From Reyranella sp. (GTDB lineage Bacteria > Pseudomonadota > Alphaproteobacteria > Reyranellales > Reyranellaceae): DNA of 32,000 bases. This document shows, piece after piece, positions 1 through 32,000 of the stretch. The DNA lies in contig NZ_OZ245801.1 in assembly GCF_965228225.1 (NCBI RefSeq), forward strand, positions 3,957,281 to 3,989,280. The letters run 5' to 3'. The notes under the pieces were generated by a model, which was not told the DNA's origin, searched no databases, and worked only from the letters and a program-made list of their open reading frames with translations. Position 1 is the stretch's first letter; each line of letters starts with the position of its first letter. The position numbers were made by a program, and so were the translations under genes.

Positions 1-123
1 TGCGTCTGGGGTGGCGGCACGGCGCGCAAGGAGCATTGGACCGCCCAGAAGAACTGGTGGTACTTCCGCACACCGGCCCGCTCCAACGCCCAGCTTGAAG
101 ACGAGCTCCTCACGGTTCGCTAA
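1..123 (+). CDS. 3' end of an upstream CDS (partial, product unknown)
   Basis: Frame +1 is open from the window edge to TAA at 121-123, with GC3-rich codons. Tail reads ...KEHWTAQKNWWYFRTPARSNAQLEDELLTVR. No motif recognised. Ends 9 nt before the next start. Confidence 0.4.
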   Translation, partial: CVWGGGTARKEHWTAQKNWWYFRTPARSNAQLEDELLTVR

Positions 124-132
124 GACGAAGTC

Positions 133-900
<768 letters not shown>

Positions 901-930
901 AGTTCAAGAAGTCATCCGAGAGGTAGGGAT

Positions 931-1953
931 ATGCGGGCGCTGGTTTGTCATGCCTATGGTCCGATCGACAGTCTCAAGGTCGAGGACATTCCCCAGCCCG
1001 TGCCGAAGGCCGGCGAAGTGCTGGTCAAGGTCCGCGCCGCCGGCGTGAGTTTCGCCGCGATGCTGGGGGTGCAGGGCAAGCACCAGAACAAGCCTGCCCT
1101 GCCCTACGTCCCCGGCAACGAGCTGGCCGGTCATGTCGTGGCGCTGGGCGACGGCGTGACCAATGTGGCGGTCGGCGACCGCATCGCGACAGGGGTCAGC
1201 CAGGGCGCCTTCGCCGAGTACGCGACGGCTGCGGCCGCGAACCTCGTGCCGATCCCCGAGATCATGCCCTATGCCGAGGCGACCAATTTTCCGACGCTCT
1301 ACCCGACTGCCTACGGCGCCCTGAAGTGGAAGGCCGACCTGCAGCCCGGCGAAGTGCTGCTGGTGCACGGCGCGGGCGGCGGCTCGGGCCTCACCGCCAT
1401 CGAGGTCGGCAAGGCGATGGGCGCGATCGTGATCGCCAGCGCCGGCGGCGCCGACAAGCTGAAGGCGGCCCGCGAGGCCGGCGCCGATCACCTGATCGAC
1501 TATCGCTCGGAGGACCTGCGGACCAAGGTGCTGGAATTCACCGGCGGACGTGGCGCCGATGTGATCTACGATCCGGTGGGCGGATCGGCCTTCGATGCCT
1601 CGCTGCGGTGCGTGGCGCCCGAGGGACGCATCATTCCGATGGGCTTCGCCAGCGGCACAGTCCCGCAGATCCCGGCCAATATCCTGCTGGTCAAGAACGT
1701 GACGGTGATCGGCTTCTACTACGGCTACTGGAACGGCTGGGGCGGCAAGGGCGTGCCGTCGCCCAAGGAGGCTCAGGCGCTCGCCAATCGCCGGGCCCTG
1801 GTGGCCGCCGCCCAGAAGGAACTGACGCAGTGGTTCACCGAGGGCAAGCTCAAGGCGACCGTGGCCGCGACCTATGACCTTGCAGATTGGGTGAAGGCGT
1901 TTCGCCTGATCGAGGAGCGCACCGTCGTCGGCAAGGCCGTCTTGGTTCCGTAA
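931..1953 (+). CDS. NADPH:quinone oxidoreductase / zeta-crystallin-like medium-chain dehydrogenase
   Basis: 340 aa. GroES-like N-domain (PGNELAGHVVALGDGV) and Rossmann motif LVHGAGGGSGLTAIEVGK. GAGG-type RBS just upstream of the ATG. Confidence 0.9.
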   Translation: MRALVCHAYGPIDSLKVEDIPQPVPKAGEVLVKVRAAGVSFAAMLGVQGKHQNKPALPYVPGNELAGHVVALGDGVTNVAVGDRIATGVSQGAFAEYATAAAANLVPIPEIMPYAEATNFPTLYPTAYGALKWKADLQPGEVLLVHGAGGGSGLTAIEVGKAMGAIVIASAGGADKLKAAREAGADHLIDYRSEDLRTKVLEFTGGRGADVIYDPVGGSAFDASLRCVAPEGRIIPMGFASGTVPQIPANILLVKNVTVIGFYYGYWNGWGGKGVPSPKEAQALANRRALVAAAQKELTQWFTEGKLKATVAATYDLADWVKAFRLIEERTVVGKAVLVP

Positions 1954-2002
1954 CACGCGGGCGCTTGTCGGTCCCGCTGCCGATCCGGCATAGTTCGTTG
2001 CC

Positions 2003-2380
2003 ATGCCGGTCCAGTGGACGATCTCCAAGCCGCACCGACTCGTGATCGCCGTCGCGCGGGACGAGCTGCGGCTCAGGGACATCGAACAGTATCTCGATGG
2101 CGTGGCCATCGCCGAGGTCCTGCCCTACCGCAAGATCTTCGACATGACGCACGCCACGGTGATGCTGAACGACGCCGACATGATGGCGCTCGGGGCGCGC
2201 ATCCGCGCCTATCTCCAGGTGAGCAAGCTCGGCCCCCTCGCCATCGTCGCGGTCACCGACCATGCCTACCAGCAGGCCAGCCTGTTCGAGGTGCTGGCCC
2301 AGGGCGACCGCCCGGTGAAGATCTTCCGCGAGCTGCATCATGCCCGCGAATGGCTGGATGGGTTCGACGCCGACTCCTAG
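2003..2380 (+). CDS. hypothetical protein (125 aa, possibly STAS/SpoIIAA-like fold)
   Basis: Balanced amino-acid composition and strong GC3 codon bias, unlike the overlapping shadow ORFs. No catalytic motif recognised and the RBS is weak. Confidence 0.6.
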   Translation: MPVQWTISKPHRLVIAVARDELRLRDIEQYLDGVAIAEVLPYRKIFDMTHATVMLNDADMMALGARIRAYLQVSKLGPLAIVAVTDHAYQQASLFEVLAQGDRPVKIFRELHHAREWLDGFDADS

Positions 2381-2408
2381 AGTCTTTCCGTTTTACATTC
2401 ACCCACCA

Positions 2409-2518
2409 CCTCATCCTGAGGAGCCTTGCACAGCACGGCGTCTCGAAGGATGGGCAAACGATGGGGTGCGCGTGCCCACCCTTCGAGACGCTCACTGCGT
2501 TCGCTCCTCAGGGTGAGG
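2409..2518. repeat. REP-like nested palindromic element (two-tier stem)
   Basis: Outer arms are CCTCATCCTGAGGAGC (2409-2424) and GCTCCTCAGGGTGAGG (2503-2518). Inner arms are GCGTCTCGAAGGATGGG and CCCACCCTTCGAGACGC. Each tier has one mismatch. Lies between convergent genes. Confidence 0.8.
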
Positions 2519-2586
2519 TCAGTGTTGAGATGCTCGGCTCGATTCTATCTCGTCCGGAAACGCTCTAGAAGCGCGGCTGCGCGCGA

Positions 2587-3396
2587 TCAGGCCGGCCACA
2601 CCTTGGGAAAGGTCTCGCATTCGAGCCGGTCGCCGGGCTTCAGCCCATGGCCCTCGATCGGCGGGGAAATCTGTCCGGCGCGCGCGCCGTAGCGGGCATC
2701 GTCGCCGCACCAGCGCGTCGCCCAGGCACGGCGGCGACGGGCGCTCGAACGGTTGCCCGAAGCGCCGTGAAGGGTGAGCGCATGGAAGGCGATGACGTCG
2801 CCCGGCTCCATGTCCCAGGCGAGGAACTCGTGTTCGCCGCGCTCGGCATCGAGATCGGGCAGCGGCTCGAAGCGGCTGTCCTGGACCTGCAGGTCGACGC
2901 CGCCCTGCTTGAAGAACTTGGGCTGGAACCAGCGGCCCCAGCGGTGCGAGCCCTTCACGTATTCGACGCAGGTCTCGCGGTCGACCGGATCGAGCGGCGT
3001 CCACAGCGAGATCACCTGCTCGCCGTCGATCGGATAGTAGGGCTGGTCGTGATGCCAGGGCGTGCGCTCCTGCGTTCCCGGCTCCTTCACCAGCAGATGG
3101 TCGTGATAGTAGACGACCTCCTGCGAGCCCATGAGCCGGGCCACGATCTCGCGCGCGGGCGATTCGTAGACGAAGGCGCGGGCCGCGGGGTGGCGCTGCC
3201 ACAGCTGGAAGTCGACGAAGAACAGGCCGGGCGCGCCCTGGGGCGTGTTGATCCGCACCATCGGCCCCGGACTCTTCATGTCGTCGTCCACCGCCGCCCG
3301 CATCCGTTCGATCCATTCCATCGGAATGGCGTTGCGCAGGCAGACCGCGCCATCCTCGCGGTAGCGGGCGATCTCGGCGTCGGTTGGCATCGGCAT
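2587..3396 (-). CDS. phytanoyl-CoA dioxygenase (PhyH) family Fe(II)/2-oxoglutarate oxygenase
   Basis: 269 aa. PhyH-like layout with TPWHHDQPYYP (HxD iron motif) and a distal FHALTLHGASGN His. 6-nt gap to the upstream MaoC gene. Confidence 0.85.
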   Translation of the reverse strand: MPMPTDAEIARYREDGAVCLRNAIPMEWIERMRAAVDDDMKSPGPMVRINTPQGAPGLFFVDFQLWQRHPAARAFVYESPAREIVARLMGSQEVVYYHDHLLVKEPGTQERTPWHHDQPYYPIDGEQVISLWTPLDPVDRETCVEYVKGSHRWGRWFQPKFFKQGGVDLQVQDSRFEPLPDLDAERGEHEFLAWDMEPGDVIAFHALTLHGASGNRSSARRRRAWATRWCGDDARYGARAGQISPPIEGHGLKPGDRLECETFPKVWPA

Positions 3397-3402
3397 CGGA
3401 CG

Positions 3403-3861
3403 TCAGCTTCCCTGCAGCATGCGCAGCGGCGTGTAGATCAGGACCGTCTCGCCCTTCTGGTTCTTGACCAGGTTGGTGGTCCGCACCAGCGCGCGCATCG
3501 GGTCCTTGGAAGTCGGCTTGATCTCGGTGATCTCGATCTCGACGTGGATCGTGTCGTTCACATAGGTCGGGCCCTTGATGTCGAAGCCCATCGACAGGAA
3601 GGCGAGGCCCGTCCCCTGCAAGGTGGTGGGGATCACCAGGCCTTCGGCCATGGAATAGACCAGCGCGCCCGGCACGGGATGGCCGCCGCGCATCGGCGCA
3701 TGCTCGCGAATGTACTCCCGGTTCGTGAACAGCTCCTCGGAAAAGCCGCAAAGGGTCACGAAATTCAGGAGATCGGCCTCGAAGATCGTTCGGCCATAGG
3801 TGACGAACTTGTCGCCGACCTTGAGGTCGCGCCAGTTCCAGCCTTCTCCGAGCTGCTTCAT
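3403..3861 (-). CDS. MaoC-like (R)-hydratase / hotdog-fold dehydratase
   Basis: 152 aa. N-terminal LKVGDKF...GRTIFEADLLNFVTLCG and hotdog-fold pattern typical of the MaoC dehydratase domain. Confidence 0.85.
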   Translation of the reverse strand: MKQLGEGWNWRDLKVGDKFVTYGRTIFEADLLNFVTLCGFSEELFTNREYIREHAPMRGGHPVPGALVYSMAEGLVIPTTLQGTGLAFLSMGFDIKGPTYVNDTIHVEIEITEIKPTSKDPMRALVRTTNLVKNQKGETVLIYTPLRMLQGS

Positions 3862-3873
3862 GGGGTCGTTCCC

Positions 3874-4056
3874 TCAGTGGGCGTGGGCGAGAGTTACGCC
3901 TTCGCGCAGCTTGTAGAGCCTGCTGCAATAAGGACACTCGACGTGTCCTTCCGGGCCCAGGTTGAGGTACACTTTGGGATGGCCCAACGCGCCGCCACCG
4001 CCATCGCAGGCGACGCGGTCAGTATCGACAGTGATGACTTCAAACGGCTCCGTCAC
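3874..4056 (-). CDS. zinc-finger (zf-CHCC / NDUFS6-like) domain protein
   Basis: Motif VACDGGGGALGHPKVYLNL...VECPYCSRLY. I prefer the GTG start at 4056, which has AGGAG (4064-4068 on the complement) 7 nt upstream. The track ORF extends to ATG 4110. Confidence 0.7.
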   Translation of the reverse strand: MTEPFEVITVDTDRVACDGGGGALGHPKVYLNLGPEGHVECPYCSRLYKLREGVTLAHAH

Positions 4057-5101
4057 GATCCCACTCCTGTTACGCCGGCGAATGATAGCGGTCTCCGCCG
4101 CCGCGGTCATGCTCTCAGCCTGCGCCCCGACGGTGGTTCCGGCGGGCGGCCCCGTCCAGGCGCCGCGGCTGACCGACGACCGTTATGTCGCGGCGGACGG
4201 GACTTCGCTACCGCTGTCGGTCTGGCCTGCGGCAAACGGCGCCCCCAAGGCGGTCATCCTGGCCCTGCACGGGTTCGGCGACTACCGCATGGCCTGGGAG
4301 GAACCGGCCGGGACCTGGTCCGGCGCCGGGATCACGACATATGCCTATGACCAGCGCGGCTTCGGCGGCAGCCCCTCCCGCGGCCGCTGGCCCGGCACGG
4401 ACACCCTGGTCGACGATGCCAGGACGGTGGCAGCCCTGGTGCGCGCCCGCCATCCCGGCGTGCCCTTCTACCTCGCCGGCGAGAGCATGGGGGGGGCGGT
4501 GGTGCTGGTGGCCGCCGATCGCGGGGCCGAGTCGGACGGGCTGGTCCTGTCGGCCGCGGCCGTCCGTTCGCGCGATACGTTCGGGCCGGTGGCCAGCGCC
4601 GGCCTGTGGTTCTTCGCCCACACCATCCCCTGGATGCCGGCCGGCCCGACCTCGATCGACTACAAGCCGACCGACAATCCCAAGACCATCGACAAGCTGC
4701 GCAACGACCCGATGATGCTGCGCCAGCCCCGCCTCGACATGGCCTACGGGCTGGTCGACCTGATGGACGACGCCCGCGCCTCCGCCGCCCGGGTCAAGGA
4801 ACCCTATCTCATGATGTACGGGCTGGGCGACCGCATCGTCCCGCAGGCGCCGGTCAAGGCGGCGATCGAGATCATGCCGCCGCGGCCCGATTCAAAGCTC
4901 GCCTTCTACAAGGAAGGCTACCACCTGCTGATGCGCGACAAGGCCGGACCGGCCGTGACGGAAGATGTCGCGGCATGGATCTCAAATCACGAAGCCCAAC
5001 TTCCGTCGGGCGCCGACGCCTCGAAATCCCTGCCCGAAATGGCGAGCCTCTGGGGATCCAAGCGCAACGGTCAGGCGAGCGCTAGGCCCCGCAGCGAATG
5101 A
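4034..5101 (+). CDS. alpha/beta hydrolase (lysophospholipase/monoacylglycerol-lipase-like), probable lipoprotein
   Basis: Has HGFGDY, the nucleophile elbow GESMGG, and a lipobox LSAC preceded by RRR. Start is uncertain: ATG 4034 gives a charged n-region, ATG 4082 is the alternative, and the track start 3962 is unlikely. Confidence 0.8.
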   Translation: MTSNGSVTIPLLLRRRMIAVSAAAVMLSACAPTVVPAGGPVQAPRLTDDRYVAADGTSLPLSVWPAANGAPKAVILALHGFGDYRMAWEEPAGTWSGAGITTYAYDQRGFGGSPSRGRWPGTDTLVDDARTVAALVRARHPGVPFYLAGESMGGAVVLVAADRGAESDGLVLSAAAVRSRDTFGPVASAGLWFFAHTIPWMPAGPTSIDYKPTDNPKTIDKLRNDPMMLRQPRLDMAYGLVDLMDDARASAARVKEPYLMMYGLGDRIVPQAPVKAAIEIMPPRPDSKLAFYKEGYHLLMRDKAGPAVTEDVAAWISNHEAQLPSGADASKSLPEMASLWGSKRNGQASARPRSE

Positions 5102-5399
5102 CGACCGAGGCGGCGCCGCGGATCTCCGACATGTCGCCGCGCGTCGGCATGTTTTCCATCTTCAGCGTGGTGTAATCGCCGCCCGTAGCGCCACACATCG
5201 CGACCGCACGCGTCTGACAGGCGCCGGGTTCCTTGCAGCTGATGGCGATGGCGGGCTTGCCATCGGTCCAGGTGACCTGGGTCGCATTCGTTTCCGTCCG
5301 GGAGTCGGGGCCGGGCGTGCTTTTCGCCATGCCGCAGGCCGCGACCAGGCTTGCGATGCCCATCACGAACACCCACTGCATCGTCGATCGCGTCGTCAT
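5082..5399 (-). CDS. small Cys-rich lipoprotein, unknown function
   Basis: Internal ATG at 5399 preceded by GGGGGAGAG. Signal plus lipobox MQWVFVMGIASLVAAC, and four further Cys residues. The 3' end overlaps the convergent hydrolase by 20 nt. Confidence 0.6.
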   Translation of the reverse strand: MTTRSTMQWVFVMGIASLVAACGMAKSTPGPDSRTETNATQVTWTDGKPAIAISCKEPGACQTRAVAMCGATGGDYTTLKMENMPTRGDMSEIRGAASVVIRCGA

Positions 5400-5496
5400 T
5401 TGCTCTCCCCCTTGGCCTCCCTGAAGGAGACGATCGACAGTACCTCGCGCCGCCGGACAGGTGCAAGGTCGCCCGATTCGTGTCCTACTGCGCAGC

Positions 5497-5784
5497 ATGA
5501 ACACCCGACTAGGGATCGTGATCTCGTGCGCCCTCGCGGGCTTGGCACTGCCCGCTGCATGGGGACACGCGCAGCAGGGCAACGAGCAGCTGGCGGCGCG
5601 CTGCGCCCAGCTCGGCGCGCTCTACGATCGTTACAACACGCAGCGCGGCGAAGGCTCGAGCGGCCCCAATCTGGCGCGCCTCGGGGCCGGCGTCGACTGC
5701 CAGAAGGGCCGATACGAGCAGGGCATCAAGGCGCTGGAGGAACTCCTGCAGCGCAACCGGATTCCCTACCCGCCGGCCGGCTGA
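5497..5784 (+). CDS. small secreted protein, unknown function
   Basis: ATG 5497. Sec-type signal MNTRLGIVISCALAGLALPAAWGHA. 95 aa with two Cys in the mature part. GC3-rich. Confidence 0.55.
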   Translation: MNTRLGIVISCALAGLALPAAWGHAQQGNEQLAARCAQLGALYDRYNTQRGEGSSGPNLARLGAGVDCQKGRYEQGIKALEELLQRNRIPYPPAG

Positions 5785-5788
5785 AGGA

Positions 5789-6316
5789 CTACTTGCCCTT
5801 CAGCTTGAAGTCGCGCCACAGCACGATGCCGCTGGCATTGTCGAGCGCCATGCCGTCGAGCTGCTTCCTCAGCTCATAGGCCGTCGGGCGCCAGATGAGC
5901 GTGCTCTCGCCGCTCGCGCCCTCGAAGCGGCCGGTGCCGCCCGTCAGCCTGAACGTGCCGCGACAGCCGACGAGCTCGTAGCCGGCGCACTCCCACTCGC
6001 CCCAGGCGGTCGCGCCGTCGTACGCCGTGAAGGTGCAGGCACCCGCCGCGCTGGTCTTGCGGCTGCCCTGGTCGATCTTCGACGACAGGGCGCAGCCGAC
6101 GCGACCCGCTTGCTGCGGCCCCTCGTCGGTCTCGATGAACATTGGCCCGGCGAGGCTCCCCGCCACGACGAGCTGCTTCTCGGCGGCCCGCACGACCGAT
6201 CCATTGGCGAGCACCACCGCGAAGGCATTGAAGGTCTGTGTCTCGTCCTGCGCGACGGCCGGAGCGGCGGACAGGAGAACCAGGGCGCCCGCGAGGGCGC
6301 GGCTGAACATCGTCAT
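5789..6316 (-). CDS. secreted protein, unknown function (GGTGRFEGASG motif, dirigent/AOC-barrel-like?)
   Basis: Internal start MTMFSRALAGALVLLSAAPAVAQ (signal peptide) at 6316. Five Cys in the mature part. 8-nt gap to the upstream gene. Confidence 0.65.
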   Translation of the reverse strand: MTMFSRALAGALVLLSAAPAVAQDETQTFNAFAVVLANGSVVRAAEKQLVVAGSLAGPMFIETDEGPQQAGRVGCALSSKIDQGSRKTSAAGACTFTAYDGATAWGEWECAGYELVGCRGTFRLTGGTGRFEGASGESTLIWRPTAYELRKQLDGMALDNASGIVLWRDFKLKGK

Positions 6317-6324
6317 GGGCCGCC

Positions 6325-6789
6325 TCACTTGAAGTCGATGATGACGGCATCGGCGCCGAGCGACACGGCCAGGCCCTGGCGGCGCGTCTTCAGGTCGATC
6401 ATCACGCCGTTGGTGTTTTCGAGCCACATCTCGCCCTTGCCCTTGTCGCCGTAGGCCGTGCCGTAGCGCGCCTGGCCGTAGGCGCCCGGGAATTGGCGCA
6501 GCTCCTTCAGATTGTAGACGTCGCCATAGGCTTCCATCTTCGAGACGCCGAACCCGCCGACACCAAGGCCGCCGACCGAGAACCGGTAGCTGCGGCCTTC
6601 ATAGTGCAACGTGCCACTGCCGACATTGCCGCTACCGAAGAAGGCCACCTGGACCTGCTCGATGTTGACGGTTCCGGACTTGACCCGCTGCTGGGCGATC
6701 GCCGGCGCCGCCAGCACCGTTCCAACCACCCCGACGGACCCGATCAGCGCCTGTCGGCGCCCCAGCAGCCCTGATTTCTTAACGCTCAT
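6325..6789 (-). CDS. Tat-signal exported Gly-rich protein, unknown function
   Basis: Internal ATG 6789 with GGGGAGAG RBS. Twin-arginine signal GLLGRRQALIGSVGVVGTVLAAPAIA. Family not recognised with confidence. Confidence 0.65.
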   Translation of the reverse strand: MSVKKSGLLGRRQALIGSVGVVGTVLAAPAIAQQRVKSGTVNIEQVQVAFFGSGNVGSGTLHYEGRSYRFSVGGLGVGGFGVSKMEAYGDVYNLKELRQFPGAYGQARYGTAYGDKGKGEMWLENTNGVMIDLKTRRQGLAVSLGADAVIIDFK

Positions 6790-6820
6790 CCAACTCTCCC
6801 CGATCAGCCGTCGTCCCTCA

Positions 6821-7201
6821 TCACTCACCGACGACGGCCGTGGCCTCAATTTCGACCAGCAGGCCCGGCACTGCAAGGGCACTCACCGCCACCAGCGTCG
6901 ATGTGACAACCGCGCCCTTCAGCGACTTGCCCAGGGCGGTCGTCACGGCGCCCATGTCGCGAATGTCGGTCACGTAGATCGTCGTCCGCACGAGGTCGCC
7001 GAGCTTCGCCCCGGCGGACTTCAGCCCGGCCTCGATCTTGCGCATGGTGATCATGGTCTGCTGGGCGGCATCCTTGCCCTGCACCTGCCCCTTGGGATTG
7101 AGCGAGGTCGTGCCCGACACGAACACGAACGGACCGCTCTTGATGGTGCGCACGTAGAAGCCCGCCACTTCGGTGCCGTCGGGAAAGACTTTCTTGGCCA
7201 T
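6821..7201 (-). CDS. RidA/YjgF/L-PSP family enamine/imine deaminase
   Basis: Start MAKKVFPDG at 7201. Typical RidA pattern ...FVFVSGTTS...IYVTDIRDM...LVEIEATAV. Confidence 0.9.
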   Translation of the reverse strand: MAKKVFPDGTEVAGFYVRTIKSGPFVFVSGTTSLNPKGQVQGKDAAQQTMITMRKIEAGLKSAGAKLGDLVRTTIYVTDIRDMGAVTTALGKSLKGAVVTSTLVAVSALAVPGLLVEIEATAVVGE

Positions 7202-7272
7202 GCCGTGCTCCAGCTTCGATGCGCTATGGTGGCATTTTAGGCGGCCGTTCGCGCCGGGCAAAGGAGGAAGCC

Positions 7273-8016
7273 GTGTCACTCGATCGCTATCGTACCGCCA
7301 TCGTCACCGGGGCGAGCCGCGGCATCGGCGCGGCCGTCGTCCGCGAACTCACGATCGGCGGGCTCGACGTCTATGCCGTCGCCCGCTCGACCGAGGACCT
7401 GACGGAACTGGCGCAGGAAACCGGCTGCCGGCCGATGGCGCTCGACATCTCCCATCGCGACGCGGTGCTGAGCGCCCTGGGCGCGCTCGATGCCGACATC
7501 CTGGTCAACAACGCCTCGGCCCCGGTGCGCGGCGGCGTCTCGTGGGAGACCGCGCCCGACGACATCGCCACCCTGATGGACGTGAACCTGCGCGGCACGC
7601 TCAACTGCCTGGCCGCCGTCGTGCCCGGCATGCGGGGGCGCGGTCTCGGCCACATCGTCAATCTCGGCTCGACGTCGGGCACCTGGGCGCTGCCCGGCAT
7701 GCCGGTCTATGCCATGACCAAGGCCGCCATCCACAATCTCAGCCAGACGCTGCGCCTCGACCTGCACGGGTCGGGCGTGCGGGTGACCGAGATCTCGCCG
7801 GGCCGGGTCGAGACGGGCGCCCATCTCGGCCTGATGGAGGATCGCGAGGAAGGACGGCGCCGCTTCTACGAAGGCTTCGAGACGCTGCAGCCGACCGACA
7901 TCGCCGAGGCGGTCATGTTCGTGCTGGGCGCGCCGCAGCGCATGGATGTGAGCTTCATGGAGATCGTGCCCACCGACCAGTCGTATGGCGGCTCGCAATT
8001 CCATCGCCGGCGCTGA
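7273..8016 (+). CDS. SDR family oxidoreductase
   Basis: GTG 7273 preceded by AAGGAGGA (7261-7268). Has TAIVTGASRGIGAAV (TGxxxGxG) and YAMTKAA (YxxxK). Confidence 0.9.
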   Translation: MSLDRYRTAIVTGASRGIGAAVVRELTIGGLDVYAVARSTEDLTELAQETGCRPMALDISHRDAVLSALGALDADILVNNASAPVRGGVSWETAPDDIATLMDVNLRGTLNCLAAVVPGMRGRGLGHIVNLGSTSGTWALPGMPVYAMTKAAIHNLSQTLRLDLHGSGVRVTEISPGRVETGAHLGLMEDREEGRRRFYEGFETLQPTDIAEAVMFVLGAPQRMDVSFMEIVPTDQSYGGSQFHRRR

Positions 8017-8067
8017 AATCCGGCACGTCGCTTGCAGCGCGATCGTCCGTCTATCAATCAGGGAATC

Positions 8068-9579
8068 ATGGACCTCAAGAACCTCGCCGCCATCCTCGAC
8101 CCGCAGGCGCCGGCCGACCGCCCCTTCATCATCCAGGTTTCGCCCGAGGGCGACGAACAGCTGCGTCTGGGCTACGGCGAGGCGCGGCTGCGCATCGCCG
8201 CCCTGGCGCGCGGCCTGCTGAAGCGCGGGCTCAAACGCGGCGAGGCCGTGGCCATCGTCGCGGCCAACAGCGCCGACTATCTCGTGCTCTACATGGCCAC
8301 CATGGCGGCCGGGCTCGTGTCGGTCTGCGTCAATCACAAGCTGCCGCGCGAGACGGTGGCGCACATCATGACGGACTCGTCCGTCAAGCTGGCGATCGCC
8401 GACGCCGAGCGCGCGCCGCTGGTCGGTGCGGTGGTGCCGACCGTCGCGATGGAGGAACTCGACGGTCTGCTGGACGCAGGTCCGTTCGAGCCGGCCGACA
8501 TGGCGCCCGAAGAAGTCGCCATGATCCTCTACACGTCGGGCTCCACCGGCCTGCCCAAGGGCGTGCCGCTGACGCATGGCGGCTACCTCTGGGCGACCGG
8601 CGCCACGCCCGAGCAGCGGCCCGGCATCGAGGGCCAGAAGATCATCATCGCCGCGCCGCTGTTCCACATGAACGGCCTGTTCAGCGCCAAGATGGCGATG
8701 ATCAACGGCGGCACGATCGTGCTGATGACGAATTTCACCGCCCGCGGCTTCATCCGTGCCATCGACCGCAATCGCGTCGCGATGATCACCTCGGTGCCGA
8801 CCATGCTGGCGCTGGTGATGCGCGAGACGGAGGAACTGGCCAAGGCGGACCTCGGCTGCGTCACCACGGCGGTGACCGGCTCGGCGCCCTCGACGGCGGA
8901 ATTCTTCGAGCAGATGCACCGGATGTTCCCCAATGCCGAGACGGCCAACAGCTGGGGCACCACGGAGTCCGGCCCGCTGGGCTTCGGGCCGCACCCCGAC
9001 GGCATCGCCAAGCCCATGGGATCGCTGGGCTATCCGCGCGCCAACATCGAGGTGAAGTTCGTCGGCGGCGCAGAGACCGGCGCCACGCAGGGCGTGCTGC
9101 ACATCCGCACGCCGGCGCTGATGAGCGGCTATCTCAACCGCGAGGCCGACACGAAGAAGCGCCTGATCGACGGCTGGTACGACACCGGCGACGTGATGCG
9201 CCGCGACGAGAACGGCTTCGTCTTCTTCGTCGGCCGCGCCGACGACATGTTCCAGTGCGCCGGCGAGAACGTCTATCCGGGCGAGGTCGAGAAGCTGCTG
9301 GGCCAGCATCCCGACGTGGCCCAGGCCTGCGTCGTGCCGGTGCCGGACGAGATCAAGTACCAGCTCCCGGTCGCGTTCGTCGTCGCCAAGCCGGGTGCGT
9401 CACCGACGGAAGAAGCCTTGCGCCGTTTCGCCCTCGACAACGGTCCCGCCTACGCCCATCCCCGCGCGGTGTGGTTCGTCGACGAGCTGCCACTCGCGGG
9501 AACCAACAAGATCGACCGCAAGACCCTGGTCGACCGCGCCGTCGCGACCTACGCGCGCGACGGCGCGAAGCGTGTCTGA
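8068..9579 (+). CDS. AMP-dependent acyl-CoA synthetase/ligase
   Basis: AMP-binding signature YTSGSTGLPKGV, plus WYDTGD, GRADDM and C-terminal KIDRK. ATG 8068 is preferred over the TTG at 8032. Confidence 0.9.
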   Translation: MDLKNLAAILDPQAPADRPFIIQVSPEGDEQLRLGYGEARLRIAALARGLLKRGLKRGEAVAIVAANSADYLVLYMATMAAGLVSVCVNHKLPRETVAHIMTDSSVKLAIADAERAPLVGAVVPTVAMEELDGLLDAGPFEPADMAPEEVAMILYTSGSTGLPKGVPLTHGGYLWATGATPEQRPGIEGQKIIIAAPLFHMNGLFSAKMAMINGGTIVLMTNFTARGFIRAIDRNRVAMITSVPTMLALVMRETEELAKADLGCVTTAVTGSAPSTAEFFEQMHRMFPNAETANSWGTTESGPLGFGPHPDGIAKPMGSLGYPRANIEVKFVGGAETGATQGVLHIRTPALMSGYLNREADTKKRLIDGWYDTGDVMRRDENGFVFFVGRADDMFQCAGENVYPGEVEKLLGQHPDVAQACVVPVPDEIKYQLPVAFVVAKPGASPTEEALRRFALDNGPAYAHPRAVWFVDELPLAGTNKIDRKTLVDRAVATYARDGAKRV

Positions 9580-9582
9580 CTT

Positions 9583-9668
9583 GTCATCCTGAGCGCAGCG
9601 AAGGATCTCCCGCCAGCTACGCCGTTCTTTGGTCGTTCCGTGAGGTCCTTCGCTGCGCTCAGGACGAC
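9583..9668. repeat. REP-like palindromic element (GTCATCCTGAGCGCAGCGAAGGATC family)
   Basis: A 27-nt arm GTCATCCTGAGCGCAGCGAAGGATCTC (9583-9609) pairs with GAGGTCCTTCGCTGCGCTCAGGACGAC (9642-9668). Sits between convergent ligase and Bug genes. Confidence 0.85.
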
Positions 9669-9675
9669 ACCGATC

Positions 9676-10683
9676 TCACGAATCCGCCGTGAACCCGATC
9701 TTCTTCACGATCGGACCCCAACGGTCGTAGCTCTCCTTGAGGAGCGCACCGAGTTCCTGCGGGGTCGAGGACTTCACCTCGAGGCCCATGACGGCGAGGC
9801 CGTCGATCACGTCCTTCTGCGCGAGTGCGGCGCGCAGCGCTTCGTTCGCGCGCATCACGACCGGCGCCGGCGCGCCGCCCGGGGCGAAGAAGCCGAACCA
9901 TTCGGAGAAGACCAGGTCCTTGTAGCCCTGCTCGGCGAAGGTCGGGACGTTCGGTGCAAAGCGGCTGCGGGTCGCGCCCGAGACGCCGAGGAGGCGCGCC
10001 TTGCCGGCGGCGACCTGCTGGGTGAACTCGCCGACCGGGCCGGACACGGCCTGGATCTGGCCGCCGATCATGTCCTGCACCGCGGGCTGCGTGCCGCGAT
10101 AGGCGACATGCTTCAACTCGACGCCGCCCGCCTGGCCCAGCAGCACGCCGATGAAGTGCGGCACCGAACCGGAGGCCGGCGAGCCGTAATTGGCCTTGTC
10201 GGGGTTGGCCTTGCACCAGGCCAGGAACTCCGGAATGTTCTTCACGCTCTCGGGCACGGCCGGGCCGACGCAGAAGCCGAAGTCGAAGGTGCAGGCGAGC
10301 GTTACCGGCGTCACGTCGGTGAAGGCGTCGTAGGCCAGCTTCTTGTAGATGTGCGGATAGATCATCAGCATCGAGGCCGGCGTCTGCAGGATCACGCTGC
10401 CGTCGGTCGCCGCGCCCTTCATCGACTGGATGGCGATCTGGCCGCCGGCGCCAGGCTTGTTCTCGACGATCGCCATCTTCGTGTAGGAGGTGCCCTTCAG
10501 CCCCTCGGCGACGCGGCGGCACAGCGTGTCGGACGTGCCGCCCGGCGGGAATCCGGTGACGATGCGCACGGATTCGAGCGGCGCGGTGCCCTGCGCGCCG
10601 GCGCGGCCCGCGAGTCCCAGGGTGGCGAGCACTGCAGCAGCGCCCGAAGCGCGGACGAACCCGCGGCGGTTCTGGTCGTTCAT
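9676..10683 (-). CDS. Bug family (TctC-like) tripartite tricarboxylate transporter substrate-binding protein
   Basis: Internal ATG 10683 with GGGAGGA RBS. Tat-type signal MNDQNRRGFVRASGAAAVLA. Bug hallmarks IVTGFPPGGTSD, ENKPGAGG and GSPASGSVPH. Confidence 0.9.
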   Translation of the reverse strand: MNDQNRRGFVRASGAAAVLATLGLAGRAGAQGTAPLESVRIVTGFPPGGTSDTLCRRVAEGLKGTSYTKMAIVENKPGAGGQIAIQSMKGAATDGSVILQTPASMLMIYPHIYKKLAYDAFTDVTPVTLACTFDFGFCVGPAVPESVKNIPEFLAWCKANPDKANYGSPASGSVPHFIGVLLGQAGGVELKHVAYRGTQPAVQDMIGGQIQAVSGPVGEFTQQVAAGKARLLGVSGATRSRFAPNVPTFAEQGYKDLVFSEWFGFFAPGGAPAPVVMRANEALRAALAQKDVIDGLAVMGLEVKSSTPQELGALLKESYDRWGPIVKKIGFTADS

Positions 10684-10768
10684 CTCATTCCTCCCGGTCG
10701 GTTCTTGTGGGCGGAATGTCGCTGAAACGCGACGTGCCGCCAAGCCCAACCGACGCTTTCCGGCAGCA

Positions 10769-12133
10769 CTATTTGCGAATCGCCGCGTCGAGTTCGGGCA
10801 GGGGGAAGTCCTTCCAGCCCGCGACCTCGGAAACTTCCGGGAACTCCTCGCCGAACGGCTTGGTGGCATCGATTCCCACCGAGGACGAATAGCCGCCGTC
10901 GGTATAGGGATCGAGCGGCGCGGCGGCGGTGCGGTCGACGACGAAGACATCCTGGCTCGGCTTGACGCGGAACGACTGCGCCCATTCGACCTCGGCGGCG
11001 TTGCGGATGTCGATGTCGGGATCGACGGCGATCACCCACTTGGGATGGAGGTTGCCGGCCATGGTGGCGAGGATGGCCTGCCGTGCCTCGCCCTCGTAGC
11101 GCGGCTTCATGGCGATCACGACATAGGTCTGCACGCCGCCCGAGCTGTTGATCGAAATGTCCGAGAGGGTCGGGAACTGCGCCTGGAGCTGGCGCAGGAT
11201 CGAGGTCTCGAAGGGGATCTGCTTCAGGACATGGTTCTCGGTGATCGGCTTGCCGGTCAGCAGACCCTGGAAGATCGCGTTCCTGCGATGGGTTATCGCC
11301 GTGATCCGGGCGACAGGCTTGGGCGATGCCGGCGTGTAGTAGCCGGTATATTCGCCCAGCGGGCCTTCCATCTTCTGGGTCTTCGTATCGACGACGAACT
11401 CGATCACGATCTCGGCCCAGGCCGGCACCTTCAGATCGTTGCTGACGGCTTTGACCAGTTCGACCGGCGCGCCGCGCAGGCCGCCGGCGACGAACCAGTC
11501 GTTGGTCGCGTCGCTCGACTGCACCTGGCAGGAGAACATGGTGAGCGGATCGACGCCGATGGCGACCGCGCCGTGCAGTTCCTTCCCCATCGCGACGGCA
11601 TGGGCCATGTTCTTGCCGAAGCGATGGTTCGGCGCGGAAAACACGCCCAGCTCCCTCGGCCCATGCACCTGAAATCGGTAGTTGCCGATGTCGGGAATGC
11701 CGCTCTCGGGATTCTCCGACACCACGATCCCGGCAGTGATGTAGGGGCCGCCATCCTTGGGACTGTAGATCGGCACCGGCAGCTTGGTCACGTCGATCGA
11801 ATCGCCGGTCAGCACGACTTCCTGGCAGGGCGCCGTGCCCTTGAAGTCGACGGGACCCACCGGTTCGCCGATGCCATTCAGCACCCTGTCATGGATCGTC
11901 TGCTCGGTGGCCTCGAACGCCTTCAGCGCGAGCCGGCGGTTGCCGTAGACGCCGGCCACCAGCGGGAAGTCCGTCCCCGTCTGCGTGAACAGCAGCGCCG
12001 GCCCCTGGACCGCGCTCGTCCTGGCGAGCGCCCTGGCGATGTCGTACCTGGGCGAAACGGGACGTGCGATCTCGACGAGTTCGCCCGCATTCTTCAGTTC
12101 CGTCAGGAAGGCGCGCAGATCCTGATAGGGCAT
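10769..12133 (-). CDS. UbiD family (prFMN-dependent) decarboxylase, paralogue 1 (about 454 aa)
   Basis: N-terminus YQDLRAFLTELKNAGELVEI and core motif MEGPLGEYTGYY. ATG 12133 has GAGGA 10 nt upstream. The track start 12139 is a TTG. Confidence 0.9.
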   Translation of the reverse strand: MPYQDLRAFLTELKNAGELVEIARPVSPRYDIARALARTSAVQGPALLFTQTGTDFPLVAGVYGNRRLALKAFEATEQTIHDRVLNGIGEPVGPVDFKGTAPCQEVVLTGDSIDVTKLPVPIYSPKDGGPYITAGIVVSENPESGIPDIGNYRFQVHGPRELGVFSAPNHRFGKNMAHAVAMGKELHGAVAIGVDPLTMFSCQVQSSDATNDWFVAGGLRGAPVELVKAVSNDLKVPAWAEIVIEFVVDTKTQKMEGPLGEYTGYYTPASPKPVARITAITHRRNAIFQGLLTGKPITENHVLKQIPFETSILRQLQAQFPTLSDISINSSGGVQTYVVIAMKPRYEGEARQAILATMAGNLHPKWVIAVDPDIDIRNAAEVEWAQSFRVKPSQDVFVVDRTAAAPLDPYTDGGYSSSVGIDATKPFGEEFPEVSEVAGWKDFPLPELDAAIRK

Positions 12134-12171
12134 GGTCAATCCGTCCTCGCGGTTCTCGGGTACAAAGGGTG

Positions 12172-13191
12172 ATGCGCAGACTGTTCGCCGACATCCATCG
12201 CCACGACATCGAGGCCGCCGTTCGCGTCGCGGCGGCGGTGGGCCTGCCGCTGCTGGCGCTGGACGCGATCGGTCGTCTCGATCTCGCCGTCTATGCCGCG
12301 TTCGGCGGCCTGGCGATGCTCTATGGCCATAGCGAGCCGGCGAAGAAGCGGGTCGAAAGCCAGATCGTCGCCGGCACGGGCCTGGTCGTTACCATGGCGG
12401 TCGCCATGGCCTGGTCCGCCTCGCAAGCCCCTCTCGCGGTGCTGGGCGCGCTGCTCGTCCTGACCGTGATCGCGGCCGTCACACTCGGCTCCGCGATGCG
12501 CTGGATACCGCGCGGAGAGATGTTCTTCGTGCTGGTACTGCTGATCATCGCGGCCATTCCCACGAAATGGGAAAGCCTGCCGCTCGCCCTCGCCGTCGGT
12601 GCGGGCGGCGCGGCCTTCTCGGTGCTGCTGGCGGTGATCAACGGCATCGGCGCGCTGCCCGGTGAGGAGAAACCCGAAGGATGGCGACGGCGCATCGCTT
12701 CGGGCTATGCCGACCTCGACCGCCGCCAGCATCTGGTCGTGCTGGCGGCCGCTACGCTCGGCGTGCTCGCAGCGTGGTCCCTGGCCCTGGCCCTGGCCCT
12801 GGGCATCGGCCATCCCTTCTGGGCGGCCGTCACCGTCGCCGCCCTGATGCCGGCGCTGGCCGCGAAAGAGGTCTGGCGCCGTGCCGTCCACCTGATGGTG
12901 GGCACGCTCGGAGGAGTGGCCATCGCCGCCCTGCTGTTCTCCTTCGAACCCGGCCCTCTCGCGCTGATCGCCATCATCGTGATTTGCCAGGCGGTCGCCG
13001 AAATCGCGGTCTCGCGCAACTACGGCGTCGCCCTGCTCTTCTTCTGTCCACTGGCCATCGGCATGAGCAACCTGAGCCGCGGCGCTCCCTGGCCGCCCAT
13101 CCTGGTGGACCGGGTGGCCGAGGCCGCGCTGGGCGTGGCGGTCGCCTTCCTCACGATCTTCGCAGGCCGCAGGATCCTCAAGGTGACCTGA
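12172..13191 (+). CDS. FUSC / aromatic-acid-exporter (ArAE)-like integral membrane protein
   Basis: About 340 aa and almost entirely hydrophobic helices. Contains GHPFWAAVTVAALMP, resembling the conserved FUSC motif. Start is ATG 12172 (GTG 12169 possible). The 5' extension in the track overlaps UbiD. Confidence 0.7.
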   Translation: MRRLFADIHRHDIEAAVRVAAAVGLPLLALDAIGRLDLAVYAAFGGLAMLYGHSEPAKKRVESQIVAGTGLVVTMAVAMAWSASQAPLAVLGALLVLTVIAAVTLGSAMRWIPRGEMFFVLVLLIIAAIPTKWESLPLALAVGAGGAAFSVLLAVINGIGALPGEEKPEGWRRRIASGYADLDRRQHLVVLAAATLGVLAAWSLALALALGIGHPFWAAVTVAALMPALAAKEVWRRAVHLMVGTLGGVAIAALLFSFEPGPLALIAIIVICQAVAEIAVSRNYGVALLFFCPLAIGMSNLSRGAPWPPILVDRVAEAALGVAVAFLTIFAGRRILKVT

Positions 13192-13213
13192 ACGGACGGC
13201 CGGCACGCGGCGC

Positions 13214-13591
13214 CTACTGGTCGGAGACCTGAAAGGGGATGTCACCCGCTTTGGCCTTCGTCCCCTGCACCGTGATCACCGCCCAGTGCAGCACGTAGTT
13301 GCCGGGCGGCAGGGTCGGCGCAGCGGCGAACAGCACTTCCGGGGCCGATTCCAGACGCGGGTGCAGGCGCTCGATCACCTTGTCGCCCTGCTTGATGACC
13401 AGGGTCGACTTGATGTGATCGACCGGCCGGTCGAAGCGCACGAAGAAGGCGCTGCTCTTGAGGCCGATCCGGGCATGGGCCGCCGGTGTCGACTCGAGCA
13501 CGTGGACCTCGCCCGACGGTTGCTGGGCGCGCACCGCGGAAGTCATCGCCGCCATCATCAGGACGGCGATCGCCAGGCGTCGCGTCATCAT
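13214..13591 (-). CDS. exported CopC-fold domain protein (non-canonical, predicted metal ligands missing)
   Basis: Signal MMTRRLAIAVLMMAAMTSAVRA. Aligns by eye to CopC/YobA (HVLESTPA...VRFDRPV...LPPGNYVLHWAVIT...IPFQV). Its ATG overlaps the UbiX stop (ATGA). Confidence 0.65.
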   Translation of the reverse strand: MMTRRLAIAVLMMAAMTSAVRAQQPSGEVHVLESTPAAHARIGLKSSAFFVRFDRPVDHIKSTLVIKQGDKVIERLHPRLESAPEVLFAAAPTLPPGNYVLHWAVITVQGTKAKAGDIPFQVSDQ

Positions 13592-14211
13592 TTGCCGCTC
13601 CGGCGCTTGGCGAGGGACGGCTTCTCCACGCCGGAGGGGCCGCTCCATCGCGGGAAGGTCTTGGTGTCGAGGCCGAACAGGTCGAGCACGCGCGCGACGG
13701 AATGCGTCACGATGTCGTCGACCGTCCTGGGCCGCGTGTAGAAGGCCGGCGACGGCACCGCGACGATGGCGCCCATCTCGGTGACGGCCAGCATGCTCTT
13801 GATGTGGCCGGCATGCAGCGGCGTCTCGCGGAACATCAGTACGACCCGCCGGCGCTCCTTCAGGCAGACGTCGGCGGCGCGGGAGACGAGCCCCGAGGTC
13901 ACCCCCGTCGCGATCTCGCTCAGGGTGCGCACCGAGCACGGCGCCACGATCATGCCCATCGTCTGGAACGAGCCGCTCGAGATCGACGCGGCAATATCGC
14001 CCGGCGCATAGACGTGATCGGCCAGCGCGCGCAGCTCCGAGGCCGACACATCGGTTTCGAGCGAGCGCGTCTGGTCGCCCGCCTTCGAGATCACGAGATG
14101 GCTCTCGATCTTCAGCGCCCGCAGCGCCTCGAGCACGCGGATGCCGTAGACCGTCCCCGACGCGCCGGTGATGCCGACCACCATGCGCCGAACGGGTTCG
14201 CTTGCTGCCAT
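13588..14211 (-). CDS. ubiX: UbiX family flavin prenyltransferase
   Basis: 207 aa. Has VVGITGASG, MGMIVAPCS and the LKERRRVVLMFRETPL pattern. RBS GAGGA overlaps the upstream stop. The track ORF is 5'-extended through UbiD2 in another frame. Confidence 0.92.
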   Translation of the reverse strand: MAASEPVRRMVVGITGASGTVYGIRVLEALRALKIESHLVISKAGDQTRSLETDVSASELRALADHVYAPGDIAASISSGSFQTMGMIVAPCSVRTLSEIATGVTSGLVSRAADVCLKERRRVVLMFRETPLHAGHIKSMLAVTEMGAIVAVPSPAFYTRPRTVDDIVTHSVARVLDLFGLDTKTFPRWSGPSGVEKPSLAKRRSGK

Positions 14212-14222
14212 TTTGATTGTCC

Positions 14223-15851
14223 TCAGCCGCCGGTCTTGATGTGGCGCGGGTCCGAGTGGTTCAGCGGCGCAGGCTTCGCCTCCCACGAGAACGGTGTGTC
14301 GGAGAGCGTGTAGCGGTACCACGGCGGATCGTTGCTGCGGCCGAGCCTGTGCCGCAGGTTGCCGAAGGCGCGGTAGAGCACCGGATAGGGCTGGCCGTGA
14401 TACTGCTTCAGGATGTCGTGCCAGGCGCGCGGCTCGGCGCGGATGAACGCCTCCATGTCCCCGGTCAGCTCGTCTTCCGTCATGATCTTCAGCCCGGCCG
14501 GCGGATCGCCGAGGTCGGTGACGGTGCTGCGCACGAACTCGTTGGGGTTCCACTCCGGTCCCAGCGGCACCGTGCAGTCCATGCCGATCTTGGAGGAAAT
14601 GCCGAGCGTCGTGCTCTTGGGATCGACGGTCATGGTGTTGAGCCCGTCGAGGCGCACCGTGTCCTTGTCCGGCATGTAACGGTAAGCCATGGCGGCCAGC
14701 ACGGCCTGGTCGTCCCAGATGTCGACGTCGGTGTCGAACACCATGGCGATCTTCGGAAGTCCCTGCTTGGAACAGGTCAGCATGATGCCCAGCGCCTGCT
14801 TGGAATCGCCGGCCCCCAGCGGATGGATCTTGGCGTAGGCGATGTTGGACAGGCCGCCCAGCGGACAGCGCACCTCGCGCACGTCGATGCCGCCCTGCTT
14901 CAGCCCGTTGAACAGGTCGGCCTCGATCGCCGGCAGCTGCAGCATGTTGTCGGTGTACCAGGGATGCAGCCCGCCGATCGTGCAATGCTGGAAGATGCCG
15001 CCCTTGCGGTAGGTCATCGCCTTCACCTTGAGGCGATAATTGTGCTTGATGCCGCCGCCGTACATGCCGGTGAACTCGCCGTACGGGCCCTCGTCGTAGA
15101 CCAGCCCCTCCAGCGCCATCAGCTCGCACTCGAGCACGATCTCGGCATTGGCCGGCACCATCACGTCGATGGTCTCGCACTTGATCATCTTCGCCGGCGC
15201 GCCGTAGAAGGCGCCCAGCACCTCGAAATCGTCGGTGTCGGTGGTGACGCCGACCAGCGCCGAAATCTTGTCGATGGTCGGACCGCCCAGCACGATCGCG
15301 ACCTCGAGATTCTGCCCCTTCGCCGCCGCCGCCATCGCGTGGATGCGCTGGCGGTGCGAGGTGCAGGTCATGTCGACCGACTTCTCGTTCTTCGTCCGGA
15401 ACATCGAGCGGTAGATGCCCCAGTCGTAGACGCCGGTGTCGGGATGCTTGCTGATGAAGAGATTGTCGTTGGTGTAGGCGTGGCCGTCGCGATCATGGTG
15501 CAGGAACAGCGGCAGGCGGGTCAGGTCGACATCGTCGCCCTTGAGGATCACCTCCTTGCAGGGCGCCGTCGTCACCGTCTCCCACTTCACCCGGCCCTTG
15601 GAGCGCGCCACCATCTCGAGGCCGGTCCGCGTCTTGTCGCAGCCCATGGCCCAGGCGAACATCTCCTGGTTGGAATAGGCGTTGGCCAGCACCGAGAACT
15701 CGGTGTCCTTGATCTTCTCGATCAGGACGGCCTTGGTCGGATTGGCCTCCATGAGCTTGGGAACCTGATCGACTCGCACTTCGTCGGTGATGCGCACGAG
15801 GAAGCCCGCTTTGTCCATCGCGTCGACAAAGTCGGAAAGGGACTGCTGCAT
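14223..15851 (-). CDS. UbiD family (prFMN-dependent) decarboxylase, paralogue 2, long form (542 aa)
   Basis: UbiD-like N-terminus MQQSLSDFVDAMDKAGFLVRI and core YDEGPYGEFTGMYGGG. Carries about 85 extra C-terminal residues relative to paralogue 1. ATG 15851 is preferred over 15905 because 15905 would overlap the upstream gene. Confidence 0.88.
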   Translation of the reverse strand: MQQSLSDFVDAMDKAGFLVRITDEVRVDQVPKLMEANPTKAVLIEKIKDTEFSVLANAYSNQEMFAWAMGCDKTRTGLEMVARSKGRVKWETVTTAPCKEVILKGDDVDLTRLPLFLHHDRDGHAYTNDNLFISKHPDTGVYDWGIYRSMFRTKNEKSVDMTCTSHRQRIHAMAAAAKGQNLEVAIVLGGPTIDKISALVGVTTDTDDFEVLGAFYGAPAKMIKCETIDVMVPANAEIVLECELMALEGLVYDEGPYGEFTGMYGGGIKHNYRLKVKAMTYRKGGIFQHCTIGGLHPWYTDNMLQLPAIEADLFNGLKQGGIDVREVRCPLGGLSNIAYAKIHPLGAGDSKQALGIMLTCSKQGLPKIAMVFDTDVDIWDDQAVLAAMAYRYMPDKDTVRLDGLNTMTVDPKSTTLGISSKIGMDCTVPLGPEWNPNEFVRSTVTDLGDPPAGLKIMTEDELTGDMEAFIRAEPRAWHDILKQYHGQPYPVLYRAFGNLRHRLGRSNDPPWYRYTLSDTPFSWEAKPAPLNHSDPRHIKTGG

Positions 15852-15876
15852 TGTCTGACCCGAATGAAGAGGAAAA

Positions 15877-16302
15877 TCAGGAATAGGCCGGTGCGGTCCT
15901 GCCATGCTCGGCGAAGGCCCTGAGGTGATGCAGCATCATGCCCCAGAGGGCATTGCACTTCTCGAAGTTGCCCTTCTGATGCGGCCAGCCGGAATGGGCG
16001 AAGGTGAGATGGACCCGGCCGTGCGGCGTCTGGCCGAGATGGAACGAAACGCTGGTGCCGGCCGCATCGCCTGGCCCGTCGACGCACTTCCAGACGATGG
16101 CGTCTGCTCCCTGCGACGCGACTTCCCAGACGAACTTCGGTCCGTCGGCATATTTCAGGGTCCACTGGCTCCCTACGCCCGCGCCGCCCGAGACCTCGGC
16201 CATGGTCCAGCCCTTGAGCCCCTGGAGGGTCGTGAGGGCTTCATGGACCTTGGCGGCATCCGCCTTGATGTTGACGGCGTGACGAAGAGCGTGATCGGAC
16301 AC
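15877..16302 (-). CDS. SRPBCC superfamily (AHSA1 / polyketide-cyclase-like) protein
   Basis: Pattern ...HAVNIKADAAKVHEALTT...GLKGW... is typical of AHSA1-type SRPBCC domains. GTG 16302 has GGGAGG 6 nt upstream. The track start ATG 16332 is the alternative. Confidence 0.7.
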   Translation of the reverse strand: MSDHALRHAVNIKADAAKVHEALTTLQGLKGWTMAEVSGGAGVGSQWTLKYADGPKFVWEVASQGADAIVWKCVDGPGDAAGTSVSFHLGQTPHGRVHLTFAHSGWPHQKGNFEKCNALWGMMLHHLRAFAEHGRTAPAYS

Positions 16303-16445
16303 AGTGCACCTCCCGAAAACCTTATCTGCCACGCGGGAATAGCGCGGCTAGCATGTGCGGCGGGACCTTATCAGTCAGGCTGAAGCGTTCAACTTCGAGC
16401 GTCCGGCCGAGCGAATACCGGCTTCCGAGGCCCCGAGTCCGCTCG

Positions 16446-16474
16446 TTGCGCAGCAGAGCCCCCTCCGGTATGTT
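16446..16474 (+). promoter_or_regulatory. candidate sigma70-type promoter for tRNA-Arg
   Basis: TTGCGC (16446-16451), a 17-nt spacer, then TATGTT (16469-16474), ending 10 nt before the mature tRNA 5' end. Confidence 0.35.
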
Positions 16475-16484
16475 CCGCCGCGCT

Positions 16485-16561
<77 letters not shown>

Positions 16562-16769
16562 TTTTACCCTTTGGAATCAATCTAATGCCCTCGGTGCTTT
16601 TGCACGGATCGGGCAGAGCGGCGCCACAAGAACCCTCGCGCGCTGGGGTACATCGCCGAGACGCGCGTTGTGACTCTGTTCCTTGCAACGAACCCCGTTC
16701 ACCTCTTATTGGCAGGTGATGTCTTCACCCTCTCCTCCTTTTGGATCGGCGGTTCACGCCGTTCCATGA

Positions 16770-17513
16770 GTGCACTTGGGGAATGTCAGTTTGATGTTTG
16801 GTTCTGCGTATTTCCTTGCAGGCGATTCGTTTCTCAAGAACACGGCTGTCGAGGATGCACTCCGGCCGCGGCTTGCGCCGTTCTTCTCGAACTGGATCGG
16901 CAGAAAGGAGATCAGAGTTCGGAGCGAGGAATCGCAATCGAACCTCACTGTATCGAAGCGCGTCGCCCTGTTGGAGAAACTGGTTCCAAGCAATGAGGAA
17001 GCAGGGCAGCAAGTCCTGATTGGAAGATCATCCGGCGGACGCGTGGCGTCTTTGTTTGCCATGCATCGGCCGGTTAAGGCGGTCATTTGCTTTGCTTACC
17101 CGTTCCGCCATCCGCGGAGTGTCCTGGAGCCGCTTCGCTTCAGCCACCTGGCCCATATCACGGTGCCGACGCTGATCTTCCAGGGGATGCGGGATAGTTA
17201 CGGAGCAATGGACATCACCGAGAACTACGCTCTTTCACCGGCTGTAACCGTAAGATTTGTAGACACCGACCACGATTTTGATTTGTCACCGTCCGAGTGG
17301 GACGTGGTTGCCCGGAAGGCAATGAAGTTCCTGGACAGCGTTGGGCAACGATTGCCGGCTGAGGGGTCGCGTTTCGACGAGGCCTTCTACCGGAGCACTC
17401 ATGCGGATGTGGCGGCGGCGATCGCCGCTGGGGAGTTCGTCTCCGGTGAACATCATTTCAACGTGAAGGGACGTAGTCAGGGGCGACGCTTCCGGCTTCT
17501 GGCCGACACTTGA
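16770..17513 (+). CDS. alpha/beta hydrolase (KANL3/Tex30-like family) with extra C-terminal module
   Basis: Core VLIGRSSGGRVASLF...CFAYPFRHP...VPTLIFQGMRDSYG...DTDHDF. Low GC and non-host codon usage (AGA, GTA, TTT). GTG start is uncertain and the usual N-terminal HGAG region is not evident. Confidence 0.7.
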   Translation: MHLGNVSLMFGSAYFLAGDSFLKNTAVEDALRPRLAPFFSNWIGRKEIRVRSEESQSNLTVSKRVALLEKLVPSNEEAGQQVLIGRSSGGRVASLFAMHRPVKAVICFAYPFRHPRSVLEPLRFSHLAHITVPTLIFQGMRDSYGAMDITENYALSPAVTVRFVDTDHDFDLSPSEWDVVARKAMKFLDSVGQRLPAEGSRFDEAFYRSTHADVAAAIAAGEFVSGEHHFNVKGRSQGRRFRLLADT

Positions 17514-17619
17514 GATTCTAGAATTTGGTCAAGGTCGGACGGTCGGCAGTGGTCCAGATGGTGCGTTCAGCACCATGGGGCGGCTGTTTCATCGGAAGCG
17601 TTGGGGTGCAAGCGGCGAC

Positions 17620-17643
17620 GCCGGGGCCCCGCAGGGCCCCGGC
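17620..17643. terminator. GC-rich hairpin between convergent genes (possible bidirectional terminator)
   Basis: Perfect 10-bp stem GCCGGGGCCC/GGGCCCCGGC with loop CGCA. No U-tract on either strand. Confidence 0.4.
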
Positions 17644-17654
17644 ACAGCGGCAGG

Positions 17655-19262
17655 TCAGAGACCGTGGTCCTCCCGCATCATCTCGGCGGCGCGTTCGCCG
17701 ATGACGGCGCAGGGGGCCTGGGTGTTGCCGGTGGTGACCCGCGGCATGATCGAGCCGTCGGCCACCCGCAGCCCGCTGACGCCGTAGACACGCAGCGTCG
17801 CGTCCACGACCGACATGTCGTCCCGCCCCATCCGGGCGGTGCCGCTCTGGTGCCAGTAGGTGACGGCGGCGTCGCGGATGTAGGCGTCGAGGTCCTCGCC
17901 CTTCACCTCGCCCGGCATGGCTTCGCCGGTGACGAAGGGACGGAAGGCCTGGGCGTTACCCAGGGCGCGGCAGAGCTCGATACAGGACGAGGCCGCCGTC
18001 ATGTCCCTGGCGTCCGACAGGAAGTTCGCGTCGATCGCCAGCGCCGCGGTCGGATCGGCGCTCTGCAGGCGCAGGCGTCCCCGGCTCTCGGGGTGGGCGA
18101 GGCCTGCGAACATCGTCCAGCCGTGGGCCGGCACGCCGCGCAGCGCCGTGCGTTCGCTCGGCACCGGGAACTCGACCTGGCAGAACAGCAGGTCGGGCGC
18201 GTCGAGGTCGGGCCGGCTCTTCCAGTACATCGTCGCCTCGCTGCCGCTGTTGCGGGGCGCCAGAGGCTCCGACAAGGCCCAGGTACAGCCGAAGGACACA
18301 TGGTCCTGTAGGTTGCGCCCGACCCCCGGCAGGTTCTGCACGAGCGGGATGCCGAAGCGCTCCAGCTGGCGACGCTCGCCGATCCCGGAATGCATCAGGA
18401 CCTTCGGCGTCTGGAGGGCGCCCAGCGACAGCACGACTTCCGTCCGCGCGCCGATGGTCATCGTCCGTCCGCCCTGCACGAGTTCGACCCCGGTCGCCCG
18501 CGTGCCCTGGAAGACGACCCGCTTCACGAGCGCGCCGGTGAGCACGGTCAGGTTCGGGCGATCGAGCCAGGGATGGACATAGGCGCGGTACAGCGACTGG
18601 CGGCGCCCGTCGCGCACCAGCATGTCGGTGATCGCCGCACCGCCCTCCTGCTCCATCATGCGCCCGTTGGGATGGTCGAACACGGGGATGTCGAGTTCGC
18701 GCGCGGCGTCGAGCATCGCGAGCGCGAGCGGGCTCGGCGAGGCAGCGGGCTGCACCCAGACCGGCCCTCCGGTGCCGCGATAGGCGGGGTCGGGATGGCC
18801 CTGCCAGTCCTCGATCCGGCGATAGAGGCCGAGCACGTTCTCGTAGCCCCAGCGCGGATCGCCTGCCTCCGACGCGAAGAACTCCCAGTCGCTCTTATGT
18901 CCCCGGGCCCAGACCATCACATTGATGCTCGACCCGCCGCCCAGCCCCTTGCCCATGGACATCGGGATCTCGCGGCCGTTGAGATGAGGGTTGGGTTCGG
19001 CCCGGAATCCCCAGTCGCGTTCGCCGCCGAGATTGGTGGGCCACAGGGCCGGGTTGAGGACGGCTTCGGCATCGTCGCTGCCGCCCGCCTCGAGCAGCAG
19101 GACCTGGACGTCGGCATTCTCGGCCAGCCGCCGCGCAATCACCGACCCGGAGGAGCCGGCGCCGCACACGATGAAGTCGTAGCCGGGCCGAAGCGCCGCC
19201 GTCAGCCGCGCCTGGTTCTCCCGCCCGCGCCGGACGGAGTCTGAAGCATCATAGTCGTTCAT
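17655..19262 (-). CDS. GMC family FAD-dependent oxidoreductase (choline-dehydrogenase-like)
   Basis: 535 aa. Has DFIVCGAGSSGSVIARRLAE (GxGxxG) and GMC signature GKGLGGGSSINVMVWARG. C-terminal active-site region includes YWHQSGTARMG. Confidence 0.92.
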   Translation of the reverse strand: MNDYDASDSVRRGRENQARLTAALRPGYDFIVCGAGSSGSVIARRLAENADVQVLLLEAGGSDDAEAVLNPALWPTNLGGERDWGFRAEPNPHLNGREIPMSMGKGLGGGSSINVMVWARGHKSDWEFFASEAGDPRWGYENVLGLYRRIEDWQGHPDPAYRGTGGPVWVQPAASPSPLALAMLDAARELDIPVFDHPNGRMMEQEGGAAITDMLVRDGRRQSLYRAYVHPWLDRPNLTVLTGALVKRVVFQGTRATGVELVQGGRTMTIGARTEVVLSLGALQTPKVLMHSGIGERRQLERFGIPLVQNLPGVGRNLQDHVSFGCTWALSEPLAPRNSGSEATMYWKSRPDLDAPDLLFCQVEFPVPSERTALRGVPAHGWTMFAGLAHPESRGRLRLQSADPTAALAIDANFLSDARDMTAASSCIELCRALGNAQAFRPFVTGEAMPGEVKGEDLDAYIRDAAVTYWHQSGTARMGRDDMSVVDATLRVYGVSGLRVADGSIMPRVTTGNTQAPCAVIGERAAEMMREDHGL

Positions 19263-19296
19263 GAGTCGGCTCCTGGGGTTAATATGTCTCGATATT

Positions 19297-19314
19297 TATT
19301 ATCGCGATATCATT
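19297..19314. promoter_or_regulatory. candidate MarR/OhrR operator, copy 1
   Basis: TATTATCGCGATATCATT with a perfect 10-bp palindrome TATCGCGATA (19300-19309). Lies 35 nt upstream of the GMC gene start. Confidence 0.45.
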
Positions 19315-19350
19315 CAGATGGTGTCGGCGGCCGACCTCGTCAACCGAAAC

Positions 19351-19368
19351 AATTATCGCGATATGATT
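19351..19368. promoter_or_regulatory. candidate MarR/OhrR operator, copy 2
   Basis: AATTATCGCGATATGATT with the same palindrome at 19354-19363 (16/18 identity to copy 1). Ends 49 nt upstream of the regulator GTG. Confidence 0.45.
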
Positions 19369-19417
19369 TTCCCGGCTAAACTCCGGGCGATGGTGCCGGC
19401 GAGGGCAGGAGGCGAAC

Positions 19418-19897
19418 GTGAAGAAGGCGAAGAACGGGACCGGCACGCCGGTCCCTCTCGAGGATCAGCTCTGCTACTCGATCTATTCGGCGAACATGGC
19501 GATCCAGCGCGCCTACAAACCCCTGCTCGACGGGCTGGGGCTGACCTATCCGCAGTATCTCGTGCTCAACGTTCTCTGGAGCGAAGACCGCCGGGCCGTC
19601 GGCGTCATCGCCGACCAGCTCGGGCTCGAGTCGAGCACGCTGACGCCGCTGCTGAAGCGCCTGGAAGAGGCCGGGCTGGTGCGCCGGACCCGCAATCCCG
19701 AGAACGAGCGGCAGGTGCTGGTGGAGCTCACCGAACCGGGCCGGGCCTTGCGCGCCCGGGCCGGCTGCCTGGGCGAGGCGCTGCTTTCGGTTTCCGGGGA
19801 GACCGCGCCGCGACTGGCGGCCCTCAACACCCATGTCCGCCGCCTGCGCGACGCAATCTATGCCAGGATCGGCGGCTGGAACCTGTCGGGCCGATAG
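19418..19897 (+). CDS. MarR family transcriptional regulator, OhrR-like
   Basis: GTG start with GCAGGAGG RBS. N-terminal LEDQLCYSIYSANMAIQRAYKPLLDGLGLTYPQYLVLNVLW and STLTPLLKRLEEAGLVRR closely follow the OhrR pattern, including the sensing Cys (C19). A second Cys is at position 117. Confidence 0.88.
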   Translation: MKKAKNGTGTPVPLEDQLCYSIYSANMAIQRAYKPLLDGLGLTYPQYLVLNVLWSEDRRAVGVIADQLGLESSTLTPLLKRLEEAGLVRRTRNPENERQVLVELTEPGRALRARAGCLGEALLSVSGETAPRLAALNTHVRRLRDAIYARIGGWNLSGR

Positions 19898-19915
19898 AAG
19901 CGTCCCGCTCCTCTC

Positions 19916-20695
19916 TCACGCGGTCGGAATCGTGCCGCCGTCGATGACGTACTCCGCGCCGGTGATGGTCGCGGCGCGATCCGAGGCCAGGAAGGCGATG
20001 AGATTCGCGACCTCCGCCGGGCTCGAGGGCCGGCCGATCGGAATGCCGCCCAGGGCCCGCATGACGATCTCCCGGCCGCCCGCGCTGTCGACCCCGGCGT
20101 CCAGTGCGATCCGTTCCGTGAGCCGGACGGCGGCTTCGGTCTCGATCCAGCCCGGCTGCACGCGCACGACGCGCACGCCCCGGGGCGAGACCTCCTTGGA
20201 CAGGCTCTTGCTGTAGGTGGACAGCGCCGCCTTGGCGGCGGCATAGGCCGTCGTCGACTCCGGCAGCGGCAGCCGGCTCTGGATCGAGCCGACATGAATG
20301 ACGACGCCGCGGCCGCGCTCGACCATCGCGGGTACGAGCGCGCGGTCCAGCCGCACGGCCGGCATCAGATTGAGCTCGAGCTCGCTCGTCCACTCGGCGT
20401 CGCCCAGCGCCGCGAAGCCGCCGGCCGGCGCCGAGGAACCGCCGAGCATGTGCACGAGGATATCGATGTCGCCCAGCCGCTCGCGCGCCGCCTCGGCCAG
20501 GTCGGCGCAGCCCTCGGCCGTGGTGAGATCCGCCGCGACGAACCCGGATACGGGCACCGCCTCGGGACGCGATCGCGCCGTCGTGAGGACACGCGCGCCG
20601 AGGTCCCGCAAGAGCGCGACCGTCGCTGCGCCGGCGCCGCGAGTGCCCGACGTCACCAGGGCGGTCCTGCCTTCGAGGTCGAGGAAGCCGCTCAT
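19916..20695 (-). CDS. SDR family oxidoreductase
   Basis: Internal start [25 protein letters not shown] and YAAAKAAL (YxxxK). ATGA overlap with the upstream SnoaL-like gene. Confidence 0.9.
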
Positions 20696-21015
20696 GCGCC
20701 GATCCTCAACGCCGCGATCTTTCCCCCGGCGATCCGGAAGGCGAACGTCAGCATCGCCGGGCTGCCCGGAAAGCGCCCGGTCACCTGGGCGCGGACCACG
20801 GTCAGTGCCGCCTCCTCCGCGACCTCGCGCGGCTCGGCCACATGACCGTACTGCGCCTTGGCGGCGCGCCACCAGGCTGCGATGGCGTCATGCCCGACAT
20901 GTGTCCGTCCTTCATCCGTCACGACGCCATCGGGCGCGAAAGCGGAGAGCGGCGCGGCGTCGCCGCCGGCCTTGTCGGCTGCGAAGTAGGTTTCCAGGGG
21001 CGCTGGCAGCTTCAT
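20692..21015 (-). CDS. SnoaL-like / NTF2-fold protein
   Basis: Start [17 protein letters not shown] at 21015 with CAGGAGGAAAG RBS. About 107 aa. The pattern F..DGVV.DEG....G...I..WW is typical of SnoaL_2-type proteins. Confidence 0.7.
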
Positions 21016-21068
21016 GGTCTTTCCTCCTGAATGTGTCCCGTGGCCCACGATGTACGCGTGGACAGGCA

Positions 21069-21093
21069 TCCCGATAAGAAGGACAAATCGGGA
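21069..21093. promoter_or_regulatory. candidate LysR-type T-N11-A binding site
   Basis: TCCCGAT-N11-ATCGGGA, a perfect 7-bp inverted repeat with an 11-nt spacer. Lies in the 107-bp divergent region between the LysR gene and the SnoaL-SDR operon. Confidence 0.4.
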
Positions 21094-21122
21094 CGTCTTG
21101 TCCCGTAATTAAGGATAATGAT

Positions 21123-22037
21123 ATGTCGCGCCTGCTGCTCAATGAACTCGACGCCGTGGTCGCGATTGCCCGTGCGGGCTCGTTCCGCGCCGCCGCGCAG
21201 GGGCTCGGCATGTCGACGACGGGGCTGAGCAATGCCGTCGCGAAGCTGGAGGCGCGCGTGGGCGTGCGCCTGTTCAACCGGACGACGCGCAGCGTTTCCC
21301 TGACCGATGCCGGCCGCGCTTTCGTCGAACAGGTGAGTCCGGCCCTGCGCGACATCCATGGCGCCCTCGACGCCGCCCGCTCCCGGCAGGCCACCCCTTC
21401 CGGGACGCTGCGCATCAATGCCTTCGCCGCCGGCGCCCGTGAGATCATTTCCCCGCTCGTTCTGGCGTTTCTGCGCCGCCATCGGGAGGTGCACGTGGAT
21501 CTCGTGACCGAGGGCCGGCTGGTCGACATCGTCGCCGACGGATTCGATCTCGGCCTGCGCCGGGCCGACCTCGTGCCTGCCGACATGATCGCCGTGCCGC
21601 TCGGCCGGCCGCAGCGCCATGCCGTCGTTGCCTCGCCCGCCTACTTCGAGCGGCAGGGAAAGCCGGGCGTGCCGACGGATCTCGCGCGGCATTCCTGCAT
21701 CCGGACCCGTCTGCCCAACGGGGCGCTGTTCAGATGGCACTTCGAGAAGCGCGGCGAGACGGTCCAGATCGAGGTGACGGGTCCGATCACGCTGGACGAA
21801 GCGAGCCTCGCCCGCGTCGCCGTCCTGGACGGTCTCGGTATCGGCTACTTCCTCGAGCAGGATGTGCGCGACGACATCGAAGCCCGGCGCCTCATCCGTG
21901 TGCTCGACGACTGGACGCCGCCCATCGCCGATCTCTGCCTCTACTATCCCGGCCGGCGCAATCCATCGGCCGCTCTCAAGGCCTTCATCGCGCTGGCCCG
22001 CGAACTCGGCAGGAAGAAGGGGCGCGAAGCGGGCTGA
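21123..22037 (+). CDS. LysR family transcriptional regulator
   Basis: 304 aa. N-terminal w[51 protein letters not shown] plus a LysR substrate-binding-domain layout. Confidence 0.92.
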
Positions 22038-22163
22038 TCGTCCGCATTAAACCAAGGTATGGGCCGGCCACCCGAACGCTCAGGACCGACAACCTTACGG
22101 GCGATGCACATCCGATCGCCGAACGCGGTACGCAGCGTCAACCTGATATCGGGAGGCTGCAGC

Positions 22164-23141
22164 ATGTGTCTGGAACATCTCCGTCGCTTCGGGCGCAAGA
22201 CGGGGGCCATGCAGGTCGCAGCGCTCGCCCTTGCCTGCGCGATCGCCATGACAGGCCCAGCCCGCGCGCAAGCGCCGGGCCCACGATTCGCGGAGTCAAA
22301 CGAAGCTCCGATGCCCGTCGTCACGGCGTCGGCGGCCCTGCGAACCGTGCCAGTCTATCTGAAGAGCGTCGGCACGGCCGTCGCCAGCAGGACCACCGTC
22401 GTTCGCAGCGCGGTCGACGGCAAACTCACGGAGATCGACTTCACGGCGGGTCAACGGGTGGTGGCGGGTGATCTTCTCGCGCGGGTCGAGGCGCGCGCCG
22501 ATCAGGCTCGGGGGGAGCCGGACGCCACCGAAATTCGCGCGCCCGCGTCGGGCATGGTGGGAGGAGCGCTCCGGCATGTCGGAGACAGGGTTTCTCCCGG
22601 GGACGAGACAGGCATCGTCACCATCAGCCGCACCGATCCCATTTCCGTCGTCTTCGCCCTGCCGGAGGCGATGCTTCGCGCAGTCCGGGAGAGGCTGCTC
22701 CAGGGCAGCCTTCCGGTGAAGGCCTATGATCACGACAAGGTCCATGCCCTGGCCGTAGGTCACCTGCGGCGCGGTGAGCAGGAGTCCCAACAGGGGACGG
22801 ATAAAGGTGAACTGGTGGCCACGTTCGAGAATGCGGATCGCGCATTGTCCCCCGGCATGCGCGTCGACGTGCTGGTTCCCGCACATGCGACACGCACCGC
22901 CCTTGCCATACCCCTGGCCGCGGTGCGGCGTTCCTCCGCGGGCTACTACACCTACATGGTCACGAGGCACGCAACGGCTCACGTCCGACCGCTCACCCTG
23001 GGAATCGTCACCGGTGATTTCGTGGTCGTCCGCGAAGGACTGCGGCCCGGCGACGTGATCGTGACGGACGGCCAGGAACAACTGACCGAAGGAAGCCACG
23101 TCGCGATCGTCGAGGGTCCGTCACCCAGACCATCGGAGTGA
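22164..23141 (+). CDS. efflux RND-type periplasmic adaptor (MFP/HlyD family) subunit, alpha-hairpin-less
   Basis: ATG 22164 with GGGAGG 7 nt upstream. Signal peptide ...ALACAIAMTGPARA. Lipoyl and beta-barrel motifs are present (VDGKLTEIDFTAGQRVVAGDLLARVE; EIRAPASGMVGG; FENADRALSPGMRVDV). Confidence 0.75.
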   Translation: MCLEHLRRFGRKTGAMQVAALALACAIAMTGPARAQAPGPRFAESNEAPMPVVTASAALRTVPVYLKSVGTAVASRTTVVRSAVDGKLTEIDFTAGQRVVAGDLLARVEARADQARGEPDATEIRAPASGMVGGALRHVGDRVSPGDETGIVTISRTDPISVVFALPEAMLRAVRERLLQGSLPVKAYDHDKVHALAVGHLRRGEQESQQGTDKGELVATFENADRALSPGMRVDVLVPAHATRTALAIPLAAVRRSSAGYYTYMVTRHATAHVRPLTLGIVTGDFVVVREGLRPGDVIVTDGQEQLTEGSHVAIVEGPSPRPSE

Positions 23142-23326
23142 CCAACGGGCTGCCCGTTCAGGAGCGCTTTTGCGCTTCTTGATCGGGGGCGCGTGACCTA
23201 GACTCGTTCCACTACGTTGCAAGCGGTTCACCCGGCAGGGGCCCGAGCGTTCTCGAGGGCAGCGATCGCTCTTCGATCCTCAGCGAAACCCACGCCTTCG
23301 GCGGGGCAACAGCAAAGGGCACCCTC

Positions 23327-23956
23327 GTGGCTCCGACATTCCTCAACCACTTCTTCTACGAGTTCGTCACCCTGATCGTGATCCTCGATCCGGTGGCCAC
23401 CGTGCCGATCTTCCTGATGGTCACCGCCGGGCTGCCGCGGCGACAGGCGCTGCTGGTCGCGGCCTATGCGGTGGGAGTCGCGTTCCTGATCATGCTCTTC
23501 TTCATCCTGGTCGGCCGGCCACTTCTCTCGGCGCTCCACATACCGATGGCGTCGTTCCAGCTTGCGGGTTCGCTGATCCTGTTGCTGTTCGGGCTGAAGA
23601 TGGTGCTGGGCAAGGTGACCGAGGAAGCCGCCTCCCTGCCGCCGGATGCGACTCCGCTGCAACGCGCCGTCTTTCCCCTCGCCGTTCCCGGAATCGCCGG
23701 CGCGGGGGCAATCCTCACGGTCGTGCTGCTGACCGACAACACTGTGCGCTCGTTCGGCGAGCAGGTCACGACGACGGCGATCCTGGCCCTCTGCCTCTCG
23801 CTTCTCTTCGTGTCCTATGCGTTGGCAGGAACCCTCGTCCGCCTGCTCGGCAAACCCGGCATCGAGATCGTGAGCCGGGTCTTCGGCCTCATCCTGTCGA
23901 GCATCGCCGTCACCGGACTGGTGATCGCCATCAAGCTGAGCTTCGGTCTCGGCTGA
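23327..23956 (+). CDS. MarC family (UPF0056) integral membrane protein
   Basis: 209 aa, GTG start. N-terminal FVTLIVILDPVATVPIFL and multiple TM helices are typical of MarC/YhgN proteins. Confidence 0.85.
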   Translation: MAPTFLNHFFYEFVTLIVILDPVATVPIFLMVTAGLPRRQALLVAAYAVGVAFLIMLFFILVGRPLLSALHIPMASFQLAGSLILLLFGLKMVLGKVTEEAASLPPDATPLQRAVFPLAVPGIAGAGAILTVVLLTDNTVRSFGEQVTTTAILALCLSLLFVSYALAGTLVRLLGKPGIEIVSRVFGLILSSIAVTGLVIAIKLSFGLG

Positions 23957-23960
23957 AGGC

Positions 23961-26087
23961 TCAGAGCCTCAGCACCCAGGCTTCGACGTGTCCCTTGCCC
24001 TTGACCTCGATCTCGCCGCGCGATTCGAAGACGAACTGGTCCTTGAGCTTCTCGTAGACCGGCCGCGTGACCTGCACCGAGTCGGGAATGCCGCCCGATT
24101 CCATGCGGCTCGCCAGGTTCACCGTGTCGCCCCAGAGGTCGTAGATGTACTTGCTCTTGCCGATGACCCCGGCCACCACCGGACCGCTGTTGATGCCGAC
24201 ACGCAGCTTCATCGACACGCCATGCTCCATCGCGTGTTCGCGCGTGATGTGGACCATGCGGATCGCCATGCGGACCATCCGTTCGGCATGGTTGGGCACG
24301 GGAACCGGCAGGCCGCACACCGCCATGTAGGCATCGCCCACGGTCTTGATCTTCTCGATCCCGAGTTCGCTCGCCGCAACGTCGAAGCGGGTGAACAGGC
24401 CGTTCAGCAGGGTCACCACCTCGGCCGGCGGCATCTCCGACGACAGCGCCGTGAATCCCACCAGATCGGCAAAGGCTACTGTGACCTCAGCGAAGCCGTC
24501 GGCGATCCCCTTCTCGCCGCCACGCAGACGATTGGCGATCGGCGCCGGCAGCACGTTGAGCAGGAGTTCCTCGTTCTCCCGGTTCTTCGTTTCGATGACC
24601 AGATTCTTCTGGTTGATGTCATCGATCATGCCGTTGAAGGCGAGGCAGAGCTGTCCGATCTCGTCGCGCGTCCGCACCGGTACATGCGCCTCGAAATCTC
24701 CAGCCGCGAAGCGGCGTACGCCGGCGGTGAGTTCGCGCAAGGGTCCGAGCAGCGACCGCGAGAGCCAGGCCCCCGTCACCACCACGACGAAGAAGGCGAT
24801 CGCCCCTACGATCAGCAGGTCGCGTTCCAGTCGGTACACCGGCTCGAACGCTTCCGAACTGTCGATCTTGGCGACCAGGCCCCATTTGATACCGGAAGTC
24901 CGGACAGGCCCCCAAGACGCGAGGGTGGGAACACCGCGATAGCCTAGAATTTCTCCAACCCCCTCGACCCCGCCGACCGCGGCGCGTGTCGCTGCGGTAT
25001 CCGCATGCTGGTGCAGGATGGGCGAGCCGAAACGCTTGATGGCAGCGATGTCCTCATCGGAGGCGCCCCCGACCTTCAGATCGGAAAAATAGACACCGGG
25101 ATTCTCGAAGAAATTGCGGCCGCTCGACCGAACCATGAGATCGGGACCGACCAGGTAGGTCTCGCCGGTGGCCCCAAATCCCTCGTTGCGCCAGCGTCGG
25201 CCACCCGTAACGATGGCGTCGATCTCGTCGACCGAAAGTTCCGCGACCAGCACCCCCGTCACAACACCCTGGTCGATGATCGGGGCGGCCATGAAGGCTT
25301 CCGGAGCGCCATCCGACGGCAGGTAGGCCGAGAAGTCCTCGAGGCAGGTGGCAGACGGATCGGGCGCCGTTGCGCAGCGGGCAGCCGCCGCGGCCAGGTT
25401 GGAATGCCGATAGGGCCCCGCGCGCAGCGACGTGGCGAAATCGGCATCCTTGTCGACGGTGTAGATCAGCCGCCCGGTGCGGGGGTCGACGATCATGAAA
25501 TCATCGAACCCCACAGTGGCCGCCGCGGTCCGCATCAGCGGATGGTAAACCGCATGGACCTTGCTGTAGGCGCTGCCGTCGCCGGCATCGTCCAGGAGAT
25601 CGCGGCGACCGTCCGGGTGGGGGTTCCTGACGATATAGAGGTCTTGCAGGAAATACGGGGCCGCGCTGGTCGGCATGAATTCGGCGGCAGGAACATCCGT
25701 GCCGAGCAGCTTGCGTACCATCGGCATGTAGTGGCCATCGTACCAGCCGTGAACGCTCTCCTTCACCTCGGGCGGCACGGGCTGCTTTTCGAACTCGTCG
25801 ACGGCCTCGCGAAAGCCGCGCGTGGCGTCCACCACCATCTTGGACGCCGCCAGCAACCGCATCTCACGGCGCACGGTCAGAAAATAGGATTCGATCTGGT
25901 GGGCCTTGGTCTCGCGCGCCGCCGTGAGCTGCGCGAAGATCGCGCGCTCCAGTGCCTCGCGGGCGCGAATGTAGCCCAGGACGCCTGTGATCATGACCGC
26001 GACCGCGCCCAGCAGCAGCAGGATCGCGAACAGCTTGGCCGCCAGGCCCCAGCGTACAGACCGTGGCTCGGCGACGGTCTCGGTCAT
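23961..26087 (-). CDS. membrane sensor adenylate cyclase (periplasmic Cache-like domain - HAMP - class III cyclase)
   Basis: 708 aa. TM1 near the N-terminus, about 370 aa extracytoplasmic, then TM2 LLIVGAIAFFVVVVTGAWL. HAMP (PLRELTAGVRRFAAGDF...EIGQL). Cyclase motifs VAFADLVGFT, KIKTVGDAYMAV and LWGDTVNLASRMES. Confidence 0.9.
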   Translation of the reverse strand: MTETVAEPRSVRWGLAAKLFAILLLLGAVAVMITGVLGYIRAREALERAIFAQLTAARETKAHQIESYFLTVRREMRLLAASKMVVDATRGFREAVDEFEKQPVPPEVKESVHGWYDGHYMPMVRKLLGTDVPAAEFMPTSAAPYFLQDLYIVRNPHPDGRRDLLDDAGDGSAYSKVHAVYHPLMRTAAATVGFDDFMIVDPRTGRLIYTVDKDADFATSLRAGPYRHSNLAAAAARCATAPDPSATCLEDFSAYLPSDGAPEAFMAAPIIDQGVVTGVLVAELSVDEIDAIVTGGRRWRNEGFGATGETYLVGPDLMVRSSGRNFFENPGVYFSDLKVGGASDEDIAAIKRFGSPILHQHADTAATRAAVGGVEGVGEILGYRGVPTLASWGPVRTSGIKWGLVAKIDSSEAFEPVYRLERDLLIVGAIAFFVVVVTGAWLSRSLLGPLRELTAGVRRFAAGDFEAHVPVRTRDEIGQLCLAFNGMIDDINQKNLVIETKNRENEELLLNVLPAPIANRLRGGEKGIADGFAEVTVAFADLVGFTALSSEMPPAEVVTLLNGLFTRFDVAASELGIEKIKTVGDAYMAVCGLPVPVPNHAERMVRMAIRMVHITREHAMEHGVSMKLRVGINSGPVVAGVIGKSKYIYDLWGDTVNLASRMESGGIPDSVQVTRPVYEKLKDQFVFESRGEIEVKGKGHVEAWVLRL

Positions 26088-26096
26088 GCCGCGCCT

Positions 26097-26831
26097 CTAT
26101 CCCTTCTTGGCGCCGTAAGTGCCGCCGGAGTTGATGGCGCGGATCTCGGCCGCGCTCTTGGCCTTGCGCATCTTCTCGAGCTTCTCGGCCTCGTCGGCCA
26201 GCATGGCCTGGGCGTTCGTCAGCACCGCGCGCGCATGCTGGGCGGGGAACTTGACCGCGCCGTTCTCGTCCATGTGGATCAGCTCGCCCGGCGCCACGTC
26301 CATGCCGCCGACCGACACGGGCGCATTGACCGACTGCACCGCCATTTCGCCATGGCCGGCCGTCACGCCGCCCAGCAGCATCTGGAACTTCATGCGCCGG
26401 ATCGCGTCGACGTCGCGCGACGGGCCGTTGGACAACAGGCCGACACACCCGACCGCCTGCATTGAGGTCGTCATCATCTCGCCCGCGAGGCCCGCCTTGT
26501 TCATCAGCTCGGGCGGCCACTTCTGCTGGATGACCAGGATCGTCGGCTTCTTCATGGCGTCGAGCGCGTCGACCACGTCCATGAAGGTGAGCCGGCCGGC
26601 GAAGTTCGGATCCGGCAGGCCATACACGCAGGTCACGGCATAGCCGATGATGGCCCCCATCTCGGGGTACATGCAGCGGATCGACGTGTCGGTGTACCAG
26701 TTCTCGGTCCAGGGATTGTAGAGGCCGAGGCAGAGGGGATTCTTCGGATAGGTCGCCACGACATTGGTGATGGTCGGCGTGTCGATCTTGCGCAGCTCGG
26801 CGAACAGCTGGTCTTCGGAAAGCTCGGTCAT
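26097..26831 (-). CDS. RraA family protein (RraA / HMG-CHA aldolase-like) with C-terminal helical extension
   Basis: Internal start MTELSEDQLF at 26831. RraA-fold pattern GLLSNGPSRDVDAI and NAPVSVGGMDVAPGELIHMDENGAVKFP. About 40 extra Lys/Ala/Glu-rich residues at the C-terminus. Confidence 0.8.
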   Translation of the reverse strand: MTELSEDQLFAELRKIDTPTITNVVATYPKNPLCLGLYNPWTENWYTDTSIRCMYPEMGAIIGYAVTCVYGLPDPNFAGRLTFMDVVDALDAMKKPTILVIQQKWPPELMNKAGLAGEMMTTSMQAVGCVGLLSNGPSRDVDAIRRMKFQMLLGGVTAGHGEMAVQSVNAPVSVGGMDVAPGELIHMDENGAVKFPAQHARAVLTNAQAMLADEAEKLEKMRKAKSAAEIRAINSGGTYGAKKG

Positions 26832-26905
26832 GTCGATGGTTTCCCCTGGATACGGGCTCGTTCTTCGCGCGAATGACGGCGGCGGGCAAGCCCCCGCCCC
26901 ATCGC

Positions 26906-27835
26906 TCAGCGTGCCTGTCGCCGCTTCCACCATTCCGCAAGCTCGCCGACCACACCCTTGCGGAAGGCGAGCACGATGACCACGAAGATCGCGCCCTGGA
27001 TCACCAGGACGAACTCGCCGGTCGCGGCGAGGTAGTTCTGCATCGTGATGATGATGAAGGCGCCGACCACCGGGCCGACGATCGTGCCCAGGCCGCCCAC
27101 GAGCGCCATCAGAACGACCTCGCCCGACATGGCCGCACTCACGTCCGTGAGGGTGGCGAACTGGAGCACCATGGCTTTGGTCGCCCCGGCGAGGCCGGCC
27201 AGCGCCGCCGAGAGCACGAAGGCCAGCAGCTTGTAGCGGTCGGCCTCGTAGCCCAGCGACTGCGCGCGCTGTTCGTTGTCGCGAATGGCCTTCAGCACCT
27301 GCCCGAACGGCGAATGGATGATTCGGTAGATGGCGCAGTAGCCGAACACGAAGATGGCCAGGACGACGTAGTAGAGGACGCGATCGTCCTTGGTCGGTAT
27401 GAGCCCGCCCAGCAGCGCCTTGCGCGGAATGCCCTGCAGCCCGTCCTCGCCGTGCGTGAACGGCGCCTGGACGCAGAAGAAGTAGATCATCTGCGCGAAG
27501 GCCAGCGTGATCATGGCGAAGTAGATGCCCTGGCGGCGGATCGCCAGCGCGCCCGTCACCAGACCGACCAGCGCCGCGCCGCAGACCCCGGCCAGCAGGC
27601 CGAGTTCCGGCGGCATGTCCCAGGCCTTCACGACATGGCCGAAGAAGTAGCCCGCGGTCCCGAAGAACATGGCGTGGCCGAAGCTCATCAGCCCGACATA
27701 GCCCAGCAGCAGGTTGAAGGCGCAGGCGAACAGCGCGAAGCACAGCGCCGTCATCAGGAACACCGGATAGGCGAACCAGGGCGCGGCCAGCGCGAGGACG
27801 GCCAGGACGGCGACGAGGAGGCGTTGCGCGTTCAT
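26906..27835 (-). CDS. branched-chain amino acid (HAAT family) ABC transporter permease, LivM-type
   Basis: Internal start MNAQRLLVAV at 27835 with ATGA overlap to the upstream permease. Has NLLLGYVGLMSFGHAMFFG and the ...RDNEQRAQSLGY motif. Confidence 0.9.
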   Translation of the reverse strand: MNAQRLLVAVLAVLALAAPWFAYPVFLMTALCFALFACAFNLLLGYVGLMSFGHAMFFGTAGYFFGHVVKAWDMPPELGLLAGVCGAALVGLVTGALAIRRQGIYFAMITLAFAQMIYFFCVQAPFTHGEDGLQGIPRKALLGGLIPTKDDRVLYYVVLAIFVFGYCAIYRIIHSPFGQVLKAIRDNEQRAQSLGYEADRYKLLAFVLSAALAGLAGATKAMVLQFATLTDVSAAMSGEVVLMALVGGLGTIVGPVVGAFIIITMQNYLAATGEFVLVIQGAIFVVIVLAFRKGVVGELAEWWKRRQAR

Positions 27836-28713
27836 TTGGTCTGCCCGAACAGGCCGGCCGGCTTGACCAGCAGGACGAGCGCCATGACGACGAAGATCAC
27901 CGTGTTGGAAGCCGGCGGATAGAAGACCTTGGTCAGGCCCTCGACGAGGCCGAGGCCGAAGCCGGTGACGATCGAGCCCATGATCGAGCCCATGCCACCG
28001 ATCACAACGACCGCGAAGACGACCAGCACGAGGTTGACGCCCATCAGGGCCGAGACCTGCTGGATCGGCGCGGCGAGCACGCCGGCCAGCGCCGCAAGCG
28101 CCACGCCCAGCCCATAGGTGAGGGTGATCAGCCGCGGCACGTTGATGCCGAAGGCCCGAACCAACGTCGGGTTCTCGGTCGCCGCCCGCAGGTAGGCGCC
28201 GAGCTTGGTACGCTCGATGCCGTACCAGGTGGCGAGACAGATCACGAGCGCCGCCACCACGACGAAGGCGCGATAGGTCGGCAGGAACATGAAGCCGAGA
28301 TTGAAACCGCCCGGGATCGGGTTGGGATAGGGCGCGCCGGACGAGCCCCACTTCCACTGGAAGAGGCCTTCGATCACCAGCGCGAGGCCGAAGGTCAGCA
28401 GGAAGCCGTAGAGGTGATCGAGATGGTAGATGCGTTTCAACATCAGCTTCTCGAGCACGATGCCGAACAGGCCCACGATGATGGGGGCGATGACGAGCGC
28501 TGCCCAGAACGGCACATCGAGGAGGCCGAGCAGCAGCCAGGCGGCGAAGGCCCCCATCATGTACTGGGCGCCGTGCGTGAAGTTGATGACGTTCAGCATG
28601 CCGAAAATGACGGCAAGGCCGAGGCTGAGCATGGCGTAGAAAGCGCCGTTGATCAGGCCGAGCAGGAGCTGGCCGAACAGCGCCTGGGGAGGAATGCCTA
28701 GAAGTTCGAACAT
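27832..28713 (-). CDS. branched-chain amino acid (HAAT family) ABC transporter permease, LivH-type
   Basis: 293 aa. LGLINGAFYAMLSLGLAVIFGMLNVINFTHG is typical of LivH. Confidence 0.9.
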   Translation of the reverse strand: MFELLGIPPQALFGQLLLGLINGAFYAMLSLGLAVIFGMLNVINFTHGAQYMMGAFAAWLLLGLLDVPFWAALVIAPIIVGLFGIVLEKLMLKRIYHLDHLYGFLLTFGLALVIEGLFQWKWGSSGAPYPNPIPGGFNLGFMFLPTYRAFVVVAALVICLATWYGIERTKLGAYLRAATENPTLVRAFGINVPRLITLTYGLGVALAALAGVLAAPIQQVSALMGVNLVLVVFAVVVIGGMGSIMGSIVTGFGLGLVEGLTKVFYPPASNTVIFVVMALVLLVKPAGLFGQTK

Positions 28714-28720
28714 GGCGGCC

Positions 28721-29417
<697 letters not shown>

Positions 29418-29425
<8 letters not shown>

Positions 29426-30176
29426 GACCGGTTCCGACATAAGCCTCAACGACGGCGGGATGTTTGGACACCGTGGCGTAAGGCCCCTCGGCCAATACCT
29501 CACCGCGCGCCAGCACGGTGATCGTGTCCGAAAGGTCGGCAACGACGGACATGTTGTGCTCGACCATCAGGACAGTGCGGTCCCTGGAGACGGTGCGGAT
29601 GAGCTCGGCGATGCGCTTGATGTCTTCCTGGCCGAGGCCGGCCATCGGTTCGTCGAGCAGCATCATCTCGGGCTCGAGCGCCAGGGTCGTGGCGATCTCC
29701 AGCGCGCGCTTGCGCCCATAAGGCAGGTCGACCGCCTGCGCCTCCGCGAACTCCGCGAGGCCCACGGCCTCGACCAGCTCCAACGCCCGCGCGTCGAGCC
29801 GTCCCAGCACGCTCTCGGAACGCCAGAACTGGAAGGAAATGCCGAGTTTGCGCTGCAGGGCGACGCGCACGTTTTCACGCACACTGAGATGGGGAAACAC
29901 CGCGGAAATCTGGAAGGACCGGGCCAGTCCCATGCGCGCGATCGCCGCCGGCGAACTGCCGGTGATGTTGCGTCCATTGAAGTGAATCTGCCCCGCCGTC
30001 GGCGACAGGAAGTGCGTCAGCAGATTGAAGCACGTCGTTTTGCCGGCGCCATTTGGCCCGATCAAGGCGTGAATTGTGTGCCGTTTCACGCGCAAATTGA
30101 CGTTCTTGACCGCGACGAAGCCCTTGAACTCCTTCGTCAGCCCGGTTGCCTCGAGAATTATTTCTTCGTTGGCCAT
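29418..30176 (-). CDS. HAAT family ABC transporter ATP-binding protein, LivG-type
   Basis: 252 aa. Walker A GPNGAGKTT, LPYGRKRALEIA and MMLLDEPMAGL. Confidence 0.9.
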
Positions 30177-30301
30177 CGGCTCTCCCTGTGTCGCGAATAA
30201 ATCGAAGCTTTGAGCCGCTGTCCAGCACTGGCGTCGCGTTCGACAGATGGATAGATTTCCGATTACTGAAAACGGGGAAAAACATTGGGAGGATTAAAAC
30301 C

Positions 30302-31528
30302 GTGAAGCTCACAACCAGTATCAGGCACGCCGGAGCGGCGGCCGCCGTCGCCGGTCTCGCCATCATCGGCATGGCCGCCTATGCCCAGGCGCAGGCGCCT
30401 CAGCCGCTGAAGATCGGCGTCATGGAAGGCTTTTCCGGCGTCTATGGCGATCTCACCCAGGGCGAAGTCGAGGCCATGCAGATGGCGATCGAGGATTTCG
30501 GCGGGAAGGTTCTCGGCCGCCCGATCGAGATCCTGCAGGCCGACCATCAGACCAAGCCCGATGTCGGCGCGGCGATCGCCCGCAAGTGGTACGACGTCGA
30601 CGGTGTGAAGATGATCACCGGCATCGGCACCTCGTCGGTGGCGCTGGCGGTGCGCAAGATTGCCCAGGAAAAGGGCATGATCGACATCAATACCGGCGCG
30701 GCCTCGGCCGACCTGACCGGCGCAGCCTGCTCGCCGACCGGCGCGCATTGGGTGTACGACACCTACGCGCTGGCCAAGGTCACCGGCGGCGCGGTCGTCA
30801 AGGACGGCGGCGACTCCTGGTACTTCCTCACCGCCGACTACGCGTTCGGCCACGCGCTCGAGCGTGACGTGACCGCGGTCGTGACGGCGGCCGGCGGCAA
30901 GGTCCTGGGGGGCGTCAGGCATCCGCTCAGCACGCAGGACTTCTCGTCCTTCCTGCTGCAGGCCCAGGCGTCGAAGGCCAAGGTCATCGGCCTCGCCAAT
31001 GCGGGCCAGGACACGATCAACGCGATCAAGCAGGCGGGCGAATTCGGCATCACCAAGGCCGGCCAGCGCCTCGCGGGTCTGCTGGTCTTCTCGACCGACG
31101 TGGCGGCGCTCACCCTGCCGGTGGCGCAGGGCCTCGTCCTGACCGAAGCCTTCTACTGGGATCTCAACGACGAGACCCGGGCCTGGACCAAGCGCTTCCG
31201 CGCCAAGAAGGACAAGATCCCCAGCATGCTGACGGTCGGCGTCTATAGCTCGACCCTGCACTACCTCAAGGCCGTGCAGGCCGCCGGCACCGACGAACCG
31301 AAGGCGGTGATGGCGAAGATGCGGGAGATCCCCGTCAACGACGTGATGACCAAGAACGGCAAGCTTCGCGAGGACGGCCGACTGGAGCGTGACATGTACC
31401 TGTTCCAGGTCAAGACGCCGGCTGAGTCCAAGAGCAAGGACGACATCTACAAGCTCATCGCCACGGTGCCGGGCAACGAAGCCTATCGTCCGATGAAGGA
31501 CGGCAACTGCCCGCTCGTGAAGAAGTGA
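30302..31528 (+). CDS. ABC transporter substrate-binding protein (Leu/Ile/Val-binding-protein family, type I PBP)
   Basis: GTG 30302 with GGGAGGA 8 nt upstream. Signal ...AVAGLAIIGMAAYAQA. LKIGVMEGFSGVYGD... is typical of the family. Divergent from the ABC operon. Confidence 0.9.
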   Translation: MKLTTSIRHAGAAAAVAGLAIIGMAAYAQAQAPQPLKIGVMEGFSGVYGDLTQGEVEAMQMAIEDFGGKVLGRPIEILQADHQTKPDVGAAIARKWYDVDGVKMITGIGTSSVALAVRKIAQEKGMIDINTGAASADLTGAACSPTGAHWVYDTYALAKVTGGAVVKDGGDSWYFLTADYAFGHALERDVTAVVTAAGGKVLGGVRHPLSTQDFSSFLLQAQASKAKVIGLANAGQDTINAIKQAGEFGITKAGQRLAGLLVFSTDVAALTLPVAQGLVLTEAFYWDLNDETRAWTKRFRAKKDKIPSMLTVGVYSSTLHYLKAVQAAGTDEPKAVMAKMREIPVNDVMTKNGKLREDGRLERDMYLFQVKTPAESKSKDDIYKLIATVPGNEAYRPMKDGNCPLVKK

Positions 31529-31551
31529 TGCCTTGCGGATCATGAACGATG

Positions 31552-31581
31552 AAAAGGGCACCTGCGGGTGCCCTTTTCTTT
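31552..31581 (+). terminator. rho-independent terminator
   Basis: Stem AAAAGGGCACC, loop TGCG, stem GGTGCCCTTTT, followed by CTTT. Starts 24 nt after the SBP stop. Confidence 0.8.
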
Positions 31582-31705
31582 GCCTGAATGAACAGAGAGT
31601 CGAGGGGCTCATCGCCGGGCCCTTCATTCCTTGACGATATGGATGCCTTGCCTGTCAGATGGGGGCCAGCGTCCGGTCGAACAGGACGCGGGGAGAAACG
31701 CGCAA

Positions 31706-32000
31706 GTGACCGTCCACGATCGGCCCCTCAAGGGGGCCTGGGGCATGACCGCCCTGCTCTTCCTCTTCATGCTCATCAACTTCGCCGACAAGGTGGTGGT
31801 CGGCCTGGCCGCGGTTCCCCTCACCCGCGACCTTGGCCTGACACCCGAGCAGTTCGGCGATATCGGCTCGGCCTTCTTCCTGCTCTTCGCCGTCTCGGCG
31901 ATCGTCGTCGGCTTCATCTCCAACCGCGTGCAGACCAGGCACACGCTGCTGGTCATGGCGATCATCTGGTCGATCGTGCAGTTTCCGATGCTGGGGTTGG
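31706..32000 (+). CDS. MFS transporter (anion:cation-symporter-like), 5' partial, runs off the window
   Basis: Not in the ORF track because it has no stop. The frame is open to the window end. Sequence LLFLFMLINFADKVVVGLAAVPLTRDLGLTPEQFGDIGSAFFLLFA is typical of MFS TM1-TM2. GTG 31706 follows GGGGAGAA. ATG 31643 and ATG 31745 are alternatives. Confidence 0.75.
   Translation, partial: MTVHDRPLKGAWGMTALLFLFMLINFADKVVVGLAAVPLTRDLGLTPEQFGDIGSAFFLLFAVSAIVVGFISNRVQTRHTLLVMAIIWSIVQFPMLGL

Follow-up and report, generated by a model that had tools for sequence, protein, structure and literature searches.

Small accessory proteins of UbiD-family enzymes have several precedents, all mutually unrelated: VdcD, the small Ppc subunit, LpdD and PhdC, of which VdcD is an allosteric subunit, LpdD a prFMNH2 chaperone and PhdC a maturase (PMC8379154, PMC10865409, PMC13040415). 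In VdcCD, LpdC-LpdB-LpdD and PhdA-PhdB-PhdC, a UbiD and a UbiX are combined with a small protein whose gene adjoins that of the UbiD; PhdA is a stand-alone Mycolicibacterium decarboxylase acting on the microbial metabolite phenazine-1-carboxylate. PpcABCD and the anaerobic benzene/naphthalene carboxylases encode two divergent UbiD paralogues together with a small protein, and HmfF/HmfG of Cupriavidus basilensis have a UbiX nearby. The locus described here resembles each of these arrangements in part. Its accessory protein, however, is an SRPBCC helix-grip protein and not a zinc ribbon, a PAC-like chaperone or an HpaC-like reductase, and, unlike in the Vdc, Lpd and Phd systems, a second UbiD usually accompanies the SRPBCC-UbiD pair.

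The window, a 32,000-nucleotide stretch of a Reyranella contig, contains a seven-gene cluster at positions 9676–16302, and all seven genes listed in a preliminary description were present, each above the Pfam gathering threshold. Four of them run together on the minus strand: an SRPBCC/AHSA1-type small protein of 141 aa (15877–16302; Pfam AHSA1 29.2 bits, cut-off 22.1); the UbiD-family (de)carboxylase UbiD2 (14223–15851; 542 aa, three UbiD domains, central domain E = 9e-50); the flavin prenyltransferase UbiX (13588–14211; 207 aa, Flavoprotein E = 1.4e-39, NF004685 score 242.8 with a cut-off of 188), which starts 11 nt after the UbiD2 stop; and a CopC-like periplasmic protein with a signal peptide (13214–13591; 125 aa, Pfam CopC 29.6 bits, cut-off 23.3). 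The CopC-like gene shares its first 4 bp (ATGA) with the end of UbiX, to which it appears translationally coupled; it is confined to Reyranella-group loci and fails both NCBIfam equivalog cut-offs. A single tblastn match bore out the earlier count of one UbiX, which is thus predicted to be the sole prFMN synthase in the window. The second (de)carboxylase, UbiD1 (10769–12133, minus strand; 454 aa, UbiD_N, UbiD and UbiD_C domains, central domain E = 2e-60), and a half-size FUSC_2/ArAE-family membrane protein (FUSC; 12172–13191, plus strand; 339 aa, Pfam FUSC_2 E = 6.5e-21, start set from 35 homologues) had been called back-to-back; direct reading of the sequence shows them to be head-to-head and divergent, 38 bp apart (12134–12171). 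No sigma-70-like promoter was detected in this intergenic region or elsewhere across 9400–17700. The Bug/TctC-family periplasmic solute receptor TctC (9676–10683, minus strand; 335 aa, PF03401, E = 3.7e-55) gave a weak TAT_signal match (16.5 bits, below the cut-off of 22.7), and no TctA or TctB was found among the window ORFs scanned, as had been noted. The GMC oxidoreductase, LysR, acyl-CoA ligase and crotonase genes are likewise window neighbours as described, but an MFS gene was not found among the ORFs scanned. Both UbiDs carry the EGPxGE core and, at only 28.5% identity to one another, are clearly distinct proteins.

To place the cluster in a broader context, we compared 165 related loci; the percentages below refer to the 95 UbiD2-family loci flanked by 3 kb or more of sequence on each side. 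SRPBCC is encoded no further than 1.5 kb from UbiD2 in 90 of these 95 (95%) and UbiX is present in 78 (82%). A UbiD1-clade gene stands beside UbiD2 in 76 (80%; the genomes of the others may carry a copy elsewhere), and a FUSC_2 protein is found in 45 (47%). The loci come from five phyla or classes (Alphaproteobacteria, Actinobacteria, Planctomycetes, Binatia and Pseudofrancisella), between which the order of the genes differs: SRPBCC-UbiD2-UbiX-(CopC) followed by head-to-head FUSC/UbiD1 in Reyranella; head-to-head UbiD1/FUSC followed by SRPBCC-UbiD2-UbiX in Ancylobacter; tightly packed, co-directional UbiD1-SRPBCC-UbiD2 in Mycolicibacterium, Planctomicrobium, Singulisphaera and Binatia; and UbiD-UbiX-UbiD2-SRPBCC in Pseudofrancisella. 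Co-localisation despite this reshuffling points to a functional link among the UbiDs, SRPBCC and UbiX. In Alphaproteobacteria the FUSC-UbiD1 pairing is always head-to-head, and divergent FUSC_2 members also adjoin the module at two further loci (L086 and L073). UbiD1, FUSC and in part CopC were deleted three times independently, with differing breakpoints, in close relatives of the window (L001, L005 and L007), leaving SRPBCC-UbiD2-UbiX intact (omega 0.04–0.08); in addition, a subclade at 63–68% identity carries SRPBCC-UbiD2 alone. UbiD1-clade enzymes, for their part, are also found without UbiD2 in other clusters. The comparison therefore does not favour the equal weight first given to the two UbiDs: SRPBCC and UbiD2 form an invariant core, to which UbiD1, with FUSC, is a frequent addition that some loci have lost.

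The module is bounded by a tRNA-Arg(CCG) gene (16485–16561, plus strand; ARAGORN), where synteny breaks. Homology to three related loci (L001, L002 and L007) stops at or within 2 bp of its 3' end (16561–16563), and the same tRNA adjoins SRPBCC in 11 Reyranella-group loci and one Kaistia locus. The tRNA and a variable low-GC segment stand between the cluster and the GMC gene, which is adjacent only here and in the closest relative, L001. TctC occurs only in one Reyranella sublineage, where it follows UbiD1 or, in loci that have lost UbiD1, UbiX/CopC. By their distribution TctC, CopC, acyl-CoA ligase, crotonase and GMC thus look like lineage-specific neighbours, and no regulator gene consistently accompanies the module in the loci compared. 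Since flanking genes are unrelated between phyla, and since copies lie beside tRNA genes, integrases and transposases at various loci, with one on plasmid pMNOD02 next to an IS5 element, the module appears self-contained and horizontally mobile.

UbiD2, the core enzyme of the module, represents a tight, isolated and very conserved subfamily: family members share 62–99% identity across phyla (~70% between Actinobacteria and Proteobacteria), next relatives reach at most 39%, and purifying selection is evident (omega 0.04–0.11). It scores below the TIGR00148 cut-off. Arg148, Glu254 and Glu259 are invariant in the family alignment, and this Arg plus Glu-x4-Glu motif is invariant in the UbiD1 clade as well, so that both enzymes look catalytic. 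The metal-ligand positions of UbiD2 are Asp143 and Asp208; UbiD1 also has Asp at both, giving a predicted Asp/His/Asp metal site that is unusual among UbiDs. Consistent with the view that the module is uncharacterised, neither UbiD is orthologous to a structurally characterised enzyme. For both, PtHmfF (6h6v) is the closest match in structure and in sequence, at 34% identity for UbiD1 and 27% for UbiD2, but HmfF has Asn/Glu in place of Asp/Asp and lacks the extra C-terminal domain of UbiD2. The score of UbiD2 against the VdcC model (205) is far below the cut-off of 650, and it matches PhdA (7pda) with only 83 bits. HudA/PA0254, a pyrrole-2-carboxylate decarboxylase, matches UbiD2 in fold (TM about 0.64) and with only 66 bits in sequence, and is a dimeric Fdc-branch enzyme without an SRPBCC partner; at the position of its Asn318, a residue implicated in the recognition of heteroaromatic substrates (PMC7976604), UbiD2 has an Asn that is invariant or nearly so. 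Finally, the cluster of the xanthine-8-carboxylate decarboxylase XCDC (LA1_0150, Cupriavidus sp. LA-1), compared by gene content, includes a lumazine dehydrogenase, an amidase-signature isomerase and a pterin deaminase; the module is accompanied by none of the three.

SRPBCC homologues are uniformly 141 aa long, a length that fits a GTG start with a GGGAGG ribosome-binding site. The AF2 model (pLDDT 84.8) predicts a ligand-binding helix-grip fold with TM 0.75/0.84 to 2m89, and among the closest structures are DynU16 and CalU16, encoded in enediyne gene clusters, and the PR-10/PYL ligand receptors. The protein is probably an accessory partner of UbiD2; our literature search found no link between UbiD and SRPBCC.

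We give an even chance to the reading that this is one copy of a mobile prFMN-dependent module with two separate (de)carboxylases, one UbiX and an SRPBCC accessory, directed at a hydrophobic (hetero)aromatic acid. UbiX would make prenylated flavin for both UbiDs, which would carboxylate or decarboxylate the substrate in series or in parallel, perhaps at both carboxyl groups of a dicarboxylate, or on an acid and its product. For UbiD2, SRPBCC would be an allosteric subunit, cofactor chaperone or ligand carrier, by analogy to VdcD, LpdD and PhdC, and membrane transport of the acid would fall to FUSC. A serious rival, which we hold to be possible if on balance unlikely, is that UbiD1, UbiD2 and SRPBCC are subunits of a single heteromeric prFMN (de)carboxylase, with SRPBCC as the small subunit, much as in phenylphosphate carboxylase or the anaerobic benzene and naphthalene carboxylases; the preliminary description had raised this alternative. 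The tight co-directional UbiD1-SRPBCC-UbiD2 operons of three phyla are as compatible with a complex as with a pathway, and the trees of both UbiD clades split alike, into Actinobacteria, Planctomycetes and Binatia versus Alphaproteobacteria. Among 116 diverse UbiDs the Asp/Asp pair is restricted to these two clades, the nearest UbiD2 outgroups carrying Asn/Glu, which suggests that the two are more closely co-adapted than members of a shared pathway. The partner UbiD of Pseudofrancisella no longer has the metal and catalytic residues, appears non-catalytic and is still kept in the operon, a pattern typical of scaffold subunits that fits an independent enzyme less. UbiD2 also has a C-terminal extension of roughly 100 aa, with confidently modelled helices (459–502; overall pLDDT 79.5) outside the UbiD fold, that has no counterpart in homomeric UbiDs. 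Against a complex, UbiD1 and FUSC were lost three times independently from loci whose UbiD2 remained intact and under constraint, ~20% of the loci with sufficient flanks and the whole SRPBCC-UbiD2 subclade have no second UbiD nearby, and in the window the two UbiDs belong to different transcription units flanking an opposite-strand gene. Likewise, scores with the phenylphosphate carboxylase alpha and beta models are far below their equivalog cut-offs and, unlike PpcABCD, the module has no HAD-phosphatase subunit. Most of the host taxa have been described as aerobes.

Could UbiD2 and SRPBCC instead be a helper that matures, stores or delivers prFMN for the second UbiD, and not a substrate decarboxylase? 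UbiD2 is far more conserved across phyla (about 70% identity) than its partner (26–50%), which may be drawn from different UbiD clades; the conserved SRPBCC residues, rich in Trp, His and Cys, could line a flavin-sized pocket; and diverse further prFMN chaperones are expected (PMC10865409). We nevertheless consider this improbable, as the full catalytic Glu-Arg-Glu set is invariant in UbiD2, SRPBCC-UbiD2 occurs without a second UbiD nearby, and the degenerate member in Pseudofrancisella is the partner.

The preliminary description had also heard an echo of the hmf furan-2,5-dicarboxylate module, with UbiD1 as HmfF, UbiX as HmfG, TctC as HmfH' and GMC as HmfH. PtHmfF does top the PDB matches of UbiD1 (244 bits), relatives are auto-annotated by JGI as 'FDCA decarboxylase 1', the window holds a Bug receptor and a GMC oxidoreductase, and UbiD1 has a His aligned with PtHmfF His296 (numbered H297 in PMC7976604), called key for furan specificity (PMC7976604). 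UbiD1, 94% identical to a Reyranella protein, is however about as near to E. coli UbiD (33%) as to PtHmfF, and its tree position is outside the PtHmfF/AnInD branch. It has Phe/Gln in place of PtHmfF Arg304/Arg331, which we take to be the distal-carboxylate ligands. With UbiX in the UbiD2 operon, TctC and GMC lineage-specific and the latter past the tRNA breakpoint, furoyl-CoA dehydrogenase genes absent from the window as first noted, and no hmfABCDE genes in the window or the related loci, although the survey of hmfFG in PMC8091172 covered solely genomes carrying them, an hmf-like module is very improbable.

Returning to two separate (de)carboxylases with an SRPBCC accessory, no catabolic genes travel with the module, so an exogenous acid would more likely be converted or detoxified than fed into a full degradation pathway; the idea of detoxification draws on these missing neighbours and on the FUSC or MFS genes that do occur. 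On the best reading, SRPBCC would be a new kind of UbiD accessory protein.

As the window is GC-rich (~67%), genes were picked by third-position GC together with homology, and start codons were refined using homologues and ribosome-binding sites. Pfam assigned a TctC/Bug receptor (9676–10683, minus strand), a half-size FUSC_2 membrane protein (12172–13191, plus strand), a CopC-like protein with a signal peptide (13214–13591, minus strand) and an SRPBCC/AHSA1 protein of 141 aa (15877–16302, minus strand). UbiD1 (454 aa; 10769–12133, minus strand) and UbiD2 (542 aa; 14223–15851, minus strand) each score above the Pfam gathering thresholds for all three domains, UbiD_N, UbiD and UbiD_C, and UbiX (13588–14211, minus strand) exceeds the Pfam and NCBIfam cut-offs. 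The FUSC gene sits between two minus-strand groups and is divergent from UbiD1, with 38 bp between them, the pair being head-to-head rather than back-to-back as in the preliminary description. From the end of SRPBCC to the start of UbiD2 there are 25 nt, from the end of UbiD2 to the start of UbiX 11 nt, and the UbiX stop and CopC start overlap by 4 bp. A promoter and terminator scan of the locus gave nothing above shuffle expectation. All seven genes that the preliminary description places in the locus were found, each above its Pfam threshold; an MFS gene that it also mentions was not among the window ORFs scanned with Pfam. Transport genes in the window are a Liv-type ABC system (27832–31528), MarC, FUSC and TctC. 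A tRNA-Arg(CCG) at 16485–16561 was absent from that description. With these small corrections its observation is confirmed, and its interpretation is partly supported. The locus holds a genuine UbiD module that is conserved, mobile and uncharacterised, centred on SRPBCC-UbiD2 and not on the UbiD1/TctC/GMC genes.

The UbiD2 family is strikingly conserved, with 62–99% identity between members. The window protein is 99% identical to genes in Reyranella MAGs and in ‘Rhodospirillales bacterium 24-66-33’ (UbiD1 shares 94% identity with a Reyranella protein), and the family occurs in Reyranella, Chelatococcus, Ancylobacter, Xanthobacter, Aquabacter, Neoroseomonas, Acidisoma, Pseudofrancisella, many Mycolicibacterium and Mycobacterium species, Antrihabitans, Singulisphaera, Planctomicrobium, Candidatus Binatia and soil metagenomes. 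In a library clustered at 50% identity it is reduced to virtually a single full-length representative; the full-length proteins that come next are only 33–39% identical, and UbiD2 forms an isolated long-branch clade in a neighbour-joining tree. To define the module we searched all fetched loci with the window proteins, partner proteins of other phyla and an SRPBCC profile, and counted co-occurrence in the 95 UbiD2-family loci flanked by 3 kb or more of sequence on each side. In 90 of them (95%) UbiD2 has an SRPBCC gene no further than 1.5 kb away, UbiX is present in 78 (82%), a UbiD1-clade gene in 76 (80%) and a FUSC homologue in 45 (47%), the last nearly all in Alphaproteobacteria. The order of these genes is not conserved, which makes their association stronger: Reyranella and Chelatococcus have SRPBCC-UbiD2-UbiX-(CopC) and then divergent FUSC/UbiD1; Ancylobacter and other Xanthobacteraceae have divergent UbiD1/FUSC and then SRPBCC-UbiD2-UbiX; in mycobacteria, Planctomycetes and Binatia UbiD1-SRPBCC-UbiD2 form a tight operon, which a divergent DUF2390-UbiX pair often accompanies; Pseudofrancisella has UbiD-UbiX-UbiD2-SRPBCC; and a subclade at 63–68% identity has SRPBCC-UbiD2 alone or with UbiX. 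Genes outside the module are unrelated from phylum to phylum. Synteny of TctC, acyl-CoA ligase, SDR, RidA and others is limited to one Reyranella sublineage, CopC is restricted to the Reyranella group, and a GMC gene adjoins the module in just two loci, the window and L001, the closest relative of the window. Literature searches for UbiD with SRPBCC, AHSA1, DUF2390 or Polyketide_cyc2, and for heteromeric or Mycolicibacterium UbiDs, returned no description of the module.

Two other proteins were seen beside the module. In Actinobacteria, Binatia and Chelatococcus a DUF2390 protein (~175 aa) is encoded beside UbiX and divergently to the UbiD1-SRPBCC-UbiD2 operon (loci L024, L051, 14 actinobacterial loci such as L053 at ~7500–8070, L113, L124, L127–L130, L133, L136 and L148), and is a further uncharacterised companion. 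A protein with ABM (antibiotic biosynthesis monooxygenase) domains and a C-terminal multi-pass membrane domain is a neighbour of the module in five loci, which come from four phyla or classes (L025, 8422–9390; L082, 11642–12604; L048, L051 and L068). We considered DUF2390, Usp, an MBL-fold protein, Amidohydro_2, the ABM-transmembrane protein and DUF427 as clues to a pathway and rejected them, since they are confined to particular lineages and do not add up to a coherent pathway.

The window and its relatives cease to be homologous at the 3' end of tRNA-Arg(CCG), or no more than 2 bp away from it (16561–16563). Next to this tRNA lies a 1053-bp segment of lower GC (~61%; 16562–17614) that contains an Abhydrolase_11 (alpha/beta-hydrolase) ORF at 16770–17513; tblastn finds no counterpart of the ORF in L001, where a different segment of 1.7 kb occupies the position. 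The stretch 16485–17614 resembles an integration hotspot linked to the tRNA, or what is left of an island. In Kaistia the same tRNA abuts SRPBCC. Elsewhere the module is flanked by integrases (locus L086) or lies beside transposases (L082), and on the Methylobacterium nodulans plasmid pMNOD02 (L171) SRPBCC-UbiX-UbiD2 is found beside an IS5 element. The plasmid UbiX is split over two reading frames (L171, 6317–6873), where the PLSDB table has no gene, and is probably a frameshifted pseudogene. Horizontal spread of the module would account for the ~70% identity seen between phyla.

Both UbiDs missed every NCBIfam equivalog cut-off, and UbiD2 was also below the general TIGR00148 cut-off; identities as VdcC, MqnL-type, UbiD, PpcA/B or BagN were rejected, with scores far under the cut-offs. 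A VdcCD-type identity was likewise rejected: NF041204 gave 276 bits for UbiD1 and 205 for UbiD2 (cut-off 650), and while VdcCD has a zinc-ribbon (Cys4) VdcD subunit, the small partner here is the SRPBCC protein. XCDC of the lumazine cluster (PMC12391406), considered as the identity of one UbiD and compared by gene content alone, did not match in cluster content. The nearest solved structure to both proteins is PtHmfF (PDB 6h6v), a furan-2,5-dicarboxylate decarboxylase (UbiD1, 244 bits and 34% identity; UbiD2, 125–129 bits and 27%). UbiD1 is 33% identical to E. coli UbiD and 31.5% to VdcC, and its clade unites the UbiD1s of Alphaproteobacteria with the partners from Actinobacteria, Planctomycetes and Binatia (~50% identity) and with a group of relatives at 60% identity. 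Two of the latter, P0239 and P0219, occur in other contexts, in clusters without UbiD2, so UbiD1 alone is not diagnostic of the module. Locus L084 (5134–12695) holds a 60%-identity UbiD1 relative with a second N/E-type UbiD (481 aa), UbiX, MarR, a TRAP transporter (DctPQM), an FAD monooxygenase and TctC, adjoins a recombinase and a transposase, and is a putative further uncharacterised aromatic-acid cluster. The AF2 model of UbiD2 (pLDDT 79.5) matched UbiD structures with E values of 1e-31 to 1e-35 and has the canonical fold plus a confident helical extension (helices 459–502) for which no match was found among solved UbiDs. The remote UbiD2 relatives P0295 and P0303 (33–39% identity) have a partial C-terminal extension but lack SRPBCC and a second UbiD, and were dropped as functional leads.

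The catalytic Arg, Glu and Glu (columns of PtHmfF R152, E254 and E259) are present in all members of both clades, and the EGPxGE core reported for both UbiDs was borne out by the alignment, in which the Glu-x4-Glu motif and the Arg are invariant. At the positions of PtHmfF Arg304 and Arg331, probably distal-carboxylate ligands and given little weight here, UbiD1 has Phe/Gln and UbiD2 Ile/Ser. The position of PtHmfF His296, numbered H297 in PMC7976604 and described there as key for furan specificity, is His in UbiD1 and Asn in UbiD2, the latter being the residue of HudA (N318). Neither clade keeps the canonical Asn/His/Glu set that holds the metal bridging the prFMN phosphate: both have Asp/His/Asp, with the His column aligning unstably in two larger alignments. 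The two Asp residues stand at the PtHmfF N147 and E210 columns in both window UbiDs, the ligand roles presumably being those of Fdc1 N168/H191/E233, from which they were mapped. Of 116 diverse UbiDs, 92 have Asn/Glu and five have Asp/Asp, all five belonging to the UbiD1 and UbiD2 clades. Since the closest UbiD2 outgroups have Asn/Glu, the Asp/Asp change looks convergent. The Asp/His/Asp site is a predicted variant and not a loss, as Asp can still bind metal.

The SRPBCC protein scored 29.2 bits with Pfam AHSA1 (cut-off 22.1) and belongs to a narrow family of 141 aa with many invariant Trp, His and Cys residues. Its model (pLDDT 84.8) has a helix-grip fold. The nearest structure is 2m89, a Colwellia Aha1-domain dimer (30% identity; profile search E 5e-19), on which the model superimposes with TM 0.75/0.84 and an rmsd of 2.0, followed by DynU16, CalU16 and the plant PR-10/PYL ligand receptors. 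The kin of the module are UbiD-UbiX systems with accessory proteins. The small accessory proteins known for UbiDs are mutually unrelated: the zinc ribbon VdcD is an allosteric subunit, phenylphosphate carboxylase has a small subunit, LpdD is a prFMNH2 chaperone with a proteasome-assembly-chaperone-like fold, and PhdC is an HpaC-like maturase (PMC8379154, PMC10865409, PMC13040415). No SRPBCC protein is among them, and no UbiD-SRPBCC link was found in the literature searched; PhdC and LpdD were ruled out as homologues, both having different folds.

Of the remaining genes, UbiX scored 242.8 with NF004685 (cut-off 188) and 231.8 with TIGR00421 (cut-off 108.9). The FUSC protein is 339 aa long, with a single FUSC_2 domain at residues 205–328 (E 6.5e-21; 75 bits, cut-off 25.6). 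AaeB-type exporters have a full-length two-repeat architecture (~650 aa) and a membrane-fusion partner. Unlike these ArAE exporters, the window FUSC has one domain and no adjacent HlyD-type gene. At 21123–23956 consecutive genes encode a LysR regulator, a protein with a weak HlyD_3-like membrane-fusion match (below threshold) and a MarC-family membrane protein; the row recalls AaeR/AaeA-type aromatic-acid efflux, but without an adjacent FUSC, and 23961–26087 encodes a large membrane sensor adenylate/guanylate cyclase (GAF/dCache-HAMP-cyclase, 708 aa). The scanned window ORFs include TctC and, as previously noted, neither TctA nor TctB; TctC is an orphan Bug-type receptor. The CopC-like protein scored 29.6 bits with Pfam CopC (cut-off 23.3) but only 22–26 bits with the NCBIfam CopC/YobA equivalogs (cut-offs 95–129). 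This periplasmic protein is translationally coupled to the cytoplasmic UbiX through an ATGA overlap (13588–13591).

That the two UbiDs are separate enzymes sharing one UbiD2-centred module has, in our judgement, about an even chance. They occupy different transcription units in the window, and UbiD1-clade enzymes are also found on their own; both observations argue for separate enzymes. UbiD1 and FUSC, with or without CopC, have been deleted three times with differing breakpoints in close Reyranella relatives: window positions 10753–13177 are missing in L001 (deletion point 12680–12766), 10750–13587 in L005 (12264–12276) and 10785–13585 in L007 (~10480). CopC is also gone in two of the three and TctC is kept in all, and SRPBCC-UbiD2-UbiX remains intact, with omega of 0.04–0.08. 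Furthermore, a second UbiD is missing from the vicinity in ~20% of the well-flanked loci and throughout one subclade. An obligate UbiD1-UbiD2 heteromer, which seems rather unlikely to us, is favoured by the tight three-gene operons in three phyla, by congruent deep splits in the UbiD1 and UbiD2 trees, by the rare metal-site change common to both clades and by a partner UbiD in Pseudofrancisella that is degenerate yet kept in the operon. This Pseudofrancisella aestuarii protein (locus L087, 5935–7296) is 26% identical to UbiD1; its metal and catalytic positions, normally Asn, Glu, Glu and Glu, are Lys, Cys, Gln and Thr, and it reads QGKWGT where EGPxGE is expected; it appears to be a UbiD pseudo-enzyme retained in a UbiX-UbiD2-SRPBCC operon. 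Speaking against a heteromer of the phenylphosphate carboxylase type, TIGR02723 and TIGR02724 gave 85–180 bits (cut-offs 469–565), a HAD-type gamma subunit was not found and no HAD gene is conserved with the module. A role for UbiD2 and SRPBCC as a cofactor helper is improbable, because UbiD2 retains its catalytic residues and also occurs alone. We give scarcely any credence to the hmf/FDCA reading raised in the preliminary description: apart from the furan-specificity His of UbiD1, orthologue-level similarity to HmfF is absent (the comparison being with PtHmfF rather than C. basilensis HmfF), both UbiDs fall outside the PtHmfF/AnInD branch of the neighbour-joining tree, the GMC gene is adjacent in two loci only, and the furoate genes hmfABCDE/hmfH are neither in the window nor recurrent in the genome-derived related loci.

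The module travels without catabolic genes, and its recurrent companions are membrane or small-molecule-handling proteins, including FUSC_2 proteins of at least two divergent types, the ABM-transmembrane and DUF2390 proteins and, once, an MFS transporter. These companions, the hydrophobic-ligand fold of SRPBCC and the specificity positions, which are HmfF/HudA-like, jointly point to (de)carboxylation of a hydrophobic (hetero)aromatic acid from the environment, a reaction that would be non-oxidative; the presence of two enzymes would suggest a dicarboxylate or two related acids. More tentatively, and with all of the following features holding jointly, SRPBCC-UbiD2 may be a new two-component prFMN enzyme class. 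Its Asp/His/Asp site would be remodelled, possibly for a metal different from Mn2+, and a docking domain would lie at its C terminus; the enzyme would draw a second UbiD into a hetero-oligomer, either catalytic (UbiD1) or degenerate (Pseudofrancisella); it would spread as a stand-alone unit between phyla via islands and plasmids; and it would take one or two carboxyls off a toxic or signalling heteroaromatic acid, for example of the phenazine-, picolinate- or fusarate-type. If this is true, a helix-grip protein, SRPBCC, would for the first time be seen as a prFMN chaperone or a substrate-channelling subunit.

UbiD enzymes are valued for reversible aromatic (de)carboxylation and CO2 fixation. 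To our knowledge, only a handful of UbiD subfamilies have known substrates, and activation often fails, helper proteins being lacking. Culturable hosts of the module include Reyranella massiliensis 521, Ancylobacter aquaticus DSM 101, Mycolicibacterium wolinskyi ATCC 700010 and Methylobacterium nodulans ORS 2060, which opens the question to direct testing. The intact, deleted and degenerate partners offer a natural test case for whether two different UbiDs form one complex, and Asp/His/Asp is a rare variant of the cofactor-anchoring metal site that has arisen in two co-located clades. SRPBCC is a candidate for a fifth, structurally new class of UbiD accessory protein, and the conservation of this orphan UbiD subfamily, at ~70% identity between Actinobacteria and Proteobacteria, implies a specific, selectable function.

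Follow-up and report, generated by a model that had tools for sequence, protein, structure and literature searches.

Organization of the locus

The window (the whole stretch of DNA that was analysed, 32,000 nucleotides from Reyranella sp.) contains four consecutive genes encoding, in the order of transcription, a small SRPBCC protein, a long UbiD-family protein (UbiD2), the flavin prenyltransferase UbiX and a CopC-like protein (Table 1). The gene for a FUSC_2 membrane protein is convergent with this operon and divergent from the gene of a second UbiD-family protein, UbiD1, from which a 38-nt spacer separates it.

Table 1. Features of the SRPBCC-UbiD2 locus, numbered by position in the window
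Feature	Position	Strand	Length	Remarks
UbiD1, conventional-length UbiD-family decarboxylase	10769..12133	-	454 aa	
FUSC_2 membrane protein	12172..13191	+	~339 aa	fusaric-acid-resistance / aromatic-acid-exporter superfamily
CopC-domain protein	13214..13591	-	125 aa	signal peptide
UbiX flavin prenyltransferase	13588..14211	-	207 aa	
UbiD2, divergent long UbiD-family decarboxylase	14223..15851	-	542 aa	
SRPBCC/AHSA1 protein	15877..16302	-	141 aa	conserved partner of UbiD2
tRNA-Arg(CCG)	16485..16561	+		ARAGORN; upstream boundary, outside the system
GMC oxidoreductase	17655-19262			nearby in the window, with an acyl-CoA ligase also nearby

The first-pass annotation described four same-strand genes with spacings of 25 nt, 11 nt and an ATGA overlap, transcribed divergently from tRNA-Arg, and the coordinates agree on each of these points. 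The SRPBCC stop codon (TGA, 15879-15877) is followed by 25 nt and then by the UbiD2 ATG at 15851. An in-frame ATG for UbiD2 also exists upstream, at 15905; the start at 15851 is favoured because orthologues begin with MPQQSL or MQQSL. The UbiD2 stop codon (TGA, 14225-14223) is overlapped by a GAGGA ribosome-binding site (14224-14220) and lies 11 nt from the UbiX ATG at 14211, and the UbiX stop (TGA, 13590-13588) shares the sequence ATGA with the CopC-like start (ATG, 13591-13589). A weak consensus scan of the minus strand found no terminator-like sites inside the operon. The SRPBCC open reading frame could reach back to a GTG at 16332, the boundary originally given to the region. The gene itself stands, and its start is likelier to be the GTG at 16302, since this has GGGAGG 6 nt upstream and gives a match to 141-aa orthologues.

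UbiD-family proteins and UbiX

UbiD2 passes the Pfam cut-offs for UbiD_N (33.7), UbiD (169.2) and UbiD_C (70.0), these domains spanning residues 10-426. For TIGR00148 (cut-off 244.85) it scores below the threshold at 231.8, and UbiD1 scores 297.3. UbiX is recognised by NCBIfam NF004685 (242.8 vs 188) and Pfam Flavoprotein (135.6), and the FUSC_2 protein by Pfam FUSC_2 (75.1). The family models agree with the initial view of UbiD2 and UbiX as a prFMN decarboxylase and its flavin prenyltransferase. R148, E254 and E259 of UbiD2 are invariant among 80 sequences, and the catalytic R/E/E set together with the metal-ligand His is invariant in 80 UbiD2 and 65 UbiD1 sequences.

Sequence comparisons show UbiD2 to form a tight and divergent clade, marked by a conserved, clade-specific C-terminal domain of about 100 aa (residues ~436-542), of which the helices at 459-502 are confidently modelled. 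This extension has no sequence match in the PDB, and in a search of 1.84 billion representatives UbiD2-type sequences were its sole matches.

The best PDB match of both UbiD proteins is HmfF, with E = 3e-71 for UbiD1 (6h6v) and 24% identity over only ~428 aligned columns for UbiD2 (6h6x). The source annotation reads '2,5-furandicarboxylate decarboxylase 1', and JGI calls many family members FDCA decarboxylase. These matches and names, with the GMC oxidoreductase and acyl-CoA ligase nearby, are what an hmf-type furan pathway could offer, with UbiD1 or UbiD2 as HmfF, UbiX as HmfG and the GMC oxidoreductase as HmfH. Such a pathway is nevertheless very improbable. The identity of UbiD2 to HmfF is low, and R304 and R331 of PtHmfF, which we take to bind the second carboxylate of FDCA, are replaced in both proteins, by Phe and Gln in UbiD1 and by Ile and a gap in UbiD2. 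The GMC enzyme matches choline/alcohol oxidases better than HMF oxidase and adjoins the cassette only in Reyranella. Finally, none of the 30 window ORFs compared with Pfam matched any molybdenum-dehydrogenase family, e.g. furoyl-CoA dehydrogenase HmfABC.

The SRPBCC protein

The SRPBCC protein belongs to Pfam AHSA1 (29.5 vs a cut-off of 22.1). Its AF2 model (pLDDT 86.5) has helix-grip topology, and the closest Foldseek match is the Aha1-domain protein 2m89 (TM 0.81, 30% identity). Overall identity among 152 orthologues is only ~40%, yet 13 residues are invariant, including W71, C73, H103, W106, C116, N117 and W120. The protein holds a strongly constrained site that includes two invariant Cys and one invariant His. 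C73, C116 and H103 are kept even in the most divergent orthologue, which suggests chemistry rather than passive binding.

Such constraint, and in particular the invariant Cys, Cys, His and Asn, would also be expected if the SRPBCC protein were itself an enzyme for the step before or after decarboxylation, e.g. a tautomerase, a cyclase or the catalyst of a thiol-dependent reaction, working on the metabolite that the decarboxylase also handles. SRPBCC-fold enzymes do exist, among them polyketide aromatase/cyclases and norcoclaurine synthase. This is rather improbable here, given that no similarity to catalytic SRPBCC subfamilies is detectable (Polyketide_cyc2 scores 16.7, under the cut-off of 27.4) and that the closest structures are of unknown function.

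Pairing of SRPBCC and UbiD2 across genomes and metagenomes

With UbiD2 as the starting point, 75 of the 78 informative genome loci show the SRPBCC gene as its immediate upstream neighbour in the same orientation; the loci are from Alpha- and Gammaproteobacteria, Actinomycetota, Planctomycetota and Binatia. In the other direction, of the 75 metagenome loci that an SRPBCC profile retrieved, 67 have UbiD2 no more than 150 nt downstream, and three or four more have the order SRPBCC-UbiX-UbiD2, bringing the total with UbiD2 to ~70/75. The pairing is seen in ~150 loci and five bacterial phyla, and the synteny check set by the first-pass annotation was passed in both directions. The junction is more than chance because 144 loci share it, with a median gap of 26 nt. 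SRPBCC and UbiD2 are very probably functional partners.

Gene order is shuffled while the genes are retained: UbiD1-SRPBCC-UbiD2, SRPBCC-UbiX-UbiD2 and, in Pseudofrancisella, UbiD1-UbiX-UbiD2-SRPBCC all occur. In 63 of 80 genome loci UbiX is found no further than 6 kb from UbiD2, at varying positions, and at least six loci have the SRPBCC gene as the one that directly precedes UbiX. At a few loci (L072, L073, L080 and L169) the SRPBCC gene is absent. In two metagenome loci, L120 and L118, UbiD2 is replaced beside the SRPBCC gene by a bona fide VdcC/VdcD pair (NCBIfam VdcC 672.8 vs 650; VdcD 95.3 vs 30). These are two independent partner swaps; the SRPBCC protein of L120 keeps all 24 conserved positions, and that of L118 keeps 20 of the 24, including all 13 that are invariant in the 152 sequences. 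At L170 the SRPBCC gene follows a PNPOx-like gene.

The surroundings of the pair contain IS elements and integrases, and conserved catabolic neighbours are absent from them. The module is also found on a plasmid, and its distribution is sporadic rather than lineage-wide. This bears on a role in ubiquinone synthesis, with UbiD2 as 4-hydroxy-3-polyprenylbenzoate decarboxylase, a name some sources do give to family members, and the SRPBCC protein as a Coq10/PasT-like carrier of the polyprenyl substrate. Mycolicibacterium and Planctomycetota, in which the module occurs, use menaquinone. Their possession of it, the plasmid, the adjacent integrases, the patchy distribution and the score of UbiD2 against the UbiD equivalog PRK10922 (113.5 vs 788) make this role extremely improbable, even though Coq10/PasT provide examples of ubiquinone-binding SRPBCC proteins (PMC13525633) and PMC10626278 records canonical UbiD as missing from some alphaproteobacteria.

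Companion and passenger genes

UbiD1 and the FUSC_2 protein, which had not been tied to the operon in the first-pass annotation, are frequent companions of the SRPBCC-UbiD2 core. In ~64 of 78 genome loci UbiD1 is encoded at most about 6 kb away from UbiD2. The order UbiD1-SRPBCC-UbiD2 is found in mycobacteria, planctomycetes and Binatia, and as a compact cassette with gaps of 7-20 nt it occurs in Mycolicibacterium, Planctomicrobium, Singulisphaera, Binatia and a 226-kb metagenome contig. FUSC_2 and UbiD1 are paired in 34 genome loci, spread over several families of Alphaproteobacteria, and at L168 FUSC_2 adjoins SRPBCC-UbiX-UbiD2 with UbiD1 absent.

The compact cassettes and the proximity of UbiD1 in about 80% of loci raise the alternative of a single heteromeric UbiD (de)carboxylase built from UbiD1, SRPBCC and UbiD2, perhaps with an aromatic substrate that is poorly activated or very hydrophobic. 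As precedents, the carboxylases of phenylphosphate, benzene and naphthalene combine several UbiD-like and small subunits, multi-UbiD complexes are documented (PMC12016498), and the extra C-terminal domain of UbiD2 could be a docking surface. A heteromer is unlikely all the same. Many SRPBCC-UbiD2(-UbiX) loci have no UbiD1 within 5-8 kb (e.g. L109, L113, L137, L168 and L170), and the FUSC-UbiD1 pair is missing from close Reyranella relatives (L001, L005 and L007). UbiD1 belongs to a separate transcription unit in the window, UbiD1-like proteins of about 60% identity are found in other contexts, the NCBIfam phenylphosphate carboxylase alpha/beta scores are far under their cut-offs, and the SRPBCC protein also pairs with VdcCD.

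The CopC-like gene, previously put forward as an accessory, occurs in Reyranella-type loci only and not even in all of these (L005 and L007 lack it); it is a local, lineage-specific passenger outside the conserved system. Its product passes Pfam CopC (29.6 vs 23.3) and fails NCBIfam copper_CopC (22 vs 95) and YobA (26.1 vs 129). Where CopC 5icu has DGH it has QGT in a weak alignment (E = 0.96), and it is predicted to lack the copper ligands. It is probably exported, since it has a signal peptide.

Possible role of the SRPBCC protein

The SRPBCC-UbiD2 pairing points to a new helper protein for UbiD-type decarboxylases. The first-pass annotation had proposed that the SRPBCC protein might bind substrate or product, or serve in maturation, and such roles are plausible. 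The operon would be the form that a self-contained and horizontally mobile module takes in Reyranella, a module for the prFMN-dependent (de)carboxylation of an aromatic acid, with the divergent long UbiD2 and a dedicated AHSA1-type SRPBCC protein as its invariant core. UbiX would make prFMN, a hydrophobic and oxygen-sensitive cofactor; the SRPBCC protein would receive it from UbiX and protect it, mature it or pass it on to UbiD2 (and, if present, UbiD1), much as LpdD/VdcD act as a chaperone and PhdC/YclD as a maturase. Judged from sequence and gene context, the module is likely to be a (de)carboxylase of an aromatic acid; the carboxylic acid that it handles in the cell is probably hydroxy-aromatic or heteroaromatic, and the probable purpose is detoxification. 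The SRPBCC protein may well be an accessory that binds a small ligand and cooperates with the decarboxylase directly; on the same kinds of evidence, prFMN handling is the favoured but tentative assignment for it.

To our knowledge, prFMN is the sole ligand that all UbiDs share. The presence of the SRPBCC protein beside a different UbiD clade, VdcC/VdcD at L120 and L118, supports a cofactor role, as do its position directly upstream of UbiX and the persistence of C73, C116 and H103, and the loci that lack it fit a helper rather than an obligate subunit. The named hosts are mostly aerobes. In aerobes free prFMNH2 goes to a dead-end radical, and both characterised accessory families in UbiD operons handle the cofactor (PMC13040415), two further points in support of a cofactor role. 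With VdcD also present at L120 and L118 and a PNPOx-like gene at L170, a second cofactor helper would be partly redundant there. We also know of no SRPBCC protein that binds a flavin. The documented SRPBCC ligands are substrates such as quinones, polyketides, flavonoids and hormones (PMC13525633), which counts against a prFMN role, and the Foldseek neighbours of the SRPBCC model agree with substrate-type ligands.

Nearly as likely as prFMN handling, and possible at best, is that the SRPBCC protein binds the aromatic acid or the decarboxylated product, the latter more hydrophobic and toxic than the acid, and passes it to or from UbiD2, or that it is a specificity partner of the enzyme. A carrier would resemble CoxG or Coq10, which provide the precedent of quinones being shuttled to their enzymes (PMC13525633). 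Aromatic or hydrophobic ligands are what a helix-grip protein typically encloses, the closest structures belong to ligand binders or to Aha1-domain proteins from structural genomics, and the Trp-rich invariant residues, presumed to line the cavity, could together with R96 hold an aromatic carboxylate. The frequent FUSC_2 neighbour is of an aromatic-acid-exporter superfamily, and both replacements of UbiD2 are hydroxyarylic-acid decarboxylases of the VdcC/VdcD type, so the swaps are equally explained by a shared phenolic acid, bound as acid or product. Against a carrier, the invariant Cys, Cys and His would be unusual in a passive aromatic pocket, the SRPBCC gene is missing at some loci, and thousands of other UbiD decarboxylases manage similar acids without such a partner.

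Comparison with known systems

No paper tying UbiD to an SRPBCC protein was found in the literature searched, and the accessory proteins named in a December 2025 paper are LpdD and PhdC/YclD alone (PMC13040415), in line with the first-pass annotation, which knew of no SRPBCC accessory of UbiD. The known accessories are VdcD/LpdD, of which LpdD is described as a prFMNH2-binding chaperone, and PhdC/YclD.

VdcBCD, BsdBCD and LpdBCD are non-oxidative hydroxyarylic-acid decarboxylases composed of a UbiX-type B, a UbiD-type C and a small D subunit. Like them, the present operon is compact and stand-alone, joins UbiX and UbiD to one small conserved accessory and has no catabolic pathway around it; the SRPBCC gene even precedes a genuine VdcC/VdcD pair in two metagenome loci. 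Unlike VdcC, UbiD2 scores 205 against a VdcC cut-off of 650 and bears an extra C-terminal domain. The window has no VdcD-type Zn-ribbon gene, and the accessory is a helix-grip SRPBCC protein of ~140 aa instead of a ~70-aa Cys4 protein.

The phenazine-1-carboxylate decarboxylase PhdABC of Mycolicibacterium fortuitum (PMC13040415) is likewise a three-gene operon of UbiD, UbiX and a small accessory in environmental actinobacteria, and its accessory boosts the UbiD enzyme rather than taking part in the pathway chemistry, as may also hold for the SRPBCC protein. PhdC and YclD are prFMN oxidative maturases with an HpaC-like flavin reductase fold, and the 86 PhdC-like sequences are from Actinomycetota only (PMC13040415), whereas the accessory here has the SRPBCC fold in place of that split barrel and spans five phyla. 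To UbiD2, PhdA is only distantly similar (7pda, E = 1.2e-22).

HmfF/HmfG also pair UbiD with UbiX, and HmfF is the best match of both UbiD proteins in sequence and structure, but UbiD2 is only 24% identical to it, the presumed FDCA-binding residues are not conserved, and the furoate pathway is absent here. We know of no hmf cluster with an SRPBCC protein. PpcABCD and the benzene and naphthalene carboxylases resemble the present locus in encoding two UbiD paralogues together with a small non-UbiD protein. As differences, the Ppc alpha/beta models score far under their cut-offs here, a phosphatase or ATP-dependent partner is absent, the present hosts are mostly aerobes, and UbiD1 is dispensable at many loci.

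CoxG and Coq10/PasT, which carry a hydrophobic aromatic ligand for their enzymes (PMC13525633), are similarly small stand-alone SRPBCC proteins encoded with a specific enzyme system. Beyond the fold they have no detectable sequence relationship to the present protein, the partner enzyme and ligand differ, and the invariant Cys, Cys, His signature sets the SRPBCC proteins of UbiD2 loci apart.

Gene organization of the locus

Four tightly packed genes, as read from the open reading frames, occupy the minus strand from 16302 to 13214 and encode an AHSA1-type SRPBCC protein, a divergent long UbiD (UbiD2), a flavin prenyltransferase (UbiX) and a CopC-like protein. The SRPBCC stop codon (TGA, 15879-15877) is followed after 25 nt by the UbiD2 ATG at 15851, a GAGGA motif (14224-14220) overlaps the UbiD2 stop (14225-14223), from which 11 nt lead to the UbiX ATG at 14211, and the UbiX stop and the start of the next gene overlap as ATGA (13591-13588). 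For the SRPBCC gene the start is most likely the GTG at 16302 rather than 16332, as GGGAGG lies 6 nt upstream and the resulting product fits the 141-aa orthologues. The UbiD2 start is backed by an N-terminus, MPQQSL, that is conserved in 60 relatives. A four-gene operon diverging from a tRNA gene had been proposed in the first-pass annotation; strand, packing, junctions and domain calls (Pfam and NCBIfam) all agree with the operon, and the divergent gene is a tRNA-Arg(CCG) on the plus strand, as proposed. A scan for a minus-strand terminator and for a sigma-70-like promoter returned neither, a result that says little for an alphaproteobacterium of 67% GC (window GC 66.6%).

Positions and strands of the operon genes and adjoining features
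Feature	Position	Strand	Remark
SRPBCC protein	15877-16302	-	AHSA1 type, 141 aa
UbiD2	14223-15851	-	542 aa
UbiX	13588-14211	-	flavin prenyltransferase
CopC-like protein	13214-13591	-	last gene of the operon
tRNA-Arg(CCG)	16485-16561	+	divergent from the operon
FUSC_2 membrane protein	12172-13191	+	directly downstream of, and convergent with, the operon
UbiD1	10769-12133	-	conventional length (454 aa); diverges from FUSC_2
TctC/Bug solute receptor	9676-10950 (as listed)	-	same strand as UbiD1 and next after it
Low-GC stretch	16600-17513		GC 0.565-0.58 against a window mean of 0.666
Abhydrolase_11 gene	16770-17513		after the tRNA

The tRNA is followed, on the side away from the operon, by a lower-GC alpha/beta hydrolase gene, a GMC oxidoreductase gene and a MarR gene, and the low-GC stretch there may reflect a small piece of foreign DNA inserted at the tRNA. 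The remainder of the window holds assorted acyl-CoA, SDR and transport genes. On the other side, only 38 nt (12134-12171) separate the divergent start codons of UbiD1 (ATG 12133) and FUSC_2 (ATG 12172), so that their promoters must overlap or fall inside coding regions; a mechanical ORF list shows these two genes as apparently overlapping. The listed TctC/Bug ORF likewise overlaps the UbiD1 3' end by about 180 nt, and since its Pfam domain begins only at residue 144 the true start is probably further downstream. A TctC/Bug gene after UbiD1 on the same strand is seen in Reyranella-type loci only.

Conservation of the SRPBCC-UbiD2 pair

The gene neighbourhood of UbiD2 was scanned in one genome per species, giving 80 loci with UbiD2 orthologues 68-99% identical; within Reyranella genomes the proteins are 95-99% identical to that of the window. 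Alphaproteobacterial hosts comprise Reyranella, Chelatococcus, Xanthobacter, Aquabacter, Ancylobacter, Kaistia, Neoroseomonas and Acidisoma, and the other loci belong to many Mycolicibacterium/Mycobacterium species and Antrihabitans (Actinomycetota), a Binatia MAG and Singulisphaera (Planctomycetota). Two loci are cut off upstream, and an SRPBCC gene lies immediately upstream of UbiD2 on the same strand in 75 of the remaining 78. The three without it are all from Mycolicibacterium/Mycobacterium (L072, Mycobacterium sp. ST-F2; L073, M. llatzerense; L080, M. brisbanense) and have UbiD1 abutting UbiD2, with a gap of 8 nt in L073.

The commonest arrangements can be grouped into three. Group one, with UbiX on the opposite strand followed by UbiD1, SRPBCC and UbiD2, includes 22 mycobacterial loci. 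Group two, with SRPBCC, UbiD2, UbiX and CopC followed by FUSC on the opposite strand and UbiD1, includes 16 loci, all of Reyranella type. Group three, with UbiD1 on the opposite strand followed by FUSC, SRPBCC, UbiD2 and UbiX, includes eight loci from Ancylobacter/Xanthobacteraceae, Neoroseomonas and Acidisoma. Look-ups of individual homologues added other orders: UbiD1-UbiX-UbiD2-SRPBCC in the gammaproteobacterium Pseudofrancisella, FUSC beside SRPBCC-UbiX-UbiD2 with flanking integrases in the locus L168, and a PNPOx-like gene followed by SRPBCC-UbiD2-UbiX in the locus L170. A further locus, L169, has no SRPBCC gene and an MFS gene before UbiD2. The plasmid search gave one hit, Methylobacterium nodulans pMNOD02, where the SRPBCC gene is present amid IS elements and hypothetical genes. 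M. wolinskyi, Planctomicrobium and a 226-kb contig each have UbiD1-SRPBCC-UbiD2 as an isolated cassette, spaced by 7-20 nt and surrounded by unrelated genes. Such compact cassettes would suit an SRPBCC protein that is a subunit of a UbiD1-SRPBCC-UbiD2 heteromer, but this is an unlikely role given the many loci without UbiD1.

The reverse search, with a profile of 22 diverse SRPBCC orthologues, retrieved 80 metagenome loci (39-95% identity), 75 of them with enough downstream sequence. UbiD2 lies within 150 nt of the SRPBCC gene in 67 of these 75; three have the order SRPBCC-UbiX-UbiD2 and a fourth (L159) ends inside UbiX; two carry a different UbiD beside the SRPBCC gene; and L115 and L150, which are near-identical and represent one lineage, have no UbiD beside it. 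From these counts the SRPBCC subfamily is essentially dedicated to UbiD systems. Over all loci the median SRPBCC-UbiD2 gap is 26 nt (n = 144), and no convincing natural fusion of the two proteins was found, the sole candidate (L151) being a fragmentary contig. The SRPBCC-UbiD2 pair is a conserved, mobile unit: the SRPBCC gene is kept beside UbiD2 in about 150 loci from five phyla, with two further loci in which it precedes VdcCD.

UbiX, UbiD1 and FUSC_2 are frequent companions of the pair, the latter two having been missed as such in the first-pass annotation. UbiX scores above both family cut-offs (NF004685, 242.8 against 188; TIGR00421, 231.7 against 108.9). UbiD1 passes TIGR00148 (297.3 against 244.85), has HmfF as its best PDB match (E = 3e-71) and by these measures is a conventional UbiD family member; relatives at about 60% identity are found in other contexts, without SRPBCC or UbiD2. 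Three close Reyranella-type relatives (L001, L005 and L007) are without the divergent FUSC_2/UbiD1 pair and have the TctC gene next after UbiX or CopC; the two genes form a unit that is polymorphic for presence or absence. UbiX is immediately preceded, in the same orientation, by a DUF2390 (PF09523) gene in 26 of the 80 genome loci (Actinomycetota, Chelatococcus, Binatia): L023 (4720-5316), L024 (10423-10956), L051 (960-1448) and about 23 from mycobacteria, such as L062 (3484-4020). In every case the UbiX is of the type transcribed apart from UbiD2. DUF2390, which has no copy in the window and for which no functional literature was found, may be a further UbiX-linked accessory gene.

Clustering of the neighbourhoods revealed no conserved pathway; all that it gave were mycobacterial neighbours passed on by vertical descent (uvrA, a USP gene and an MBL-fold gene), DUF2390 and a sporadic Amidohydro_2 gene. 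Mirror-tree correlations of pairwise distances (r = 0.75-0.88) are uninformative, all genes being on one phylogeny.

The first-pass annotation had read both the SRPBCC and the CopC-like gene as accessory components of the system. Synteny in both directions upholds the SRPBCC protein as a conserved partner, whereas the CopC-like part falls away: that gene is confined to Reyranella-type loci and its product is missing the copper ligands. The protein passes only the Pfam domain cut-off (29.6 against 23.3) and fails NCBIfam copper_CopC (22 against 95) and YobA (26.1 against 129). CopC binds copper through a D-x-H motif and the His that begins the mature chain. Here a signal peptide is predicted, and by its predicted cleavage site, as read from the sequence, the first His of the mature chain comes only after seven other residues; in the sole and weak PDB match (5icu, E = 0.96) QGT stands opposite the DGH of 5icu.

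UbiD2 as a divergent UbiD

All three UbiD domains of Pfam (PF20695, UbiD_N; PF01977, UbiD; PF20696, UbiD_C) are above their cut-offs in UbiD2, and its AF2 model matches HmfF, HudA, VdcC, AroY, UbiD and Fdc1 (Foldseek E = 1e-29 to 1e-32). By sequence the closest PDB relatives are HmfF, VdcC and AnInD (E about 1e-31 to 1e-36, 24% identity). The TIGR00148 score of 231.8 lies under the cut-off of 244.85, which marks UbiD2 as a divergent member. R148, E254 and E259 align with their counterparts in HmfF, VdcC, AnInD and E. coli UbiD, and correspond to R173, E277 and E282 of Fdc1, its catalytic Arg and E-x4-E motif; the Arg, the E-x4-E motif and the metal-ligand His are invariant in 80 UbiD2 sequences.

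The prFMN phosphate is anchored by Mn2+, whose canonical ligands are Asn, His and Glu (N168, H191 and E233 in Fdc1). At the two positions other than His an invariant Asp is found both in UbiD2 (D143 and D208; 80 members) and in UbiD1 (D150 and D214; 65 members), whereas Asn and Glu are present in all five structurally characterised relatives aligned, among them HmfF, E. coli UbiD, VdcC and AnInD. Asp could still bind metal, so that the site would be a variant rather than a loss. The Asp/Asp site as a trait linked to SRPBCC was considered and rejected: it is shared by UbiD1-like proteins without an SRPBCC neighbour (P0350 and P0370), and is thus a feature of a larger clade.

The C-terminal domain (about 436-542) is conserved, with the motifs PR.W, GQ.Y, LR..LGR and D.PWYRYT, and is confidently modelled by AF2 as three helices and a small hairpin. 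Known UbiD structures, which align over about 428 columns, do not extend over it, and a sequence search of the PDB with this domain gave no match. Against 1.84 billion cluster representatives it gave 79 hits, all UbiD2-type sequences and fragments, and these offer no clue to function. When Alphaproteobacteria are compared with the remaining phyla sampled, which are mostly Actinomycetota, UbiD2 averages 70% identity against 54% for UbiD1, 54% for UbiX and 45% for SRPBCC. Judged from such comparisons, UbiD2 represents an uncharacterised, unusually conserved UbiD clade with a unique C-terminal domain.

The SRPBCC protein and its possible role

The SRPBCC protein passes Pfam AHSA1 (PF08327; 29.5 against 22.1), and its AF2 model (pLDDT 86.5) has a helix-grip fold of seven strands and a long C-terminal helix. 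Foldseek matches include 2m89 (TM 0.81) and DynU16 (0.82); the structural neighbours are, in order, Aha1-domain proteins without assigned function, DynU16 and CalU16, and the ligand-binding PR-10 and PYL proteins. W32, F57, W59, W71, C73, G76, G78, T83, H103, W106, C116, N117 and W120 are conserved in every one of 152 orthologues, and W71, C73, H103, W106, C116 and W120 are kept even in the very divergent protein of Pseudofrancisella. Judging from strand and helix periodicity, the conserved residues should face the cavity. That the protein is an enzyme in its own right is quite improbable.

Two loci associate an AHSA1 domain with a PNPOx_N-type one. In L170 a small PNPOx_N-like (FMN-binding split-barrel) gene (5898-6398) lies directly upstream of SRPBCC-UbiD2-UbiX, and in a Xanthobacteraceae genome (L164) a 392-aa fusion of AHSA1 and PNPOx_N (12678-13856), with ArsR and MFS genes, lies 3 kb from the cassette. 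These arrangements may hint at a link between AHSA1 and flavin-binding domains, or may be coincidence.

In the two loci with a different UbiD the partner is of the VdcC type. The order is SRPBCC-UbiX-VdcC-VdcD in L120 (5001-7795), where the small ORF is VdcD and both proteins are above curated cut-offs (VdcC, 672.8 against 650; VdcD, 95.3 against 30), and SRPBCC-VdcC-VdcD in L118 (2392 to about 4600), where the proteins are of VdcC/VdcD type by sequence. A neighbour-joining tree places the two SRPBCC copies in separate subclades, each amid UbiD2-linked sequences, which indicates two independent partner swaps. Conserved SRPBCC positions are kept at 24 of 24 in L120 and 20 of 24 in L118, including all 13 that are invariant in the 152 sequences. 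Because these copies accompany VdcCD, the role of the SRPBCC protein is not tied to the UbiD2 C-terminal domain; it is tied either to the cofactor common to all UbiDs or to a substrate class common to UbiD2 and VdcCD.

All function discussed here is inferred from sequence and gene context. The lack of a conserved catabolic neighbourhood, the FUSC_2 link and the occasional VdcCD swap would fit a module for the one-step handling or detoxification of an aromatic acid. Within it, the SRPBCC protein might carry the substrate or product, which is the usual job of the fold and accords with the FUSC_2 link as well as with both swaps to VdcC-type enzymes; this is a possible role, if a somewhat doubtful one. 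Handling of the prFMN cofactor is tentatively preferred, though by a small margin and as a role that is itself less likely than not. It would account for conserved residues that survive both swaps, and is suggested further by the adjacency of the SRPBCC gene to UbiX in several loci, by its dispensability in a few, by a Cys, Cys, His signature that suggests chemistry, and by the fact that both characterised accessory families act on the cofactor. That the hosts are presumably mostly aerobes was counted in the same direction. Counted against cofactor handling are the co-occurrence of a VdcD or PNPOx-like gene with SRPBCC in some loci and that, to our knowledge, no SRPBCC protein binds flavin.

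Comparison with known UbiD systems

Several assignments to known systems were tried and rejected. Membership of VdcBCD fails on VdcC scores of 205.3 (UbiD2) and 276.2 (UbiD1) against a cut-off of 650, and there is no VdcD gene in the window. Phenylphosphate carboxylase fails likewise (Ppc alpha, 127 and 137 against 564.6; beta, 85 and 180 against 469, for the two UbiDs), as does the E. coli-type ubiquinone UbiD (PRK10922, 113.5 for UbiD2 and 220.3 for UbiD1 against 788). An HmfF FDCA decarboxylase was set aside on low identity, a GMC enzyme of generic type, the absence of an hmfABCDE-like set from the window and the lack of conservation of the Arg residues that bind the distal carboxylate. In PtHmfF these are R304 and R331; UbiD1 has Phe and Gln at these positions and UbiD2 has Ile and a gap. 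None of 30 window ORFs scanned against Pfam matched a molybdenum-dehydrogenase family (e.g. furoyl-CoA dehydrogenase). Public labels for relatives of UbiD2 and UbiD1 (P0012-P0120, P0254 and others) read '2,5-furandicarboxylate decarboxylase 1' or '4-hydroxy-3-polyprenylbenzoate decarboxylase'; as they fail the curated cut-offs and residue checks, they look like over-annotation.

As reversible (de)carboxylases, UbiD enzymes are wanted for CO2 fixation and for the conversion of aromatic compounds. Many UbiDs are inactive in a heterologous host, where loading or maturation of their prFMN cofactor fails, and the recent focus of the field has been on the helper proteins LpdD and PhdC. The locus would represent a UbiD/UbiX system with a dedicated accessory protein undescribed before, together with a distinctive UbiD clade, and its SRPBCC partner is a testable lead on UbiD activation, either as a new cofactor-handling protein or as a substrate-delivery subunit. 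No paper pairing UbiD with SRPBCC, or UbiD/UbiX with AHSA1, Aha1, polyketide cyclase or Bet v, was found in open-access full text, which does not prove the pairing unreported elsewhere. A 2026 review of bacterial START/SRPBCC proteins mentions neither decarboxylases nor flavins (PMC13525633).

Anaerobic carboxylases form multi-UbiD complexes with additional subunits (PMC12016498). Two UbiDX accessory proteins are listed in a December 2025 paper by the laboratory that defined prFMN: LpdD, a prFMNH2-binding chaperone, and PhdC/YclD, a maturase with an HpaC-like flavin reductase fold (PMC13040415). Beside these, the SRPBCC protein may conceivably, though this is on the unlikely side, constitute a third prFMN-handling class, structurally unrelated to LpdD/VdcD and to PhdC/YclD. 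Such a protein might carry prFMNH2 from UbiX to UbiD and protect it on the way, or act as a thiol-dependent oxidative maturase working through the invariant Cys pair and His. If so, the VdcCD-linked copies suggest that it can be moved from one UbiD clade to another, and it might then serve to activate recalcitrant UbiD enzymes.
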